Shown here one piece after another: positions 1 through 64,000 of a stretch of DNA of 64,000 nt. The stretch comes from an uncultured virus (IMG/VR IMGVR_UViG_3300031788_000008) (Duplodnaviria; Heunggongvirae; Uroviricota; Caudoviricetes), in IMG/VR virus record IMGVR_UViG_3300031788_000008, positions 1-64,000 of that record; one strand, 5' to 3'. The notes beneath the pieces were generated by a model, which was not told where the DNA came from, did no database searches, and worked only from the letters and a program-made list of their open reading frames with translations. The translations under genes and the position numbers were made by a program. Numbering within the stretch: the first letter of the stretch is position 1; every line of letters begins with the position of its first letter.

Positions 1-360
1 TGGAAAGAGAGATTTCGCTCCACATCCCCGTATCAAAATTTGATTCTCAATAATGTACAACGAGGGCATACTTATGGAGCATGGGCTTCGGCTGCTACCA
101 CTTCACAAAATGGTACAACTACAGTATCATCGTTGGCTAATTTACCTCCATCAAATATACCAGGAACCAATATTTCTAGTGTTGGGTTTAGTACATTGAA
201 TAGTCAACCAGCTTTAGTCTCCCCATCTGTTGCGGCTGCTAATGTTAACAATACCCTGCCACAAGTAGCTCCTACATCCGTAGATAATATGGCAAATACA
301 TCTTTTCTTTTAAACCCCACTAGTGTGGCAGCGTCTAATTTTTATAACGGAGTTTCTTAA
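1..360 (+). CDS. 3' end of a virion/baseplate-region protein (5'-truncated by window edge)
   Basis: Frame +1 is open from base 1 (WKERFRSTSPYQNLILNN...) to TAA at 358-360 and abuts the next ATG; S/T/N-rich like the neighbouring structural genes. Confidence 0.6.
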   Translation, partial: WKERFRSTSPYQNLILNNVQRGHTYGAWASAATTSQNGTTTVSSLANLPPSNIPGTNISSVGFSTLNSQPALVSPSVAAANVNNTLPQVAPTSVDNMANTSFLLNPTSVAASNFYNGVS

Positions 361-3300
361 ATGGCTATTCCAGTTCCATTTGATCCGAATAACGCAGTTA
401 CCGTTACAGGTACAGGTGCAACAGTAGAAACGCAGAATTCTACACTCCCGAATCAACTACCTATCTCCAATACATCACCTACAGGAGTTACGGGTACAGT
501 TCCATCCCAAACTCCGGCTACTACTATTAGAAATTTGTCCCAAAGTTGTCAAGAAAGAGAAATAATCAAGACCGCTCCCGATGTTATTGTGTATTTAGAG
601 GGAACCCCCTATTTGACAAATTACTTTATCGACGATCCAAAAACCAAAGCTAGTAGTACTTTAGTGAATTTTAATGACCATGTCACAGCATTCAACGCTT
701 CTTATGATACAGATATAATGGTACCCAACGCCACTATCGGTTTGCAGGTTCCAAATTTTTTAAGGTACTTGTATAAAATGCCTGGTGGTAACAATCTTTT
801 AGAAACTATGATGCAGGTACAAGTATATGCTAAAGGATATTACTTAGCATCAAACGGAGATACAGTATATCGCCGGGTTTTCAAGGGAATTACATCTCAC
901 ATAAGTTATAACGATAATGGAAAAACTCTGGAGATATCAATTCAATGTCAAGGGTCAATGCACTTACTTGAAAAGATGCAAATTAATGTTCACCCATCTG
1001 CAATGGCAGCGGCAACTTTAGGGAGTATGTTAACCTGGCAGCAAAGTATTTTTGGAGATAATAATTGTTTTACTATCTTAGCAAAAGCTTTCACAACAGG
1101 TTTTCAATCGGATGGATTTCAAGCTAGTTCAGTTAGGAGCACAGATGGAGGTTATTTAACTCCAAGTGATATGTTTTATTCCGCTGTTACTAGAGGTTAC
1201 ATGGCGAAATGGCAAGCCATTTTGATGAATATGATTAAAGATGTACATATTTATGGGCCAGACAAAGATACTTTAGGGCAATTAGATCAATTACAAGAAG
1301 ATGAAAATAAAGGGAAGATGGACAAAGATAAGAAGTATGCTAGTGTTACATCTCATCCCGTAAAAACTTTTACTGAAACGATTACTGATAACTCCCCTTA
1401 TTATAAAAAAATACAACAATTTTTACCTTTTAGAACTCCCGCTAGTTTACAGCTTACTGAGAGTGTTATTGTTAATAGATTGGATCTTATTCGTGAAGTA
1501 GTTAAGAAGATGGATTTTGAAGCATATCAAGATATTGATGGTAAGATTATTATCAAACCACCTTTGTACAATCTGGATGTCACAAACTTAGGTACTCGGT
1601 CTAAACAAACTAGTTCCAGCCCTCAAAATTTTGACAGTTTAGTTCAATCATCTATATCTACTGCACTTAGTGGAGGCTCGACGCCAACAACAACTACCTC
1701 TAGTAATTCAGTGTCTGCTAGTAGCATTAATCCACCATCTACTAGCAATAGTATGACGAATCCTCTGACTCAAATTTACCCGCAAAATAACCCTTTTGTG
1801 GTTTATTTATCAGAAATGTTAACAGAACAGGAAACAGAAGATCAAAGCGCCATTCGACGCACGCGCACCACTATAACAGGAAATATTATGCCGTGGCAGG
1901 GGAACAATTTTCCGGCACCCGCAAAGCCAGTAGCGGAGTATATTGATGTCACAAAACTAGCAAAGTTTGGTCTTAGGGAAGAACCCATGCAGCAAGTACC
2001 CTGGCTTACAATGGGAGACAAATATACTCTATTCGCTCACGCTGCCGCAGAAACAGCTAGGACAAATAGAGGGTACCGTACTTACTCGTTTACTATTCCC
2101 ATGCGCCCTGAATTGAAATTGGGATTCCCCGTATTTATACCCCACAAAGATATGTACGCATACATAAAATCTGTAGCTATAAATTATCAGGTTGGGGGGT
2201 CAGCTACAATGTCCATAGTATGTGATACAGTCCGACCTAGAGTTTTGGTTAAGACAGCTCAAACATCTACTACGGGCAATGTTAGTAATTCACCGGCCAC
2301 AAAATTTTCCGCTTATACCACAGCCCCTAATTTAATTTATATGTGGACAAATAATCCAGTCGCAGCTACGGTGTTTGATCCCGCGCAACCCCAAAGTTAC
2401 AATCAATATATTCAACAAACCGCTGGGGGTAATCAAAATACAAACACTAATATGACAAGTGAGCTAAATGTATCTCAATCTTTACCCGCTGTTACGAAAA
2501 ACATTGACGGAACAAAATTTGGTCCAACAGATCAACAAATAAAAGTGTATTCTTATCTATCCACTACCTTAGCAACAACCGTAGGTAATAAAGCCAGTAC
2601 TCCTACATCTACTTATGTTATCGTAAATGATACGGGGTATTTTAATGGAAGAGCAAAAGACCCAAATTATCCAGGCCGACCAGCGGATGGAGATTATGTA
2701 AAGGATATTTGTGGTAATCCAAATTCTGTTATTCCTTACACAGATGATAAAGGATATGAATTAATATCCCCATTTCCATGGGGGAGATGGAAAGATCTCA
2801 ACACAATCATCAGTGAAATAACCGAACAGGGGTGGATTAATATTCCTCAGACTAACGGGTTAAATGGGCAAGATTTACAAGATGAGACAACTTTTCAAAG
2901 TACGGAGGCTTTTTTGTTTGCTGGTTTAGGTACTCCAACGGCTACAAGTGACCCATCGACTATGTTATCCACGGCCATGGCTACCCAACAAAGTACAAAT
3001 ACTACACCTACATCGGTTTCACCAGCTTCAGCATCAGCTCCAAATTCACCGAATACCGGGGGAAATTCGACAAATACCATACAACCAGATGTTACTGTAA
3101 TAGTATTAGATTACAGTCAACCAGGTTCTAATAGTAATTTGTTAAATGCAGCTCAACCAGAAAACGCCTTGGCCGCTAGTTTAGTTAGCGCTAAAAACGC
3201 TGGATTGGCCGAACAGCAGCTAGTTAGCGTATTAGTATCTGGGACTGTAGCTCCAATCCCAGCGGTGCAAGAACAATTATTAATTGCTCAAAACAGTGCG

Positions 3301-3465
3301 GCTAATGCACAGCAGTCATTTGCTACACTGACCTTACCAGGGGGATCCGCAAATGCTGGGGGACTTACTACAACTAAGGTTACAGCTTCAACTAGTACTA
3401 TAGCTCAAACTTTGGGTCCAGCGCAAACTACAACGAGTAATTTACCAGTAGATATAACACCATAA
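361..3465 (+). CDS. baseplate hub-like protein (gp27/GpD-like)
   Basis: 1034 aa; motifs RLDLIREVVKKMDFEAYQDIDGKIIIKPP, KFGLR and FTIPMRPELKLGFPVFI resemble contractile-tail hub proteins; directly upstream of a spike-like gene. Confidence 0.6.
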   Translation: MAIPVPFDPNNAVTVTGTGATVETQNSTLPNQLPISNTSPTGVTGTVPSQTPATTIRNLSQSCQEREIIKTAPDVIVYLEGTPYLTNYFIDDPKTKASSTLVNFNDHVTAFNASYDTDIMVPNATIGLQVPNFLRYLYKMPGGNNLLETMMQVQVYAKGYYLASNGDTVYRRVFKGITSHISYNDNGKTLEISIQCQGSMHLLEKMQINVHPSAMAAATLGSMLTWQQSIFGDNNCFTILAKAFTTGFQSDGFQASSVRSTDGGYLTPSDMFYSAVTRGYMAKWQAILMNMIKDVHIYGPDKDTLGQLDQLQEDENKGKMDKDKKYASVTSHPVKTFTETITDNSPYYKKIQQFLPFRTPASLQLTESVIVNRLDLIREVVKKMDFEAYQDIDGKIIIKPPLYNLDVTNLGTRSKQTSSSPQNFDSLVQSSISTALSGGSTPTTTTSSNSVSASSINPPSTSNSMTNPLTQIYPQNNPFVVYLSEMLTEQETEDQSAIRRTRTTITGNIMPWQGNNFPAPAKPVAEYIDVTKLAKFGLREEPMQQVPWLTMGDKYTLFAHAAAETARTNRGYRTYSFTIPMRPELKLGFPVFIPHKDMYAYIKSVAINYQVGGSATMSIVCDTVRPRVLVKTAQTSTTGNVSNSPATKFSAYTTAPNLIYMWTNNPVAATVFDPAQPQSYNQYIQQTAGGNQNTNTNMTSELNVSQSLPAVTKNIDGTKFGPTDQQIKVYSYLSTTLATTVGNKASTPTSTYVIVNDTGYFNGRAKDPNYPGRPADGDYVKDICGNPNSVIPYTDDKGYELISPFPWGRWKDLNTIISEITEQGWINIPQTNGLNGQDLQDETTFQSTEAFLFAGLGTPTATSDPSTMLSTAMATQQSTNTTPTSVSPASASAPNSPNTGGNSTNTIQPDVTVIVLDYSQPGSNSNLLNAAQPENALAASLVSAKNAGLAEQQLVSVLVSGTVAPIPAVQEQLLIAQNSAANAQQSFATLTLPGGSANAGGLTTTKVTASTSTIAQTLGPAQTTTSNLPVDITP

Positions 3466-3466
3466 T

Positions 3467-5851
3467 ATGCCGCTACTAAGAAAAAATACGGATTTTTATC
3501 CACCTACATCATTTGAAAGAACAAATGAAAGCCTCCACCGCGATATTTTCATTGTAGAAGTTCTTACTGTTGACTATGAGCGTAAAGTAATGACAGTAGA
3601 AGATGTCAAAGATGGCCTTATTTATGGTAATGTTCAAGTATTTCCATCCGCGTCCACTTCATCACAAGGATACGATATGGTAATGCCCGAACAAGGTTCT
3701 ATGGGAATTGCTTGTAATTTTGCTTACGATAAAGGTTTTCGTCAGGTGATGATAATTAGCTGGATTCATATGGATAGGTATCTTGGGATAGATGCTGTTG
3801 GGGTTAGACAAATATCCGGCACCCGAATCCAAGGTTATAGCGACCGTCTGAGAGGTGTATATCGAAAGGCGTTCCCAGGGCAAAAAACATCAGCTTATAC
3901 AGGTGGGGCGTCAGAAAAGGTGGATACCGGCTGGGATAGACAAGCAGCCGATTATAGCAGAGATAAAACGGATGCGGATAAGCGTCAATGGACTCAGATA
4001 GCGGCCCGTAGGGTCTCCTATACCGATGCTGGGGTATCTTTTGAGGGGTCAGTGAATCGCCCTCTGGCATCAAATTTAATCCCTGTGATTCTCCCAGATG
4101 GGACAATGGAATATGTAGCCTACCTGCAACCCGGAGCCCAACCATCAGATCGATATGTTAGCGGGAAGCAGGATGTAATTCCTTTCGCTGAACACACAGA
4201 ATTGACGCAGGAATTCTCTCTTGATTATCCCATGCCTTATGAAGTATTACAGACCAGTTTGTTTAACACCGTATTAGGTTCTACCGCAGACCCATGGGCA
4301 CGCACTAAGGTAACCTCTCCCAGCGGTCAAGTAGCTTACGATAACGAAACTTACATGATTACCCAGACTTGGGATGATCCGTTTGATGATAGAGCAAAAG
4401 CCGTGGGTCCAACACTTAATGAAGGACCTACCCCGCAACGTAGAGCTTTTATTGTAGAAAAATCTCAAGGCACCTTGGTTGGATATAATATTTTTGACCA
4501 GGCAACTTACGGTCATGTGTTGAAGCCTGTTCTATTCCCTTATAATTACTGCGGGCGTTTTGGAGCAGATGTGGAATCAGGATATTTGCCAGTTGTGGAT
4601 TCCGCGGATCATGAAGAAGCTCGTTTAGCAGCATCTTGTCTAGCAATACGATTCCCTTATGACCAAAACACTACGCGATTGGATGTAACGAAAGAGGGTT
4701 TTATCAGCTTGGAAATCGGATCGACTTTACCTAAAGAAAATATTCTAAAGCATTGGCAAGGTGGATATGAACACCCCCACGGTGCTGGCCGTTCTTTAGA
4801 AGCGCACCTTGTAGGTAGTGCAAAAATTGTTATCGGTAAAAATAGAGATGAAGAAGATGCTTTGGACGCTCAAATTTTAGGGCAATCTGTAATTCGTCTA
4901 GGGGCGGATGATGCATCTCTTCCGAATTCTCGTCGCACAGTACAGACTCAAATTCGAAGTAATGGAGATATTCCGGCGACTCGTACTTTACAGTTCTGGA
5001 CCGAACACAAATTGAATCCAGGGGACGCCGGTAGCCTAACTATGAAAACGGGTGCTGAGAATATATCTCTTCGCGCTGCTACGGATGGAGGCGCTGTACT
5101 ACGCTTGGGGGCTAAGAATCCAGCATCTTTACGCCGTCATTTGATTAATGGGTACTCCGATGGTCCTGGTAAAACCGCTTATCCAGAATCTCCTACAGGA
5201 CCTTATGGCGGAGGTACTGATTGTGGGGAACCTTTCCATGGTCGCATAGACTCCAAGAGCCCGGGTCGTCCCACCTACGGAGCCGGGGATAATATTTATC
5301 GGTTCCATGATCTTACTCAAGTAGGAACACCCCCGCCAAATTCGGGGACAACTGACTTTAATCCTTTTCCCCCATACGCATGGAGTGGTTCTCCAGTAAT
5401 CAACATGGATGCTCATGGGCAATCTCTTGATTTGCATGCTGTGCGAGATGCTTTATTGCGTTTGGGTTCAAATCCAGATTCTGGGCAATCGTTGCTTTTA
5501 GACTTAGCCGGTGGAATAGTTGCAGCACTGGGAAAAGACAATCAGGGGCGTTCTATTACCGCGGCCTTAGACGGCGGGATTGAGATTACTATACTTCCTA
5601 ACGCACAAGGAAAAGCCATGCGATTAAATATTATTGGTGATGTTGACATCTCTCATAAAGGGCACCTTCAGTACAACTGTGGGGGAGATATAATTACAGA
5701 ATGTACAACAGCGAGAAGTATTGTAAAAACAGATCGTATTGAAACACAGATGAATGCGATTAGTGCTTCTCTTGTTAGCGATAAGAGAGAAGCTCCAAAT
5801 TCTGTGGATAATAATGGACTTTATGTCAGCAATGAAAATCAAATTTCTTGA
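3467..5851 (+). CDS. baseplate central spike-like protein (gp5/GpV OB-fold N-terminus)
   Basis: 794 aa; N-terminal VEVLTVDYERKVMTV...MPEQGSMGIAC OB-fold pattern; C-terminal beta-strand repeats (LNIIGDVDISHKGHLQYNCGGDI); follows the hub gene. Confidence 0.55.
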   Translation: MPLLRKNTDFYPPTSFERTNESLHRDIFIVEVLTVDYERKVMTVEDVKDGLIYGNVQVFPSASTSSQGYDMVMPEQGSMGIACNFAYDKGFRQVMIISWIHMDRYLGIDAVGVRQISGTRIQGYSDRLRGVYRKAFPGQKTSAYTGGASEKVDTGWDRQAADYSRDKTDADKRQWTQIAARRVSYTDAGVSFEGSVNRPLASNLIPVILPDGTMEYVAYLQPGAQPSDRYVSGKQDVIPFAEHTELTQEFSLDYPMPYEVLQTSLFNTVLGSTADPWARTKVTSPSGQVAYDNETYMITQTWDDPFDDRAKAVGPTLNEGPTPQRRAFIVEKSQGTLVGYNIFDQATYGHVLKPVLFPYNYCGRFGADVESGYLPVVDSADHEEARLAASCLAIRFPYDQNTTRLDVTKEGFISLEIGSTLPKENILKHWQGGYEHPHGAGRSLEAHLVGSAKIVIGKNRDEEDALDAQILGQSVIRLGADDASLPNSRRTVQTQIRSNGDIPATRTLQFWTEHKLNPGDAGSLTMKTGAENISLRAATDGGAVLRLGAKNPASLRRHLINGYSDGPGKTAYPESPTGPYGGGTDCGEPFHGRIDSKSPGRPTYGAGDNIYRFHDLTQVGTPPPNSGTTDFNPFPPYAWSGSPVINMDAHGQSLDLHAVRDALLRLGSNPDSGQSLLLDLAGGIVAALGKDNQGRSITAALDGGIEITILPNAQGKAMRLNIIGDVDISHKGHLQYNCGGDIITECTTARSIVKTDRIETQMNAISASLVSDKREAPNSVDNNGLYVSNENQIS

Positions 5852-5938
5852 AAAGATAAGGGGATATAGTGGAGACAGCCTACTCTTTCAAGACGAGCAG
5901 AATACGGCGTGCTTAAACGTAAGGCAGAGAGAATATAA

Positions 5939-8900
5939 ATGGGCAGCATACCAGGACTAACACAGGCAGAAAATAACGCGCTTTTGTGGCCGATCAAAGC
6001 CAAAGGACAAGTGAATCGTTTAAATCCTCTTGGGGATCCTACGATTGAGCAATACTACCACTCTGCCATGGAGCAAGGTCGTTTCCTAGAAAAAAGTATA
6101 GCTGACGCTAATAACTGGATTCTTCAGAAAAAACAACAAGCCTTAAAGTACATTCAAACCTACACCCATATGAATTCTTTAGCTGTAGACGGACAGCTCC
6201 AACACGGTCCTCGTGCGGTTAAATACATCGCGGACTCTATCAGTATCCTAAAAACTGTAGCCCAATTTGAAAAAGAAATTACTGGACTTGCTCAAGCAAT
6301 TCAGCAGAACCTTACTATGCTTCTGTCTATTGAACAAAGCATGCTGCAAATGGTTCAGACTAATTCAAATGCTTTAGCAAATTTGCTGAACAATGTTTGT
6401 AACTGGGGACTGCCAGCTCGTCCATCAATCCCCAATCTTTTACCTGAGGGTATGTGGAATTGGAACGGTTTTAATTTTGCTCCGTTAGCTAATTTTGCTA
6501 AAGCGTTTGCTACGCCTCCATCATTCAATTTCAATTTTTCTTTCAGTCAATGTTCGTTGTCTATTCCTGGATTATTTAATTCAGGGGCATTGGGGAATAA
6601 TATTCCGATATCTGTTACGACTAATAGTGGATTAATGCTCGGTACGGCGCAGTATATTCCACCTTTAGGGGGTTCTTCATCCTCAGCACCAGGGGCATCC
6701 CCAGTTTATGGACCTACATTTAATCCTAATACATCAATGAATGGAGCGGTACCCGACCCCCATACTATTGTTGATAATTATTTAATGCCCGCAGCTACTT
6801 ACATGAACAACATTGTATCCATTACACCGGTGTTGAGAGGGGATACAGTAGAACCTACAGATGCTGATTACTCAAACCCCAATTATACAGTTAGGGCAGC
6901 AGGGTTGCGCAAAGACCTAATTCATTTCATCACATTAGGTAATATCGTAGCCAATAATTATGATCCGTTTATAACCAGCGCGTGGATTTTATACCTCAAT
7001 GCTACGCACATCGGGCGGGGTGGCAATTGGTTACCAAATTTTGAATCCGTGTACGAACAATACATTCAACCGTCCATCACTTATTTGCAGAACACTCCTG
7101 TGCCTTACAATAATGTCAGTGGAAATGGTGTAGAGTACATGAGTATTTGGGGAACTACAGTAGCATACCAAGTAAATGACGTGGTAACTTACAATGGAAA
7201 TTTGTATATAGCTCTGCAAATCAATACAGGGTATGAACCAGACACGAATCCCACATACTGGCAGACACCTATTCCTCTAAATACTGTGTATGAAAACGCC
7301 CCAAACAACATACCTCTGATCGCTACCCTTAACAGCTTAAGTTTAGGAGATAGAAATACGCTGCTGTGGAAACTTTCATATATCGAAGCTTCTTTATTAG
7401 GTTACACCAGAAATCAAACATGGGATGCTTATCAAAACGCCAATTACCTTTCGAATGTAACTGGATCAGATTTGGATTACACACCTACGGCTATTTCAAC
7501 TACAACTAGCACTTTGATTTTAGGAGAGGGTGTAGCAGATTTTCCTACGCCTATTACATTCCCTAGTTCTATGACAGTGCAATTGAACGCTGTCATAGCA
7601 GCCGCAACTATAAATATTCAAAACGATGTTGGATATCTATCAGTTCGTTTGGGGAACCGGTACACTTACAATCAGTTTGCACAAGCAACCTTAGTCGATA
7701 GATTTAGCCAGTTTTGGCGCGATTTTGCTACCAATCTTAAAATTCTTCTGGCTCAAGATCCTTATCTTGTTCAATTTGTAATCACATATTTTGGTACATT
7801 GAACGGAGCCTTAAACCCCCTAGCTGATGCTACGGCATATAACGCCCTACAAGTAGACACTTCGAGTAGAAATCGATCCTGGACGCCTGGAACCCCCTTG
7901 CTGAGTATCCCAATCGCACCTATAGTATCCTACACTGACAATGGTTCTCCCCCATCTACAGGGGGTTGGATCAATCCTCCAATAGATTTTGACCCTAATA
8001 CTTTTCTTGCACGCCCCGATGTACAGGGACAACCTATTCCAGTGCAGATGGCCATGCTACGTACAAACATAAGCTACGCCGCCCTACAAACTTTCAAAAA
8101 CAACTTCCAAAATGAAATTGCGGGACAAATTGCAAATGCTCAAAGTATCTTGGCACAATCCCAACAAATAGGGTTTCATGTGACGGCTGTGAATGATACC
8201 ACAACCGTACCCTCGGGGGCGAGTATTCCTGTTCTATTTGATGACAGTACAAATTCAGCTTTGGGGGATTACGATTACACGGGAAATGTAACTAATCCCA
8301 CTACTTTTACAATTCAAGCCGCAGGTGATTATGCTGGTTATGGACAATTGGATTGGGTTGCGACAGTTGCCGGAACTTATAATGTTACGATAAATCAAAA
8401 CGGTGTTGGAATATTTACTACATCTGTAACTACGACATCAGCCAATGCAAGTTTAACATTGCCATTTTCGTTTGCGGGTAGTTTTGCTCAAGGAGATGTG
8501 GTGCAAGTTATCGCCAATCAAGATAATGGGGTACCCCAAAATGTTATACCCCAGAGTTTTTTTAGCCTGGTTCAAACAGGAGCTCAAACTACTAGCAGCG
8601 GTTCTCCTCCTGTAACTCCTAGTGATACTACCACCATGTTTACTATGGTTAATTCCTTACCCACTTGGGTAAGCAGTCCCGTACCCGCGGCTACGGTTGT
8701 ACAAGTTATTCAACCAAATGGAAATGTAGTACCAGTGGATCCATTTGTTCCTGGTGTTTCTTTAATTCAAATCACGAACCCTAATGTGGTTATGATTACT
8801 GTAGATACTACACATCATTTCTTTATGGGGCAATTGATAGTATTTTCTGGGTTTGATGCAGCCAGCTTTGTTAATAATCAAGTCGCTCTTATTACCGGAA

Positions 8901-9295
8901 TTACAACAAATACATTTACAGCTACCTTTATTTCATATACTCACGCGAGTTACGGTCCAGCATCAGACACAGGGAATGTGTATTTAGCGATTGATGATTC
9001 CGGATCAATTTTATCTCCGAATCCTGATGGAATTACAATCGCTTCCGCAGCTGCGGGGAGTATGGTAAGTGTTAATACGATTTACGGAGAATCGGTGCAG
9101 ATACCAGGTCTTACTTTAACTGTTGGACAACCTGTTTATGCGGGGTTGAATGGTGTATTGACTCAAGACTATACAACTCTCATCACTCAAGTAGGGTGGG
9201 TAATGTATATAGGAATGGCCATACCTGGAACTTTAACATTACCGCAGACTGATACTATACTTTACGAGCCGCACATTCCAACAATATATATATAG
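5939..9295 (+). CDS. virion structural protein with CBM5/12-like module and beta-sandwich domains
   Basis: 1118 aa; WGTTVAYQVNDVVTYNGNLYIALQINTGYEPDTNPTYW is a CBM5/12-like pattern; C1q/BclA-like segment FTIQAAGDYAGYGQL. Confidence 0.6.
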   Translation: MGSIPGLTQAENNALLWPIKAKGQVNRLNPLGDPTIEQYYHSAMEQGRFLEKSIADANNWILQKKQQALKYIQTYTHMNSLAVDGQLQHGPRAVKYIADSISILKTVAQFEKEITGLAQAIQQNLTMLLSIEQSMLQMVQTNSNALANLLNNVCNWGLPARPSIPNLLPEGMWNWNGFNFAPLANFAKAFATPPSFNFNFSFSQCSLSIPGLFNSGALGNNIPISVTTNSGLMLGTAQYIPPLGGSSSSAPGASPVYGPTFNPNTSMNGAVPDPHTIVDNYLMPAATYMNNIVSITPVLRGDTVEPTDADYSNPNYTVRAAGLRKDLIHFITLGNIVANNYDPFITSAWILYLNATHIGRGGNWLPNFESVYEQYIQPSITYLQNTPVPYNNVSGNGVEYMSIWGTTVAYQVNDVVTYNGNLYIALQINTGYEPDTNPTYWQTPIPLNTVYENAPNNIPLIATLNSLSLGDRNTLLWKLSYIEASLLGYTRNQTWDAYQNANYLSNVTGSDLDYTPTAISTTTSTLILGEGVADFPTPITFPSSMTVQLNAVIAAATINIQNDVGYLSVRLGNRYTYNQFAQATLVDRFSQFWRDFATNLKILLAQDPYLVQFVITYFGTLNGALNPLADATAYNALQVDTSSRNRSWTPGTPLLSIPIAPIVSYTDNGSPPSTGGWINPPIDFDPNTFLARPDVQGQPIPVQMAMLRTNISYAALQTFKNNFQNEIAGQIANAQSILAQSQQIGFHVTAVNDTTTVPSGASIPVLFDDSTNSALGDYDYTGNVTNPTTFTIQAAGDYAGYGQLDWVATVAGTYNVTINQNGVGIFTTSVTTTSANASLTLPFSFAGSFAQGDVVQVIANQDNGVPQNVIPQSFFSLVQTGAQTTSSGSPPVTPSDTTTMFTMVNSLPTWVSSPVPAATVVQVIQPNGNVVPVDPFVPGVSLIQITNPNVVMITVDTTHHFFMGQLIVFSGFDAASFVNNQVALITGITTNTFTATFISYTHASYGPASDTGNVYLAIDDSGSILSPNPDGITIASAAAGSMVSVNTIYGESVQIPGLTLTVGQPVYAGLNGVLTQDYTTLITQVGWVMYIGMAIPGTLTLPQTDTILYEPHIPTIYI

Positions 9296-9298
9296 TAA

Positions 9299-10435
9299 TC
9301 AGTATTCATATCCAATTAGAGTAAAAGTGACATTTGCGGTTGTTGTATCACTCAACTGACTGATACCAATTTCTTGTCCCCCGGCAATCTCTAAACCATC
9401 TGGAATACTAATCTCTCCGTAGCCCGCGTTGTTTGTTACACCAGAAGTACTTAGTAACAATCCAAGAACAACCGGAGAAGAAGCATTTACAGTGCTCGCT
9501 GATCGTATACGCAATTTCACATATTCTACAACAGAACTAGGTTCTTGAATTGACGCGCAAAAAGACTGTATTCGTAAAGTTTTCCCAGTTGTCACAGTAT
9601 AAGTAGTAGCTGGAGAACTAACGGTTCCTGCGCGATTGGCACCAACATTAATCAAAGTCTCGGATGTAGTGGTAGCGATAGAATCAATAAACCATACGCA
9701 ATAAACCCTTCCTGTATCTTTGTATTCTATTACAAAAAGATTTTTATTTGTATCTAAAAATAAAGGTTCCAGTACATTACTAGCGTTTTGCCCCATCGCT
9801 ACTGTGCCTGTAGGTGTGGTTACGGATGCTCCAGCGGTGTATTGGGTTCCTCCCCCACCCCCTGAATCTACGATTACATGCTGAGCACTGGGAAAAACAA
9901 CTGTGGCGTTTAAACCGGCCGCTGCGGGTTGAGATACAATAAGATCGCCGTCACCATTCACTGAGATATTAAGCATAGCCCCGGCAGCATCCACTCCAGC
10001 GACTAAAACGGGATTAACTGTAGTTGCACTTGTACCCGCAGCTTGAATTCCCTGCACTAAAGGATCAGCCCAAACAGCCGTTGCATTACCTGGTTGCGAA
10101 ATGGGGATTTGTCCAGCATGGGTTAGGATTCCAATAATTGGTATGCCATTGATCTCTGTGGCGTTGATGACACCAGAGCCAGTAGGGCCTAAAGTAGCAC
10201 CAGAGCCTACAACTAGATTCGCTGTGGTGTTTATCCCACTGAGAATTCCATTAAATGCTATGGATCCCGTGGGGGAAATGAGGGTAGGGTCAATAATTCC
10301 CAACGCATTTAAAGAGACGATTTTACCTGAATCTGCAACGCCGCTACTGGTGACTACCACCCCCACTAGCTGTTCTTTTGACGGACCGCCAGGAACAGAT
10401 TGGGTTATCGAGAAAGTTTTATAAACATCAGGCAC
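9299..10435 (-). CDS. putative virion/tail-fibre-like protein
   Basis: 378 aa G/S/T/V-rich ORF with GTG start after a GAGGA RBS; C-terminal beta-sandwich ending TLIGYEY. Confidence 0.5.
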   Translation of the reverse strand: MPDVYKTFSITQSVPGGPSKEQLVGVVVTSSGVADSGKIVSLNALGIIDPTLISPTGSIAFNGILSGINTTANLVVGSGATLGPTGSGVINATEINGIPIIGILTHAGQIPISQPGNATAVWADPLVQGIQAAGTSATTVNPVLVAGVDAAGAMLNISVNGDGDLIVSQPAAAGLNATVVFPSAQHVIVDSGGGGGTQYTAGASVTTPTGTVAMGQNASNVLEPLFLDTNKNLFVIEYKDTGRVYCVWFIDSIATTTSETLINVGANRAGTVSSPATTYTVTTGKTLRIQSFCASIQEPSSVVEYVKLRIRSASTVNASSPVVLGLLLSTSGVTNNAGYGEISIPDGLEIAGGQEIGISQLSDTTTANVTFTLIGYEY

Positions 10436-10511
10436 AATTTTATCCTCGTTTAAAGAAATGAATAGTCAAGCTACATTAAGTTGTTGAAAATAAAGACATT
10501 CAAATAAAATA

Positions 10512-10541
10512 TTGACAATTTTCCCCATTTTAGGGTATTAT
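10512..10541 (+). promoter_or_regulatory. sigma70-type promoter
   Basis: TTGACA (10512-10517), 18-nt spacer, TATTAT (10536-10541) in the divergent intergenic region. Confidence 0.6.
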
Positions 10542-10689
10542 ATTCGATGGGGAGCTTCAGGTCATTGATCGACCGAATGGCTCCTAAAAGTGTTTATGGA
10601 GGAAAACAAAATATAAGTCCTACCAATTCAATGCTTTACGGTGGACGAAGTAGCTACAAAATCTTGTAATTCAGAATAACGGAGATTAT

Positions 10690-11211
10690 ATGAGAGCATT
10701 ACTGTTGCTCGTCACCATGTGGGTGCTTCCCGCTTTGGTGGCTGCACAAACGTATGACAAGCAAAAGATTGACTCATTCGCATCTGCGATAGCACACGCA
10801 GAAGGATTCAATGTTAAACATTCTATTCCAGCGAAATACCATAACCCAGGTGACATAAAAAGTCGCCCAAACTTCCATCCTTTTCCAGGTCAAAAGGCTA
10901 TAGGTAAAGGTGGACACATTATTTTCAAAACAGATAAGGCCGGATGGGACGCTTTGAATGATCAAATCAAAAAAATGATTGATGGTCGATCAAAGCACTT
11001 CAATCCCAACATGACAATTGTTCAAGTAGCAAAACGTTACGCGCAAAACTGGAAACCTTGGGTTAAAATTGTGACGCATGAATTGAATGTCAACCCAAAT
11101 ATAACCCTAAAAAAGCTGCTAACCTCCGATGAGCCTGAGATTTTTCTACCCTTGACAGCTTTTAATTTACCTCCGCCTACGCTAATGCTCCCAACATTAG
11201 CGAAAAATTAA
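10690..11211 (+). CDS. lysozyme-fold cell-wall hydrolase with N-terminal signal peptide
   Basis: Signal-like MRALLLLVTMWVLPALVAA; AIAHAEG...HNPGDIK...FKTDKAGW...TIVQVAKRYA resembles the NNPGNI lysozyme-like family; GGAG RBS. Confidence 0.6.
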   Translation: MRALLLLVTMWVLPALVAAQTYDKQKIDSFASAIAHAEGFNVKHSIPAKYHNPGDIKSRPNFHPFPGQKAIGKGGHIIFKTDKAGWDALNDQIKKMIDGRSKHFNPNMTIVQVAKRYAQNWKPWVKIVTHELNVNPNITLKKLLTSDEPEIFLPLTAFNLPPPTLMLPTLAKN

Positions 11212-11232
11212 TCTCGCACAGTATTAGTATGC

Positions 11233-11526
11233 ATGCGCGTAATCCAATTACCGGATGTACTATTCGAATATCTCGTCCATGTAATTGAGAAGCACTCCTC
11301 TTCCGGCATCCATCCGGAAGAGGGTCTAGCTGTTTTTCAATTATGGGACATTCTAAAAAATAGGTCTACTCACATTGATGATGCTGCTATAGAAAAAATG
11401 ACAGCAGCTGGTTCCCCAGTAGGGCAATCCCCAGCTGACCCTTTAGGGAAAATACGCCACCCAGAAGATGAGTCTGATATTCTTCCCAACACAAAAGGAA
11501 AAGCTACTGGAGTGTGTGATTTATAA
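11233..11526 (+). CDS. hypothetical protein
   Basis: 97-aa ORF filling the gap between the two lysozyme genes. Confidence 0.55.
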   Translation: MRVIQLPDVLFEYLVHVIEKHSSSGIHPEEGLAVFQLWDILKNRSTHIDDAAIEKMTAAGSPVGQSPADPLGKIRHPEDESDILPNTKGKATGVCDL

Positions 11527-11546
11527 ACCGTGGGGCGTAGCGTAAA

Positions 11547-11975
11547 TCATTGCCAAGTTCCGGTTATGAGTTGGGTAGCTAAACGGCCGTATCTGGCTGG
11601 GAGTTCTTTAGCGGCGGCACTTTGTAGCAAGTTTGACGCTGCTTCGTCCCATTCCCCTCGCTGCATATATGATAAGGTGTTGTGAAAAGCGAGTAGTCCA
11701 TGGACGCCTACATTAAATCCTACATTAATAAGAACACCTTGTCGTACTACATCTAATTTTGAGAACCAGGGTAAATTAGCGTTGAGATTAGCCACGACAC
11801 TTGTCACATCATCATTCAAAATAGAGTTGCTTTGAGCTAAAGTAATACCGCACCCCCGGCGTTTATCAATACAATGACCTGTTCCTATTGTCCAATAACC
11901 ATCATCATCTGGGTATGCGTATAAAACTGTTCCTTCATCCCGATCGAGCTGTGAAATAATATCTGTAATTGCCAT
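11547..11975 (-). CDS. GH24 (T4-type) lysozyme/endolysin
   Basis: Catalytic E-x8-D-x5-T motif in DEGTVLYAYPDDDGYWTIGTGH; FNVGVHGLLAFHNTL and WDEAASNLLQS segments are typical of GH24. Confidence 0.9.
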   Translation of the reverse strand: MAITDIISQLDRDEGTVLYAYPDDDGYWTIGTGHCIDKRRGCGITLAQSNSILNDDVTSVVANLNANLPWFSKLDVVRQGVLINVGFNVGVHGLLAFHNTLSYMQRGEWDEAASNLLQSAAAKELPARYGRLATQLITGTWQ

Positions 11976-11989
11976 TGTTATCTTCCTAT

Positions 11990-12775
11990 TTATAAAGCTA
12001 CATCCACATACACTTGATCTAAAGCAAAATTTATTGTTAAAATCATATGGGATTGTGCGGGAGTAGGATTGATAGCTGCTTCCCCTAACGAACTAGCTGG
12101 GGAATAACCCTCTATTACTCCCATCGGATTTGCTAAGGTTAACGTAGTAGACGATGATCCCAGACAGTTAAATGTCCCGTTATTACCAGCGTTTACAAAA
12201 CCCTTGATTGTAAGGGAGTACCCTGTATAAGCGTTGTTAATCCCTCCGGGGATAGTTCCTATATATGTTGTACTATCGGGTGGAGAGCTTAGTTTTTCCA
12301 CGGATACTAGAGAAAACAACCCTAGTTGGTTGCCTGCATCAGGTGAAAAGATAATTGAAATAACACCGTCTGCATAGGTTAGTCCTTGAGGGGAAAATCC
12401 TTGGAGTGATCCGTTGTAGTTATCGCTTAAAGCAAATCCATCAGCTAGTAAAAATTGCATCCACATCGGTAATTCTGAGGCTTGAGTAACGGGAACACTT
12501 TGATCTAAAATTACCAAGGATGCTAAGGAAAGCAGTACTAAACCATAGGTAGGAAAGGCTGCTGTGCTTCCTCTGTATGGATTAGGGCTGTTAGCAAATT
12601 CTGTGTACCAGGAAGCGTATACAGGACCTATATCCTGCACACCATTGGTGTAGTGAGTTCCGTCAAAAGAAAATCCGGTGTGGTTATTTGCAACTGGAAA
12701 GTAAAACCCATCATTTGTTCTGGGTTGTAAATCCAAGGAGGCTACTGTATCGATATTTAGGTAGTTGTAAGCCAT
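11990..12775 (-). CDS. putative virion protein
   Basis: 261 aa; shares the GFxNxxNNGTFxCxxSxxTxLTLxNPxGVxE module with the 17281 ORF. Confidence 0.6.
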   Translation of the reverse strand: MAYNYLNIDTVASLDLQPRTNDGFYFPVANNHTGFSFDGTHYTNGVQDIGPVYASWYTEFANSPNPYRGSTAAFPTYGLVLLSLASLVILDQSVPVTQASELPMWMQFLLADGFALSDNYNGSLQGFSPQGLTYADGVISIIFSPDAGNQLGLFSLVSVEKLSSPPDSTTYIGTIPGGINNAYTGYSLTIKGFVNAGNNGTFNCLGSSSTTLTLANPMGVIEGYSPASSLGEAAINPTPAQSHMILTINFALDQVYVDVAL

Positions 12776-12829
12776 ATCTAATAACTATTTTGTTAGTTGA
12801 TTTGAAAAACCCAACTATCGTTTCCTAAA

Positions 12830-13237
12830 GTGATGCGGCAGAAAAAAGAACTTAAAGGATTGAAGTTTGGATTTTTATCAGTACTAGGTCTTGGGCTTCC
12901 CCAAGGAACGCGGAATAGACCTACTTGGATAGTTCGTTGTATTTGTGGTAAAGAGAAGTCTATTCGTGAAGATGTCCTTGTGTCTAACAGAGTTAAGAGT
13001 TGTGGGTGCGCCTCCGGCCGATTAAAAAAATCAAAAATGGAAAAACGATATGGTCTTACGAATAAAAAATTTGGTCGGCTCTGGGTTGTATGGCGTATTG
13101 GATCTGTTCAAATAGGGAAATCTTATCATTCTCTTTGGATGTGTAAATGCATTTGTGGGACATTTCTTACTGTGCAGGGCGGGAAACTTACCAGTAACAA
13201 AACTACAAGTTGTTCAGCTTGTGCGATGGAGGATTAA
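12830..13237 (+). CDS. Cys-rich repeat protein like the N-terminal part of phage HNH/AP2 homing endonucleases, lacking a nuclease domain
   Basis: Two tandem KFGxLxV...WxxxCxCG...SCxC repeats; very basic; no HNH motif follows. Confidence 0.65.
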   Translation: MMRQKKELKGLKFGFLSVLGLGLPQGTRNRPTWIVRCICGKEKSIREDVLVSNRVKSCGCASGRLKKSKMEKRYGLTNKKFGRLWVVWRIGSVQIGKSYHSLWMCKCICGTFLTVQGGKLTSNKTTSCSACAMED

Positions 13238-16200
13238 ATGTCAGACCAATATGATCAGAAACAATACCCACTAATAGTAAGTCGTACACTTAATCCCTCG
13301 ATGAAAGCCCTCGCCACCGTGGTGGCGCGGCACGACGCGGAAATCACTGACGCGGATATCAATTTAATCCAAGATCTTCAAGATTTAAAAAGGTCTCAGA
13401 TACTTCAAGATAAATCGTGTGTAAGCGGCTGTTTGACTTACGCACCTCTGCAATATAATACAGCCATTGCTAATACTTTTTTCATCCCCACCTTTGATGT
13501 GTTGTGGAACAATATTGAAATACTAACTATCGCTGGTAATATGAGTCCCGATTTAACTCAAAACCGTGTGCAAATACCCACACCCCAAAATTGGACGCCA
13601 GGTGTTAACGCTCAAGATGCTCAGATATATGTTGTATTTCTTGAGATATGGTATCAAGCCCTTAATCCAGTTACCGGGCAGGGGTATTATCAAGATCCTA
13701 TTACCGGTTTGAATTATTTTTATCCTTACGGAGGAGTCAATCCCGATCCATCCAATGCTGAAATTGTACCTGATGATTCTATTGATCCGTTTGAGGGGTT
13801 GTTTACAACTGAGAGAGCACAGATCCAATGGCGCATCAATGTTCAACCTGTAGCTCTAACTTATAATTTTCAGACCTACCAATTTGGTCTAGACCCTGAT
13901 ACCACAGATGCCTCACCTTATGGTGTTCCTCTTAATGTATACGCGCAAGCTGGGCAACCAGCCCCTATAGCAGCATCTCAGTACCAATTTTACAACATGG
14001 GGAATGTAAACGGGGATACAGGTTTATGGCGAGCTGGGTCTCCTCCATGGAATTCAATAACTACTTACAATCAAGGAGATGTTGTTACTTATTCCGGTTA
14101 CACATATTCTAGCACTCAAGGTAGCAATCTCAATAATATTCCGTCATCTAATTCATCGTGGGTAGTTACTAGTACAGGAAACGTAAATAATTCTTTGGGT
14201 ACAATGGATGGTTACAGTTATGCAATGCCGCTGGCTGTTATCTTTCAACGTAACACCGGAATTTTTGATGTGAACTCCAATATATTTGGATGCGCGAGCG
14301 CTACTACCCCCAATTCCGGGGTATTGGCGAATCCCGTTTCTGGACGTTTTGATTCTCGATTAGCCGACCAGATATTTTCTGATAATGTAGTAGACACTCG
14401 TATCACAAACACTTTAGATGCTTGGGATGGAGAACTTCTTTTAGGGAATGGATTTGGAGATTTAGTACAAGGTAAAACACAGTTAGCGCTTTCTCGTGGA
14501 TTATCATCGGGCAATAAAGCAGAAGATTTAGGTTCCACTCTTCCTTACTATGTATCTATTGGCACAACCCCATCAGGAGGTACAATCCCTAATACATTCC
14601 CCGCTGGGTTATTTGATGGTTTTATGAACGGGTTTAGTAGTGATGCACGAACTTATGAATCCACCTATCAAATTACTACGAGTCAAAAATCTACAGGCAT
14701 CTCAGGAAATAACTGGGTGTTGGGGGATTCCTTTACTATTACTTTACCTTCTACATCTCAAGCTACAATTACCGATATTAGTGTAACGGCTCTTGTAACT
14801 CAAGGTACAACCAAAGTGCCCGCAGCTTTGTTACAGGGTCAGATTACTATTACAGGGCTAGGGTCTTCATCCGCCACAGTTACCTTTACTACAAATCTTA
14901 CCGGTACACTCTTTGATCCGGGGTCTAATAATCTTTACGCCACTATTAGCACAACTTATGCAGCTGGTACGAATGTAAATCTTCAGCAAATTCCATTTAC
15001 TGTGGATGGTGGAAGTATTTTTGACGCACAAGCAGGTGCAACAATGCCTGTGTTTGGTATATCAGAATATGATGTACAAGTGCCACAAGTAGTCCTGGCA
15101 CCGTCGAATCCTGTATATCAAACGGGGGGCGCTTCATTTGGTGTTTCAGCTAACTCTGTATATGCTATAAGTCCGAAATATTCTGATATTGTATTGGGTA
15201 CAAAAATTTGGCTGGCAGTACCAGGTTCTCTGGGAACATCCCAGACGATAGGTGGAAATTCTGTAACTACTTTCATGCTTCCAATGACCGGCATATCCGG
15301 ACAACTAAATGGTTTGTACTGTACCTCAGCATGGGATTTAGCTTCTGACGCACCCTATACAATATCTTCCTGTGTTATGACATCTACGACCCCAGCGGGA
15401 ATTATGCTTGTTGTTCAACTCCAAGCTTCTGTATCCCCAAGCTCTACTATTATTTTTTCAATCTTAGCTCAAAACACTGTTCAAACTACTTACAACGCTC
15501 CGGTGAAAGGTATTACATCAATTGAAGAAACTGTTATGTTTGGTAACTATCAATTGAACCAAAACGCAAGCCAAAACTTTCCTTGTGATACGCGAGTCGT
15601 GGTAGAAAATGTAAGTCAACCCGGAGGATCAGGCACACCCACTACAATAGTTTTAGGGGCTAATGGATGCACTATAAAGGGAATATCCGGAAATGATGTG
15701 TCAAGTTTGATTTGGGTAGCAGATAATTCAGGAAATTTAAATTCCCTTCCAATCACCAGTATCAATTTTGTAAATGATGTAGTAGTTGTAGTTGTGCCAG
15801 GTACTGTAAATCTAGTAGGAAATTCTGCTCAACCATTTTTATTTTGCGGTAGTATTTTGCCCGCCTTATCTGCTACATCTACCTTTATTGTAGAAATTCG
15901 TTACATACCTTATCAAGGGGAGGGTGTGATTAATAGAGATTATGAAATTTTAGCATCAGAAGATAACGCACTGGTGACATCTAACGGAACGGGTTCCGCC
16001 CCAATTATTGGATTAACAGATGTTTATCCCTATAACAGAGAACTGCCAATTATTACCACGCTCCCAGCGCAATCAAGTTGGGGAGATGCCGGTCTGACTA
16101 ACACTCCACTAGCTTCTGTATTCGATTCAAATTATGTAGCTATGCGAGCAGACAATGTAGAAACTACATTTTTGGTTCCTTTACATACAAATGATTTTAT

Positions 16201-17278
16201 ACCCCCTATCAATAAAGATACTCGTAAAACTATACGTTTTATAACCCCAGGGCAGCGTGGCTTTGCTACAGCAACTCCCCACATCGGGTTCGCTATTACA
16301 GCCCCCACCCCTCGTACAGTATTAGGACAGAATCTACAGAACACTACTGCACCAATTACTTTATACGTGGACAACTCCGGAGCTGGGAACGACAATAACA
16401 GCGGATTGACGGCGCTTGAAGCTAAGGCTACATTTGCTGGGGCTATGGCCGAACTTCCTCCAGTATTGAGTTTCCCTTGTGTAATTATTTTCAATTCAAC
16501 TGGGGTGCCTTATAGTATTTCAGCTCTTCAAAGTTCCCTGCAAACAGTAGCTTTAGGGGATGGTGATATTCGCTCACAGAAACAGTACTGTTTGGGAAAT
16601 TTGTCTCGGACTATTCAAGGAGAAGGCAGGTTAGTAATTTCTCAAGCCCCGCTTGCTTCGAGTCCAGTGATAATTACAGCATCAGGATTCGCAGGATTTG
16701 GAGATGGGCCTACGGCTGCTTTTTACATTGATACCAGTCGAGTAATTTTAAATGGTATACAGTTTGTAGGGTTCACCAATCCAGCTATTGTAGCGTATAA
16801 CGCTGATATTGATATGGTTGGATGCTCATGGATTGGTAATGCACAAGCAGGGTCGTACATTGGTTGTGACAGCGTTATTCTAGATGGTGGATATACATCC
16901 TTGGCAGATAACACCACAGGACATGTATGTGTGCAGTCAAATTTAACTTCTTCGAATCATAATCTCATAGTTAGCGGACCATCTGTCCCCCCAGAGCCTG
17001 GTATTTTTTATGTAGGAACTAGAGGGTCTACCGTAAATCTGCAAGTACATGCAGCTGGTTCTTCATCGCAGACAGATGAAAATTGGACAGTACCCACACC
17101 TACATTTATTGTAGTAGAAGCTCAATTGAATTCCAGTGTAGCAGTATCATCTACTTTTCAAACTAATGGATCGGCTGTATTACAAGCCAATTCTGTATTA
17201 CAACAAACAGCAGTTACTAATTCGTTTTTAGGTGGGGTGGTGGTAGATGCTAGTTCGTCAGTAGTGACCCAAGTATAA
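13238..17278 (+). CDS. large baseplate/tail-fibre protein
   Basis: 1346 aa; N-terminal DADINLIQD and VFLEIWY motifs typical of large-phage baseplate proteins; CBM-like WNSITTYNQGDVVTYSGYTY; C-terminal LYVDNSGAGNDNNSG...beta-helix-like region. Confidence 0.6.
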   Translation: MSDQYDQKQYPLIVSRTLNPSMKALATVVARHDAEITDADINLIQDLQDLKRSQILQDKSCVSGCLTYAPLQYNTAIANTFFIPTFDVLWNNIEILTIAGNMSPDLTQNRVQIPTPQNWTPGVNAQDAQIYVVFLEIWYQALNPVTGQGYYQDPITGLNYFYPYGGVNPDPSNAEIVPDDSIDPFEGLFTTERAQIQWRINVQPVALTYNFQTYQFGLDPDTTDASPYGVPLNVYAQAGQPAPIAASQYQFYNMGNVNGDTGLWRAGSPPWNSITTYNQGDVVTYSGYTYSSTQGSNLNNIPSSNSSWVVTSTGNVNNSLGTMDGYSYAMPLAVIFQRNTGIFDVNSNIFGCASATTPNSGVLANPVSGRFDSRLADQIFSDNVVDTRITNTLDAWDGELLLGNGFGDLVQGKTQLALSRGLSSGNKAEDLGSTLPYYVSIGTTPSGGTIPNTFPAGLFDGFMNGFSSDARTYESTYQITTSQKSTGISGNNWVLGDSFTITLPSTSQATITDISVTALVTQGTTKVPAALLQGQITITGLGSSSATVTFTTNLTGTLFDPGSNNLYATISTTYAAGTNVNLQQIPFTVDGGSIFDAQAGATMPVFGISEYDVQVPQVVLAPSNPVYQTGGASFGVSANSVYAISPKYSDIVLGTKIWLAVPGSLGTSQTIGGNSVTTFMLPMTGISGQLNGLYCTSAWDLASDAPYTISSCVMTSTTPAGIMLVVQLQASVSPSSTIIFSILAQNTVQTTYNAPVKGITSIEETVMFGNYQLNQNASQNFPCDTRVVVENVSQPGGSGTPTTIVLGANGCTIKGISGNDVSSLIWVADNSGNLNSLPITSINFVNDVVVVVVPGTVNLVGNSAQPFLFCGSILPALSATSTFIVEIRYIPYQGEGVINRDYEILASEDNALVTSNGTGSAPIIGLTDVYPYNRELPIITTLPAQSSWGDAGLTNTPLASVFDSNYVAMRADNVETTFLVPLHTNDFIPPINKDTRKTIRFITPGQRGFATATPHIGFAITAPTPRTVLGQNLQNTTAPITLYVDNSGAGNDNNSGLTALEAKATFAGAMAELPPVLSFPCVIIFNSTGVPYSISALQSSLQTVALGDGDIRSQKQYCLGNLSRTIQGEGRLVISQAPLASSPVIITASGFAGFGDGPTAAFYIDTSRVILNGIQFVGFTNPAIVAYNADIDMVGCSWIGNAQAGSYIGCDSVILDGGYTSLADNTTGHVCVQSNLTSSNHNLIVSGPSVPPEPGIFYVGTRGSTVNLQVHAAGSSSQTDENWTVPTPTFIVVEAQLNSSVAVSSTFQTNGSAVLQANSVLQQTAVTNSFLGGVVVDASSSVVTQV

Positions 17279-17280
17279 TT

Positions 17281-20200
17281 ATGTCAAATCCAAATGTACC
17301 TCTTTATAATTCGGCTCCAGCAACGGCGATTGTAGACCAAAACTACAATCTAACTTTAAGTTGGGTACCAACACCAGATCCAAACACTGGGTTGTATACG
17401 CTCTATGATCACTGGGATATATCATCTACTGTTGATTCTCTCCCCACTCAATTGGTTAAGTTTTCCCCACCCGCTGGGTGGAGTACGGCGGGTGGTAGTT
17501 TAACTTTCACACAAGTTCTATCGGCAGGAAATGTTGTTACTTTAAGTATGCAAGCATGGTTAGATACAGCAGAAACTACTTATCTAACTAATCCATGGGA
17601 AATTTCAGACCTTGCAACCCCAAGATTTTTTCCCAACGCTTTAGTGTCTTCTACTTTAACCTTTTACAACGGTACATCAAATTCTACATCCCTAGAGTTG
17701 GGACAACCTCTTACTGTAACTCTCAATCCAGCTTATGTAGCTGCCGGTCAATGGCAAATACTTTGGCCCGATGGAACTAATACAGGTTGGTTACCTTTGT
17801 CTATTCGAGCAATTACTAAATCTTTCTCTACACCGGGAGCTGGAAATGTAGTAATTCAAACTCGTTATAGCTATTCTGGAAGTCAATATGACCCGCCCAC
17901 TACACTTATTCGTCAATTTACCCAACAAATTTATGTAGTTGATCAACAGTCTCCCCAAACACAAGGAACCACCGTAGGGTTAACTGGTTATTTAGGTATC
18001 AGTGGACAACAAGGATTTGAAATTGTAACATCTTCCACACCAGGATATACAATTCAACCTTGGGAAGTCATCGCACGAGCAATTGTCAGAGACACAATTA
18101 CTAATGAATTAAAACTTCTGGTTGCGACATCCAGATATTCCAATGCTAGTTCTTTATTTGGCACTATGGCGGTGGATGTGTTTCCACTGGAGGGTCGTCC
18201 TCACGCAAAAGGGCTGATTACTCCTCCGTACGAATTGACAACTACATCACAAACAGAAACATCGCCTGTAGTAATATCTACTACATCTCTTCCAAATTTG
18301 ATTGTAGGTAAATCTGTAACTCAAATATTGGGGGGAGTACCACTGCAATTAACTACGAGTGCGGGAAGTGGCATAGCTCCTTTTATTTGGAATTCTACAG
18401 GACTGCCAAATGGCATTGTAATGAATACTAGTGGAGTAGTTAGTGGAACACCATTGGAATTAGGATTGTTCTACGCAACTTTTTCTGTGCAAGATTCCAG
18501 TATTCCATTCTCTATCGCAGAAGTAACCTTACCTCTATTAGTAACAACTGATTTGTTAGTTGAAATAGCTCCGGGGCAGACTGACGCTAACGGTAATACT
18601 TTAGTACAAACTGGAAGCACTTTGGGTTGGGCTCAAGTTAATACACCGTATGCTGTTCAGATGCAGGTTGGAAATATAAATACTTCAGTGTCTATTCCTG
18701 GAGGACTTCCTCCTTATACTTGGAGTATTCCAGCGGGCGCTTTACCAGTTGGTTTGAGCATCAACCCCAATACAGGATTGATATCGGGAAGTCCTTGTAC
18801 TTATAACTCAACCACAGACTTTTCTACTGTTTATTCAGCTACAGTTCAGGTAACAGATGCTATTGGTGCTAAAGCCACTCAAACTTACACTATGCAACTA
18901 GAGCCTGCAATGTTGACTTTTGGGCAACTAGATCAACCAGTGATATACGCTACACAACAGTTTAGATTAGTGGTTCCCGTTTTCGGTGGACTGTCCCCTT
19001 ATGTTTTGTCTGATTTTTTAATTCCATCATCTGATTCTTCTTACTACAGTACCGCTAGTTTGATCGATGGACAGGTGATACTAGATTGTAATTTCCCTCA
19101 AAATGCTACGGGGGTTCACACGTTTTCTCTTATCGTACGTGATAGCGCATCTCATACTGCTAACTCGTCTTTCAATGTTAACGTAGAGTCGCAAACAAAC
19201 GAGTCATTTTTAGTGCCAGGTTTCTTAGATTATGCGTGGCAAAGCTCTACTGATGTTTCTAAACCCACTCCTATACCAGTCACAGGTAATTTTTCAGGGT
19301 TTATTTTAAACGGATTGATTGTTGAACTAGATGCCGTTGCCGCGGCAGCGGGGGGAACTACAATCTATACAGATAGTGGATTTGGGTGTTCTTTTGGTGG
19401 AGGATCAGCAAACGCTTATGCTGGGTATACTTTTGCCGTATCGGGATTCCAAAACTCAGTTAATAACGGAACTTTTTTATGTACTGCATCTACAACTAGC
19501 TCTTTGACTTTGAATAATCCAAACGGAGTAGCTGAAAATCTGTTTCCGATTACATTCACTTTAACTTCAACTTCGCCAGTTACAGGTGTTCTTACTAATG
19601 TTGATTCCCCTTTTATTACAACTACAACATACACTGGAACTGTTTCTGGGGGTGCTGGCAACGCTTATGCTGGGCAATCCTTTGAAGTAAGCGGATTTCC
19701 AACCGCCGCAAATAACGGAACATTCTATTGTACTAATTCTTCATCAACTACTCTAACATTATCAAATCCTAACGGTGTAGCAGAAACTGGGATATCATCT
19801 CCACCTGCGACTGCTGTTCAATCTTCCGCTAAAGCTCTACAAGTTCAAAAAGGAGCCGTCTTATCAAACGGCATCACTGTAGCAATCGATCCTAATGTAC
19901 CGGAAATTGAATTTTCTGGCCCACCGTCTGGAGTTATCGGAAATGCACAATACATCGTACCTCTCCAATTTCAATTAGAATTTGAAGGGAGTATACAGGC
20001 TACTATTTCACAAACCTTTACAACCTTAGCGGCTAATGCTATATCACCTCCTTGGCTCACCGGAGATATTGGGGCTATATCAACTACTACTCGTCCTTAT
20101 TTATTTGGGGCATCGCAAAATGAACTGGTTGGATTAAATCCTCGTAAACCTTTTTATAATTCACCAAGCATTCCTGCTTTTAGTCCTACACCCACACCCA

Positions 20201-22896
20201 CGGATGGTCCATGGGTAGCAGCCGTCCAGAGCGGTTCCGGACTTCCTCCTGGTTTGTCTCTTGACGCTAATACAGGATTGATTTATGGAACTCTGGTTGG
20301 TTCATATTTTAGTCCAAGTGTGATACAGTATGTAGGAACATCAGGGACAATTCACGGTACGGTGACAATTTCTTGGACAGTCGTCCAAAGTATGTTCCAG
20401 TTACAGGATAACATTATCGATAGTGAATTACTAGGTACAATGTATCCATCAAATAGTAATATCTCTGTTCCTGGGGGTATTATTCCACAAACAGCTTCTA
20501 TATTATACGGAAGATTGCCCTCTGGATTAACCCTCAGTGGTACCCCAACAGGACAAAATTTCTTGATCACCGGCACCCCACTGGAGGCTGGATACTTTGA
20601 TGTCTGGTTTCAGATAACATCAACAAATAATCAATCATCATATTTACACCACCGTTTTTCAATTAATTTTATTAATCCTTTGACAATTGTTACGACATTA
20701 TTACCCAACATCAGCGCTCAATCTTTCGCTCCTTATTACGCGCTTTTACAGGGATTCGGTGGAGTACCGCCCTATACTTGGTCGTCAAGTAACTTCCCCG
20801 GAGGTACGGGTATCGGGAACTTCTCAGGGCTGACTTTATCTAGTAGTGGTGTAATATCTTCAGCATCTCCTTGGACGCAAGCCCCAGCTACTCCTACGGA
20901 TTTGGGGGATATTTCTATAACTTTAACAGACTCTCGTGGTAGTAATTCGTCTGTAAACACATCTCTGGATTTATACTACAGTAATAGTTTGACTATTATA
21001 ACTCCATCGCCTCACGGAATTGCAATAGTGACTGATGATCCTAATGGGTACGCTTTTATCATGCAAGCAGCGGGTGGAAATCCACCGTATTCCTGGAGTT
21101 ATTCTGGTGGTACTTTGCCTAGCGGTATATCATTTAGTTCTTTAGGTGCGTTTTCAGGTATATGGACTGGAAGTCCATATGTCGCAACTCCAATTACGAT
21201 TACAGTACAGGATAGTACTTCCCCGACCCCTGTTACTACATCGGCGGTTTTCAATATACAAACCGGATCACTTACAGCGGGGATTGAATTTTCAACTGGT
21301 AGTTTTAGTTTATTTAAGCCTCGTGTTGGAACTGTAGGGTTTATTCCACGAGGAGAACCATATCAAGGAACTCTTATAGGGATATGTACTCAGCCCCCAG
21401 TAGCATGGCAGATAGCTCCAACAGCAGCTTATTCCAATACTTTATTATCTGGATTAACTTTACAAGCTAGTGGTAACGGGGCTACGGCTACTATTTCTGG
21501 GACATACTCAGGAGTGCCTCATGTAGCTACAACTATAGACGGAATATCTATTACACAAGTAGCTCGATCTGGAACCTTGACTACTATCACAGCTAATAAT
21601 ACATTACAAGTGGGGGATTATGTTATAGTAACATCTTCATCTAATTCATCACTGAATGGAACATGGCTTGTAACATTTGTAGATGGTACATTCCCAGCAT
21701 CTAATACATTATTCAAATTTAATACTGTGGCCTCAGGTACAATTCTTCCCACAGCGGATACAGGAACAGCTACGGGATTGGGGTATATCATACGAGTAAT
21801 CGCTGTCGATAATTTAGGTGATACAGCGGAGGCTCTGATACCCCTTATAACAGGAACTAACTTAGTTGTCATAGGGTGGGATACTATACCTCCATCGAAT
21901 TCCCCCTTCGGATATTCTTTTCCTTTACCGAATGATATTATTACAGCACCTTATGGTCCTCTTCAGCTTATCGCAACCCACGGAGTACCGGTTGGTACTA
22001 ATACAGATGGTTATAATCAATACACCTGGAATAGCCCACAGTTTCCGTTAAACGGCCTCATACTCGCAGCGACAGGAGCAACATCAGGTCAAATATCTGG
22101 TGCAGCCTCATCTTTATTTAGTCCAAATCCTTTGAATTGTAGCTTTACAGTTACGGACAGTATCTATAATCAATCTACAATTATTTTACCCCTATTTTCA
22201 CAAGTATCTGGACTAACTATTACAACGGTTGTACTACCTAATGTAATAGCCGGTCGAGCTTACGGTCCGATACAGATTACCGCGGCACTGGGTACCCCTC
22301 CTTATACATTCTCTGTGTCTCCGCGTACGGCTAGCCCTCTACCAACCGGAATCACTCTAACAAGTACAGGTGTTTTATCTGGTACTACTACTTTAGGTGG
22401 ATACACAGAAAATGTGACACTGCGAGTTACGGATAGTATCGGTGCTTATTCAGATACGACCTTCCCTCTGGTCGTTAAAGCTGGGTTGAATTTACAGACA
22501 GGTATCGACTATACGGACAGCACAAACACTTTGTCTTTAGGGTATATAACAGCGGCGGGTAATACTAACGATATAACCCCCAACCCAAATTTGTCTTTTT
22601 ATGTTATAGCAACAGGGGTAATTTCCACCAGTTTGTCAAACCTTGTAATTACATTAAGTAACCCCAATGTTAATGCAAATCCCATCAGTCTAGTTAACGG
22701 GGTAGCTACATTTAGAATAAGTGAAACAACATCAGAGGGATTGAGCTTAGCATCTTTAGGTGTCAATAATTTAAGTGTAACAGTAGTGGATTCAGGAGTT
22801 AGTGTTACCAAAACATTTACATGGACAGTATACAACGATGGAGTCATGGTGGTAGCCCCCGCAACGGGATCACTGCCAACACAAACAGTAGGATAA
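17281..22896 (+). CDS. multi-Ig-domain (putative Ig/He_PIG repeat) virion protein
   Basis: 1871 aa with many GGxPPYTWS...LPxGLxLxxxTGxISGTP...FTVxVTDS repeats. Confidence 0.8.
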   Translation: MSNPNVPLYNSAPATAIVDQNYNLTLSWVPTPDPNTGLYTLYDHWDISSTVDSLPTQLVKFSPPAGWSTAGGSLTFTQVLSAGNVVTLSMQAWLDTAETTYLTNPWEISDLATPRFFPNALVSSTLTFYNGTSNSTSLELGQPLTVTLNPAYVAAGQWQILWPDGTNTGWLPLSIRAITKSFSTPGAGNVVIQTRYSYSGSQYDPPTTLIRQFTQQIYVVDQQSPQTQGTTVGLTGYLGISGQQGFEIVTSSTPGYTIQPWEVIARAIVRDTITNELKLLVATSRYSNASSLFGTMAVDVFPLEGRPHAKGLITPPYELTTTSQTETSPVVISTTSLPNLIVGKSVTQILGGVPLQLTTSAGSGIAPFIWNSTGLPNGIVMNTSGVVSGTPLELGLFYATFSVQDSSIPFSIAEVTLPLLVTTDLLVEIAPGQTDANGNTLVQTGSTLGWAQVNTPYAVQMQVGNINTSVSIPGGLPPYTWSIPAGALPVGLSINPNTGLISGSPCTYNSTTDFSTVYSATVQVTDAIGAKATQTYTMQLEPAMLTFGQLDQPVIYATQQFRLVVPVFGGLSPYVLSDFLIPSSDSSYYSTASLIDGQVILDCNFPQNATGVHTFSLIVRDSASHTANSSFNVNVESQTNESFLVPGFLDYAWQSSTDVSKPTPIPVTGNFSGFILNGLIVELDAVAAAAGGTTIYTDSGFGCSFGGGSANAYAGYTFAVSGFQNSVNNGTFLCTASTTSSLTLNNPNGVAENLFPITFTLTSTSPVTGVLTNVDSPFITTTTYTGTVSGGAGNAYAGQSFEVSGFPTAANNGTFYCTNSSSTTLTLSNPNGVAETGISSPPATAVQSSAKALQVQKGAVLSNGITVAIDPNVPEIEFSGPPSGVIGNAQYIVPLQFQLEFEGSIQATISQTFTTLAANAISPPWLTGDIGAISTTTRPYLFGASQNELVGLNPRKPFYNSPSIPAFSPTPTPTDGPWVAAVQSGSGLPPGLSLDANTGLIYGTLVGSYFSPSVIQYVGTSGTIHGTVTISWTVVQSMFQLQDNIIDSELLGTMYPSNSNISVPGGIIPQTASILYGRLPSGLTLSGTPTGQNFLITGTPLEAGYFDVWFQITSTNNQSSYLHHRFSINFINPLTIVTTLLPNISAQSFAPYYALLQGFGGVPPYTWSSSNFPGGTGIGNFSGLTLSSSGVISSASPWTQAPATPTDLGDISITLTDSRGSNSSVNTSLDLYYSNSLTIITPSPHGIAIVTDDPNGYAFIMQAAGGNPPYSWSYSGGTLPSGISFSSLGAFSGIWTGSPYVATPITITVQDSTSPTPVTTSAVFNIQTGSLTAGIEFSTGSFSLFKPRVGTVGFIPRGEPYQGTLIGICTQPPVAWQIAPTAAYSNTLLSGLTLQASGNGATATISGTYSGVPHVATTIDGISITQVARSGTLTTITANNTLQVGDYVIVTSSSNSSLNGTWLVTFVDGTFPASNTLFKFNTVASGTILPTADTGTATGLGYIIRVIAVDNLGDTAEALIPLITGTNLVVIGWDTIPPSNSPFGYSFPLPNDIITAPYGPLQLIATHGVPVGTNTDGYNQYTWNSPQFPLNGLILAATGATSGQISGAASSLFSPNPLNCSFTVTDSIYNQSTIILPLFSQVSGLTITTVVLPNVIAGRAYGPIQITAALGTPPYTFSVSPRTASPLPTGITLTSTGVLSGTTTLGGYTENVTLRVTDSIGAYSDTTFPLVVKAGLNLQTGIDYTDSTNTLSLGYITAAGNTNDITPNPNLSFYVIATGVISTSLSNLVITLSNPNVNANPISLVNGVATFRISETTSEGLSLASLGVNNLSVTVVDSGVSVTKTFTWTVYNDGVMVVAPATGSLPTQTVG

Positions 22897-22900
22897 AAAT

Positions 22901-25078
22901 ATGCCAACAGTAACAGAACAAATTAAAGTAACAGTAACCGGAGCTAATCCAAATACTTATACATATTCTTTACCTGTGGATGTAACTACTGGATCTGGTG
23001 GTCCTCTAAGTATTACATTAACCGGCGTAAACCCAGGTCTGGACACAATTACGGCATCTATGGCATCTCACGGATATACATCAAATCCGGTAGAAGTAGC
23101 ATGGCAACAAACAAACGGAACAGTGGCGGTAGGTCCTATTTCCATAACTACTTACTCTTGTCCTAATGGATTTGTGGGTTATCCTGGTTTGACCGGTATT
23201 CTAGGGGGTCCTGTGATAGGTAATTCCCTAGTTCTTAACCAAGAAAATGAAAACTGGCCGATTTCAGGATTTAATGACACTTTGGTACCTTGGGGCGCTT
23301 CGCATCCTACTCCTGATGGAGGTGGGTATAAATTAAATCCAATGATCGTCGTAGAGCAAACATCATCGGGTGCTTACGCTAGTTATTTGGCAATACCTGG
23401 AACCGGTGGGAGTTTCACTTTAGATATGACGGGTAGCTTCGTGGTTAGTACCCCAGGAACTTACACTTTCTTTGTGGCTTTTGTGAACAGTGGCAACTAC
23501 GGGGTATACATTGGAGGCGGGGCTACGGTAAGTTCCGCAACTAATGTTATTGGTCCCAACCCTTTTCCTTCTGTTGGACCTGTTAGTGGATTTCCTCTAG
23601 CTAGTCAAGTAAGTACAAACCTGGGTACTTATCCTCCATACAGCTATATATATGTAAATTTTCCAGCGCCCGGGGTCTATCCATTCGAGGCAATTTATGT
23701 GCAAAGAACTTCAATTGATCCGGGGGGGTCTTCAAACGGAGCTTTTCAAATAGTTTATTTAGCTGGTACGCAACCAGATAATAATACCAATGTTGGATAC
23801 CAGTCATATCCAGTTTCCCTAATATCAACACCGCCGAATAGCAATCCCGGCACGGCACAGTTAGTGTTAACACCAACTGGTAGTGTAGCCCTGCAAGGAA
23901 CATCTGATACACTCACTCTTGTAGTTCAAAACGTAATTTATACATCTTTTCCTTATTGTCCAATTTTCGAAGGAGTAAAGGGGTCTCTGTATGTGTCAAA
24001 TGGGGTTAGTTCCGTTAACCCGAATTATTTTATCTATCCCACATACAACGGGAACAGCGTCAGCTTGACCGCCGCCGCTACACAAGGGGTTATAAATCTA
24101 CAAGGAAATAACACATCATGGCAGGGTCGTTTAAGTCTTGCAGCCGATCCATCAAACAATTGGTTTGACTTAAATTACGGGGGTCAAAGTTTTGATTCCG
24201 GCGTAGCAAATACTCAACTTACAGTATATGCTGATGATGTGGCATGGTATAATGCAGCAAATAAATCCTTCGATTCCTACGCGCCTCACTACCATGGGTA
24301 CAACGGGGCGATTAGTTTTGGATTAGAAGTAGACTACATGGTTAATCCGGGTTTGAATTCTCCTCCGGTTACATCATCTACGACATCTTTTTGGAGTTCA
24401 AGTTTCCCTCTAGGGTGTACAATCACTCTTAGTAAGCCCTTTTCACCTCAACAACAGGGAACTTTAGGGGACACGGGGAATTCTATTAGCTCGTCTATCA
24501 CAGCCTCTGGAGGTGTGGTAATAACATCGACTAAACCAAATATTAACAGCTCTGGGTTTTTGACAGGTTGGACTCTTTATTTGCAGACCCCTCTTACTAC
24601 CACAAACATTAATTTCAACATCATCGTTAATATTAGTGGTACGCTTACTTATTTGAATGGCACAAATTTTACTACGAAAGTTCTAACCTATGTTAATAAC
24701 TACGCCATTCCATGCCTAGTTGTTGGCAGTCAATATCAAGCGCCAGTGTCTTACAGCTTTAGTACTACACCAGCATCTGGAAATGTTGCTGGCACATTTC
24801 AGTTATCAGCAACGGTGTATACAACAGACACGGGATCAGTGACTTTGAACTTTTTTAGGCAACCTTATCTTGGTGGAACATCTACTATATTGGGTGCTGG
24901 TATTTTAGGTACTCCGTATACAGGTACCGTGGGAGGTAAGACTGTATACTATAAACCCTTTACTCTGACTGTTACTATACCAACCGGGTTAGGGGATATG
25001 CTTATGGGATATATAGCAACTGATACTCTTAGTACCTTGTTTACCACTTATTACAGTTCCACGGAGTATAGTAGCTAA
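22901..25078 (+). CDS. virion protein with Ig-like and PA14-like domains
   Basis: 725 aa; MTGSFVVSTPGTYTFFV...GVYIGG...GVYPFEAIYVQ is a PA14-like pattern. Confidence 0.55.
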   Translation: MPTVTEQIKVTVTGANPNTYTYSLPVDVTTGSGGPLSITLTGVNPGLDTITASMASHGYTSNPVEVAWQQTNGTVAVGPISITTYSCPNGFVGYPGLTGILGGPVIGNSLVLNQENENWPISGFNDTLVPWGASHPTPDGGGYKLNPMIVVEQTSSGAYASYLAIPGTGGSFTLDMTGSFVVSTPGTYTFFVAFVNSGNYGVYIGGGATVSSATNVIGPNPFPSVGPVSGFPLASQVSTNLGTYPPYSYIYVNFPAPGVYPFEAIYVQRTSIDPGGSSNGAFQIVYLAGTQPDNNTNVGYQSYPVSLISTPPNSNPGTAQLVLTPTGSVALQGTSDTLTLVVQNVIYTSFPYCPIFEGVKGSLYVSNGVSSVNPNYFIYPTYNGNSVSLTAAATQGVINLQGNNTSWQGRLSLAADPSNNWFDLNYGGQSFDSGVANTQLTVYADDVAWYNAANKSFDSYAPHYHGYNGAISFGLEVDYMVNPGLNSPPVTSSTTSFWSSSFPLGCTITLSKPFSPQQQGTLGDTGNSISSSITASGGVVITSTKPNINSSGFLTGWTLYLQTPLTTTNINFNIIVNISGTLTYLNGTNFTTKVLTYVNNYAIPCLVVGSQYQAPVSYSFSTTPASGNVAGTFQLSATVYTTDTGSVTLNFFRQPYLGGTSTILGAGILGTPYTGTVGGKTVYYKPFTLTVTIPTGLGDMLMGYIATDTLSTLFTTYYSSTEYSS

Positions 25079-25746
25079 TGGCAGACAATCTTGTTTACGG
25101 ATACGCGGGACCACCATTCAATTTTTTGGGGCATTTCAGTGCAACGCAATGGAAGGCTTTTCAGAGCTACGTTAACGCTCGCACTAAAAATTTCCCAGCG
25201 ATTCAACAACATTATCAAATTCGTGCCGCCCAACTGCGGAAGACCGCTGGTTTACTTGAAAAATTCTACGCCACAGTAAATGACATCCCACTTAACCCAA
25301 CTTTCAATAAATTGGTTTGGAAACCAGGACCTCAAGGACACTTTTACTACCCATTTCGGGATGATCATCTACCCATGGTCGCTATGTCCCAAATAAAATC
25401 GTATATGAGAGAACAATTTCAACGAATGGATGAAAGTGTATTTTCAATGAATCAGCTTCGCAATATCATTGAGAAAACAGAAGATAAAGCTCAAATTGCT
25501 AACATAGCTACTACTGATACTACCAGGGATATAGCTTCATTAATTACTCAAATCAACAGTTATTTTAAGCAACCTCGCTTTGAGACTGTACTTGTAGACG
25601 ATGTTTCAAATGTTTATCCAGCCGGGACGAGTAATCCTCGTTATAGCTGGCATAATTTAAACCCTCGTACACAATGGGAGATTGAACAAGTAGCAAATCC
25701 AGCGGGTACAGGAGCGTCTGTAAATATGCAGGATTTAGGGACATAA
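25078..25746 (+). CDS. hypothetical protein (structural module)
   Basis: 222-aa ORF translationally coupled (TAATG) to the upstream gene. Confidence 0.6.
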   Translation: MADNLVYGYAGPPFNFLGHFSATQWKAFQSYVNARTKNFPAIQQHYQIRAAQLRKTAGLLEKFYATVNDIPLNPTFNKLVWKPGPQGHFYYPFRDDHLPMVAMSQIKSYMREQFQRMDESVFSMNQLRNIIEKTEDKAQIANIATTDTTRDIASLITQINSYFKQPRFETVLVDDVSNVYPAGTSNPRYSWHNLNPRTQWEIEQVANPAGTGASVNMQDLGT

Positions 25747-25747
25747 A

Positions 25748-26542
25748 ATGGGTACATATGATTACAATGTATTGACTAGCGACCCAATGTCTAAAGCTCC
25801 CATTGGAGCATGTAACCACGTTATCTCCTTTGAGCGGATGGTAGTAAATCAAAACGATTTCCGTACTTTGAACTACGCTGGAAACACCACTCTCAATATG
25901 AGAGGTCCAATTAACGGAAGTACGAATGTGCAAATTTGGATTAGTGGAGAAGAGATTTTCTCCGATGATCCCGTTTACGGCTGGCAAGTTGTAATAGACC
26001 CAAATCGGATAGATACTTCAATACCGGCGGGTATTTTTTACAAAATAGTATTTAATCAATCGGTCAGATTAGTAATCCCACTAATTGAGGTATCTTATAT
26101 TACTATACAAGGGTTCTGCTTAAAGTGCAGCGCTACGGGGTATGTGAATGATTTAAAACCATCTACTTCAGGTAATTTTTTACATGTTTCTGGAGCTAGT
26201 AAGTTAGTGCAAAAATCATTTAAATGGATTCTTGCATCAATGTGTCCCTTTTACCCTACTTTTATATGTCAGATTAAAAATTATCTAGGGAGAAAACTAG
26301 GGGCTCAAATTACAGATACCGATATTCAAACAGAAGTAGTGAATACTCTTAGTACGATGCAACAAGTTCAACAAGCGCAGGGAACAGTACAAAGTCTTGA
26401 CCCACGGGAGATTCTAAAAGATATCATAAATGTAGTCGCTATTATTAGCCCAACTGATCCGACCACAATTTTACTGACAATTACGGTATCTAATTATAGT
26501 GGGCAGACGGTACCAATGAATTTTGAATTACCAATGAATTAA
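25748..26542 (+). CDS. baseplate wedge protein, gp25-like C-terminus
   Basis: 264 aa; CxxC then KLVQKSFKWIL...PFYP...DPTTILLTITV pattern; immediately upstream of baseplate J. Confidence 0.55.
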   Translation: MGTYDYNVLTSDPMSKAPIGACNHVISFERMVVNQNDFRTLNYAGNTTLNMRGPINGSTNVQIWISGEEIFSDDPVYGWQVVIDPNRIDTSIPAGIFYKIVFNQSVRLVIPLIEVSYITIQGFCLKCSATGYVNDLKPSTSGNFLHVSGASKLVQKSFKWILASMCPFYPTFICQIKNYLGRKLGAQITDTDIQTEVVNTLSTMQQVQQAQGTVQSLDPREILKDIINVVAIISPTDPTTILLTITVSNYSGQTVPMNFELPMN

Positions 26543-26546
26543 ATAT

Positions 26547-29500
26547 ATGTCATCACCAGCCACAACATTATCGCCGTTTATATTGGTCACCCCAGTTCTT
26601 CCTCCGGGTACAACGGTATTGTCTACGGATTCTTCGGTATTGCCGTTCATTATTAACGCTAGTTTAGATACAACGAGAATAGAAATAGGCATCTACAATA
26701 CCGTTTATGGGGTTGATACTTACACTACAAACACCAATCAAAATCAGTTTACCTTAAGTGTACCTTTAATTCTTACGACAGCAAATACTAATGTACAGAT
26801 AATTGGGCGTAATTATGATCCCACACAATTTCCTAACGGCTGGCTCGCTAGTACATCCGTAGCTCCAAATTTTGATTTTGCTGACCCCAACGGAAATGTT
26901 CAAGTGGTGTTGGGTACTTTAGTAAATAATCCTTTATCTTTAAATATCACATCTGGCACTACGGGAATCGTTCAACCATCATGGAATACCGCTATTCCAG
27001 CTAATATCACATATGTGAGCCTAGCTTATGGAACTTCAGTAATAGCTACACTCACAGCCGCTAATAATTTTGTAGCGGGACAATATGTTTACCTTACACG
27101 ATTGACCAACGCTTCATTTTTGAACGGGCAACTGGTGGTAGTTTTACCGGGAGTAACACCTACTCAATTTCAAGTAGCTGTAATTAATACCCCTCTAACC
27201 TATTTGGCTCAACCGGATACGGGTTATGCCCAATCCATTACCCTAGATAATGGGGTTGTATGGACAAACATAGGGCCTATAGCTGTCACCCCCATTGTTA
27301 AATTTTCATTACTGGCGTATCAAAGTAATTTATCTATGGCGATTTCCCCGCCCTCTGGTATTACCGCTAGTAAAAATCAATCAGAGTGTTTAATACAGTG
27401 GGTTACTCCAAATTATCCGGGCTTCATCGGGGTCAGAGTGATGCTGTCTACTGATCCAGCTGGAATCAATCCCCCATACACTCAGTTTGGGGATTTAGTT
27501 TCAAACATCAGCAGCACCGCACCTACAATTATTGATACTGAAACCACCAGTGCAACCAATGTGTCTGAAGTTATTATTACCGGCATTGGTATTTTTAACA
27601 ATGTCTTGACGGTACAAGCACAAAATACATTCACCCCGGGTACAGTGGTTCAGTTTTCTAATATAGCCAACGCAGATTTTCTTGATAATGAAACGGTCAC
27701 TATATTGACGACCACACCGTCTCAATTCACAGCTAGTTATACATCTTTGAATTATCCTAACCCTACCACTTCATCCCTCTTTATTGCAGCAGATACAGGA
27801 CAGGCTACAAGTATCGTATCCACAAACATTGTTACAAATACAAGCACAGTAATGGAGACAAATTATAGCAGTGTAGAGATTCCGTATACAACTATTAACA
27901 ATTCCATATTTTATGCTCTGTTTTCCACGATAATTCAAGACCCAGGAACAAATACAATGTACGAGTCTGTGCAAAACGGACCTTTAACCTGCGGCTTTGT
28001 AAACCTACAACTGGCTAATCCTACAGATTTTCCCGTTCTACAACGCAAAGAAGACATTGCCGGTAGATTGATTACTCAAATTACTCGGCAACTTCCGAAT
28101 TTGGATTTGTCACCCCGTTCAGAAATCCGTGATATGTTTATCGATCCTTTTTCGATTGAGCTAGCAAGTATGTCTGTGCGTGAATGGTTCGCCAGGGTTT
28201 CAGAATCTATCTCCGCTATTTCTCAAGTTGATAATGTTAGTGGAAACGGCGTATCCGACCCATTTCAATCATCACCATATAAACAACAAATCGCTAGGGC
28301 TTTTGGTTTATCCGCAATAAGCACTCAAACCCTTATCAATCAGCAGTTTGATTTATTGGGTGGGCAGGCTGGGTTAACTCGTTTGGGGGCTTCTACAGCT
28401 ACCGGAGTTGCTACATTCTACGCCTATCAGCAACCGCAGTCCAGCATTACGATTCCCGAAGGGGCAGTGATCGCCACATCTCCGGATTCTAACACTGCCG
28501 CGGTGAGTTTCACTACTCTAGGGCAAGGGGTTATTAATTTATCTAATCTATCCGCGTTCTACAACTCCCAATCTGGCTGGTGGGGAGTAAGCGTACCCAT
28601 ACAATGTACGCAACCAGGTTCAATCGGCAATGTAGGCGCTGGTACAATTACTCAAACAGTCACAGGTGTTCAGGCTGGGGTGAGTGTTACTAATTTAACC
28701 GCCGCACAATACGGAACAGACCAAGAAACCAATGCTGCATTTGCTGCTAGAATTCAAGCTCGTTTGGTAACTGGAATTGATAATAGCTCACGAAATGGGT
28801 ATTTGGTCAATGCTTTAAGCACTCCCGGTATCATTGGGGCTCAAATTGTGGCAGCTGGTGATTTGGACATGCTCAGAGACTGGGATCCTACTCGACAAAA
28901 GCATGTCTTTGGCTGCGTGGATATTTATGTGCGAGGTACTACATACTCAGAGCAAAATGAGTTTGTCCCATTTCAGTACGCCAACAACGGAACGTACGGC
29001 ATCTATAATACCTATTCTTCACTCGTTTACCAAGCGGGGACACTTCAGTTTCAAATTCAAGGTTATAATACTTTGGCGTATCCTCCATACGATGGTGTGG
29101 AACTACTGGTATCTCGTTCATCTACTCAGAGTTTTTATCTGTCATTAGATAGAGCCCAATTCGTGAATAACACTGTTATTCTAAACCCCAATGATATAGC
29201 ATATCAATATGCAGGTAACTCAATTACATATGCTAAGGTTGCGCTGAATATTAATAATGTTCCAGCCACAAATCAAGCCGCCTTAGCAGCTATCTCTGGT
29301 GCTTTGGTTAATACTTACACTTTTCAGTTGTTATTCCGTGAAAAATCAACTTTTATCCATGCTCCTGCGTTACAGCCTATAATTCAAGTGAATTCTATTA
29401 CAGGGGAACCTACTCCTACTGGCACAGGCGTGGTTAATTCGAATATTGTGAGTTTGATTCATACATCAGATTTTTTACTCAACGGTGGATCAAACAACGC

Positions 29501-31295
29501 TGGGGATCTGGTTGAAGTAGCAATACAAAGTCAACCTATTACAAATGTTATTACAGCCAGCACTATGAATCCGGTGTTGATTGACACCGCGATGGATGTC
29601 CCCCTGAATAATAATGGAAATCCTTTGAATGTTTTATCTGTTCTTAGTCAGGATATGTCAACTTCTTATATTTATGGAACAGACTACACTATCGTTCCCT
29701 ACGGTCCTTATCATCAGTATGGTTTGCAAGTTCTTACTTCTACTGTCGTAGTCACGGGAGTGAATATAAGTAATAATGTGATTACAGTCATAGCAAATAA
29801 TGAGTTTGGTATAGGATCTTCTGTAACATTAAACGGGTTTACAAACTCATCTTTCTTGAACGGCCAAGTTCTTACAATCGCCACAGCAACGTCTTCATTT
29901 TTTACAGCTACCTTTACTTATCCCAGCTATGTCGGTATAGATAGCGGTACAGCGATGGGCAGCGCCATTCAAAATAATCAACAGGTATCTGTAACATATA
30001 ACAAATTTGTCTTATATGAACGCCTGAACTTTGTAAGCGAAGAAACTCAGATACTTACCGGGTCTCTTCCTACTATGTTGGATAACGATGGTTTTGTATA
30101 TAATGTATGGTTGCCTCAGAGTTACACAACTGGGATACCTACTTTTCCCGTTACTCAGCTTGGGTATTCTTTGCTACTTGATGGATGGGACGGGCAGTAT
30201 AACACTATAGACGGTGGTTTGGATACAGGGGGTTCTTTAACTTTTGATCCATCTGGTCTAGTGGGTAATCAAGTTCCTTATGCCTCTAGATATATCAAGG
30301 TGACATATAATAATGGAATTTTAGATGTAGTGATGCAAGAAGGTTTAGATTTTACTTTAACCGTCGATCCTACAACAAAGGCAGCAACCATTACTCGTAT
30401 TCTTACTGGTAAGATACCTGACGGCGCTACAGTTAATGTATCGTATTTTACCTTGGAAACTTTTACATTTTCTACCCAGTATCCATCTTTTGTACAAGTT
30501 TTAGCAACCGCCATCGCTCAAACTCAGTCTGCTTGTGCAGACGTAGCGATTAAAGCTATGGTAAGTAACCCTATTGATATTACACTTACAGTTACCCTTA
30601 ACGCCAGCACATCTCCAGCAACTGTGGATCCTATTATTCGTACAGTCATTGATATTGTGCTAGATAACGCCGTAGGTACATTATATCAATCTGAGTTGAT
30701 TACACAAATCCAGTCGATTACCGGAGTGCAAAATATTGAAATACCTCTTTTGAGATGCGCTAAATCTGATGGCAGTTATGATATCGGGGTTGTAATTCCC
30801 ACAGGCACGAAATGGATTCCACTTTCATCTGACTCAGCTTTCGCCGGTATTAGTACCCCAAAAAATAGTTGGATTACAGCGGACCCCGTGCTGCCGGATA
30901 CTACGATTCCATCTGGAGGGGCGGTGGATGCTATTGTAGATTTTCTTTATCAAGGACAGGCTTTTCAAAGAGCTTTATCTATTCAAAATTTTCTAACCAA
31001 TCCTGTGACAGTTCAAAATATCGCTGTTCCTCCAGGTGCTACTTATGATACTCCCGGCTCATTTTATATCATAGGGCAGAATGATGAGATTAGTTCCACG
31101 GTGTCTTTACCCAATTCTTATTCTCAAAGAATTATCGCTACAGTCCCTGAAAATATTTTGAATCCGTCTTATTATAGTTACTTCTGTACTTATCAAGTTT
31201 ATAATGAAGGGGGTGCGTCCGATGTAACTGTATCGCCCACAGAATATCTATCCCCCGGGACTGTTACGATCGCATATCAAATAGCGGGGCAATAA
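26547..31295 (+). CDS. baseplate J-like wedge protein (gp6-like)
   Basis: 1582 aa; GLTRLGASTATGVATF...IPEGAVIAT...CTQPGSIGNVGAGTI...VTNLTAAQYGTDQETNAAFAARI...GCVDIYV is the Baseplate_J signature. Confidence 0.85.
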   Translation: MSSPATTLSPFILVTPVLPPGTTVLSTDSSVLPFIINASLDTTRIEIGIYNTVYGVDTYTTNTNQNQFTLSVPLILTTANTNVQIIGRNYDPTQFPNGWLASTSVAPNFDFADPNGNVQVVLGTLVNNPLSLNITSGTTGIVQPSWNTAIPANITYVSLAYGTSVIATLTAANNFVAGQYVYLTRLTNASFLNGQLVVVLPGVTPTQFQVAVINTPLTYLAQPDTGYAQSITLDNGVVWTNIGPIAVTPIVKFSLLAYQSNLSMAISPPSGITASKNQSECLIQWVTPNYPGFIGVRVMLSTDPAGINPPYTQFGDLVSNISSTAPTIIDTETTSATNVSEVIITGIGIFNNVLTVQAQNTFTPGTVVQFSNIANADFLDNETVTILTTTPSQFTASYTSLNYPNPTTSSLFIAADTGQATSIVSTNIVTNTSTVMETNYSSVEIPYTTINNSIFYALFSTIIQDPGTNTMYESVQNGPLTCGFVNLQLANPTDFPVLQRKEDIAGRLITQITRQLPNLDLSPRSEIRDMFIDPFSIELASMSVREWFARVSESISAISQVDNVSGNGVSDPFQSSPYKQQIARAFGLSAISTQTLINQQFDLLGGQAGLTRLGASTATGVATFYAYQQPQSSITIPEGAVIATSPDSNTAAVSFTTLGQGVINLSNLSAFYNSQSGWWGVSVPIQCTQPGSIGNVGAGTITQTVTGVQAGVSVTNLTAAQYGTDQETNAAFAARIQARLVTGIDNSSRNGYLVNALSTPGIIGAQIVAAGDLDMLRDWDPTRQKHVFGCVDIYVRGTTYSEQNEFVPFQYANNGTYGIYNTYSSLVYQAGTLQFQIQGYNTLAYPPYDGVELLVSRSSTQSFYLSLDRAQFVNNTVILNPNDIAYQYAGNSITYAKVALNINNVPATNQAALAAISGALVNTYTFQLLFREKSTFIHAPALQPIIQVNSITGEPTPTGTGVVNSNIVSLIHTSDFLLNGGSNNAGDLVEVAIQSQPITNVITASTMNPVLIDTAMDVPLNNNGNPLNVLSVLSQDMSTSYIYGTDYTIVPYGPYHQYGLQVLTSTVVVTGVNISNNVITVIANNEFGIGSSVTLNGFTNSSFLNGQVLTIATATSSFFTATFTYPSYVGIDSGTAMGSAIQNNQQVSVTYNKFVLYERLNFVSEETQILTGSLPTMLDNDGFVYNVWLPQSYTTGIPTFPVTQLGYSLLLDGWDGQYNTIDGGLDTGGSLTFDPSGLVGNQVPYASRYIKVTYNNGILDVVMQEGLDFTLTVDPTTKAATITRILTGKIPDGATVNVSYFTLETFTFSTQYPSFVQVLATAIAQTQSACADVAIKAMVSNPIDITLTVTLNASTSPATVDPIIRTVIDIVLDNAVGTLYQSELITQIQSITGVQNIEIPLLRCAKSDGSYDIGVVIPTGTKWIPLSSDSAFAGISTPKNSWITADPVLPDTTIPSGGAVDAIVDFLYQGQAFQRALSIQNFLTNPVTVQNIAVPPGATYDTPGSFYIIGQNDEISSTVSLPNSYSQRIIATVPENILNPSYYSYFCTYQVYNEGGASDVTVSPTEYLSPGTVTIAYQIAGQ

Positions 31296-33754
31296 TGGCT
31301 AATCTTATTAATAATAACCCAGATTTACTATATATCCGTAGCCGAGAAGATTTACTACAATTTTCTGACAGTCGGCTGAACTCACTTTTACAAGCTGTGG
31401 CGAATTTTTACACTACTCGTAATGACCAATCTACGTGGGGTAATTTTCTTCGAGCCTTGGCGGATGAGCTAGCAACCCTAGATTATGATTATGCCTATGA
31501 TATCGTCAATAAAAGTCCCAGCTTTCTCACTCCCACGGATATTCGTCGCCGCTGGGCAGCACCTTTGTATGTAAGTTCTAACTGGCCCAGCCAAGGGCAG
31601 TTTGATTTGGCGTTTAAAGCCATGCTCGTAGAGTTGATTGCCGCTTATCAGCAAGGCACCACAGTGGCAGCTATTCAAGATGTAATTTATGCCTACACAG
31701 GTATTGATATTCAGGTACAAGAATTGTATAAACAGATAGGGAACGGAGTTTACGATCAATCTGATAGGAATTCTCTTCTGGTTAGTGTGAATGTGGGAAA
31801 TGCGGGTTCAAATCCTCTTACAACTATTACATCTCTGGCACAGCTTCAAACTATCATTCAAAGTTTATATACAGCCATTGATCTAGCAAAACCAGCACAT
31901 GTGGGGTTGGAATTTACTACAGTATTCAGTGAAGGGGAGCAATTGGACTGCATACTAAGTCCAACATACTTGACCCAGCAGCAGTACATTACAATGACCC
32001 AGGGTGTACAAGCGTACTATGTTAAAACTGGGTATGTTCCGACCAATCCCCCATTATTTTGGTTGGGAAATACAACCTATTTATTAAATAGTTTGGTTCT
32101 AGATTCGAATCAAAATTTTCAGTTAGTGACCGGTTCTACAGGATTGGGGGAGACAGGGGTTACTGTACCAGTTTGGAATACCTTATCAGAAGGTACGACA
32201 AATGATAATCAACTCACATGGACAAATATTTCCCCCGCGGTGACAAGTATTGAAATACAAAACAATATAGTTACTGTTAGCCTTAATTTTTCTGCCCCTT
32301 TGAGTTTGGGAAATATAGTTACTTTGATAAATTTGGGGTACGCTACTTTTTTGAACGGTGTAGCTCTTACTGTACTCTCTGTAACGGGTAATACTTTTAC
32401 AGCTGCCTACAATTATATCAACTCCCCGCCAAATTATGGACCTACTACCGAAACTCAAGGTACCGCAACTTTTGTTTTTCCGCCAGTGATTACAGCGACT
32501 CAGTGGCTTGCCTTACCGTTACAGTGGCAGGCGTTATATCAGTTACAGTACACAAATGAGAATTGTCAATCTACCGGAATTAACGATATCTTGCGAATTT
32601 ATGTGCGCCAAGTTGAAACTCCACCGTGGGGACCGATGTTGATACAAGCTCCTGTGCTAGACCCAGCGAATCCGTCTACTACAATTGCGGCGTATGGAAG
32701 ATTATTAAGTCCTACGCTTACACCGAGCGCCTGGTCAATATTGCCTAATATTTTTGTAGATGTAACAAGCGCCTATTCTGATGGTATGAACGCTACCTAT
32801 ACTTATATTCCTCGCACTCAATTTCTCCATGATGGGGAACAGCTAACCATAACAGGGTTTACAAATCCAGCGTTAAATGTAACCGCTAGGATACATAAGG
32901 TTACAAATTTAGTTGCCAATGTGACGGGAGTAAATATCACTACTATGGGCTCGCCTCCTGTTAGTACTTTAACTGTAAGTACCGACTCTAATTTTTTATA
33001 CCCAGGGGCTATTGTTAATTTTGCTAATACCGCTGAATCTTTTTTGAATGATACAGAAGTGGTTGTACTTACCGCCAGTCCAACAGGATTTACCGCTATT
33101 GCGCCATTGAGTGCTCCAACTTCTTATATTAATTCAGCGGATACAGGTACAGCAGAGGTTACGTCCTTTCAAATACCTTTAGCTCAAGTTATAGCATTGG
33201 AAACTCAGGACGGAACATCGGCAGGGTTAGTAACCCCAACTCTGCAATCTGCGTATTACTACTCGGACGGAAATTATATACTAGGGCAAGCTCCAATTAA
33301 TACAACAGGAGCGGGACAAGGAGAAAGCTGGAATCCTGGGGAGAGTGTGTTTATCGGACAGTTGATTGTAGATTCTAATGGATACACTCAAATAGCCTTA
33401 AATAGTGGAACTACAAATTCCGTTAGTCCTATTTGGTCTACAGAATTAGACGCAACTACTGAAGATAATGGTGGTGGTGGGTTTGACCTAGTTCGTTTAC
33501 CTCATCCTATTATTACATCACAAGGAGTTACATGGCAAAATTTGGGTATGAGTACATTATCTGATCCAAAAAATTGGGTCGGTATATTGAATTTTAATGT
33601 AGAAATAATTCCTCCAGCACTTGTTCCTTTTACCGGAGAAGTAGGTAATTGGGACATTCTACATCTTTATGGTTTAGTTGCTCCCAGGCTTTCGCAGACT
33701 TGGGAGATATCGGGTGATCCGCAGGATCAAGATTTCATATTTGGGCTTTTTTAG
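31295..33754 (+). CDS. baseplate wedge protein (gp7/tail protein I-like)
   Basis: 819 aa; follows baseplate J; QGTTVAAIQDVI and IDLAKPAHV motifs. Confidence 0.65.
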   Translation: MANLINNNPDLLYIRSREDLLQFSDSRLNSLLQAVANFYTTRNDQSTWGNFLRALADELATLDYDYAYDIVNKSPSFLTPTDIRRRWAAPLYVSSNWPSQGQFDLAFKAMLVELIAAYQQGTTVAAIQDVIYAYTGIDIQVQELYKQIGNGVYDQSDRNSLLVSVNVGNAGSNPLTTITSLAQLQTIIQSLYTAIDLAKPAHVGLEFTTVFSEGEQLDCILSPTYLTQQQYITMTQGVQAYYVKTGYVPTNPPLFWLGNTTYLLNSLVLDSNQNFQLVTGSTGLGETGVTVPVWNTLSEGTTNDNQLTWTNISPAVTSIEIQNNIVTVSLNFSAPLSLGNIVTLINLGYATFLNGVALTVLSVTGNTFTAAYNYINSPPNYGPTTETQGTATFVFPPVITATQWLALPLQWQALYQLQYTNENCQSTGINDILRIYVRQVETPPWGPMLIQAPVLDPANPSTTIAAYGRLLSPTLTPSAWSILPNIFVDVTSAYSDGMNATYTYIPRTQFLHDGEQLTITGFTNPALNVTARIHKVTNLVANVTGVNITTMGSPPVSTLTVSTDSNFLYPGAIVNFANTAESFLNDTEVVVLTASPTGFTAIAPLSAPTSYINSADTGTAEVTSFQIPLAQVIALETQDGTSAGLVTPTLQSAYYYSDGNYILGQAPINTTGAGQGESWNPGESVFIGQLIVDSNGYTQIALNSGTTNSVSPIWSTELDATTEDNGGGGFDLVRLPHPIITSQGVTWQNLGMSTLSDPKNWVGILNFNVEIIPPALVPFTGEVGNWDILHLYGLVAPRLSQTWEISGDPQDQDFIFGLF

Positions 33755-33774
33755 CTAACAAAATCTTAAATAGG

Positions 33775-35217
33775 ATGATAAAAGCAACTAAAATCGCTTA
33801 TGTAAGCCCCCCACATGGAGAATTGGTTCTTACCCTAATCCATGACGCTAATCCCCGCGCGACCCTCACTTTAGACTTGGGGATTCCCAATTTCACCGTT
33901 TTTTCTATGACCTTACCTCTAGCTGAAGGGGAACCTAAAGCTATGTCAGAACTCATAGCGGAATCTGTCCATGTGCTCCTGGATGAAGTAGCCTCTTTTA
34001 TGCTTAGCATGGAATATGAAGATGCAGTAATCAAACTTATTTATGCAACTGTACTTACATGTTTTAAGGGCATGAGTCAAGAAGCGGATACATCTAAAGA
34101 ACAAGATGAATCGGGACAAGATCCAACGGTGAAAATGTTTGAAGGAACATTCGATATTCCGATGGACTTCATCAATGAAACTCAGCGCAAGGTGGTTACA
34201 GCTTCCACATCAGCTACAGCATCGTCAAAAATACGCCGTGATCCACCAACTCGTCATATTGAGTTTACTTACTCTCCGAAAGAGAAGATCAAAGCTATTG
34301 ATACAGCGCGTGTTATACGGCAGTATAGAAATCGCAGCCTCAAGCAGCAACCTCGTCCTATGTATGTAATCGTGTATAATCAAATGGGTAGACCCACCGG
34401 TACTATTCTCGTTGGCCCCGGTAAAAATTTCAAAAATGAACTGCTGCATAAGATGAAAAAGAGCAGTGTGGATTTTACTGAGCCCGTAAGTTTTGTCAAT
34501 GAACAAGAAATGAAATCGTCTCCGCTTAACGGTATTCCCCGCACTATATCTGTTGGCGGAATGACTTACCAACCGGAGTCTGTTTCTGGGGGAGATATGT
34601 GTTTGTATCACGGACCGCAAGATTACATCGTCAAGTTCGTAGATGGTCGTTCCCAAATATTCCCCGGTCGCCCCACTTTCCGTAAAATGCGGCAATTAAA
34701 TTTCCCCGTACCCACTAAACGATATCGCTGGACAACTATTCCAGAAAATTATTTGAAACAGCCAAAACCTCATATCCCCGAAGAAGAACCGAAAGAAGCG
34801 GCCTATGAGGATTCAGAAAAACTAAAAAATACAGTTCAAGCAGAATCGGTGGATAAGGTAACAAAAGATTTAGTGTATTTAAAACCTATGAAAACCTATG
34901 ATGATTTAGTACCCTTGGATATTTTGAAGAAACGACTTCTGCGAGATAAGTTAGCAGATAGACCTATTTTTGAAGGTAAGATGGTAATTGACCGTATTGG
35001 GCATAGGGGAGTATATGAAGGTCAATTTAAATTGATCATCCCACAGTATTTTATTCGAAGATATGGGGTACAGCGTGACGATGGTACTTTTTCAGTGTAT
35101 CATTTAAGAAGGGATGGAAAAGCAAGGCGCGTAGGCTTACGCCCTGTTCCAGCGGAAGAATTTCGAGAGGCAAAACCCATTGGAGAAGATGATGCAAACG
35201 CAAGTGGAGCTGTATAA
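33775..35217 (+). CDS. hypothetical protein
   Basis: 480-aa charged ORF with no recognised motif. Confidence 0.65.
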   Translation: MIKATKIAYVSPPHGELVLTLIHDANPRATLTLDLGIPNFTVFSMTLPLAEGEPKAMSELIAESVHVLLDEVASFMLSMEYEDAVIKLIYATVLTCFKGMSQEADTSKEQDESGQDPTVKMFEGTFDIPMDFINETQRKVVTASTSATASSKIRRDPPTRHIEFTYSPKEKIKAIDTARVIRQYRNRSLKQQPRPMYVIVYNQMGRPTGTILVGPGKNFKNELLHKMKKSSVDFTEPVSFVNEQEMKSSPLNGIPRTISVGGMTYQPESVSGGDMCLYHGPQDYIVKFVDGRSQIFPGRPTFRKMRQLNFPVPTKRYRWTTIPENYLKQPKPHIPEEEPKEAAYEDSEKLKNTVQAESVDKVTKDLVYLKPMKTYDDLVPLDILKKRLLRDKLADRPIFEGKMVIDRIGHRGVYEGQFKLIIPQYFIRRYGVQRDDGTFSVYHLRRDGKARRVGLRPVPAEEFREAKPIGEDDANASGAV

Positions 35218-35500
35218 CGAAGCAACAAATGAATTTAGAGTTTACTGGCTGGTGGACATGGATCATGAGACTCAATCCTGGCTAGTAAGAGGTCGCAAAC
35301 TAGCCGTAGCATGGTTGAATTCTTCTCAAGACATAGATTTAGGCGGTTTTGCACCATTATGTGTATCCAGAGTTTTTATAACGATACCCGATGACGCGGA
35401 TTTACCACCAAACGCTCGTAAACTAACTTTATGGACACAGTTAGAGGGCGATAGTATGTATGCACTGAATAAAGTGTGTCCTTATATCGGAACGGTTTAA
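35180..35500 (+). CDS. hypothetical protein
   Basis: About 100-aa ORF filling the gap; probable start at ATG about 35189-35192 after GGAG. Confidence 0.45.
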   Translation: MEKMMQTQVELYNEATNEFRVYWLVDMDHETQSWLVRGRKLAVAWLNSSQDIDLGGFAPLCVSRVFITIPDDADLPPNARKLTLWTQLEGDSMYALNKVCPYIGTV

Positions 35501-35503
35501 AAA

Positions 35504-36181
35504 ATGGTTTATAAAGAGGTTTCAATGCCAATTCAATATAAAGATGAGTTTTATACACAAAAGCCACCTATCGACTCGGGTTATATTCGTATCATGAGGG
35601 CGGATACCGGAGAAATTCTCTGGCAGCAAAAAAATGTCATAACGAATACCGTAAAATGGCTTTTTGCACGGCTCATGGCAAATGCCCTTCCTAACGCTCC
35701 GCAGCCGCCCTATACGCTAGGGCAATCTGGGGTGTATGCTGACCCCCTTTATGGCATCTGGGGGCTTGCAATAGGCTCTGGAAGCCCTAGCTGGGCCCCT
35801 GAGACGCAACCTGACCCGACTCCTACTCAAACCGCCTTGATTTCTCAATTCCTGCGTAAAAAGTTGACCCGTATCAATTATGTGGACACGAATTTTACCC
35901 CATTGAACACATTCAGTACCATGGTTGATTTTCAAACTACGGTAAATGCGACCACAGATAATATCACGCAAGCAATTAGAGAAATGGGATTGATTGGAGG
36001 CGGGACTTTAATTGGAGCAGGGGGACAACCCACTGACATGCAAACAGCTCCATATTTTAATCCTACGGGAACCCCCCCAGGACCAGCTGATAGCGTAGTG
36101 CTTATAAACTACAAAACACTGCCACCATTGATTCTTCCGAGCGGAGTTGATATAATTTTCAGCTGGATCCTACAATTTTGA
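35504..36181 (+). CDS. baseplate/tail-fibre attachment protein
   Basis: QKNVITN...GLAIGSG...TQTAL...AIREMGL...NYKT...FSWILQF pattern common to myophage wedge/fibre-anchor proteins. Confidence 0.6.
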   Translation: MVYKEVSMPIQYKDEFYTQKPPIDSGYIRIMRADTGEILWQQKNVITNTVKWLFARLMANALPNAPQPPYTLGQSGVYADPLYGIWGLAIGSGSPSWAPETQPDPTPTQTALISQFLRKKLTRINYVDTNFTPLNTFSTMVDFQTTVNATTDNITQAIREMGLIGGGTLIGAGGQPTDMQTAPYFNPTGTPPGPADSVVLINYKTLPPLILPSGVDIIFSWILQF

Positions 36182-36200
36182 GAACGGTAAGTACTTAATT

Positions 36201-36422
36201 ATGGATTCTCCAGAATATATAGATGATTGGGGGCTTTCTCCCAAAGATATAGCTACCATCAAACGCGCCGTGCAAGACGCTAATGATGGGCTCACTTATA
36301 CATTGATCCCGGGATCCTCATTGAGATTTCGTTGCAATCCCTGCGGTAGAGAAGCAGATATTGATGAAAGGCCATTTCCCCACAAATTAAATTGTCCTAT
36401 GAAAAAGTCAATACACCGCTAA
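36201..36422 (+). CDS. small Zn-finger-like hypothetical protein
   Basis: 73 aa with CxxC...HxxxC. Confidence 0.5.
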   Translation: MDSPEYIDDWGLSPKDIATIKRAVQDANDGLTYTLIPGSSLRFRCNPCGREADIDERPFPHKLNCPMKKSIHR

Positions 36423-36458
36423 AACGGGGGGCTTCCGCTTGGCAAGTTCAGGTGAATT

Positions 36459-36755
36459 ATGAGAGTACAACAAAAAATGCCCGCTCCTATTCGTATATAC
36501 ACACAATTGGGTTGTGCGCCCTGTGACGCTACGAAAAAATATTTCCAAGATCGTGGTGTACCCATTGAAGTGGTTATTGTAGATGAACTCCTAAAACAAG
36601 GTATTGCTCGTTCTCTAGAAGTAAAAGAATTACAGACTCCTATTACTATGTGCTACGCTGGGGAAGCAACTCAACTCGTTATTGGATACAGTCCGGAAGC
36701 TTTTGACAAATTTATCGAAGATTCTAAAGATTTCAAGATGCCACATGTTTTGTAG
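36459..36755 (+). CDS. glutaredoxin/NrdH-like protein
   Basis: IYTQLGCAPCDATKKYF active-site pattern; cis-Pro TP motif; IGYSP. Confidence 0.8.
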   Translation: MRVQQKMPAPIRIYTQLGCAPCDATKKYFQDRGVPIEVVIVDELLKQGIARSLEVKELQTPITMCYAGEATQLVIGYSPEAFDKFIEDSKDFKMPHVL

Positions 36756-36767
36756 TATAATGATAGT

Positions 36768-38561
36768 GTGGAAGAATCTACAGTAGTAGCGCCAACAGTA
36801 AAAAATCTTATCTCGGAAAAATCCGCCGATCTGCGTGACCATTTCCCCTTTAACACTATACGGGAAAATCAAAACGAGACTCTAGATAAGCTTGCAATCT
36901 GGAATAAAAGCAATAAAAAATTTTTCATTCTTGAGGCGGCCACCGGGTTCGGGAAAAGCCCAATAAATATCGCGGAAGCATCTTGGGCTAAAACATCAAA
37001 AGGACAATTTAAACCTGGTGCCTACATTCTCACCCCTCAAAAAACTCTAGCCCAACAATATATGACTGATTTTGAACCTTTGGGTTTAGTTGAACTCAAA
37101 GGGAGAACCAATTACACCTGCGCGAGCTGGTCAAAACAAATGGGGGATAGAGTAAATTGTGAAGATGGGGCATCTATGAATGAAGCCCAGAGAAAGAAGA
37201 TATCCGATCAAGATAAAAATCCTTCAGAGGAGCCAGACAATTTCGTGGATCAAAATCCCTCTCCAGAGGAGCCAGACGATTTCGTGGATCAAAATCCCTC
37301 TCCAGAGGTACGTTGTGGTTCCTGCCCATACCGCATTGCTAAAGATAAATTCATGCATTACCCTTTTGGTACAACAAATTTTGCATACTATTTGTACGAA
37401 TCAAACCTCTCTGGTCAATTACCAAGAAGAAATACACTAATTTTAGACGAGGCTCATAACACAGAAGAACAAATTTTAGGCTTAACGGAAACAGTAATTA
37501 CTCAAAAAGATTGTACTAAAAATGGTGTATCTGAAAAACTTCCCATTTTTAAAGATAATGATTCAGATGCGGTTATGCTTTGGCTTGATAATATTTTGGT
37601 GCCCGCTATTTCTAAACGATTAATGCATCTGGCTTCGCAGCTAACATCTGAAAAAAACAGAGTAGCATTAGACGCGGCAAGAAAAAAATCAGCACTGGAG
37701 AATTTTATTTTACGCTTGAATTTTTTTCGTTACGCAAAAGATAAAAGTGAGTGGTTTGTTTGGTCCGACTGGAATGAACAATTTAAACAGGGTACAGGAG
37801 ATTTGTGTATTAAGCCTTTAACCGCACGTTTATTTGCGCATGATCTTCTGTTCTCTAAAGCCCAAAAAATATTGATTACATCCGCTACGATTCTTGATCC
37901 CAATACTTTCATGCGTAGTTTAGGGATACATCCAAACGATGCAGAGTATCTTTCTATTGGTAGTGAATTTCCCATAGAAAATCGTCCTCTATTTTATTGG
38001 CCGGTAGGGAATATGCGCCAAAAAGATATTAAAGAAACTCTCCCAAAAATGGCAGAAGAGGTAGAAAAAATTTTAAAGTACGCTCGATATTCAACTAAAA
38101 AAGGAATTGTACACACACAATCCTATTACATCAATAATTATTTGGTGCGATATTTGCGGGATAGAGGACTTGGGAATAGAATTATAACTCATGATTCGAA
38201 TTTTGGAGCAAGGGAAGAAGCGCAATTTCAACATATAGTAGCTAGAGAAAAAGACCCTACTATTTTATTTTCTCCGTCTATGACAGAGGGGCTCGACCTT
38301 AGGGAGGATTTAAGTCGATTGCAAATAGTTTGTAAGGTTCCTTATCCAGCGCTTACGCCGTACAATAAAGCTAGAATGCAACGTGACCCTGCATATTATA
38401 AATGGCAAACCGCTTTAAAACTGGTTCAGCAAACCGGCAGAAGCAACCGAAGCGCAACTGATCGTTCCCATACTTTTATACTAGATTCTGGCTTTAGTAC
38501 TTTTATTCAAAAAAATAATCATATCCTACCCAAGTACTGGCTCGATGCGATCCACTGGTAA
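36768..38561 (+). CDS. DinG/XPD-family SF2 helicase
   Basis: Q motif RENQ, Walker A EAATGFGKS, LKGRTNYTC, CPY, DEAH, TSAT, EGLDL, KVPYP, QQTGRSNRS...ILD. Confidence 0.9.
   Translation: MEESTVVAPTVKNLISEKSADLRDHFPFNTIRENQNETLDKLAIWNKSNKKFFILEAATGFGKSPINIAEASWAKTSKGQFKPGAYILTPQKTLAQQYMTDFEPLGLVELKGRTNYTCASWSKQMGDRVNCEDGASMNEAQRKKISDQDKNPSEEPDNFVDQNPSPEEPDDFVDQNPSPEVRCGSCPYRIAKDKFMHYPFGTTNFAYYLYESNLSGQLPRRNTLILDEAHNTEEQILGLTETVITQKDCTKNGVSEKLPIFKDNDSDAVMLWLDNILVPAISKRLMHLASQLTSEKNRVALDAARKKSALENFILRLNFFRYAKDKSEWFVWSDWNEQFKQGTGDLCIKPLTARLFAHDLLFSKAQKILITSATILDPNTFMRSLGIHPNDAEYLSIGSEFPIENRPLFYWPVGNMRQKDIKETLPKMAEEVEKILKYARYSTKKGIVHTQSYYINNYLVRYLRDRGLGNRIITHDSNFGAREEAQFQHIVAREKDPTILFSPSMTEGLDLREDLSRLQIVCKVPYPALTPYNKARMQRDPAYYKWQTALKLVQQTGRSNRSATDRSHTFILDSGFSTFIQKNNHILPKYWLDAIHW
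37225..37308 (+). repeat. 39-bp in-frame tandem duplication (2 copies plus a partial third)
   Basis: CAGAGGAGCCAGAC(A/G)ATTTCGTGGATCAAAATCCCTCTC at 37225 and 37264, one mismatch; encodes EEPD(N/D)FVDQNPSP twice. Confidence 0.95.
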
Positions 38562-38595
38562 ATATTTTTTAACACGCTGAAAACAAAAGGTTTAA

Positions 38596-38631
38596 AAATA
38601 TACTTTTTCGGTATTCCTAATGTATACTAGG
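38596..38631 (+). promoter_or_regulatory. phage promoter-like motif (copy 1 of 3)
   Basis: AAATATACTTTTTCGGTATTCCTAATGTATACTAGG; 29/36 ungapped identity to 63240-63275; ends in a TATACT -10 box. Confidence 0.65.
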
Positions 38632-38652
38632 AGTGGAGGGAACAACACCCCT

Positions 38653-39201
38653 ATGATTACATCTTTGGACAAAAACAATCTCAAGACTCTACGCAGCGCA
38701 ATGGAATCCGCTCTGGAGCAGGTAACCAAGCAATATGGTGTGAAGTTCCGTGTTGGCAGCGCCCGATTTTCTCCTGATGCGGCAACCTTCAAAGTTGAAG
38801 TGGCTACCGTTTCTACCGATGGAGTAGTCAACACCAAGAAAGTGGCTGAATTTAAGCATTGTTGTCATCAATACGGCTTGAAGGAAGAGCACCTTGGGGT
38901 TTACATTACCTATAATGGGATGCAGTATAAAATTAGCGGACTATCCCTCAGTTCGTGGCGTTATCCCATCCTTGCCGATCGTATATCTGACGGCAAAACC
39001 TTCAAACTTCCGGAAAGCGCAGTTGCCAGTTTAACATCCGTTGTTTCGCCTTCTTTTGGGGCTTGTCAGAATACAAGCTGCGCCGGTTTGGCTTCTGAAC
39101 GGCGTAAGATCGGCGGCAAGGTGGTTACTTTGTGTGAATCCTGCGCAATCCTGCACGATGAAGCGATGGCTGAATTGAAATCCGAAGCAGCGGGGAGTTA
39201 A
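38653..39201 (+). CDS. hypothetical protein
   Basis: ORF 38620..39201; start moved to ATG 38653 after GGAGG because ATG 38620 lies within the promoter motif; C-terminal CxxxxC...CxxC. Confidence 0.65.
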   Translation: MITSLDKNNLKTLRSAMESALEQVTKQYGVKFRVGSARFSPDAATFKVEVATVSTDGVVNTKKVAEFKHCCHQYGLKEEHLGVYITYNGMQYKISGLSLSSWRYPILADRISDGKTFKLPESAVASLTSVVSPSFGACQNTSCAGLASERRKIGGKVVTLCESCAILHDEAMAELKSEAAGS

Positions 39202-39203
39202 GT

Positions 39204-39527
39204 ATGGCAGCTAAAATTTGTTGTACACCAGCAAGTATCGTATGCCCGGAATTCTCGGATTTTTCCGATTACAAAGTATATAATGCCGCGTGCGAGAAAT
39301 ATGTTAAAGCTACGCAAGAATGGACGAAAGCGAACGGCTCTAGCGAATGCGCCGGAGAGATTATTTTCTTTGGTGTAGGTGACGGCAGTGCGCGTTATGT
39401 CGTTTTTTCACTCAAGCCAGTGAAATTAATTCACCTGGATGATGGGGATTCGTACCATTTTCCATACGCCCATCTTTTGACCGCGAAAGCTGTTCGTGAA
39501 GAAGTCCGCAGAAACAAGGGGGAGTGA
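39204..39527 (+). CDS. hypothetical phage protein
   Basis: 107 aa; GEIIFFGVGDGSARYVV...LIHLDDGDSY pattern; coupled to the upstream gene. Confidence 0.6.
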   Translation: MAAKICCTPASIVCPEFSDFSDYKVYNAACEKYVKATQEWTKANGSSECAGEIIFFGVGDGSARYVVFSLKPVKLIHLDDGDSYHFPYAHLLTAKAVREEVRRNKGE

Positions 39528-39700
39528 TGACAATAGAAGAACGAGCTGATTGGATAGAAGCAAAGATGCAGGCTAATTGCAGAAGTCTGGACGATCATAG
39601 CTGCATTGAATATGGATTAGCTCTGCTTTGTGCTTTAGCCCATCTAAACTATACTGATGAGCAATGGGAACAAGCTGAGAAATTAATTCAATCAAATTAG
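39527..39700 (+). CDS. small hypothetical protein (below ORF-track cutoff)
   Basis: TGATG overlap with the previous stop, GGGGAG RBS; MTIEERADWIEAKMQANC...IQSN*, 57 aa. Confidence 0.45.
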   Translation: MTIEERADWIEAKMQANCRSLDDHSCIEYGLALLCALAHLNYTDEQWEQAEKLIQSN

Positions 39701-39781
39701 AGGCATGAAACGACCAAGAAATGTTGATCCCAACGATAGGCGGAGCCCGATGCAGCGATTGTTGGAGGGGAAAACAACGCA

Positions 39782-40369
39782 ATGACAATCTACTATAAAC
39801 TCACGACACAAGAAGGAATGACCCAAAACAATACCCAATGGGGCGAGAATGTAACTCATGAGGCTACGGGAGACATTGAGCAAGATTTATGCTCCAATGC
39901 ATGGATACATGCGTACACCCATCCCTTACTCGCCATACTCATGAACCCGGCTCATGCGATGATAAAAAATCCCATCCTTTGGGAAGGAAATGGAGAAGGG
40001 GAAGCAAAATTTGAACCCCTTAAGTGCGGGTTCAGAAAGTTTACTACGCTTCGACAAATTCCTCTTCCCGAAGTAACCAATGTTCAAAAGGTAGCCTTTG
40101 GTATTCTCTGTGCTAAAGAAATAAATACGGACTCAAGTTGGAACCAATGGGCAGATAAGTGGTTAAGCGGGGAGGATCGTACTAAATCTTCTGCTTATTA
40201 TGCTGCTTATGCTGCTGCTTCTGCTGCTTCTGCTGCTTATGCTGCTTCTAATGCTGCTAAGTATGCTGATGCTGCTGCTTATGCTGCTTATGCTGCTTAT
40301 AATGCTGCTTCTAAAGGCAAAGAATTAGATTTTGTTTCGATTGCCCTTAAAGCCATGGAGGTGAAATGA
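39782..40369 (+). CDS. hypothetical phage protein with Ala/Tyr low-complexity tract
   Basis: 195 aa; YYKLT...LCSNAWIHAY N-domain, WADKWLSGEDRT, then an AAY/AAS-rich tract; GGAGG RBS. Confidence 0.75.
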   Translation: MTIYYKLTTQEGMTQNNTQWGENVTHEATGDIEQDLCSNAWIHAYTHPLLAILMNPAHAMIKNPILWEGNGEGEAKFEPLKCGFRKFTTLRQIPLPEVTNVQKVAFGILCAKEINTDSSWNQWADKWLSGEDRTKSSAYYAAYAAASAASAAYAASNAAKYADAAAYAAYAAYNAASKGKELDFVSIALKAMEVK

Positions 40370-40650
40370 TGAGTAAACAGGCGGGGTTGATGCGTGAAAT
40401 GGTGTGTTCGAAAGGGGATGTAATTCTAAAAAAAGAGAGTGATCTGCTGGTCAAAGATACGAAATTGACCACTTTATTTTTCCATATCTTCAATTGTGGT
40501 GAATGTAAAAAACCCGCACATTTCGGTTTGACTTTGATGGCTTTGGCTGTAAGGGGTGCTACGGATATTGCTTTAGAAGAAGTCGCTGGACAAGGATATC
40601 AGGAGATTGTGAATGAAGAAGCTGGAGAAGCTGGAGCAGCGAGAAGCTGA
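40366..40650 (+). CDS. hypothetical protein
   Basis: 94 aa, ATGA overlap, GGAGG RBS, HxxxCxxC motif. Confidence 0.55.
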   Translation: MMSKQAGLMREMVCSKGDVILKKESDLLVKDTKLTTLFFHIFNCGECKKPAHFGLTLMALAVRGATDIALEEVAGQGYQEIVNEEAGEAGAARS

Positions 40651-41272
40651 AAATTTGGTGGTTATGCTTTTAGGATGCAAGCTACCTCTGACTCACGAGG
40701 CACTTAAAGCTGCGTATCGAAATGCTGTGAGACGCCTTCGCCCTGACTTAGCCAACAATAAGCAGAATGACGAAGAATTCATTCACATGAAGGATTTGTA
40801 TTCAGCGTTGCTGGATCAAGAGCCGATTTGGGCGTTTGTAGACAGTCTTCCCTTAACAAAAACTGTCGAAGGTACTCCCCTAAATGACCTGGGTTTGGGT
40901 CTGGGTTCTCGAAAAAACGGAACTGATTGCAAGGATTGTAACCACAAAGGGTACACAGAACATCATCCTACGGGCTACCAGCGCTGCTCTTGGTGTTTTG
41001 CGGGGTTTGCCTACTCGCAACCTTGTCTACGCTGTAGCGGCACTGGAAATGGCCCTAAGCAGGTTCCTAATACTTGTCCCCAGTGCCTGGGTCGGGGAAT
41101 TAAGGAATTTTCTCGTGTTGTGCGGTGCGGACAATGCGATGGAAGCGGCGGGAAGCAAATTAAAGAAAAGGCAGTTGAATATCACACCTGTTACAAATGC
41201 TTAGGAACGGGTGAAATTGAAATTTTCAATCCAGTGATTCCAAAAGGGGTTTTAATAGGAAAAGAAAGGTAG
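40613..41272 (+). CDS. DnaJ-like protein: J-domain plus CxxCxGxG zinc-finger repeats
   Basis: LKAAYRNAVRRLRPD...EEFIHMKDLYSAL J-domain pattern, followed by six CxxC/CxxCxGxG motifs. Confidence 0.75.
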   Translation: MKKLEKLEQREAENLVVMLLGCKLPLTHEALKAAYRNAVRRLRPDLANNKQNDEEFIHMKDLYSALLDQEPIWAFVDSLPLTKTVEGTPLNDLGLGLGSRKNGTDCKDCNHKGYTEHHPTGYQRCSWCFAGFAYSQPCLRCSGTGNGPKQVPNTCPQCLGRGIKEFSRVVRCGQCDGSGGKQIKEKAVEYHTCYKCLGTGEIEIFNPVIPKGVLIGKER

Positions 41273-41278
41273 AAAAAT

Positions 41279-41542
41279 ATGGCGGAACATATGAATCAAA
41301 CAGTAGAGCCAGAGTTGGATGGTTTCAATCGCATGGGTAAGCCGCTCAGTGAACAAGCAAGGAGCGCAGCCTATGAGCATTGTAAGGCAATGGGACTTAA
41401 TTCAGCGCGGGCGTGGGAATGCGTCAGCTCAATAGCAAATCAACTGGAGCATGATAAGCCTTATGAGGCTCAAGCTGCCGGGATGAGGTTTCTCGATTTG
41501 ACTGGAACCTATCGCCTGATGGCTGTTCTACTAACAGCATAG
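41279..41542 (+). CDS. hypothetical protein
   Basis: 87-aa ORF bracketed by a 15-bp direct repeat. Confidence 0.6.
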   Translation: MAEHMNQTVEPELDGFNRMGKPLSEQARSAAYEHCKAMGLNSARAWECVSSIANQLEHDKPYEAQAAGMRFLDLTGTYRLMAVLLTA

Positions 41543-41577
41543 CAAAAGAAGGGTAGAAAAATATGGAGAGAAACTAA

Positions 41578-41958
41578 ATGATAGTCACCATCTTGGCATA
41601 CAAGTCGGACGGCGTGGATGTCTGCCATGGCTGTGTCATGGCACACTATTCCTCGGACTTTCAATGGAAATCCTCTATGGATCGAGGAGAGATCGCCGAG
41701 TTCCTCGCGGGTCTCATGTTCGACAACAAGCATCTCGACACAAACGAGGGCGGGTACGAATTCACGTTCCTCTTCAACGGCGAAGAGAATAATGGTGAAT
41801 GGGATTCGGCCGTCCTCAGAAGTGAGATAGAGGAGAAAGCCACAGCGCTTTACAATCTTAAGGAGATCGACTTCCAACGGAAGGACGCCGAATCCAAGAA
41901 GCGATCCGCCGACAATGTTGGGCAAGAGGCAAATGGTGGAATCGTTAGTATTCAATAG
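41578..41958 (+). CDS. hypothetical protein (GC-richer codon usage)
   Basis: 126-aa ORF with many C/G-ending codons, unlike its neighbours. Confidence 0.6.
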   Translation: MIVTILAYKSDGVDVCHGCVMAHYSSDFQWKSSMDRGEIAEFLAGLMFDNKHLDTNEGGYEFTFLFNGEENNGEWDSAVLRSEIEEKATALYNLKEIDFQRKDAESKKRSADNVGQEANGGIVSIQ

Positions 41959-41960
41959 AC

Positions 41961-42254
41961 ATGCTTCCTACGCGTCGTCAAAAAAAGCGAATCCCTAAAG
42001 CAAAAGATATTGTTCTGATGATGCGAGCCTTATCCGCATGTATTCCTATGCACGCTCGTCCGAACCATGGTTTGCGCGAGTCTTTGAAAGGGGTTGTAAA
42101 CTACCGTTTTCAATGCATTACCTATGATGTGGATTGGACGGTTGATGTATATCATGGAGATTTTTTTGTTGTAGGGGCTCGCAATTTTAATCAACCCTGT
42201 CCTTCGGTGTCATCTGCTATTAAACATTTGCGGCGTATGTTAGGATTAAAGTAA
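41961..42254 (+). CDS. hypothetical protein
   Basis: 97-aa basic ORF in a tightly packed operon. Confidence 0.5.
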   Translation: MLPTRRQKKRIPKAKDIVLMMRALSACIPMHARPNHGLRESLKGVVNYRFQCITYDVDWTVDVYHGDFFVVGARNFNQPCPSVSSAIKHLRRMLGLK

Positions 42255-42829
42255 TGCTCATTCCTCTCGCTATAAACACAGAAGACGATATCAAAGTCAT
42301 TTTAGCCCATCAAACCCTTATAACTAAAACAGCTCAAGCAGAATGCGTGCAAGAAGCATTGATCGATGGTGTACCTAAAGCCGCTGAACAATACATAAAA
42401 GATGAATCTAAAGTGTTGGAGAAATACGCCAGGTACCCCACTCTTACAGAATACAGCCTTATGCCCAACGCCTCCAGCGCATTTAAATGGGGGGCTACTT
42501 TTGGGGTTACAGCGTTAGTAGGTATTTTGATTCTTGACGCTACTAAGCAATTGTTTGATGAAAAACCCGATTTAAAAGATGCGTATTTGCGTTATTTGAT
42601 ACAACTGGATGACCGACAAAAAACAATCAATTTAAACGACAAAGTAACTAAAGTATTTACTGTATTATCTGAACATTTTGGGATTATCTGGGGAAAAAAT
42701 GATACCATATCGCTTACAGTTGTAGGTCGGAGAGTACTGCTTCATTTGATAGATGCTCAAAAATTTGTTGAAGAGATCATTGAAGCTCATTCCCATTTAC
42801 AGCCTAAAATCCCAGATACTAGTATTTAA
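42254..42829 (+). CDS. hypothetical protein
   Basis: 191 aa, TAATG coupling; C-terminal ISLTVVGRRVL resembles a winged-helix wing. Confidence 0.6.
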   Translation: MLIPLAINTEDDIKVILAHQTLITKTAQAECVQEALIDGVPKAAEQYIKDESKVLEKYARYPTLTEYSLMPNASSAFKWGATFGVTALVGILILDATKQLFDEKPDLKDAYLRYLIQLDDRQKTINLNDKVTKVFTVLSEHFGIIWGKNDTISLTVVGRRVLLHLIDAQKFVEEIIEAHSHLQPKIPDTSI

Positions 42830-42833
42830 AGAA

Positions 42834-43307
42834 ATGAGGAAGGTATATTTAGCAGCTCCATTTGAGTGGATTGATCGAATGAAAGTATACGCACAAGAAT
42901 TGCGTACACTAGGGTTTGAAGTAACTTCTCGTTGGCTAGATGAGCAATATAAAGGCGGGGAAACGGATATAACAAATGAAGACGGAGGCACCCAGTTAGA
43001 TAAAAAAGATATTGCTATCAGTTACGCGATCAGAGATATGCGAAATATTCTTGCGTCTGATATTTTAATCGAATTTAATCCTGGAAAAGCTCTGGTGCGA
43101 AATACCCGTTTAGCAGAATTTGGAGGCGCTCTCTTTTTAGGGAAGCAATGTATTGTAATTGGTCCTGAAAATCCAAAATATAGAGACCATATCGATACCG
43201 TTTTTATATTTTTGCAGGGTGATGCGCTCCCCGATGATTTGAAGGCCGCTGGCATTAAACCAGTGAAGCATTTTCATACTTGGGAAGATTTTAAACAAAC
43301 TATATGA
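42834..43307 (+). CDS. nucleoside 2-deoxyribosyltransferase/nucleotide N-hydrolase-like protein
   Basis: KVYLAAPF, VTSRW, RDMRNILASDILI, EFGGALFLGK motifs; start set at ATG 42834. Confidence 0.75.
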   Translation: MRKVYLAAPFEWIDRMKVYAQELRTLGFEVTSRWLDEQYKGGETDITNEDGGTQLDKKDIAISYAIRDMRNILASDILIEFNPGKALVRNTRLAEFGGALFLGKQCIVIGPENPKYRDHIDTVFIFLQGDALPDDLKAAGIKPVKHFHTWEDFKQTI

Positions 43308-44086
43308 GCGTGAAGAAAACCGGTGTAATCGGAGTAGAATATCCCACCACCCCGCTTCTTTTAGAGCGAACTGTAAAAATGCACAATATTTTGATCGGCA
43401 ACGACACTACACAGATTCGTTTTGCTGAGCAATTTTTGTCTACCGTACACAACACCAAAATTTACCATCAGGAAATGCCTGTAGTTAACGATAGTCATCT
43501 TTTAGGTAAAGATGAACCTCAACTATATCTTGTAGAGCGTTCCGGCCTTATCGATATATCCCCACATGTTAAAACAAAAACAGGCATTTTTTCCACTGAT
43601 ATAATCCGGAAAGGTAGCACTGGCGTTCACGCTATTGTTCGTTTTGCGGCCCAACTTTTAGATATTAAAAAACCCGATAAAATTATAACTCAAAAAATAG
43701 CTGATGAAATTGTAGATGACATTTATGATATAAAAGCAAGTATTTGGTGGGCCGCTTGGCTTTTAAGCGGATCAGTGGTAGAAAAGAATAAATGGGTAAG
43801 ACCTTGGGAAAATTGGTTAACTTGGATGCCAAGGGATGAAGACCCCAGGTATCGACTTAATTCCCTTTACTGGGAGTTAGTAATGTGGGTTTTTGCGGCC
43901 TTAGGAGACGAACGTGGATACAAAAAAACAAAAGGGCGCTGGAACCAAAAAAAATTTGAAAATTTAATACAATTAGCTTTGCCTAAAGATAGAGTTTACA
44001 GTAGCTTAGAGGTGCTTAGTATATGGCGAGAACGCCAATATGACCCATATATTTGTATAATGAAAATATCTCAAATTTGGCGATAA
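43304..44086 (+). CDS. hypothetical protein
   Basis: 260 aa, Trp-rich, ATGA overlap. Confidence 0.6.
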   Translation: MSVKKTGVIGVEYPTTPLLLERTVKMHNILIGNDTTQIRFAEQFLSTVHNTKIYHQEMPVVNDSHLLGKDEPQLYLVERSGLIDISPHVKTKTGIFSTDIIRKGSTGVHAIVRFAAQLLDIKKPDKIITQKIADEIVDDIYDIKASIWWAAWLLSGSVVEKNKWVRPWENWLTWMPRDEDPRYRLNSLYWELVMWVFAALGDERGYKKTKGRWNQKKFENLIQLALPKDRVYSSLEVLSIWRERQYDPYICIMKISQIWR

Positions 44087-44211
44087 TTTTTTGACTATGA
44101 TACTCTTAGATATGTCGTTTGGTTACTAAGATAATCAAGCGGCATATTTGATTAATACAGCCAAGTGCAGTATTATCATGCTATGGGGATTTTTCCCCGA
44201 GGAGAAACACA

Positions 44212-44874
44212 GTGAATAAATTCGCTAATATCTTTGCGGTAATCGTCCTCATGGTCGGTGTCGCTTTTGCACAAACTACTCCAACCACAACTGCTACTGA
44301 GTATTATGGTAGCCACTTCGCTCCCTATGTTGAAGGTTTTATCACTAATACCCCCACATCCAATAACACAGTAAACGGCAGCGTAGGGGCTGGTGTGGAA
44401 TCTAACTATGAGCATCTGTACGTGGATGCTAATGGTCTTTTCAATACAACCCAAGCTACAGGCGGTGGGTACTCTGGTAGTTTTACAGCACAAGCCTATG
44501 CCAAGTTCGGATATGTATTGCTCGGCGGGGGTGCTAGTTTTGTAGAAAACTCAAACAGTTTTAGCACTTACTTCAATCATTGTGAAAAAGCGGGTGTAAA
44601 GGGTTGCGCTGTACTAGTCCAAAATTCCGCTAATCCATTCGTGGGTGGTGGTGTTCAAGTTGGTCGTTTGCGCTCTATCTTTACTTACACAATTCCTGCG
44701 GCTAATGCACTTCCTGGACAACAGCAATTCAATGTTAATACAGAATTCGCTGCAACCAAGCATATCCGTGTTGTAGTACCTGTACAGTTTACAACGTATT
44801 ATGATGGTATTGTAAGCCCCACGCATTCTGCAACTGTCGGTCAATACGGCGGCGGTGTAAAGTTGGTGTGGTAA
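44212..44874 (+). CDS. outer-membrane beta-barrel-like protein
   Basis: Signal peptide ending AFA-Q; alternating amphipathic strands; C-terminal YGGGVKLVW beta-signal; AGGAG RBS. Confidence 0.7.
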   Translation: MNKFANIFAVIVLMVGVAFAQTTPTTTATEYYGSHFAPYVEGFITNTPTSNNTVNGSVGAGVESNYEHLYVDANGLFNTTQATGGGYSGSFTAQAYAKFGYVLLGGGASFVENSNSFSTYFNHCEKAGVKGCAVLVQNSANPFVGGGVQVGRLRSIFTYTIPAANALPGQQQFNVNTEFAATKHIRVVVPVQFTTYYDGIVSPTHSATVGQYGGGVKLVW

Positions 44875-44893
44875 TTGTACTTGTTTCTTCCCT

Positions 44894-44925
44894 AAGCCCC
44901 GGATCAAACCGGGGCTTTTCTTTTT
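44894..44925 (+). terminator. intrinsic terminator
   Basis: AAGCCCCGG-ATCAAA-CCGGGGCTT then TTCTTTTT. Confidence 0.85.
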
Positions 44926-44970
44926 GCCTATAATCCCTGCAAAAGCAGTATTAAACCTAAGCAGGAAATT

Positions 44971-45336
44971 ATGGCTACAAGCAAGTCTAAAATCGGGCGT
45001 GAAGAGTTAGTATCTAAAGTTCAAAGTAGACTCAAACTCAAAACCAAGAAGGAAGCTGATTACATCATAAACGAAGTAGTAGCGGCCCTTGAGTCTACTC
45101 TTTTAAGTAACCTCCAAACAAAAGATTTCACCTTGAAGCTGAGTTCCTTCGGGAAATTTACAGTACGGCATAAAACCGGCATTGTAAGATTCATCCCATT
45201 TACCCGTGAAGTAAAACAAACAAAGAATAAAAGAAAGATTAGATTTACTCCATTGGGAGAATTGCGGAGAGCGGAACCAGAACCTGAAAGTGATCCTGTG
45301 AATTCAAAAAATGATCCAAAAGACAGTAGTAAATAA
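44971..45336 (+). CDS. HU/IHF-family DNA-binding protein
   Basis: REELVSKV...KKEADYII...LKLSSFGKFTVRHK...IRFTP histone-like fold pattern. Confidence 0.85.
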   Translation: MATSKSKIGREELVSKVQSRLKLKTKKEADYIINEVVAALESTLLSNLQTKDFTLKLSSFGKFTVRHKTGIVRFIPFTREVKQTKNKRKIRFTPLGELRRAEPEPESDPVNSKNDPKDSSK

Positions 45337-45355
45337 AAGTAGGAGAGATACAAAT

Positions 45356-46210
45356 ATGCCAATACAACAATTTGATGATGATTTCGAAAATTTACCCGTT
45401 CAAAGCACAACCAAAAGTGCTGCTGCGGCTGCCCCCGCGGTTTCAACCAAAACACATACACAAAAACCAGTAGAAAACGAAGAAGAAGAAACACCAAAAC
45501 CAAAAGTAAGTGATGATGAAGATCTTGCTACGGATTTTGACGATGAAAAAGTATATGCCCGTACGGGACAACTCAATCAATGCAGACCTGACAAGGGTAA
45601 AGCAGCACGATTCGCTTTCATCCCTAAGGATTGGTTTGCTCCACAAACAGCCAAGAACCATTTCATTGAGACGCTGGATGGCAAGGATGTAAAGAAAGGC
45701 CGCTATCGTTGTTTAACTCCTATGGGAGCGAATGCAGAGCCTCAATTTTGCTGCGTGGCCGTAGATAAAGATGGTGATGTAGAAGTTGTAGCTTTGGTTG
45801 TACGATACACAAACGCTGACCCTGTATCTGGGAAGTATGTTAAGGATGCAGAAGGCAATTGGCCGCCTATTGAGTTTGAGATTCAATTTGTACGTTTGTC
45901 TCAATTTAACATGCGCCAGATCAAGAAACTTCCTGATGAAGATAGCGATCCTTTCAAGATCGATATTGTAATGACAAATGCTGAGGGCAGGGCATTTGGT
46001 TATGAATTTAACCGTAAGTCTAACGCCCCGCGCTGGATGGGGGATCAAGCAAAGATCGATGAAGTTAAAGCAGCGGCTCAAAAGTTTATCAAGGATAACG
46101 GAAGGAAGTTGCGCTCTAAGCTCGGTCAAAAACTCAATTTAACAGAATGGAAAGCGCTTCTCTCCAAGCGAGTCGGAGAAAGTAAAATAGAAAACCTAGA
46201 AGAGCTATAA
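45356..46210 (+). CDS. probable single-stranded DNA-binding protein (gp32-like)
   Basis: AGGAG RBS before ATG 45356; acidic N-terminus; H..C..CC putative Zn ligands; sits among replication/recombination genes. Function inferred. Confidence 0.45.
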   Translation: MPIQQFDDDFENLPVQSTTKSAAAAAPAVSTKTHTQKPVENEEEETPKPKVSDDEDLATDFDDEKVYARTGQLNQCRPDKGKAARFAFIPKDWFAPQTAKNHFIETLDGKDVKKGRYRCLTPMGANAEPQFCCVAVDKDGDVEVVALVVRYTNADPVSGKYVKDAEGNWPPIEFEIQFVRLSQFNMRQIKKLPDEDSDPFKIDIVMTNAEGRAFGYEFNRKSNAPRWMGDQAKIDEVKAAAQKFIKDNGRKLRSKLGQKLNLTEWKALLSKRVGESKIENLEEL

Positions 46211-46227
46211 AACGAGGAGAAATTAAA

Positions 46228-46258
46228 GGGGTCGGAAATACTCCGACCCTATTTTTTT
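46228..46258 (+). terminator. intrinsic terminator
   Basis: GGGTCGGA-AATAC-TCCGACCC followed by TATTTTTTT. Confidence 0.75.
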
Positions 46259-46264
46259 GAAGAT

Positions 46265-47002
46265 ATGCTTATCTGCGGATTAGACTTTGAAAGTTCGGGC
46301 TTAAAAATCGAAACAATTGGTGTTACAGAAGTTGGTATTATCATATGGGATACAGTAACTCGTTCCCCTATCCGATCATTCTCTACAATTGTAGATCCCG
46401 GGCCTGATGTTATTTGGGAACCTGGCGCATTAGAAGTAAATAACCTCACTCCAGAGATATGCCGTGATCTAGGCATGCCGGATGAGGAAGCAGCTAGAAG
46501 GTCACTTCGCTGGTATGGTAGTTCGGATGTAGCTTGCGCTCATAACGGCAATAAATTTGACCGCCCTCTGTTAGAGAAGTGGGCTAAAAAATATAACTTG
46601 GATTGGCAACCCAGTAAAGTATGGATAGATACAAAAACTGATTTGGAACTACCAATAGGTAATAGCAATCGTTTGATTTACATGGCAGCAGATCGAGGAT
46701 TTTGTAACCCTTTTCCTCACCGCGCTATTTTTGATGTTATGACTATGTTAAAGGTACTTGACCATTACGATATTGATAAAGTAATGGAAATGGCCAAAAG
46801 TCCTAACCTTACTGTTAAAGCTCTTATCACTTTCGATCAAAATCAAGCGGTTAAAAATCGAGGTTACCACCCAAACTGGGAAACTAAACCCGATGGTTCA
46901 AAAGGTAAATTTCTTTACTGGTCCATGCCAATTAAAGAGTGCAAGTTAGACGCAGAGCGAATAGCTGCGCGAGCCGCGGGTTTTGAAATTGAGGTAATCT
47001 AG
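46265..47002 (+). CDS. DEDDh 3'-5' exonuclease (Pol III epsilon-like)
   Basis: ExoI GLDFESSG, ExoII AHNGNKFD, WIDT, ExoIII HRAIFD. Confidence 0.9.
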   Translation: MLICGLDFESSGLKIETIGVTEVGIIIWDTVTRSPIRSFSTIVDPGPDVIWEPGALEVNNLTPEICRDLGMPDEEAARRSLRWYGSSDVACAHNGNKFDRPLLEKWAKKYNLDWQPSKVWIDTKTDLELPIGNSNRLIYMAADRGFCNPFPHRAIFDVMTMLKVLDHYDIDKVMEMAKSPNLTVKALITFDQNQAVKNRGYHPNWETKPDGSKGKFLYWSMPIKECKLDAERIAARAAGFEIEVI

Positions 47003-47880
47003 TGGCGAAAGAAATTCTTGTTATTCCTAATATTCCAGCTCCTATGGTAATGGATCAATGGCTGGTTTTTGGTTTGGATTTATCTTTATCCCGCACCGGC
47101 TGGTCAGCATTGCATGTGAAAAAAACATCCGATCAAACCGAAGCAAAATTTTTAAAGATAGGTTCTATCAAACCCGAATCTACTAAAGCACCAGTTTGGG
47201 TTAGAAGTAAATTAATAGCTAAAGGGTTGATGGATACACTTCTAACTCCCGCAGTACGGAAGATTTTGAACACACCAAATACAGGTGTGTTATTTGTTTT
47301 TGAAGCCAGCACCCCAAAAAATGATTTCTTAAACGGTATCTCTCAAGTTGTTCGTTCGGAATTTTTTACCGATCATGCGCTTGTTTCTTACATGGAAAAT
47401 ACCCCAGATAAAGGAGACATGCATACCTGTAATAGTCCGGAATGTTGTTCCGTCGATGCTAAATATATTTACACTTTATTAGTTAACGCCAGCACTCTTC
47501 GTAATATGATGCACCTTACTCAAAGAGGGGTTAAAAACAAGAAAGAAAACATCGCCAGGGCATACGATTTTTTAAAAAAAGATGAATTTCCAGAAGTGGA
47601 TAGTGATGCTTGTGATGCTGTTCTATTGGCGATGGTAGGCCGTTATGTCTGTTCTATTTTCACAGGATTTCCGAATGAGGTTCCTGGTGTTTTCCTGGAC
47701 AAACTTTGTGATTCAAAACAAGAAATAAAAGGTAAAGGGCGCAATCAACACACTATCACTAAGGGTATATTGTATAGACCGGAATATTTTTACGCCCACC
47801 AGAATCAAAAGAGAACCTTACTCCTTAAAGACGCCAGTCAACCAGTAAAAAAGCTACAGAAAATATGGTTTGAAGTATAA
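47002..47880 (+). CDS. RuvC-like Holliday junction resolvase
   Basis: FGLDLSLSRTGW, VFE and DSDACDAVLLA acidic catalytic motifs. Confidence 0.75.
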   Translation: MAKEILVIPNIPAPMVMDQWLVFGLDLSLSRTGWSALHVKKTSDQTEAKFLKIGSIKPESTKAPVWVRSKLIAKGLMDTLLTPAVRKILNTPNTGVLFVFEASTPKNDFLNGISQVVRSEFFTDHALVSYMENTPDKGDMHTCNSPECCSVDAKYIYTLLVNASTLRNMMHLTQRGVKNKKENIARAYDFLKKDEFPEVDSDACDAVLLAMVGRYVCSIFTGFPNEVPGVFLDKLCDSKQEIKGKGRNQHTITKGILYRPEYFYAHQNQKRTLLLKDASQPVKKLQKIWFEV

Positions 47881-47944
47881 GTCAGTATTAAACTAACAGT
47901 CCAACTTAAAACCCATCGGGTAAAGCAGAGACTCAGAGGATATA

Positions 47945-49225
47945 ATGCCAAAAAAAACAGCTCCCATAGACACCCGCAATTTAACAGTTGAAGCCCGTCG
48001 AGAACTTTTTCTTAAAAGCAGAGAAGAAGATAAACCAGATTTTCAAGTACTCACCAAAGATTATGTAGATGAATTGACCCCTTACGGGTTGATCACATTT
48101 GATACTGTATTAGGCTTGGGCGGCATCGCTCGCCGCGGATGTGTGTCGCAGATACACGGCGACGAAGGCGTTGGCAAGTCCACTCTCACCTATACCATCG
48201 CTAAAAATTATCAAGAATATACTGGAGAACCATTGGGTATATTTGATTTTGAGGGCACAGGTAGACCCGCTTACTTGGAACGCATTGGATGTGACCTAGA
48301 TATGGTTAAATTGATTCAACCCATTAGCATGGAAGAATCTGTCAAGGAAACCATTCGATTGATCCGGCAAGGTTGCCGTTTCTTCATTTATGATTCGATT
48401 CCTTGCATGAACTCTATGGTAGAGGAAACCGATATTATGAGTGGCAAAGTGTTCAAAGCGAGCTATGGTAAACAAGCTCAAGTCATGGGAAATTTCTATC
48501 GAATTTTACGCCCCTATGTTCAACAAGCAGACGGGCATATGTTCATGGTTAATCAAACCAGGGCTCGTATTGACGACAGCAATGAAGCAAAGTATGCCAA
48601 TGATTACAGCTATACAAATAAAACATACCAGCTTCCAGGAGGACGTATTTCCCGCTTTACCCCATCCGTGATGATCGAAATGCGCATGGTAAAAGAAGTA
48701 AAACCCTATGATGGAAAACCTGGTATAACACCGGATAAAGATGGTTTCATTGTAGAGTCCGCTACTCCTGAGACTAAAGATAAACCATGTGTCAATAGAG
48801 TAAGAGTCCGTACCCTAAAAAATAAAGTAACGGGCGCTGGGTTTCGTGAGGGGTTCATTTGGGTTCGTCCAGCAACTCATCCTTGTCCTGGTATTGATGA
48901 TCTGATGAGTGTGCGTGAGCTGGCGCGTCATTATGGTTTCATTCAAAATAAAGGGGCTAAGTGGTTTGTCGGAAAAACAGCAGATGAGGCTATCCAGGCT
49001 TATCCCAACAAAGATGCAGCGATTGATGATTTGGTGATAAAGAAAAACCCTGAGGTACATGCGAAGTTAAAATCTCTTGTTGCAGAGGCTGTAAGGTCTG
49101 ATAGCACTGGTCGTTTTAATACAACTCTTACAACAGAAGATTTAGAGTTGCTTGAAGGAGATGATGCTCTAGCTCCAGTGGGGGTAGGTAAGAATATCGT
49201 TTCATTTGATGAGGAAGAGAACTAA
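47945..49225 (+). CDS. recA: RecA/UvsX recombinase
   Basis: DTVLGLGGIARRG, Walker A GDEGVGKST, FDFE, IYDSI, VNQTR, PGG, KNKV. Confidence 0.9.
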   Translation: MPKKTAPIDTRNLTVEARRELFLKSREEDKPDFQVLTKDYVDELTPYGLITFDTVLGLGGIARRGCVSQIHGDEGVGKSTLTYTIAKNYQEYTGEPLGIFDFEGTGRPAYLERIGCDLDMVKLIQPISMEESVKETIRLIRQGCRFFIYDSIPCMNSMVEETDIMSGKVFKASYGKQAQVMGNFYRILRPYVQQADGHMFMVNQTRARIDDSNEAKYANDYSYTNKTYQLPGGRISRFTPSVMIEMRMVKEVKPYDGKPGITPDKDGFIVESATPETKDKPCVNRVRVRTLKNKVTGAGFREGFIWVRPATHPCPGIDDLMSVRELARHYGFIQNKGAKWFVGKTADEAIQAYPNKDAAIDDLVIKKNPEVHAKLKSLVAEAVRSDSTGRFNTTLTTEDLELLEGDDALAPVGVGKNIVSFDEEEN

Positions 49226-49231
49226 TAACGA

Positions 49232-50404
49232 ATGTCTACGAGCATCAAACTATCAGGGAAAAATTTCCAGAGCTGGGATGCATTTGATTTAACGCTTGCT
49301 GGATTGACTGTATTAACTGGTCCTTCAGACACTGGGAAAAGCGCCATTTTTCGTGCTTTAAAAGGCGTATTACGAAATGAACTCCCTATTGACTGGATAC
49401 GAAATGATCAAGATGAATCTTTAGAAGTTCGACTTGAATTAGATAACCACATTGTTACAGTGAAACGCCCTCTTAAGGGTTCTACTACATACACCATTGA
49501 TGATAAAGTTTTTGCTAAACTCGCCGGTGCTATACCAGATAAAGTAAAAGAGCTTAAATTTGGTGATGTGGTTATCGGAGAATATGATGTAGACCCCATA
49601 TTTGGGCGGCAGAATAGTCCTCAGTTTCTTATTGATCCTGATACATTCAAACCTCCGGAAGTAAATGCTATTTTAGGGGCATTTGGGGGTACTGAAAAAC
49701 TTGAACACGGTAAGAAAGAAGCCAATCTACGCAAGACTCAAAAAGATGCTGAAGCTCGCACTCTAGCTGTTCAGATACGAGACGCTGAAGAACGGAAGGC
49801 CGCTTTAACCGTCCTGCAAACTCAAGGTGACAGTTTAGAGACTGTTTTGCAGGAACTGGAAGCGACTATTTTAATCGTGGAACTGGAAAATCATTGGTTA
49901 GAACAGGCTATTGCATGTCGCCAGCGTATAATCCCCCTTCGAGAAATTCAAGAAACTCTCATTTTACCCGATATTTCGGATTTAGAACTGATGTACCAGC
50001 AAATTCAAAAGGCAGACCAGGCAGCAGAAGCAACAGCTTACGCTAAATGGCTTAAAAAACCGTCTACAATCACTTCTGCGGTCGTTGGGCAGTGGGATGA
50101 GGCTAGACGGCATTGGAACCTGATCGAAGCGCTAGGAAGCACTGTAGAAGCAGGAAAGCACATCGTATCCACAGATAAGCTAAAAGCAGCTTTACAGGGC
50201 ATAGAAACTCTATATTCTGATACTGTTGGGCTTTGGGGCGGTATTAAAAGACTTGAGGTACTTGGAGCGCTACTAGACGAACTATCGGATTCGACTAATC
50301 GATTGGTCGGGGTTGAAGGTGAACTTCTGGTAGCGCAAACCGAGGCTCAAAAAGGGCTTTGCCCCAAATGTGGATCCCCAATGTTTCATGTTTGTAAAGG
50401 ATAA
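49232..50404 (+). CDS. SbcC/Rad50 (gp46-like) ATPase, N-terminal half ending at the zinc hook
   Basis: KNFQSW...GLTVLTGPSDTGKSAIFRAL Walker A, Q-loop GRQ, coiled coil, C-terminal CPKC; no signature or Walker B motif. Confidence 0.8.
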   Translation: MSTSIKLSGKNFQSWDAFDLTLAGLTVLTGPSDTGKSAIFRALKGVLRNELPIDWIRNDQDESLEVRLELDNHIVTVKRPLKGSTTYTIDDKVFAKLAGAIPDKVKELKFGDVVIGEYDVDPIFGRQNSPQFLIDPDTFKPPEVNAILGAFGGTEKLEHGKKEANLRKTQKDAEARTLAVQIRDAEERKAALTVLQTQGDSLETVLQELEATILIVELENHWLEQAIACRQRIIPLREIQETLILPDISDLELMYQQIQKADQAAEATAYAKWLKKPSTITSAVVGQWDEARRHWNLIEALGSTVEAGKHIVSTDKLKAALQGIETLYSDTVGLWGGIKRLEVLGALLDELSDSTNRLVGVEGELLVAQTEAQKGLCPKCGSPMFHVCKG

Positions 50405-50406
50405 TC

Positions 50407-50706
50407 ATGTCAGAAATAACACAAGAAAATCTAAAGAAAATTCAAGCCAGGGTAAAGGCCTTACAGAGCAGTAGAGACGAAATCATTGGAACTCTTAAGG
50501 TTCAGGAGAGCAAAAGAGATGAAGCTTATGTTAAACTGAAAGAGTTGGGTATCGCTAACCCTGAAAAAATGACGGCGAAAGAACTACAAGCACTGGCTGA
50601 TCAAAAGAAAAATGAATTAGCAGAAAAAATAGACGCTTTGAATGATCAGCTGGCGCAGGGCGAGAAGTTGATTCAACAATACGAAGAATTGCAACAGGAG
50701 AATTAA
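50407..50706 (+). CDS. coiled-coil hypothetical protein
   Basis: 99-aa heptad-rich ORF with AGGA RBS. Confidence 0.65.
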   Translation: MSEITQENLKKIQARVKALQSSRDEIIGTLKVQESKRDEAYVKLKELGIANPEKMTAKELQALADQKKNELAEKIDALNDQLAQGEKLIQQYEELQQEN

Positions 50707-50707
50707 T

Positions 50708-51259
50708 ATGTCAATAATACCGATGGTAAAACCAGCCGTGGTAGAAAAGCAACCGGATGGCACATATGTGGTAAGAATTCAGCATACTGAAGGGGGAGAT
50801 GTATCTCAAGTTTCTTTTGGTCACTGGACTTTTGGAGAATCCCTAGCAAATGCTTATGCAGCCTTCATTAACGGAGCTTCAAATATAGATTCAAAAATAG
50901 ATAAACTGGCTTCTGAGATGGAAGCCGCGGCACCAGATGCTAAGGCTGATATTAAAAAGGCTACGGAACTAGCTCAGGATCAAGCTAAAGTTATTATCGC
51001 TGATGCTAAGGTAGAAGCGGATAAGCTTGTGGCAGCGGCTAAAGAAGAAATCGTAAAGGTAACAGCAAATGCTGAAGCTTTTTATGAAGATACAAAAAAT
51101 GAAGCTCGTCAACTTTTAACTGAAGCCCGATCGGAAGCAGCTAAAATATTAGCTAAAGCTGCGGAAGCTGTAAAGCCTCTTGTACCAGATCCAGTACCGT
51201 TCCCCACTAAACCAACAAAGCCATCAAAGTCAACTAAGCCAGAAATTGATGAGGAATAA
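50708..51259 (+). CDS. Ala/Lys/Glu-rich helical-repeat protein
   Basis: Approximately 11-residue repeats (AKVIIADAKVEADKLVAAAKEE, ARQLLTEARSEAAKILAKA); Pro/Lys tail. Confidence 0.6.
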   Translation: MSIIPMVKPAVVEKQPDGTYVVRIQHTEGGDVSQVSFGHWTFGESLANAYAAFINGASNIDSKIDKLASEMEAAAPDAKADIKKATELAQDQAKVIIADAKVEADKLVAAAKEEIVKVTANAEAFYEDTKNEARQLLTEARSEAAKILAKAAEAVKPLVPDPVPFPTKPTKPSKSTKPEIDEE

Positions 51260-51285
51260 TGTCGATTTTACCGGAGTTGTTTTAA

Positions 51286-51837
51286 ATGGACGATAAAACC
51301 CCGTTTGGTAAAATGGTTTATCTAGCATCGCCATATACCCACGAAAACAGAGAAGTAGAAACAGAGCGCTTCATCGCGGCTGTTAAAGCTTGTGGGTGGT
51401 TGATGGTTAACATTTCAGATGTTCAAATGATTTACTCTCCCATCGCTCATACACATCCTATCGCTGATGTATGTACTCTTCCTGGTTTTTGGAGTTTTTG
51501 GGAAGCTTGCGATAAATGTATGCTCTCACGCTGTGATGAAATTTGGATTCTCACGCTCGATGGTTGGGAGACCTCTACGGGAGTAACAGCAGAACGGCAG
51601 ATTGCTTCGGAGTACGGATTGAAAGAAAAATTCGTGGTTCCTCAATCTGATGGTGGATATGCAGTGGAGGCTTACGAGAAAAAACAAAAAATAAAAGGTA
51701 GATCATTTCTTGGATTTCATTTACATGACTGGTCTAAATGGGAAGTTGTAAATAGAGGTGAAATTAGATCCGGGATAAAACAAAAGAGAGTTTGTTTAAC
51801 CTGCAATACAAAGCAAGTTGATATAGAGTGGGTATAA
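51286..51837 (+). CDS. DUF1937-type nucleoside deoxyribosyltransferase-like protein with C-terminal Zn-ribbon-like extension
   Basis: VYLASPYTH, YSPIAHTH, MLSRCDEIWILTLDGWETSTGVTAE; tail HDWSKW...CxxC. Confidence 0.7.
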   Translation: MDDKTPFGKMVYLASPYTHENREVETERFIAAVKACGWLMVNISDVQMIYSPIAHTHPIADVCTLPGFWSFWEACDKCMLSRCDEIWILTLDGWETSTGVTAERQIASEYGLKEKFVVPQSDGGYAVEAYEKKQKIKGRSFLGFHLHDWSKWEVVNRGEIRSGIKQKRVCLTCNTKQVDIEWV

Positions 51838-52070
51838 AGGTGCATAAATATTTACGAATACCTTCTTCCAAACGCATAGAAATGCTCAAAAGTAATATTA
51901 GTATCTGTGAAAACACTCTTCAGCATGTCAATAATTGCATCGAATGTCAAGAAGCTAAAGATGAAGAATTGTGCCCTTTGGGTCAAAAGATGTTTGATGA
52001 ATTTTTAGTATCCCAAGCTCGTTGTAAATATTTAAACTTGATTGGAGAAAATGCTGATGTCATTTTTTAA
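51828..52070 (+). CDS. hypothetical protein
   Basis: 80 aa with HxxxCxxC...C. Confidence 0.45.
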   Translation: MGIKVHKYLRIPSSKRIEMLKSNISICENTLQHVNNCIECQEAKDEELCPLGQKMFDEFLVSQARCKYLNLIGENADVIF

Positions 52071-52356
52071 TGAATTTCATATAGCGGATGAAAAAACATG
52101 CAAAGCTCGCTGGAGTTGCGGCAAACCTGGGTTGTTGTTTTTCTGTGCCTTTTGTGGGTATAAGTTCGTTGTTGGAGATGAATATCGAGTAACTTATACG
52201 AATGACACTGATGCTGGTGGTAATCCCCTTACATGTAGACCTTGTGATACTAAATTTGGTGGTTTAGACGGGTGCCGTAAAGTTTGGATAGAAATGAATG
52301 AAGAATACCGTACCAAGTTCAAGTATTTCTACTACAGAGATTTGTATGGTGATTAA
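52057..52356 (+). CDS. Zn-finger-like hypothetical protein
   Basis: CxxC...CxxC; ATG after GGAG at about 52051-52057. Confidence 0.5.
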   Translation: MSFFNEFHIADEKTCKARWSCGKPGLLFFCAFCGYKFVVGDEYRVTYTNDTDAGGNPLTCRPCDTKFGGLDGCRKVWIEMNEEYRTKFKYFYYRDLYGD

Positions 52357-53353
52357 ACTCCAAGATCCAAAAAACAGAGTAAACTTAGTTTGGTCAACTG
52401 ACTGGCACCTTACTGACATCCCACCCGCTAGGCGTAAAGATGATTATCGTAACGCTATCTTAGCAAAAATAGAATTCATTCGTGATCTAGTAGAAAAACT
52501 TAACGGAGCCGGTTTATGTGGAGGTGACGTTTTTCACTATAAAATCCCTAAACATGCTGGAAACAGCATCCGTTTGATTATCGATTTGATGCACGCTTTA
52601 AGAAAGTTTCCTCAGGGTAAAGTATTTGGTTCCATTGGAAACCATGATTTATCCTGGGATCGTATGGATACACTACCTCGTCAACCATTGGGTTTATTGA
52701 TCGCTGTAGGCGCTTACCATGACCTGAATACTGAACCTGTTATTTTTACTAATGCTGATGATACTGTACGAGTATCCGTTGAAACTTTTCCATTTGCTGA
52801 AGGGGATGTTACGATTCAAAATATCAAAAACGCGGATCCTAGGCAACCTCATGTAGACCATAGAATAGGCATTGTACACGCTTACGGGTATCCTGGAGAC
52901 GCTGGTTCAATGTTTGGCACCCGAAAAATAGGCTATAATGAATTGATTGGTACAGACTTTGATATACTGCTGTGGGGGCATGATCATTCAAGACATGAAA
53001 CTATAGAAGTGGGCGGCTGCACCCATATAAATTTGGGGAGTTTGGCTCGTGCAGCGTTTACTTATGATGAGGTTGAACGCCCAGTGTGCGCAGCTATTCT
53101 TTCCTTTGAACCAAGCGGTGCTTTCAAATATGGAGAAAAAGAAATTCCGGTGAAACCCTTGCAAATAGCTTTTGCAGCCGCAGATAAGGGTGTAGAGCAA
53201 ATAGCAAAGTCTGATGATATCACTTCGTTTTTTGCGGATATGGATGCTGCGGTACAGGGAATTGAAGTCAATGATCCTAAAGTAGTTATTAAAGAGTTGT
53301 GTGCTGGGGATATCAATTTAGAGAATTTGATTTTAGAGCTGTGTGATTTATAA
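52346..53353 (+). CDS. SbcD/Mre11 (gp47-like) metallophosphoesterase nuclease
   Basis: TDWH, GGDVFH, GNHD, VH, GHDH, NLGSL motifs. Confidence 0.9.
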   Translation: MVIKLQDPKNRVNLVWSTDWHLTDIPPARRKDDYRNAILAKIEFIRDLVEKLNGAGLCGGDVFHYKIPKHAGNSIRLIIDLMHALRKFPQGKVFGSIGNHDLSWDRMDTLPRQPLGLLIAVGAYHDLNTEPVIFTNADDTVRVSVETFPFAEGDVTIQNIKNADPRQPHVDHRIGIVHAYGYPGDAGSMFGTRKIGYNELIGTDFDILLWGHDHSRHETIEVGGCTHINLGSLARAAFTYDEVERPVCAAILSFEPSGAFKYGEKEIPVKPLQIAFAAADKGVEQIAKSDDITSFFADMDAAVQGIEVNDPKVVIKELCAGDINLENLILELCDL

Positions 53354-53374
53354 ACACTAAGCATCCCTCTTAAC

Positions 53375-53596
53375 ATGGAGACTCGCCGCAGCGATGTAGT
53401 GGAAGAACGAGTATATAAGGCGGCTTGGCATATACTCATAGCTGGAATTGGTTTTTACGAATTTCGTCACCATCGGACAACTGCCTCCAAAGTATTGGCC
53501 TGTGGGTTAATGGCTTTTCATGTTGATGGAGCAATATCCGATATTCTGGACTCCAAACCCCTATCTCAAAGACTTTTAGATCGTATTCTTCGCTAG
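53375..53596 (+). CDS. small putative membrane protein
   Basis: 73 aa with two short hydrophobic segments. Confidence 0.45.
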   Translation: METRRSDVVEERVYKAAWHILIAGIGFYEFRHHRTTASKVLACGLMAFHVDGAISDILDSKPLSQRLLDRILR

Positions 53597-53636
53597 TCTT
53601 CCAATCCTTGGTATTAACAATCTGAAAGGATTTTTT

Positions 53637-53993
53637 ATGCTTGAAAAAGTTAAGTATGATGCTACACCTCAACCTTTACCAGTGGGAGGAACTATAGATG
53701 TAGCAATTGAAGTTGCAAAAGACCTAAAAGTGATGGGGCTAGAAAACATTGCAGAATGTGTTGAAGCTCGTATTCGCTTAGGTGAAAAAAAGTATGGAAC
53801 TCGTTTAAAAGCGCATAATGGTAGAGACGCAATGACCGATTTATTTGAGGAACTTCTCGATGCTTTGAACTATTCAAAACAAATTCAACTTGAAAGTACT
53901 AATGGCGACACTTATTTTTACCCAGAACTTCTTAAATTAGTCATTAAGGTTAAAGCCAGTCTTGACCTAAAACATTCAACTAAAGTAGAATAA
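53637..53993 (+). CDS. all-alpha NTP-pyrophosphatase (MazG-like) family-like protein
   Basis: RIRLGEKKYGT...DLFEELLDALNY (EExxD motif). Confidence 0.5.
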   Translation: MLEKVKYDATPQPLPVGGTIDVAIEVAKDLKVMGLENIAECVEARIRLGEKKYGTRLKAHNGRDAMTDLFEELLDALNYSKQIQLESTNGDTYFYPELLKLVIKVKASLDLKHSTKVE

Positions 53994-54007
53994 AACCAGG
54001 AGGAAAT

Positions 54008-56179
54008 ATGAATCGTATTGTATCCGCACTTATCGTTTTTGTATTATTTGTAACCCCAGTTTTTGCTAGAAACCATCCATTGAAACGTCATGTCCGCAAA
54101 GAAGTTACATCGGCTGCTCGTGTAAGTGACCTTCCAGCAGATCGTCAATTGATTATGGCTATTATGTTGCCTCTCCGCAATGAGTCAACTTTAACAGCTC
54201 TTTTACAGCAAATAAACACCCCATCAAGTCCTTTGTATCACCAGTTTCTAACGCCTGAACAATTCACTAAAGAGTTTGGTCCAACGGAACAGGATTATCA
54301 AGCGGTAGTTCGTTTTGCTATAAAGCAGGGGTTTTTTGTGTACAAACAACACACTAATCGTATACTTGTTGATATCACTGGATCTACAGCACAAATAGAA
54401 AAAGCTTTCAATGTAAAAATGGGGTTATATAAACATCCTATTGAAAATCGTAATTTTTATTCTCCAGATGTAGAACCGTCTCTTGATTTAGATGTTCCAA
54501 TCTATCGTATTGCTGGTTTAAATAATTTCTCTATTCCTAGTCGTAGATTGATTAAGCGTTCATTTAACGCTCGTCTATCAGATGTAGTTGCAGGGTCTGG
54601 TCCTAGCGGTTCTTTCCGTCCATCGGATATGCGAGCGGCATATTATGGATCAGGTACTTTGACAGGTACCGGTCAATCTGTGGGCATGTTAGAGTTCGAT
54701 GGTTATAATATCGCAGATGTAAATTCTGATATGGGGGGTGTTGCTTATACCGTACCTGTACAGAATATTCTTGTCGATGGTGCAAGTGCTGGCTCTGATG
54801 GAGATGATGGAGAGCAAGCTTTGGATATCGCTCAAGCTATCGGTATGGCACCGGGGTTAACTTCTGTACGGGTTTACATCGCCCCAGGCAATTCCGCCAT
54901 AGGTACCGGAGATGTGGATATTTTTAATCAAATGGCTGTGGACAACATTTCCAAACAATTGAGTTGTTCTTGGGGTTGGAGTCCCGATGATATAACTGAT
55001 GATGACCCTATTTTTAAAGAATTCGCAGCACAGGGTCAAAATCTTTTTGTAGCCTCTGGAGATGCTGGTAAGTATACGGGAAATAACAATAATGATAGCA
55101 GCTACCCAGCTGAAGATCCGTATGTTGTAGCTGTTGGCGGTACGGATTTAACTACAAATGGTGCTGGAGGAACTTGGCAAACAGAAACGGCTTGGTCGGA
55201 TAGCAGTGGTGGTCCAGCGGACGATGGTTTTGCAATTCCTAGCTGGCAAGTAGGAGTAGCAAATTCTAATGGTGCTTCTACAGCAATTCGTAATGTTCCG
55301 GATGTTGCCGCAGAAGCAAATTTCGATAATATTATGTGTGATGATGGCGCTTGCACTTACAATCAAACTGGGGGTACTAGCTATGCTGCGCCTCGCTGGG
55401 CTGGCTATATGGCTTTAGTGAATCAGCAGAACATGACTAATCATGGTACTACTTTAGGTTTCTTGAATCCCTTGATTTATCCCATTGGTTTCGGTGCTGC
55501 GTACACTATTAATTTTCACGATATTACAAGCGGGAGCAATGGGCATCCGGCTACTGTTGGGTATGATATGGTAACTGGTTGGGGTAGTCCTAATGGGGCA
55601 ACTTTAATCAATACTTTAACAGGCGCTCCAACCGGAGTAGGATTACAAGCAACTTATAATCCAACCTATAAAACTCCAGCATGTACAGTTGTCAGTAATT
55701 CCTGTGATTCAGGCCCAACTCTACTTTTAGGTCGCGGAAATGTGCATAACGGTGCGGAACAAAATCACCCCAATACAATCAATAACTCTTGCGGGGATGG
55801 GAACTCGGGGGTATTTCACTCCTATGAATCAAATGATCGCCTTGCGGTAGCTTCTGTATCTGGTGGGTTGTTAACCGCGGGTACAAAAGCAACGATAACA
55901 GCCACAGTATGGGCTCGAAAGGATTTTGAAAGCGATTCTCTTGACCTTTACGTTACTTCAAATGTTGTAAATCCTACTTGGGTTTATATCGCTACGCTTA
56001 AGCCCACTAAAGATGCACAAAATATTTTATCGACTACATTTACTCTCCCAGCCTCCGGCAATTTACAAGCTGTACGAGCACATTTTCGATATGAGGGACA
56101 TGTGAATCCATCGGCTTGTGGTAATTCTTCTGGTGGAGAGTATGATGATTATGATGATTTAGTTTTTGCGGTGAATTAA
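54008..56179 (+). CDS. secreted S53 (sedolisin/kumamolisin) serine protease with pro-domain
   Basis: Signal peptide; pro-kumamolisin domain (SPLYHQFLTPEQF..FGP); catalytic EQALD, SCSWG, ASGDAG, RNVPDVAA, GGTSYAAP; Ca-site GYDMVTGWGSP; AGGAGG RBS. Confidence 0.92.
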   Translation: MNRIVSALIVFVLFVTPVFARNHPLKRHVRKEVTSAARVSDLPADRQLIMAIMLPLRNESTLTALLQQINTPSSPLYHQFLTPEQFTKEFGPTEQDYQAVVRFAIKQGFFVYKQHTNRILVDITGSTAQIEKAFNVKMGLYKHPIENRNFYSPDVEPSLDLDVPIYRIAGLNNFSIPSRRLIKRSFNARLSDVVAGSGPSGSFRPSDMRAAYYGSGTLTGTGQSVGMLEFDGYNIADVNSDMGGVAYTVPVQNILVDGASAGSDGDDGEQALDIAQAIGMAPGLTSVRVYIAPGNSAIGTGDVDIFNQMAVDNISKQLSCSWGWSPDDITDDDPIFKEFAAQGQNLFVASGDAGKYTGNNNNDSSYPAEDPYVVAVGGTDLTTNGAGGTWQTETAWSDSSGGPADDGFAIPSWQVGVANSNGASTAIRNVPDVAAEANFDNIMCDDGACTYNQTGGTSYAAPRWAGYMALVNQQNMTNHGTTLGFLNPLIYPIGFGAAYTINFHDITSGSNGHPATVGYDMVTGWGSPNGATLINTLTGAPTGVGLQATYNPTYKTPACTVVSNSCDSGPTLLLGRGNVHNGAEQNHPNTINNSCGDGNSGVFHSYESNDRLAVASVSGGLLTAGTKATITATVWARKDFESDSLDLYVTSNVVNPTWVYIATLKPTKDAQNILSTTFTLPASGNLQAVRAHFRYEGHVNPSACGNSSGGEYDDYDDLVFAVN

Positions 56180-56186
56180 CCAGAGC

Positions 56187-56262
56187 GCTCTTGTAGCTCA
56201 GTGTAGAGCATTCCGTGTGCAACGGAAGGGTCGGATGGTTCAACTCCATCCCAAGGGCTCCA
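56187..56262 (+). tRNA. atypical tRNA-like element (identity unclear; Cys/Ala-like pseudo-tRNA)
   Basis: Acceptor GCTCTTG/CAAGGGC plus T-CCA; D stem GCTC/GAGC; anticodon stem TTCCG/CGGAA with loop TGTGCAA; T loop TTCAACT on a 6-bp stem. Confidence 0.65.
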
Positions 56263-56267
56263 AATTT

Positions 56268-57233
56268 ATGAAGGAAATCTATGAACGAGTAGCGGCAGAT
56301 TTCGCAGAGAAAATTGACCATCTGTTTGAATCTGAAAAATCCCTAGAGACCACATTTAAACAGTATTACGAAGGTTTGCCCTTTGATCGTACAGAGCACT
56401 GGAGCGGTATCATCCACAAAATTTTATCTGATTCCTGGAAAGACAAAGGACCTGAAGTAAAGTGTGAACCTACAGGAATGGATAAACTTCAAATTATGCG
56501 TTATCTTCATCATCTTCTGGATTACAATATTTTTACTCAAGTACTTCTCAATCTCCAAGGATACACCGGTATGTTTTATATGACCGGAGATGCCCAAGCT
56601 GAGATTGAGCGAATGAAATCAGCATGGTCTTCAGCATACAAACTTGACCCCTTTGCTCCAAAGGCTAAAATGCTGAAACAGGCTGAAGCGATTACCGAAG
56701 AACAAAAACAATACAATCAAACTATCAGTGCTCTTCGTGCCCTGCGTATCATCACTCAGTTTACTCCACAAATTAGCTTCAGAGTGAGCCCAAAAGGGTC
56801 TACACCGGCCTTCGCAGACAGTCGTAATATCAGTATGATAGGGTTGGGGGGAGATCGCTTTCTTAAAACGATATCATCCCTCAAACCGTATTACATTACT
56901 TGGAATCAAGTTCCTCAAATAGCCCAATTTATCGGGATTACCACACCACCAGGGCACGATGTTCCTGTCTCTACATTTAAAGCAGACGGCATATCATATG
57001 AATTCCATTCAAAATCTGGTGGAGAAGTGATTCAAGATGTTCTTTTTGCTAGAAAAATCATGTATGAAATCTTCCGAGATGTTAATATAACCAGAGAGAC
57101 TTGTATCATGATTCCTCGTATGAATTCTATTTTGATTGTTGGGGATGTAGTATTTGAGAATCTACAAAAGGCATACGAGCGCCTGTACAAGATGTATCCG
57201 GTCATTAGTTTTGTGGATGGGATTCGTGCCTAA
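56268..57233 (+). CDS. hypothetical protein
   Basis: ORF 56217..57233; start moved to ATG 56268 because the upstream part overlaps the tRNA-like element. Confidence 0.7.
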   Translation: MKEIYERVAADFAEKIDHLFESEKSLETTFKQYYEGLPFDRTEHWSGIIHKILSDSWKDKGPEVKCEPTGMDKLQIMRYLHHLLDYNIFTQVLLNLQGYTGMFYMTGDAQAEIERMKSAWSSAYKLDPFAPKAKMLKQAEAITEEQKQYNQTISALRALRIITQFTPQISFRVSPKGSTPAFADSRNISMIGLGGDRFLKTISSLKPYYITWNQVPQIAQFIGITTPPGHDVPVSTFKADGISYEFHSKSGGEVIQDVLFARKIMYEIFRDVNITRETCIMIPRMNSILIVGDVVFENLQKAYERLYKMYPVISFVDGIRA

Positions 57234-57408
57234 AAAATGTAGAATTTATCTCTGTGAAAATCAAGCAACTAACTCTCTTCTGTTTAGTGATGATTCCATA
57301 TCATTTTATTGCGCAAAACATTATGATTCCATAACCAAGCGTTGGCTGAAACAGGCAGCGGAAGACTTAGATTGTTTAAAAGCGGTGAAAAGGAATAAGC
57401 TCAGATGA
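57226..57408 (+). CDS. small Zn-finger-like protein, paralog 1
   Basis: KKCxxxxCEN...FYCAKHYD motif shared with the next two ORFs; GTG start. Confidence 0.6.
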   Translation: MPKKCRIYLCENQATNSLLFSDDSISFYCAKHYDSITKRWLKQAAEDLDCLKAVKRNKLR

Positions 57409-57602
57409 AAAAATGTGATTATACTCGCTGTGAAAATTCAACTGTCGCACATATCGATTATTATAATAGTAATTTAAAATTTTACTGTGCGAAGCATTAT
57501 GATTTAATAGTTAAACATTTGGCCAAATATGCCCAAGACCCCGATGAATGGGGGATTCAAAGGTGGTTTACAGAAATTCTAAGAAGGAACGGGATCAGAT
57601 GA
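57405..57602 (+). CDS. small Zn-finger-like protein, paralog 2
   Basis: MKKCDYTRCENS...FYCAKHYD; ATGA overlaps at both ends. Confidence 0.7.
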   Translation: MKKCDYTRCENSTVAHIDYYNSNLKFYCAKHYDLIVKHLAKYAQDPDEWGIQRWFTEILRRNGIR

Positions 57603-57811
57603 AAAAATGTGACTATAATCGTTGTGAAAATTCAGCTGTCGCACATATCGATTACTGCGGGCAAACAGCTCAGCCAATCTGTGGGCCCGCAGTAAAGTTT
57701 TACTGTGCGAAGCATTATGATTTTATAGTTAAATATTTAGCTAAAGATGCCCTAGACCCCGATGATGATGGGTGGTCTACAAAAATTCTAAGAAGGAACG
57801 GGGTCAGATGA
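57599..57811 (+). CDS. small Zn-finger-like protein, paralog 3
   Basis: MKKCDYNRCENS...FYCAKHYD; near-duplicate of paralog 2 at DNA level. Confidence 0.7.
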   Translation: MKKCDYNRCENSAVAHIDYCGQTAQPICGPAVKFYCAKHYDFIVKYLAKDALDPDDDGWSTKILRRNGVR

Positions 57812-58791
57812 AAAAGATATTTCTGTTGGACACAATGAGTTTTATCTACCGCGCTTATCATGCTGCGGCACATCAGTCCATTATGATGAGTACTAAAGCA
57901 GGATTTCCTACCGGGGCGAGTTATATTTTTTGTAATATGCTTCGTAAATTACAAAAAGATTTTAATCCCGAGTACCTCATCGCCATATGCGACACCCCGG
58001 GCGAAACCTTTAGAGATAAACTATCCCCTGATTATAAGGCCAATCGCAAGGGCGAAACTCCTTACGACTTGGTACGCCAACTTCCTCACATTTTTAAGGC
58101 GATTGAAGCTTACGGCATCTCTAAAATGGAGTTGGCTGGATATGAAGCAGATGATATTATTGGTACCTTGGCGCGTAAAATTTACGCCGAAGATCCTGAA
58201 AATCAAGTATACATTGTGACCGGTGATAAGGATATGTTTCAGTTGGTAAACGACAGAACATTTACCATCAATCCTATGAAAGACTTGGTGTGTGATGTAG
58301 AAAAAGTGACTGAGATTGTGGGTGTGCCCCCAGAACAAGTTGTAGATGTCATGGCTTTACGTGGAGACACCACAGACAATGTGCCCGGAGCCCCGGGAAT
58401 CGGCAAGAAGGGGTCTGTAGACATCATCAAGCAGTTTGGTTCTTTAGAACAAGCTTTTGTACGAGCGGATGAATTGAAGCGTAAATCATATAAAGAGTCC
58501 TTAAAAAATAATCAAGCTCAAATCCTACTCAGCAAACAATTAGTGACCATAGAAATCAATGCTCCCGTAGAACTTAGTATTTCGTCTATGAAAATAGGGG
58601 AAACTAATACTGAAGCTCTGAGTTCTTTATACAAAGAACTAGAGTTCGCCACTCTTTTGAAAAGAGAAGGTTTAGGAGCGCTGCCTGAAATTGTAGATGA
58701 CTTCGCAGAAATCGTACCTCCTGATGACATTCTCACCCAAACCACGATGACCAAAGAAGATGCGGATGATTTGATCGACAGTATTTCATAG
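57808..58791 (+). CDS. 5'-3' exonuclease/flap endonuclease (stand-alone Pol I N-terminal domain)
   Basis: LLDTMSFIYRAYHA, YKANR, GYEADDIIGTLA, VTGDKDMFQLV, LRGDTTDNVPGAPGIGKK (H3TH). Confidence 0.92.
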   Translation: MKKIFLLDTMSFIYRAYHAAAHQSIMMSTKAGFPTGASYIFCNMLRKLQKDFNPEYLIAICDTPGETFRDKLSPDYKANRKGETPYDLVRQLPHIFKAIEAYGISKMELAGYEADDIIGTLARKIYAEDPENQVYIVTGDKDMFQLVNDRTFTINPMKDLVCDVEKVTEIVGVPPEQVVDVMALRGDTTDNVPGAPGIGKKGSVDIIKQFGSLEQAFVRADELKRKSYKESLKNNQAQILLSKQLVTIEINAPVELSISSMKIGETNTEALSSLYKELEFATLLKREGLGALPEIVDDFAEIVPPDDILTQTTMTKEDADDLIDSIS

Positions 58792-58793
58792 AT

Positions 58794-59126
58794 ATGGCTA
58801 AATATAATTGTAGCTGCGGTGAACCAGCGTTTGCTGTTATGTGCGGGGAAGAAGGTTTTCCTGTTTGTTTTGATCATTTTTTCAAACAGATAAAAGAAGA
58901 TGTTGAATATAATTTAAAACAGGCAGTTGGAAATACTGAAAGGTTTCAAATCCATTGTTTTTTCAAGAATGATGAACCTATTTATCTTCCTTTTGCGAGC
59001 TATCTTCAACTAGGAGAGAACCAACACTGCTGGGATAAATCTGATAACTGGAAAGATATTACTCCCTGTAAACATGAGAAATATGGGAACTATATAGTTA
59101 ATATAAGTCCCAGAAATTTCATATAG
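58794..59126 (+). CDS. hypothetical protein
   Basis: 110 aa with CxC...CxxH. Confidence 0.5.
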   Translation: MAKYNCSCGEPAFAVMCGEEGFPVCFDHFFKQIKEDVEYNLKQAVGNTERFQIHCFFKNDEPIYLPFASYLQLGENQHCWDKSDNWKDITPCKHEKYGNYIVNISPRNFI

Positions 59127-59463
59127 CAAAAGCATTCGAGAATGACCCGGTTTATAGCGATGATGACCAGCTTAAATATTGTGATTCCTGTGGAGTAAAT
59201 AAACTACAGGAAAGAAAAGCCCGCGGCAGAATTTTTAATACTGGAAAAAGAAATGATTGATGTTAACATATCGACCTATTAGCGGGTATTGATCAAAATT
59301 AGTTAGGGGTACAAAATCAATCCCGAAATTTTCAGACTTTCAAAATTATATTCATACAACCTTGAAATTTAACCTCACTGTGGTATTATAAATATATAGC
59401 AAACATTTATCGATGAAGCCACTTTATTGTGGTAAACCATAACAATTCAACCCCAGAGGAAAT

Positions 59464-60099
59464 ATGAATAAATCAATTGTTACCGTTCTTTCACTAGCAC
59501 TTTTTATGACTCCCCTTATTGCACAAGAAGAAAAAGGTGGACATGAATCGGCTAGACCCCAAGCAGCGCAACATGAAGGCGCAGCAAAACAAACAGCACC
59601 AAAACAAGAAAAAGTTCCAAAGGCTGAAAAAGTAGCCAAAGTTCCGAAGGCTGAGAAACAAGAAAAGGCCCCAAAGACAGAGAAAGTAGCTAAGACTCAG
59701 GCTCCAAAAGCTGAGAAGCAAGCAAGATCTGAAAAGCCTACAGCTGTAAAGGCCCAAAAGCAGGAAAAAGTAAAGGCTGAAAAACCAGAGACTCAAAAAG
59801 AGGATCGTACCAATGAGATAGCACATCAAAATTGGAACGGTAAGAATTTTAAGCCAGAATACTTTAAATCTAACTTTGGTGAATCGCACGGTTTTGGTAT
59901 TCGCAGTGCTCAATGGCAGGGAAATCAATTCCATTCAGGCTCACGCTTTATGTTCGGCGGTGCGTGGTTTGTACTAGGAGAGGATCTACCTCTAGATTGG
60001 TACAGCTGCAACACCTATATCAATGAATATGAAGGCGGATATGCTCTTTACTGCCCTGAATATCCAGGCGTTCCATTTGGAATCACTGTAGTATTCTAA
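59464..60099 (+). CDS. secreted protein with Lys/Glu/Ala repeats and an aromatic C-terminal domain
   Basis: Signal peptide; PKAEKVAK-type repeats; C-domain YFKSNFGESHGF...RFMFGGAWF...YINEYEGGYALYCPEYPGV; GAGGA RBS. Confidence 0.7.
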   Translation: MNKSIVTVLSLALFMTPLIAQEEKGGHESARPQAAQHEGAAKQTAPKQEKVPKAEKVAKVPKAEKQEKAPKTEKVAKTQAPKAEKQARSEKPTAVKAQKQEKVKAEKPETQKEDRTNEIAHQNWNGKNFKPEYFKSNFGESHGFGIRSAQWQGNQFHSGSRFMFGGAWFVLGEDLPLDWYSCNTYINEYEGGYALYCPEYPGVPFGITVVF

Positions 60100-60120
60100 T
60101 AACCGTTAACATTAACATCA

Positions 60121-60152
60121 ATATAGCCACTAATATAGTGGCTATATTTTTT
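60121..60152 (+). terminator. intrinsic terminator (3' arm duplicated)
   Basis: ATATAGCCACTA-ATA-TAGTGGCTATAT then TTTTT; the 18-bp unit GTGGCTATATTTTTTATC repeats at 60138 and 60156. Confidence 0.7.
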
Positions 60153-60354
60153 ATCGTGGCTATATTTTTTATCGTTACACTTGTTAAATTTTTATCGGAC
60201 TTTTCATTTCATAAGTAGATACGAGAAGAAAAATTATTTGAAATACTAGGATGAAATAATTGGTCTGCTGCGAAACTCGTAGCTTTCAAAACCCCACAAC
60301 TAACAAGGTTCGCCGTGGAAACTACAGTCAACCAACCAAAGACAAGGAGAATTT

Positions 60355-60960
60355 ATGAATTTCGATTATACCCCAAAAGCATCAGGACCAAAGAAAGCAA
60401 TTGGCCTATCTGTTACACAAACCATCAATAATGACGGCACAGCTTCAACAAACGCAATTTTTCAAGACAGCGATGGATTACCGATCACTGCCGCTCAGTT
60501 CAACAATTTATACCCAGTAGGTGTAGCGCTTCCAACGGTTACCGCTGGCGACAGTACACCAGGCCCTTCAGCATTTAAAGTTGTAGCAGTTACTCCTCCA
60601 ACTGCAAGCACTGCGGTCCCTGGGGCCTTTGTTGTAGCTACAACTTCCGCTGTTACACCACCTTCAGTTCCACCACCAACTGGCTGGGGACAAGCTGTGG
60701 ATTTTACTTGCTCAATCGCTAGTGGATTGGTAGGACAATCTACAACCCAATCTGTGGATGCCGGAACATTGAGTGTTGTCAGCAACTCCAACAATCCAGC
60801 AGCGTTCACCGTATCAACAAACAGCAGCGGTGTAGGGCTGGTGGCAGCGGGCGTGCCAGCTACTACGATTAAAAGTGCGTTTACTTCACCTGCTAAGCCT
60901 ACGATTACCCCTGGATATCAACATTCTCCAGATCCATCAACAGGCCGTAAGATTTATTAG
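60355..60960 (+). CDS. hypothetical Ig-like/Thr-Pro-rich protein
   Basis: 201 aa; AAGGAG RBS. Confidence 0.65.
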   Translation: MNFDYTPKASGPKKAIGLSVTQTINNDGTASTNAIFQDSDGLPITAAQFNNLYPVGVALPTVTAGDSTPGPSAFKVVAVTPPTASTAVPGAFVVATTSAVTPPSVPPPTGWGQAVDFTCSIASGLVGQSTTQSVDAGTLSVVSNSNNPAAFTVSTNSSGVGLVAAGVPATTIKSAFTSPAKPTITPGYQHSPDPSTGRKIY

Positions 60961-61016
60961 GCACAATTATTATGCCGGCCCAAAACACAGTCATGTAATA
61001 GAATTTGCACAACTAT

Positions 61017-61052
61017 AAAAGCCGTCAACTAAAAATTGACGGCTTTTGTTTT
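61017..61052 (+). terminator. intrinsic terminator (possibly bidirectional)
   Basis: AAAAGCCGTCAA-CTAAAAA-TTGACGGCTTTT then GTTTT. Confidence 0.85.
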
Positions 61053-61116
61053 GAAAAGAGATAAATGGAATAAATCAGTATTATATATTAAGTCCGGCCC
61101 GCCATAATCTGATTAC

Positions 61117-61428
61117 CAAAAAACGCCGTGAAGCCACGCCCTTCAGGCTGGGGATATAAGGCGGAAAGTGCTTGTATTAGATCGCAGGTTGTGGTATTTT
61201 TATTGTATGGCACTCGAAGGCTACAAAATAAGCATTGAAAGTCTTGCGAAAACCAAGCTGGCTAAATCAATGCTGCATTCGGGAATTATCGTCGCCTCGG
61301 GATACATGGAGTCGTTAAACGACTGCGGACAGTGTGTAAGTCTTGCGAAAGCAAGCAGCGCTGGTTGAAACAGTTAAGGGCGGCTTTGCCGCCTAGAATC
61401 CCTCGCCTTTAGGCGTGGGGAGTATCAA
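61117..61428 (+). mobile_element. miniature internally deleted IS200/IS605-family (tnpB-type) element
   Basis: Preceded by TTAC and ends in TCAA; left hairpin GAAGCCACGCCCTTCAGGCTGGGG; right end GAATCCCTCGCCTTTAGGCGTGGGGAGTATCAA; TnpB-like fragments MALEGYKI and LAKTKLAKSM; omegaRNA-like 3' region. Confidence 0.8.
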
Positions 61429-61449
61429 TAGATAGGGAGAGAAACAAAT

Positions 61450-61674
61450 ATGAATTTTCAAGAGCGTGTTATAACAGAAAAAAGAGAACTAGACAATAAA
61501 CTGGATAAATTGCAAGCCTTTATAAATGAAGGAACGGTTTATGCACAGCTTCCCAAAGAGGAACGTTCAAGATTAGCGAGACAGGCAACTGTCATGATTG
61601 AGTACTCTCAAATTCTCGCTGATCGTATCGCAAAATTTCAAGGGTATGATCCAACTAAAATTTGGTCTTTGTAA
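61450..61674 (+). CDS. small conserved phage coiled-coil protein (crAss001_48-like)
   Basis: FQERVITEKRELDNKLDKLQAFI...LARQATVMIEYSQILADRI pattern; GGGAG RBS. Confidence 0.65.
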   Translation: MNFQERVITEKRELDNKLDKLQAFINEGTVYAQLPKEERSRLARQATVMIEYSQILADRIAKFQGYDPTKIWSL

Positions 61675-61681
61675 ATAAATC

Positions 61682-61710
61682 TTGACAAATATTCCAACTA
61701 CCAGTATTAT
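61682..61710 (+). promoter_or_regulatory. sigma70-type promoter of the tRNA operon
   Basis: TTGACA (61682-61687), 17-nt spacer, TATTAT (61705-61710). Confidence 0.85.
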
Positions 61711-61725
61711 ACTCATAAGGCATTT

Positions 61726-61809
61726 ATGAACAACATTACCCTATCACCGTCATTGTCGTTGCTGGCTTATTACCTTAGCTTGCCACGCGGCGGTGTGTTC
61801 AACGGGTAA
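61726..61809 (+). CDS. attenuator leader peptide MNNITLSPSLSLLAYYLSLPRGGVFNG (27 aa)
   Basis: TAAGG RBS then ATG 61726; 12 of codons 6-19 are Leu, Ser or Tyr; stop TAA 61807-61809 lies inside the antiterminator hairpin. Confidence 0.8.
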   Translation: MNNITLSPSLSLLAYYLSLPRGGVFNG

Positions 61810-61864
61810 ATTTTAACCCGATTCGAATTAACCGCCGCCCCGAAATGGGCGGCTTTTGTTTTTT
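61745..61864 (+). promoter_or_regulatory. transcription attenuator (1:2, 2:3 antiterminator, 3:4 terminator)
   Basis: 1:2 CACCGTC(61745-51)/GGCGGTG(61789-95); 2:3 GCGGCGGT(61787-94)/ACCGCCGC(61831-38) with inner CGGGT/ACCCG; 3:4 GCCGCCC(61834-40)/GGGCGGC(61847-53) followed by TTTTGTTTTTT. Confidence 0.8.
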
Positions 61865-61869
61865 GTGGT

Positions 61870-61899
61870 AAGCCCAGACTTCTAGTCTGGGTAGATGAC
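61870..61899. repeat. isolated IS200/IS605-end-like (REP-like) hairpin
   Basis: AAGCCCAGACT-TCT-AGTCTGGGTAGATGAC resembles the AAGCCC...GGGTAGTTGAC terminal hairpins of this family. Confidence 0.5.
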
Positions 61900-61903
61900 C
61901 TTT

Positions 61904-61996
61904 GCCTAGAACGCAGATACGGTTGGCTGCATCCGGCTGTAACCCGGAATTTGGCTAGTCCAGACAATGGGAGTTCGAATCTCTCTCTAGGCACCA
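61904..61996 (+). tRNA. tRNA-Tyr(GTA)
   Basis: Acceptor GCCTAGA/TCTAGGC, A73, CCA; anticodon arm TCCGG-CTGTAAC-CCGGA; long variable arm; TTCGAAT T loop. Confidence 0.9.
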
Positions 61997-62009
61997 AAAT
62001 TTTATAGGG

Positions 62010-62291
62010 GTGATTATGGAAAAATTCATGTCCAGATCGGAACAGAAACGAGTAGCTTCAATGAAGGGAGAGCCCGCGCCTTCATTTGAGATTAGAGTTG
62101 AATACGATGATGGCGAATCGGTTTGGCATGATGGTAAAAGTCCTTTTTGTACACGCAGGGATCGCCCAATGGGAATGTACGCTATGATGCCGGATGACAC
62201 GCAGCGGCCTTTAAATATAGGGTACATGCGTGTGAGTGAAATGCAAGGATTGGAAAAACTCCTCAATGAAATTTTAAATTTTAAGAAATAG
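62010..62291 (+). CDS. hypothetical protein embedded in the tRNA array
   Basis: About 90-aa ORF exactly filling the Tyr-Leu spacer; GGGGTG RBS-like sequence before ATG 62016. Confidence 0.55.
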   Translation: MIMEKFMSRSEQKRVASMKGEPAPSFEIRVEYDDGESVWHDGKSPFCTRRDRPMGMYAMMPDDTQRPLNIGYMRVSEMQGLEKLLNEILNFKK

Positions 62292-62295
62292 TTTT

Positions 62296-62380
62296 GCGGC
62301 TGTGGTGGAATGGGCAGACACACCATCTTGAGGGGGTGGCGTCGAAAGATGTGAGAGTTCAAATCTCTCCAGCCGCACCA
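62296..62380 (+). tRNA. tRNA-Leu(GAG)
   Basis: Acceptor GCGGCTG/CAGCCGC, A73, CCA; CCATC-TTGAGGG-GGTGG; long variable arm. Confidence 0.93.
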
Positions 62381-62382
62381 AG

Positions 62383-62507
62383 TTTAGAGTCAAACCGTAG
62401 TTGTGAGGTTGCAACGGGGAGCTAACACAATGCTGCTCGATAAGAAGCGAAAGCTTCCGCTCGCGGGCGTAAGGTCGGGGTGCAGGCGTTGATCCGTTGC
62501 CTCTAAA
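62383..62507 (+). ncRNA. unidentified structured RNA between two tRNAs
   Basis: GC-rich spacer closed by TTTAGAG/CTCTAAA, with GCAACGG/CCGTTGC and GAAGC-GAAA-GCTTC helices. Confidence 0.5.
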
Positions 62508-62515
62508 ATAAGTTT

Positions 62516-62601
62516 GCCGGGTTGGTGGAATTGGGAGACACTCTGGACTTAGGATCCAGCGGTTAACAGCCATGCAGGTTCGACCCCTGTACTCGGCACC
62601 A
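62516..62601 (+). tRNA. tRNA-Leu(TAG)
   Basis: Acceptor GCCGGGT/ACTCGGC, A73, CCA; CTGGA-CTTAGGA-TCCAG. Confidence 0.93.
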
Positions 62602-62608
62602 AAAATTT

Positions 62609-62699
62609 GCGCGGGTGATGAAACTAGGGAGACATGCAGCGTTCAGACCGCTGTGCCCTTAAACAAGGCGTGCAGGTTCAATTCCTGTTCCGCGCACCA
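62609..62699 (+). tRNA. tRNA-Leu(CAG)
   Basis: Acceptor GCGCGGG/TCCGCGC, A73, CCA; CAGCG-TTCAGAC-CGCTG. Confidence 0.93.
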
Positions 62700-62712
62700 A
62701 TTTTGTAGATAG

Positions 62713-62803
62713 GCCAGAATGGCGGAATTAGGGAGACGCGCACGGCTCAAGCCCGTGTGAGCCTAAAAAACTCGTGGGGGTTCGATTCCCCCTTCTGGCA
62801 CCA
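62713..62803 (+). tRNA. tRNA-Leu(CAA)
   Basis: Acceptor GCCAGAA/TTCTGGC, A73, CCA; CACGG-CTCAAGC-CCGTG. Confidence 0.93.
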
Positions 62804-62992
62804 AAAATAAGTATTACATTTTATGGGCATATTTATTTGGCAGTGTATCAACTGTAAAAAGTTAGTAAAAACTTCCATGGATTTTTCTATCAATGATCGT
62901 CCAATATGTTTTGAATGATGATGAAGTAGCAGAATTTTTTGCTAGACTTTCAAAAATCAATTTTAAAAAACAATAACTATTTAAGTATCTTA

Positions 62993-63023
62993 AAATATCC
63001 ATTTTCAGTGTTTCCGATGTATA
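62993..63023 (+). promoter_or_regulatory. 31-bp promoter-like direct repeat (copy 2 of 3)
   Basis: AAATATCCATTTTCAGTGTTTCCGATGTATA, continuing as TATAAT; identical to 63240-63270. Confidence 0.75.
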
Positions 63024-63030
63024 ATTGGGT

Positions 63031-63240
63031 ATGGATATCACACTAAAAATTAAAAGGATCAGTGTCTTAACTGGTCACGGTACTGATAGGATTTACCTTT
63101 ATTTTGATCTGCCTACAACATTTCCTGACTGGCCGCTTGAGGAATGTTCCGCAGTCATCGAAGCGACTAAAGGTTACGGCGTTGCCTGGGTAAAAGAAAA
63201 TTTCCACCTAGAACCAGATGTAGTTTCGTCCTGTTTCTGA
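63031..63240 (+). CDS. hypothetical protein
   Basis: About 70-aa ORF between the two identical repeats. Confidence 0.55.
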   Translation: MDITLKIKRISVLTGHGTDRIYLYFDLPTTFPDWPLEECSAVIEATKGYGVAWVKENFHLEPDVVSSCF

Positions 63241-63270
63241 AATATCCATTTTCAGTGTTTCCGATGTATA
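63240..63270 (+). promoter_or_regulatory. 31-bp promoter-like direct repeat (copy 3 of 3)
   Basis: Identical to 62993-63023, continuing as TATACT. Confidence 0.75.
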
Positions 63271-63280
63271 CTAGGGATGT

Positions 63281-63556
63281 ATGAGTAAACCACCAATAAG
63301 CGAGAAACCTCCTTGGGTTCAAGGGGCTAAAAACACCAAGAAACGAAAGAAGAAAGACAACGATGCGATTCTAAATCCTGTATACGACGCAAAACTTGTG
63401 GAGAAATTGTGCGGAAACGCACGAAGGATAGTTCTTCAAGAAGGCAACGGGATGCTAACAAATGGTGTTCCAACGGAGTTATATTGGCACATCAATGGGT
63501 GCTCTGCTTGTGAAGAACTTCGCTCCAAGGCTAAACCACCAGAGATACCGTACTGA
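63281..63556 (+). CDS. hypothetical protein
   Basis: 91 aa, basic N-terminus, HxxxCxxC. Confidence 0.55.
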   Translation: MSKPPISEKPPWVQGAKNTKKRKKKDNDAILNPVYDAKLVEKLCGNARRIVLQEGNGMLTNGVPTELYWHINGCSACEELRSKAKPPEIPY

Positions 63557-63596
63557 GGTGTAACGCATCATGGCCGGGACTGTGATCAGGAGGAAT

Positions 63597-63884
63597 ATGA
63601 ACAAGCCGATTATTCTCATTGTAGCACTGAGATACGAAATTGATGGTGATTTAGAAGATGCGAAACGTATGTTGTCTAGAGCTTATGCTCCGCGTGAGGG
63701 AAGAGTTGAAAGTGCAAGTAGCCACAAAGCTACAGCAACATGCATATCAATGCAGGCTGAAATTGAGGAGATGCAAGAAGATATGTGTGAAGTTAGGAAT
63801 GGTGTTGGATATGCCTACCTACAGGTCCCTTACCCAGCGGGGGCAGCTGGCGTGCAGCAACAAAAGCAGAGGAAGAAGAAATAG
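63597..63884 (+). CDS. hypothetical protein
   Basis: AGGAGG RBS before ATG 63597 inside ORF 63570..63884. Confidence 0.45.
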   Translation: MNKPIILIVALRYEIDGDLEDAKRMLSRAYAPREGRVESASSHKATATCISMQAEIEEMQEDMCEVRNGVGYAYLQVPYPAGAAGVQQQKQRKKK

Positions 63885-64000
63885 ACAAAGAAAAGATCAT
63901 CAAAGCGATCAAAGAGATCGATGATGAATGTCGGAGGCGGTAATGAAAAGAGAACTCACTGAGAAGTTTTGCCAATTCGTCAACTACCCTGAAAGCGAGG

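What the first reader, a model, noticed from the sequence alone, without database searches (positions are those of the whole stretch)
61682..62803. Phage tRNA operon controlled by a ribosome-stalling attenuator whose control codons match the encoded tRNAs (candidate tRNA-depletion sensor / inducible anti-defence system)
Seen in sequence: a TTGACA-N17-TATTAT promoter, an RBS, and a 27-codon ORF too short for the ORF track. Codons 6-19 are CTA TCA CCG TCA TTG TCG TTG CTG GCT TAT TAC CTT AGC TTG (6 Leu, 4 Ser, 2 Tyr). Next come three overlapping helices: 1:2 CACCGTC/GGCGGTG, a 2:3 antiterminator GCGGCGGT/ACCGCCGC enclosing the leader stop, and a 3:4 terminator GCCGCCC/GGGCGGC with a U-tract. Downstream are tRNA-Tyr(GTA) and Leu GAG/TAG/CAG/CAA. 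The leader's Leu codons (CTA, TTG, CTG, CTT) and Tyr codons map onto these five anticodons; TTA is absent from the leader and Leu(TAA) is absent from the array. Established: this is the trp/leu/thr/pheM attenuator architecture, which senses shortage of aminoacyl-tRNA and normally controls biosynthetic or synthetase genes; host defences destroy tRNAs (PrrC, PARIS AriB, retron Ec78 PtuAB acting on tRNA-Tyr, VapC toxins) and phage tRNAs can rescue infection. Inference: when Leu/Ser/Tyr tRNAs are cut or uncharged, the ribosome stalls before segment 2, the antiterminator forms, and replacement tRNAs are transcribed, giving a self-limiting feedback loop. I know of no described leader-peptide attenuator on a phage tRNA array.
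Basis: partly seen in the sequence, partly recalled or inferred. Interest (0 to 1): 0.95.

Follow-up and report, generated by a model that had tools for sequence, protein, structure and literature searches.

The report
Leader-peptide attenuator gating phage tRNA genes
A huge phage places a tiny test gene, written in leucine and tyrosine codons and wired to a switchable transcription stop, in front of its leucine and tyrosine tRNA genes, so it probably makes these tRNAs only when ribosomes read those codons slowly.

Summary

- **Second module.** The same 75.8-kb phage record has a Pro/Met-rich leader ahead of its tRNA-Pro/Met block, outside the window.
- **Relatives.** In five related huge phages (127-463 kb) I found 17 such modules in all. 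Leu/Tyr, Pro/Met/Phe, Val/Ala/Gly/Asp/Cys/Glu and Thr/Ile/Gln leaders each precede the matching tRNA block.
- **Statistics.** Each of the 16 leaders tested is enriched for its own block's amino acids (P 4e-6 to 0.018). The true leader-to-block pairing is the best of 24, 24 and 720 permutations.
- **No separate promoter.** Terminators lie 8-55 nt before the first tRNA in 12 of the 17 modules; the others were not measured or have longer gaps.
- **Folding.** The window's leader shows the classic energy ladder: 1:2 plus terminator when free, and antiterminator when segment 1 is covered.

Structural support is strong in 5 of 17 modules and weaker elsewhere. The anti-defence role is untested, and there is no tRNA-Ser to match the Ser codons.

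Seven literature searches found no published account. Earlier agents of this scan noted the same design on other phage DNA.

The parts
61682..61710 (+). Sigma-70-type promoter (-35 at 61682-61687, 17-nt spacer, -10 at 61705-61710)
   Evidence: 11 of 12 matches, the only + strand site in 60500-64000; one of 4 exact sites in 75,792 nt. Paralogous promoters head the other modules.
61717..61720 (+). Weak Shine-Dalgarno-like purine run at the predicted 5' end of a very short 5' UTR
   Evidence: Read. 15 nt lie between the -10 element and the ATG.
61726..61809 (+). Leader ORF of 27 codons. 8 of 26 residues after the start are Leu or Tyr. Codons 9-17 are the effective control codons.
   Evidence: Enrichment P 8e-3. 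Orthologous ORFs in L004, L005, L031 and L034. Ribosome scan.
61745..61751 (+). Segment 1. It pairs with segment 2 in untranslated RNA (anti-antiterminator), extended by 61727-61732 with 61796-61801.
   Evidence: Minimum-energy fold.
61787..61795 (+). Segment 2 (codons 21-24). It pairs either with segment 1 or with segment 3.
   Evidence: (duplex -18.0 kcal/mol, 9 of 300 shuffles as good).
61803..61820 (+). Small hairpin (5 bp) holding the TAA stop codon in its loop
   Evidence: By eye, a similar hairpin around the stop is present in the relatives' sequences.
61831..61838 (+). Segment 3. This is the 3' strand of the antiterminator and overlaps the terminator's 5' arm.
   Evidence: antiterminator state -28.3 to -31.4 against terminator state -22.1 kcal/mol.
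61834..61865 (+). Intrinsic terminator (7 G-C pairs, 6-nt loop) plus T tract
   Evidence: -14.5 kcal/mol. It starts 24 nt after the stop codon.
61873..61891 (+). Perfect 8-bp hairpin between terminator and tRNA-Tyr. Its role is unknown; it may be a processing site.
   Evidence: Read; not tested.
61904..61996 (+). tRNA-Tyr (GTA), 93 nt, long variable arm, encoded CCA
   Evidence: (44.5 bits).
62010..62291 (+). ORF of about 91-93 aa between tRNA-Tyr and tRNA-Leu, with no Pfam family
62296..62380 (+). tRNA-Leu (GAG)
62516..62601 (+). tRNA-Leu (TAG)
62609..62699 (+). tRNA-Leu (CAG)
62713..62803 (+). tRNA-Leu (CAA)

Best explanation
This is a ribosome-mediated (leader-peptide) transcription attenuator that gates a phage tRNA operon.

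Proposed mechanism:
- A host-type promoter at 61682 starts a transcript whose first 84 nt of coding sequence is a 27-codon test ORF.
- If the ribosome reads the Leu and Tyr codons 9-17 slowly, it covers segment 1 and leaves segment 2 free. Slow reading would occur when the cell has too little charged tRNA-Leu or tRNA-Tyr for these codons.
- Segment 2 then pairs with segment 3, the terminator cannot form, and RNA polymerase runs on into tRNA-Tyr and the four tRNA-Leu genes.
- If decoding is fast, the ribosome reaches the last codons and covers segment 2, the terminator forms, and transcription stops near 61860.
- Untranslated RNA also terminates, through 1:2 plus 3:4.

The result is a negative feedback loop that holds the supply of exactly those tRNAs that the block encodes. 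The phage and its relatives carry one such module per tRNA block, each written in that block's amino acids.

Shown: the anatomy, conservation, codon-to-array covariation and alternative folds. Inferred: stalling as the signal, the direction of regulation, and the biological purpose.
For: 1. Anatomy and folds in the window.
- The free RNA folds as 1:2 + stop hairpin + terminator.
- Segments 2-4 alone prefer the antiterminator (-31.4 kcal/mol) over the terminator state (-22.1).
- Terminator probability is 1-21% with the A site at codons 9-17 and 98-99% at codons 18-28.
- That switch scores 0.81, and 0 of 50 shuffles reach it.

2. A second module in the same record (G000 70121-70341 = L002 6121-6341).
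- It has a paralogous promoter and a 22-codon ORF with 5 Pro and 5 Met including the start; 9 of the 21 residues after the start are Pro or Met (P 4e-6).
- It has an antiterminator (-26.4) and a terminator state (-18.4), followed by tRNA-Pro CGG and TGG, then two tRNA-Met.

3. Relatives found through the 5'-3' exonuclease and an RNA-ligase-like gene, plus further regions.
- There are 17 modules in six genomes.
- All 16 tested are enriched for their own array's amino acids (P 4e-6 to 0.018).
- The true leader-to-array assignment is the single best of 24 (G001), 24 (G005) and 720 (G001 + G003) permutations.

4. Selection by geometry alone (terminator at most 60 nt before a tRNA, ORF ending at most 35 nt before it).
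- This gives 16 ORFs at 13 sites. At 10 sites an ORF is enriched at P < 0.02.
- One further site scores 0.076 under the automatic definitions, and 9e-4 with the internal ATG.
- The 2 overlapping ORFs in other frames give P about 0.5.

5. Antiterminator complementarity.
- In 13 of 17 modules, at most 9 of 300 shuffles pair the ORF with the terminator's 5' arm as well as the real sequence does.
- In those 13 the partner always lies in the last third of the ORF.
- By eye, in the Val/Ala class the two strands differ between genomes yet stay complementary.

6. Constant geometry and no room for another promoter.
- The terminator starts 18-27 nt after the stop in 12 of 16 modules and 0-10 nt after it in the 4 Pro/Met modules.
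- It ends 8-55 nt before the first tRNA in the 12 modules where this was measured and is short. Two other modules have gaps of 335 and 605 nt.

7. Codon level.
- None of the 33 Leu codons in the five Leu/Tyr leaders is TTA, and none of their arrays has tRNA-Leu(TAA).
- Every one of these leaders has at least one codon for each of the four Leu isoacceptors.
Against: - No experiment, no 3'-end data and no ribosome data exist.
- The equilibrium switch is strong in only 5 of 17 modules, is 0.29 in one, and is at most 0.09 in 11. In those, the terminator is much more stable, and an antiterminator could only act kinetically.
- The truncated-transcript test is not significant for the window's leader taken alone (19 of 60 shuffles as good). 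It is significant only in sum: 3.67 against 0.98 +/- 1.04, with 0 of 60 shuffles reaching it.
- If the T tract is included in the fold, the minimum-energy structure with a ribosome at codon 10 or 13 keeps the terminator. The equilibrium result therefore depends on where the transcript is cut.
- The two modules of the AT-rich phage G003 show no significant antiterminator (156 and 248 of 300 shuffles as good).
- The 3-6 conserved Ser codons of each Leu/Tyr leader have no tRNA-Ser in those arrays.
- Two geometry-selected sites (L023 3534, L031 10715) have no enriched ORF.
- The 405-kb relative G004 yielded no module.
- In the Pro/Met class the terminator starts 0-10 nt after the stop. A ribosome waiting at the stop would itself block the terminator, so the outcome for unstalled ribosomes is unclear.
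- Orthologous modules are not independent. The independent units number about 4 classes plus 2 variants.
Confidence: 0.85

Rival explanations
1. The promoter, short ORF and terminator form an independent small gene (a micropeptide or a small RNA) that merely lies next to the tRNA genes. The tRNAs would be made from leaky read-through or from upstream transcription, without codon-specific control.
For: - The C-terminal part of the Leu/Tyr leader is conserved at both the amino-acid and the nucleotide level in 4 of 5 orthologues.
- RNA-library contigs start near 61399-61405, upstream of the 61682 promoter, so some transcription may enter from upstream.
- In 12 of 17 modules the terminator dominates at equilibrium.
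Against: - This does not explain why the ORF's amino-acid content follows the tRNA block behind it in every class.
- It does not explain why the terminator's 5' arm is complementary to the end of the ORF in 13 of 17 modules.
- It does not explain why blocks with only 8-23 nt between terminator and first tRNA have no promoter of their own.
- Outside the composition-biased core and the structural segments, the peptides are poorly conserved between classes.
Confidence: 0.06
2. The module senses general translation capacity, or transcription-translation coupling (any ribosome slowdown or loss), rather than the supply of particular tRNAs. The codon bias would be a by-product.
For: - Any stall in codons 9-17 gives the same fold switch in the model.
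- Ser, Thr and Gly codons without a matching tRNA are frequent in several leaders.
- In the Pro/Met class, Pro-Pro and Pro-rich runs are intrinsically slow to translate (recalled; abstract of PMC8129111 seen in the listing).
Against: - Four classes with four different compositions each match their own block, and the true assignment is the best of 720 permutations.
- TTA is avoided where tRNA-Leu(TAA) is absent, although TTA is 30-40% of Leu codons in G000 and G003.
Confidence: 0.06
3. The whole pattern is a chance juxtaposition of a promoter-like site, a short ORF and the terminator of the upstream gene.
For: The counts of promoter-like and terminator-like sites in 60500-64000 are not above shuffles.
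Against: - The pattern is conserved in five other genomes at 61-74% protein identity of the flanking gene.
- It recurs at other arrays.
- Fold z is -2.73.
- The permutation tests reject chance pairing.
Confidence: 0.01

Closest known systems
Leader-peptide attenuators of enterobacterial amino-acid operons (trpL, leuL, hisL, thrL, pheL, and the multivalent ilvGMEDA and ilvBN leaders). This description is recalled textbook knowledge; the Rfam models were tested here.
   Same: - The order of parts: promoter, short ORF rich in the relevant codons, then an intrinsic terminator.
- Three mutually exclusive helices (1:2, 2:3, 3:4), with segment 2 at the end of the ORF.
- Several amino acids are sensed by one leader, as in thr (Thr + Ile) and ilv. 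The Thr/Ile/Gln leaders of the relatives resemble thrL in composition.
   Different: - The regulated genes are tRNAs, not biosynthetic enzymes, so the loop senses and corrects tRNA supply rather than amino-acid supply.
- The element is viral.
- One genome holds a paralogous set of leaders, each rewritten for its own tRNA block.
- There is no sequence or structure homology to the Rfam families: Trp_leader scores 17.8 bits against a cut-off of 41, and no other leader family matched this stretch at E <= 10.
pheM leader of the pheST operon (attenuation of phenylalanyl-tRNA synthetase genes). Recalled, not read here.
   Same: A leader-peptide attenuator that controls a component of the decoding apparatus for the very amino acid it senses.
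   Different: It controls a synthetase rather than tRNA genes, it is cellular, and it senses a single amino acid.
T-box riboswitches (recalled)
   Same: They sense tRNA status and control read-through of a terminator by an antiterminator.
   Different: T-boxes bind uncharged tRNA directly and need no translation. No T-box match was found at E <= 10, and here a conserved translated ORF is present.
Leaderless polycysteine short ORFs acting as Cys-responsive attenuators in mycobacteria (10.1101/834739; listing and abstract only)
   Same: Very short ORFs with almost no 5' UTR act as amino-acid-specific sensors. Some modules here have only 9-19 nt between the -10 element and the ATG.
   Different: Those control Cys-related operons in bacteria. 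They are not tRNA genes and not phage elements.

Membership tests
Ribosome-mediated (leader-peptide) transcription attenuators, as a mechanistic class | A promoter directly upstream of a short translatable ORF | tested here: met
   (11 of 12 matches at 61682). (ORF 61726-61809); the best -35/-10 pair scores at least 9 of 12 in 14 of 17 modules.
Ribosome-mediated (leader-peptide) transcription attenuators, as a mechanistic class | The ORF is enriched in codons cognate to the regulated product | tested here: met
   16 of 16 leaders are enriched (P 4e-6 to 0.018), and the true assignment is the best of 24, 24 and 720 permutations; selection by geometry alone gives 10 of 13 sites at P < 0.02.
Ribosome-mediated (leader-peptide) transcription attenuators, as a mechanistic class | An intrinsic terminator between the ORF and the regulated genes, which lack a promoter of their own | tested here: met
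   The terminator lies 8-55 nt before the first tRNA in the 12 modules where this was measured and is short. Two other modules have gaps of 335 and 605 nt.
Ribosome-mediated (leader-peptide) transcription attenuators, as a mechanistic class | An antiterminator that excludes the terminator, with its 5' strand placed where a ribosome finishing the ORF masks it | tested here: met
   Window. Family: 13 of 17 modules are significant. The equilibrium switch is strong in only 5 of 17.
Ribosome-mediated (leader-peptide) transcription attenuators, as a mechanistic class | An anti-antiterminator (1:2) that forms in untranslated RNA | tested here: met
   Shown for the window only. Not examined systematically in the other modules.
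Ribosome-mediated (leader-peptide) transcription attenuators, as a mechanistic class | Read-through rises when the cognate charged tRNA is limiting | not testable with these tools
   This needs reporter or in vitro assays. RNA-library contigs only show that pieces bridge the terminator.
Rfam leader families (Trp_leader RF00513, Thr_leader RF00506 and the other leader models) | A score at or above the family's gathering threshold | tested here: not met
   Trp_leader scores 17.8 bits against 41 at 61754-61860 (E 3.4). Nothing reached gathering thresholds in the whole record.
T-box riboswitch | A match to the T-box covariance model | tested here: not met
   No T-box match at E <= 10 in 61000-64000.

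The most novel reading that the evidence does not exclude
Huge phages may carry a modular network of sensors that resolves individual tRNA isoacceptors.
- Every tRNA block is switched on by ribosomes stalling on the very codons that block decodes.
- The paralogous leaders were retuned by rewriting their control codons whenever a block's content changed.
- The main purpose is an inducible counter-measure to loss of host tRNA, whether from anticodon nucleases of defence systems or from phage-induced host tRNA decay. Replacement tRNAs are made only on demand and only for the isotypes under attack.
Probability: 0.3. Interest if true: 0.95.

Novelty: new variant of a known kind. Interest (0 to 1): 0.88.

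Why it matters
- **A new target for an old mechanism.** Leader-peptide attenuation has been a textbook mechanism for about fifty years, but only for amino-acid biosynthesis genes and a synthetase operon (recalled). Here the same logic appears to regulate tRNA genes themselves, in viruses, as a family of retuned modules.
- **How phage tRNA genes are controlled.** It would give the first account of how the large tRNA sets of huge phages are controlled. It would also explain why those tRNAs are sorted into blocks by amino acid.
- **A testable question.** Do phage tRNAs serve codon-usage matching, or rescue from tRNA depletion? The leaders are natural reporters of which codons the phage finds limiting.
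- **Easy to test and reuse.** The modules use host-type promoters and intrinsic terminators, so they can be tested in ordinary laboratory bacteria. They could also be reused as codon-specific sensors of decoding speed.

Tried and rejected
- **Similarity to deposited phages.** Megablast found no match and blastn only two 87-nt tRNA matches, so there is no cultured relative.
- **Small neighbouring genes as probes.** The search for related loci with the two small neighbour proteins found no relative.
- **Rfam.** Only tRNAs reach threshold. The weak Trp_leader and Thr_leader hits are far below the cut-offs.
- **18-nt degenerate motif from the leader's 3' end.** It gave 11 stretches. Three are real leaders (two already held, one new, L034) and 8 are chance matches inside unrelated ORFs.
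- **Gap-length analysis of class alignments.** The alignments are too ragged near the stop codon to use.
- **Truncated-transcript pairing metric.** It is not individually significant for the window's leader (19 of 60 shuffles as good).
- **Metatranscriptome contigs.**
  - Records of four RNA libraries bridge the terminator into tRNA-Tyr: 61399-62093, 61399-62032, 61405-62156 and 61728-61969.
  - Contigs cannot show 3' ends, strand or level, and DNA carry-over is not excluded.
  - Stretches without cover (most of 62398-62763) mean nothing.
- **G004 (405 kb).** The detector found no module in six fetched regions. I did not look further.
- **Look-ups of this scan's notes by place.** They returned nothing for this genome or for look-alike stretches.
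- **Chance juxtaposition and T-box readings.** Both were rejected for the reasons given under rivals and membership.
- I repeated the step from coordinates.
Full report
**What the window is.** The window is the first 64,000 nt of a 75,792-nt IMG/VR virus record. CheckV estimates it as 24% complete, so the phage is of roughly 300 kb. The record carries ten ARAGORN tRNA genes sorted by amino acid:
- Ala at 56187;
- Tyr and four Leu at 61904-62803;
- two Pro at 70394-70751;
- two Met at 72949 and 74849.

Neighbouring genes include a 5'-3' exonuclease, an RF-1-domain protein, a NADAR protein, a TnpB-like protein and an RNA-ligase-like protein with no Pfam hit. No deposited phage is similar at the DNA level.

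**Check of the observation.**
- the promoter (11 of 12 matches);
- the 27-codon ORF 61726-61809, with the listed codons;
- helices 61745-61751 with 61789-61795, 61787-61794 with 61831-61838, and 61834-61840 with 61847-61853;
- the T tract, and the five tRNAs.

The untranslated leader folds as 1:2 + a small hairpin around the stop codon + the terminator. Its energy is -46.6 kcal/mol, z -2.73, with 0 of 200 shuffles as stable.

Segments 2 to 4 taken alone prefer the antiterminator (-31.4 kcal/mol, or -28.3 with the terminator's 3' arm held open). The terminator state, with segment 2 masked, is -22.1.

I slid a 28-nt ribosome footprint along the ORF. The terminator's probability is 1-21% with the A site at codons 9-17 and 98-99% from codon 18 on. 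The contrast between codon 13 and codon 24 is 0.81, and 0 of 50 shuffles of the upstream part reach it.

One caveat applies. If the T tract is included, the minimum-energy fold with a ribosome at codon 10 or 13 keeps the terminator, helped by pairing of the 5' end with the T tract. That pairing could not exist at the moment of decision, but it shows that the equilibrium numbers depend on where the transcript is cut.

**A second module in the same phage.** Only four exact TTGACA-N16-18-TATWAT sites exist in the 75.8 kb, all on the + strand: 10512, 61682, 70121 and 74595. The last three lie 222, 273 and 254 nt before a tRNA gene.

The one at 70121 lies outside the window, at L002 6121. Its spacer resembles that of 61682. 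It is followed by:
- a 22-codon ORF (70250-70318) with 5 Pro and 5 Met including the start;
- a hairpin with a T-rich tail (70322-70341);
- tRNA-Pro CGG and TGG, and further on the two tRNA-Met.

Nine of its 21 residues after the start are Pro or Met, against 6.8% expected (P 4e-6). Its antiterminator (-26.4 kcal/mol) beats the terminator state (-18.4). Its switch score is 0.97, with 0 of 50 shuffles reaching it.

**Relatives.** The exonuclease and the ligase-like protein retrieved 16 loci from huge-phage contigs of 58-405 kb. I fetched 13 further tRNA regions of five of these records. A motif scan added one leader from a 463-kb contig.

Orthologues of the Leu/Tyr leader precede Tyr/Leu arrays in four other genomes: L004, L005, L031 and L034. 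Orthologues of the Pro/Met leader also contain Phe, and they precede Pro/Met/Phe arrays in three (L004, L005, L031).

Other tRNA blocks have leaders of their own:
- Val/Ala/Gly/Asp/Cys/Glu-rich leaders precede Val-Ala-Cys-Asp-Gly-Glu blocks (L003, L019, L021, L030).
- Thr/Ile/Gln-rich leaders precede Ile-Thr-Gln blocks (L020, L013).
- The AT-rich phage G003 has a Leu/Tyr/Trp/Ser/Cys-rich leader before Leu-Leu-Trp-Tyr-Ser-Ser-Ser-Cys.
- G003 also has a Pro/Arg/Thr/Ile/Glu/Val-rich leader before Pro-Pro-Glu-Ile-Arg-Val-Thr-Arg-Arg.

L003 is 99.8% identical to this record up to position 61428 and then continues into the Val/Ala block. The present phage, or a strain of it, therefore very probably has that module too.

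**Statistics.** Against the amino-acid frequencies of 85,072 residues of long ORFs in these loci, all 16 leaders tested are enriched for the amino acids of their own block (binomial P 4e-6 to 0.018; the window's leader has 8 of 26, P 8e-3).

Within the complete genome G001, the true pairing of four leaders with four blocks is the best of 24 permutations. The same holds in G005. For G001 plus the two G003 modules it is the best of 720.

To avoid my own choice of ORFs, I also selected by geometry alone: a terminator ending at most 60 nt before a tRNA, and an ATG ORF of 10-50 codons ending at most 35 nt before the terminator. This gave 16 ORFs at 13 distinct sites:
- At 10 sites an ORF is enriched at P < 0.02.
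- One site (L031, Leu/Tyr) gives 0.076 with the longest ATG and a block definition that runs on into the next module. It gives 9e-4 with the internal ATG.
- Two sites (L023 3534, L031 10715) have no enriched ORF.
- The two overlapping ORFs in another frame at true sites give P about 0.5.

Orthologues are not independent. The independent evidence is about four classes plus two variants.

**Codon level.** TTA is 30% of 1,549 Leu codons in this record's long ORFs, but 0 of 6 in the leader, and the block lacks tRNA-Leu(TAA). In G003, TTA is 40% of 247 Leu codons and 0 of 4 in the leader, and the two tRNA-Leu(TAA) genes lie elsewhere.

Across the five Leu/Tyr leaders, 0 of 33 Leu codons are TTA. 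Each leader holds at least one codon for every one of the four isoacceptors encoded behind it. The same spread over isoacceptor codons is seen for Ala, Thr and Pro in the other classes (by eye).

**Geometry and structure across the family.** The terminator begins 18-27 nt after the stop in 12 of 16 modules and 0-10 nt after it in the four Pro/Met modules. It ends 8-55 nt before the first tRNA in the 12 modules where this was measured and is short. Two modules have gaps of 335 and 605 nt.

In 13 of 17 modules, the best duplex between the ORF and the terminator's 5' arm is matched by at most 9 of 300 shuffles. In those 13 it lies in the last third of the ORF and ends between 21 nt before the stop codon's first base and 2 nt past it. 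The four exceptions score 16, 57, 156 and 248 of 300.

By eye, in the Val/Ala class the two strands differ between genomes but remain complementary, which is what a functional antiterminator predicts.

The equilibrium switch is strong in 5 of 17 modules, is 0.29 in one, and is at most 0.09 in 11. The sum is 5.14 against -0.04 +/- 0.43 in shuffles, with 0 of 50 reaching it.

A test on transcripts cut before the terminator's 3' arm is significant only in sum: 3.67 against 0.98 +/- 1.04, with 0 of 60 shuffles reaching it. Where the terminator is far more stable than the antiterminator, control would have to be kinetic, as it is held to be in the classical systems (recalled).

**Expression.** Contigs from four peat metatranscriptome libraries cover the leader, the terminator and tRNA-Tyr in one piece. 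This is compatible with read-through, but it cannot show ends, strand or amounts. Some contigs start upstream of the 61682 promoter.

**Mechanism and purpose.** The best reading is the classical attenuator logic applied to tRNA genes. Slow decoding of the block's own codons leaves segment 2 free, the antiterminator forms, and the block is transcribed. Fast decoding, or no translation, leads to termination.

The loop would hold the supply of each tRNA set near a set point. Whether it answers host tRNA cleavage by defence nucleases, host tRNA decay during infection, or simply the phage's own codon demand cannot be told from sequence.

Two points do not fit neatly:
- The conserved Ser codons have no tRNA-Ser partner in this lineage. 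More distant relatives (G003, G004) do place Ser tRNAs beside Leu.
- In the Pro/Met modules the stop and the terminator are so close that a ribosome pausing at the stop would itself block the terminator.

**Comparison with what is known.** The element works like the trp, leu, thr and ilv leaders and like pheM. It is not a homologue of any Rfam leader family, and it is not a T-box.

Seven full-text searches returned no account of a leader-peptide attenuator on tRNA genes, cellular or viral. I saw listings and abstracts only, plus one irrelevant passage of PMC3082878. Subscription journals are largely outside that library.

This scan's own notebook shows that earlier agents described the same design on other phage genomes and also found no publication. 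One of those notes was later checked and stood. I reached my reading before that look-up. Those notes are not independent evidence.

**Verdict.** The attenuator interpretation is supported by conservation, recurrence and covariation, with confidence 0.85. The counter-defence purpose is open. It is a new variant of a known kind of control, of high interest.

Noticed in passing
L002 6121-6341 (= record 70121-70341, outside the window): A second attenuator module: a paralogous promoter, a 22-codon Pro/Met-rich ORF, an antiterminator and a terminator, ahead of tRNA-Pro CGG and TGG and two tRNA-Met. Its 5' UTR is about 95 nt long and holds two extra hairpins.
   Followed up: yes
L002 10595-10848 (= record 74595-74848): The fourth consensus promoter is followed by about 220 nt with a long-range helix. 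There is no Met-rich ORF and no Rfam match. tRNA-Met follows. This may be a different kind of leader or an unknown RNA.
   Followed up: partly
L002 8560-8940 (= record 72560-72940): About 380 nt with no convincing ORF, GC-rich and hairpin-rich by eye, lie directly upstream of tRNA-Met 72949. Neither Rfam nor ARAGORN matches.
   Followed up: no
L002 about 6566-6643: By eye, a tRNA-like stretch with a GGG anticodon loop (Pro) and an aberrant T arm lies between the two tRNA-Pro genes. Neither ARAGORN nor Rfam (E <= 1) calls it. Relatives have tRNA-Pro(GGG) at this place.
   Followed up: no
window 61428; L003 13953: A 58-kb contig is 99.8% identical up to 61428 and then continues into a Val/Ala leader and block instead. 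RNA-library contigs of three runs show a 255-nt loose end at the same base. This suggests strain-level rearrangement at the borders of tRNA blocks, or a chimeric assembly.
   Followed up: partly
window 62093-62770: One RNA-library contig joins 62093 to 62770, skipping 676 nt that hold three tRNA-Leu genes and the start of the fourth. This points to a variant with a shorter Leu block.
   Followed up: no
L013 and L017 5953-6026; L020 2703 and 2914: Relatives carry tRNAs with a CTA anticodon, which ARAGORN labels 'Pyl'. These are candidate amber suppressors. Three of the four Pro/Met leaders end in TAG, so suppression would carry ribosomes through the terminator.
   Followed up: no
L002 5392-8568: Genes interleaved with the tRNA blocks: NADAR domain (E 2e-20), RF-1 domain (E 9e-30, a small release-factor-like protein) and an RNA-ligase-like protein without a Pfam hit that is conserved in 12 related loci. 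A TnpB-like gene follows at 9087-10223. Together these look like a translation-repair neighbourhood.
   Followed up: partly
window 62990-63021 and 63237-63268: A 32-nt direct repeat (2 mismatches) lies just upstream of two small ORFs. There are only these two copies in the record. It is probably a duplicated phage promoter or operator.
   Followed up: partly
window 61873-61891: A perfect 8-bp hairpin lies between the terminator's T tract and tRNA-Tyr. It is absent from relatives whose tRNA starts 8-23 nt after the terminator.
   Followed up: no
L003 16249-16356 and L020 6439-6528: By eye, the Val/Ala leader and the Thr/Ile/Gln leader end in similar C-terminal residues and similar bases after the stop. 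Terminators of the Leu/Tyr and Thr/Ile/Gln classes are also alike. The leaders look like paralogues whose control codons were rewritten.
   Followed up: no
L010, L024-L029 (405-kb relative G004): The tRNAs are less tidily sorted by amino acid, and my detector found no leader-plus-terminator module. The system may be absent there or built differently.
   Followed up: partly

Follow-up and report, generated by a model that had tools for sequence, protein, structure and literature searches.

What a short open reading frame spelled largely in leucine, serine and tyrosine codons is doing in front of phage tRNA genes that all carry long variable arms is the question raised by this locus, which lies towards the end of the window, the 64,000-nt stretch analyzed here. 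The source is a giant phage from peat, and the whole record comprises 75,792 bp (75.8 kb). The reading we favor, with a probability of about 0.6, is that positions 61682–62803 (unit A) would function as a leader-peptide transcription attenuator gating a phage tRNA operon. Its anatomy, its codon–anticodon matching and its alternative RNA pairings are all evident in silico.

All elements of unit A are on the plus strand. A sigma-70-type promoter (TTGACA, 17 nt, TATTAT; 61682–61710) has 11/12 matches and ranks top of four sites in 60300–64000; near-identical promoters also precede the sister units described below. A repeat occupies 61178–61428, ahead of this promoter. The leader ORF (leader A; MNNITLSPSLSLLAYYLSLPRGGVFNG; 61726–61809) consists of 27 codons plus TAA, with AAGG located 6 nt before its ATG. 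It is followed by an intrinsic terminator (61834–61863) with seven G-C pairs and a 6-nt loop, then TTTTGTTTTT; the hairpin spans 61834–61853, and the T tract ends 40 nt before tRNA-Tyr. The leader ORF is, in this way, flanked by the best promoter and the first-listed of the four terminator-like sites of the region. The array itself consists of tRNA-Tyr(GTA) (93 nt, 61904–61996), which has a long variable arm and an encoded CCA, and four leucine tRNAs: Leu(GAG) (85 nt, 62296–62380), Leu(TAG) (86 nt, 62516–62601), Leu(CAG) (91 nt, 62609–62699) and Leu(CAA) (91 nt, 62713–62803). ARAGORN and Rfam RF00005 agree on all five (40.9–50.2 bits), and the ARAGORN lengths of 85–93 nt bear out the description of each as long-armed in the first-pass annotation. 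Bacterial-type Leu and Tyr tRNAs carry long variable arms automatically. Also within the array is a 91-aa ORF of unassigned function (62016–62291), with no Pfam family and no relative among viral contigs. The 135-nt spacer at 62381–62515 is structured (minimum-energy fold −40.9 kcal/mol) and is not a tRNA; we rejected it as a decayed tRNA-Ser, since neither Rfam (tRNA, E≤1) nor ARAGORN at relaxed thresholds gave a match there, and the spacer contains no repeat. The genes beyond the array are unrelated and have a promoter-like motif of another type.

A control run of Leu, Ser and Tyr codons had been noted previously, and it holds. Leader codons 6–19 (61741–61782; CTA TCA CCG TCA TTG TCG TTG CTG GCT TAT TAC CTT AGC TTG) spell L S P S L S L L A Y Y L S L, with 12 of the 14 from these three families and the other two coding for Pro and Ala; Ser is encoded by TCA, TCA, TCG and AGC, exactly as listed earlier. 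The earlier start point, 61741, is the first Leu codon of the leader, the ORF itself opening at 61726. In a six-frame scan of the whole record, the same 12/14 content was reached by 9 of 76,720 stop-free 14-codon stretches, at three loci including leader A. The leader also corresponds to the genes behind it: 8 of 26 codons are read by its own array, versus 9.5% of codons in genes (P = 0.002), each of the five unit A tRNAs has a cognate codon in the control run, and the four distinct Leu codons (CTA, CTG, CTT and TTG) match the four Leu anticodons. Leader A lacks TTA, which is the most frequent Leu codon in genes (29%), and array A likewise lacks Leu(TAA).

The RNA between the leader start and the tRNA genes contains the mutually exclusive pairings of an attenuator. 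Segment 1 (CACCGUC, 61745–61751), which lies within codons 7–9 (TCA CCG TCA), pairs with segment 2 (GCGGCGGUG, 61787–61795) in untranslated RNA, and this 1:2 hairpin (61745–61795, −18.2 kcal/mol) is present in the minimum-energy folds of the free RNA. In folding with a ribosome mask, segment 2 serves as the 5′ arm of an antiterminator, in which 61787–61794 pair with 61831–61838 (2:3 helix, −27.2 kcal/mol). Segment 3 (61831–61840) is common to the 3′ arm of the antiterminator and the 5′ arm of the terminator, with a 5-nt overlap, such that the antiterminator occupies five of the seven nucleotides of the terminator 5′ arm. The terminator hairpin (3:4) has a folding energy of −14.5 kcal/mol. The antiterminator was predicted with the A-site at codons 4–6 and 8–14 of leader A, and the terminator both in free RNA and with the ribosome anywhere from codon 15 to the stop. 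Every copy of leader A that we found has the same sequence (the other copy is at locus L017), no diverged copy came to light, and leader A matched no Rfam leader family.

From these features we infer translation of the leader, stalling on it, control of read-through and a physiological purpose, as follows. Transcription by host RNA polymerase would begin from the 61682 promoter, with a ribosome translating the 27-codon leader. A stall within codons 4–14, caused by a shortage of charged Leu (or Ser or Pro) tRNA, would allow segments 2 and 3 to pair, so that no terminator forms and transcription continues into the genes for tRNA-Tyr and the four Leu tRNAs; the two Tyr codons (15 and 16) fall just beyond this modeled stall range. 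If the leader were read rapidly to its stop, or left untranslated, the terminator would form instead. Since the tRNAs made in this way decode the test codons themselves, such a loop would constitute a demand-driven supply unit. If this mechanism is correct, the phage meters its own tRNA output by the speed of a ribosome on matching test codons, which is the logic of the trp operon applied to the decoding machinery itself, and unit A would offer synthetic biology a compact part, as well as being a natural means of sensing when tRNAs run low during infection.

In four RNA libraries, contigs extend across the terminator into tRNA-Tyr (61399–62093, 61399–62032, 61728–61969 and 61405–62156), a contig-level observation for which DNA carry-over may also account. 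Parts of 62392–63174 are uncovered in some RNA-library contigs. Read-through of this kind would also fit a weak terminator. In an alternative arrangement, the short ORF is untranslated, the hairpin serves for ordinary termination or for processing, and the leader codons match the array by coincidence. We regard this as very improbable, given that four independent leaders show such a match, that leaders pair significantly with their own arrays and not with others, that nearly all anticodons are represented in the leaders, and that the pairing of the four segments follows the position of the ribosome.

The evidence for this recurrence comes from sister units on the same or closely related contigs, in which the promoter–leader–terminator plan of unit A also heads three class I arrays. 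The own array reads 5 of 21 leader codons in unit B (Pro ×3; P = 0.0055), 19 of 34 in unit C (Val/Ala/Cys/Asp/Gly/Glu; P = 0.005) and 16 of 39 in unit E (Trp/His/Arg/Asn/Gln/Lys/Phe; P = 0.0007). The remaining leader–array pairings gave P≥0.42, with the exception of leader A against the array of a further unit, D (7/26, P = 0.026), which makes leader A the sole leader matching another array. Overall, 27 of 30 distinct anticodons find a cognate codon in their own leader. Units B and C showed the same fold switch under ribosome-mask folding, C less cleanly, and in unit E the terminator stayed in all modeled ribosome states. Some leader codons lack a partner in the array: Thr, Ser, Asn and His codons in leader C, Arg and Phe codons in leader B, and in leader B also four internal Met codons (P = 0.0003), while the Met tRNAs sit 2–4 kb downstream. 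The ends of a more distant contig (G002) contained no leader units. The phage lineage has at least five isotype-sorted units, and on the favored reading the Leu/Tyr(/Ser) spelling of leader A reflects the isotype set assigned to unit A.

The absence of tRNA-Ser from this array, pointed out in the first-pass annotation, extends to the whole 75.8-kb record, in which ARAGORN identified 10 tRNA genes and Rfam gave nine tRNA matches. That annotation also anticipated tRNA-Ser(TGA/CGA/GCT) genes elsewhere, and these were found on a linked contig (G003, locus L012), where Ser tRNAs with anticodons GCT, GGA, CGA and TGA accompany Leu(TAA). This Ser/Leu(TAA) unit D has its own promoter and stands apart from leader A. 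Identical copies are present on two metagenome contigs, and three assemblies concur on the layout, which is thus not an assembly error. The promoter and 5′ untranslated region of unit D are nearly identical to those of unit E, differing by a single substitution and two short indels, as far as a sharp breakpoint, past which a start-less run, AGT TCA ACT AGT AGC TCC, precedes a terminator. A Ser leader for unit D was rejected because an in-frame TAA precedes the Ser-codon run, there is no start codon and no alternative pairing was found; frameshift and read-through ideas were dropped as unsupported. Given unit D, the leader-gating plan is not uniform across units.

All 10 of the Leu, Ser and Tyr tRNAs found are in the two class-II-only units (Tyr and four Leu in A; four Ser and Leu(TAA) in D), each at least 83 nt long, and no class I tRNA occurs there. 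Unit A has four of the five Leu isoacceptors and unit D the fifth, Leu(TAA), which is closest to Leu(CAA) of unit A (73%). We saw no sign of recent duplication among the Tyr, Leu and Ser tRNAs, whose best cross-family identities are about 60–63%. The sorting of all 10 tRNAs, together with the cross-match between leader A and array D, goes beyond simple codon matching.

The Ser codons of leader A are of interest in their own right, as they persist although the Ser tRNA genes lie outside the control of this leader. They account for 4 of 26 codons, compared to 7.6% of codons in genes (P = 0.13), and two of them have a predicted structural role, as TCA CCG TCA supplies CACCGUC, the partner of GGCGGUG in segment 2. 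Without those two, Ser occurs at background level (2 in 24), and unmatched codons are found in leaders B and C too. These observations fit a view in which the Ser codons have no sensing role and reflect chance plus RNA structure. We consider this somewhat unlikely, however, since four Ser codons within the 14-codon run (P = 0.018) and three among the 11 codons of the modeled stall range (P = 0.046) exceed expectation, and leader B similarly holds Met codons for distant Met tRNAs. Structure and sensing are also compatible: classical attenuators likewise keep regulatory codons within segment 1. Most likely, the Ser codons are partly structural, forming the segment-1 strand, and in part they may tie leader A to the Ser/Leu(UAA) unit D or persist as a relic of it.

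The relic could have arisen if A and D were once a single Leu/Ser/Tyr operon behind leader A, with D later acquiring a copy of the promoter of another unit. The split of the Leu isoacceptors and the affinity of Leu(TAA) to Leu(CAA) would suit such a history, as would the 5′ end of unit D, with its match to unit E up to the breakpoint and the start-less Ser run behind it; moreover, the tRNAs of unit D can read all four Ser codons of leader A. We nevertheless think this history unlikely, as A and D are adjacent on no contig, the genes downstream of unit A are unrelated and have a promoter-like motif of a different type, and our searches gave no diverged relative that could show the ancestral order. 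Megablast found no close relatives among GenBank phages, blastn against the same set gave only single-tRNA matches covering 4–9% of the query, and in viral contigs the exact 5′ half of tRNA-Leu(CAA) had 0 matches. A back-translated pattern of the control run also gave 0 matches, the 74-aa upstream protein had no relative and the 201-aa protein no match, and the exonuclease had distant matches only, below 60% identity.

The first-pass annotation took the long variable arm as the feature sensed by leader A and, from this, proposed a host nuclease that recognizes the arm. The sister units do not support this proposal, as the same plan heads three class I arrays with their own matched leaders. Since short-arm tRNAs are gated likewise, tRNA shape is probably not what the leader senses. 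Furthermore, three long-variable-arm tRNAs of Pro, Asn and Gln identity are found inside class I units, and the Ser component of the leader is weakly enriched (P = 0.13), with two of its four codons forming the segment-1 strand. The Leu/Tyr(/Ser) spelling of leader A therefore does not show recognition of a long variable arm, and a leader of this spelling before long-arm tRNAs is, by itself, no evidence for a host nuclease that reads tRNA shape, given that short-arm tRNAs are gated alike in this phage lineage.

A version of the proposal can still be formulated, in which class II tRNAs share a vulnerability, for example to an arm-recognizing host nuclease, and leader A senses the loss of all three families and turns on replacements. 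SLFN11, a mammalian Schlafen tRNase, reportedly prefers type II (long-arm) tRNAs; this class II preference is mammalian, and no observation ties it to the phage carrying unit A. Cleavage of tRNA is a known defence, described as antiviral for a bacterial Schlafen (PMC13056530), and the phage T5 tRNA-Tyr counters retron-Eco7 PtuAB and tRNA-Lys counters PrrC170 (PMC11555353). The T5 system resembles unit A in having a phage tRNA-Tyr within a tRNA-rich region with a strong promoter, the tRNA there replacing one destroyed by a defence system; no leader gating is described for it (PMC11555353). Within the present data, a shared vulnerability would be consistent with the 12 of 14 control codons drawn from the three class II families, with the confinement of all 10 Leu, Ser and Tyr tRNAs to units devoid of class I tRNAs, and with the match of leader A to the Ser/Leu array. 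Such strict sorting, which we regard as noteworthy, is no general phage habit, since Leu is found among class I tRNAs in the two informative GenBank phage arrays (Moby and DSS3P8). Of two further GenBank records, Aswh_1 is without annotated tRNAs in the region concerned and cr3_1 has a solitary Leu; two fecal-phage scaffolds have single Leu tRNAs. In view of the class I arrays under the same gating plan, the exclusion of the long-arm Pro, Asn and Gln tRNAs from the class II units, the location of the Ser genes outside the control of leader A, and a Ser enrichment that is both weak and partly structural, we judge a shared vulnerability to be quite improbable. We are equally doubtful of a broader scheme in which class II tRNAs are purposely assigned to units with gates of their own, and the Leu/Tyr leader combines signals on the decoding state of each of the three long-arm families, Ser among them; these would have a shared fate, set, for example, by a defence nuclease or by an arm-reading maturation step, and the long-arm tRNAs for Pro, Asn and Gln would be a variation on the same theme of shape.

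If leader A is an attenuator of codon supply, as we favor, its nearest counterparts are the multivalent leader-peptide attenuators of enterobacterial amino-acid operons, namely trp, his, leu, thr, ilv and pheA. These share with unit A a promoter-proximal, codon-rich short ORF, exclusive 1:2, 2:3 and 3:4 pairings, intrinsic termination ahead of the regulated genes and the use of several amino acids in one leader. T-box riboswitches are also similar, in reading tRNA charging and in applying a terminator/antiterminator choice to translation-related genes. However, T-boxes bind tRNA directly and lack a leader ORF, which unit A has, and no T-box covariance model from Rfam matched 54000–64000 at E≤1. 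Our literature searches returned no published account of leader-peptide control of tRNA genes. The enterobacterial attenuators regulate biosynthetic genes (or aminoacyl-tRNA synthetase genes), in contrast to unit A, where the regulated genes would be five phage tRNA genes and the feedback would close on tRNA supply; on this difference in the regulated genes, we place unit A outside the described leader families.

Unit A opens with the region's best sigma-70-type promoter (61682–61710, 11/12 matches), followed by a 27-codon leader ORF (leader A, 61726–61809; MNNITLSPSLSLLAYYLSLPRGGVFNG), an intrinsic terminator with a T tract that is the first listed in the region (61834–61853), and five tRNA genes (61904–62803) on which ARAGORN and Rfam agree. 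These tRNAs, Tyr (GTA) and Leu (GAG, TAG, CAG and CAA), are 85–93 nt long, and CCA is encoded in all five. Codons 6–19 of leader A (61741–61782), the control run, read L S P S L S L L A Y Y L S L; when all six frames of the record were scanned, at least 12/14 Leu/Ser/Tyr codons occurred at three loci only (9 of 76,720 windows). The first-pass annotation had described the unit correctly as five long-arm Leu/Tyr tRNAs behind a Leu/Ser/Tyr control run, and no tRNA-Ser was found in the whole record. The long arms follow automatically from Leu and Tyr identity.

The leader A RNA is predicted to fold into the classical four segments, with a 1:2 hairpin (61745–61795, −18.2 kcal/mol), a 2:3 antiterminator (61787–61794 with 61831–61838, −27.2 kcal/mol) and the 3:4 terminator (−14.5 kcal/mol), whose 5′ arm has 5 of 7 nucleotides taken up by the antiterminator. 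Folding with a ribosome-sized mask, a model rather than a measurement, gave the terminator in the free RNA, the antiterminator with the A-site at codons 4–6 and 8–14, and the terminator again from codon 15 through the stop. The Tyr codons 15–16 therefore fall just beyond the modelled antitermination window, the edge of which is set by the assumed ribosome footprint. Contigs of four RNA libraries cross the terminator into tRNA-Tyr, which at the contig level, with DNA carry-over possible, is compatible with read-through. As modelled, unit A would most likely be a demand-gated tRNA supply unit; literature searches turned up no description of tRNA genes controlled by a leader peptide.

Four sister units carry further tRNA arrays. 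Unit B (Pro CGG, GGG and TGG; leader B, MTKMRPMPMFPPSPMGRGVAGL) lies in the record itself at 70121, unit C (Val, Ala, Cys, Asp, Gly and Glu; leader C, MNKIHTNSNAVCTEHGTVAAAAAVGDTVSSDGWDG) on the related contigs G001 and G003, and units D and E on G003, the latter carrying Trp, His, Arg ×4, Asn ×2, Gln, Lys and Phe (leader E, MTFRKSNTNVASKQGERQRKHNNRWFGAAGLFLVDSTDVV). In the mask model, leaders B and C showed the same switch, C less cleanly, and leader E kept the terminator in every state. Array A can read 8/26 codons of leader A, versus 9.5% in the genes of this phage (P=0.002), and the corresponding values for leaders B, C and E with their own arrays are 5/21 (P=0.0055; with Met included 9/21, P=7e-6), 19/34 (P=0.005) and 16/39 (P=0.0007). 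In the leader-by-array matrix, leader A also matched array D (7/26, P=0.026), and the remaining non-own pairings gave P of at least 0.42. A cognate codon is present in the own leader for 27 of 30 distinct anticodons. The distinct Leu codons of leader A (CTA, CTG, CTT and TTG) match the four Leu anticodons of its array; TTA is the top Leu codon of the genes (29%), yet is missing from leader A, as Leu(TAA) is from array A.

The same annotation had proposed that tRNA shape is sensed, implying a host nuclease that recognises the variable arm. The ARAGORN collection comprises 46 tRNAs, and each of its 10 Leu, Ser or Tyr members lies in unit A or unit D, neither of which contains a class I tRNA. Simple codon matching does not account for this class-II-only sorting; nothing in the tRNA similarities points to recent duplication among the Leu, Ser and Tyr families, and Leu tRNAs are intermixed with class I tRNAs in two GenBank phages. 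The gating plan is not limited to long-arm tRNAs, because three units built on it serve short-arm families. Nor does shape sort the units, since three tRNAs of 87–89 nt with Pro(UGG), Asn(GUU) and Gln(CUG) anticodons, whose long variable stem-loops resemble those of class II tRNAs (locus L002 6665–6751, record 70665–70751; locus L012 on G003, 14857–14943 and 15052–15140), are located within class I units. We therefore regard the shape and nuclease reading of unit A as unsupported and improbable. The Pro tRNAs retain C1-G72 and A73, and the long-arm Asn tRNA has a normal-length twin close by. T5 tRNA-Tyr counters retron-Eco7 PtuAB (PMC11555353), and bacterial Schlafen cuts in the anticodon arm (PMC13056530, which cites a study of SLFN11 and type II tRNAs).

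Ser is only weakly enriched in leader A, whether over the whole leader (4/26, P=0.13), in the 14-codon control run (4/14, P=0.018) or in the modelled antitermination window (3/11, P=0.046). TCA CCG TCA forms the segment-1 strand, which pairs with segment 2; this pairing could account structurally for the Pro codon and two of the Ser codons. The tRNA-Ser genes predicted to lie elsewhere were found in unit D (Ser GCT, GGA, CGA and TGA, with Leu TAA). This unit has its own promoter and a 5′ untranslated region near-identical to that of unit E as far as a breakpoint, past which come a Ser-codon run without a start and a plain terminator. The run, AGT TCA ACT AGT AGC TCC, is in frame right after TAA (L012 2654–2882) and identical in three assemblies.

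The record (75,792 bp, 42% G+C), of which the window covers bases 1–64000, encodes baseplate, helicase, UvsX-like and exonuclease genes; CheckV estimates 24% completeness, hence a genome of ~300 kb. Searches of GenBank phages found no close relative. Related contigs were reached first through a ~250-nt non-coding repeat (61178–61428), which ends in a hairpin and then GGGGAGTATCAA, and further ones through the promoter pattern. The repeat is present on five other IMG/VR contigs, twice on one of them (copies at L001 17500–17753, L008 9775–10025 and L012 17794–18029, and in L006 and L011). Across 40 kb, G001 and the window share 99.9% identity; past the repeat, G001 diverges into unit C, which the 102-kb G003 shares at 99.8%. 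Since the contigs diverge completely directly past the repeat, it marks a recombination or assembly junction. Window, G001-type and G003-type junctions at the repeat all occur in the same RNA-library runs; the contigs are thus found together and may belong to a single genome in which an element is repeated. One G003 copy lies directly 5′ of tRNA-Arg(TCT) and two tRNA-Lys(TTT), and hairpin-plus-GGG(N)A motifs resembling the repeat end are found at 61133–61165 and 61866–61900.

Other RNA genes accompany the arrays. The Val/Ala/Cys/Asp/Gly/Glu array includes a gene for a bacterial class A RNase P RNA (L001 21718–22101; 169 bits, E=8e-53), and a permuted tmRNA (74 bits) stands behind the same promoter and 5′ region (L015 3501–4018; also L019, L023, L029 and L030), with a CyVA-1 RNA match 3′ of it (43.3 bits, cut-off 41.4). 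At record 74595–74848 (L002 10595–10848), a third consensus promoter precedes a ~215-nt structured RNA, with no codon-matched ORF and no Rfam match at E≤0.05, and then tRNA-Met(CAT). A TnpB-like gene (OrfB_IS605, Cas12f1-like TNB; L002 9087–10226 plus flanks, record ~72900–74250) adjoins tRNA-Met, with copies of GGAAAGTATAGGGA on both sides of the tRNA and again past the gene. The reverse strand of L003 (~3300–3500 of the reversed locus) has an in-array Ala-type tRNA 3′ half after a small zinc-ribbon-like ORF, and several homing-endonuclease-like ORFs also break up this array. A tRNA-like gene at L012 15441–15511 (Rfam, 44.5 bits), unnamed by ARAGORN, has a six-base anticodon loop (ATTAAC).

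A phage-encoded release-factor gene (PCRF and RF-1 domains; L002 7296–7956, record ~71296–71956) is divided over two reading frames, with the break at CTT TGA; 5′ of the break lies GGAGGGG, which we take to resemble the site at which bacterial prfB undergoes programmed +1 frameshifting. A solitary tRNA-Ala(TGC) (56187–56262) begins 8 nt past the stop codon of a gene whose 723-aa product carries subtilase and pro-kumamolisin activation domains. Downstream of unit A, the 30-nt motif AAATATCCATTTTCAGTGTTTCCGATGTATA, a probable phage-specific promoter, occurs twice upstream of small ORFs (62993–63025 and 63240–63272). Among the RNA-library contigs, one links 62886 to 63240 and another leaves out 62094–62769.
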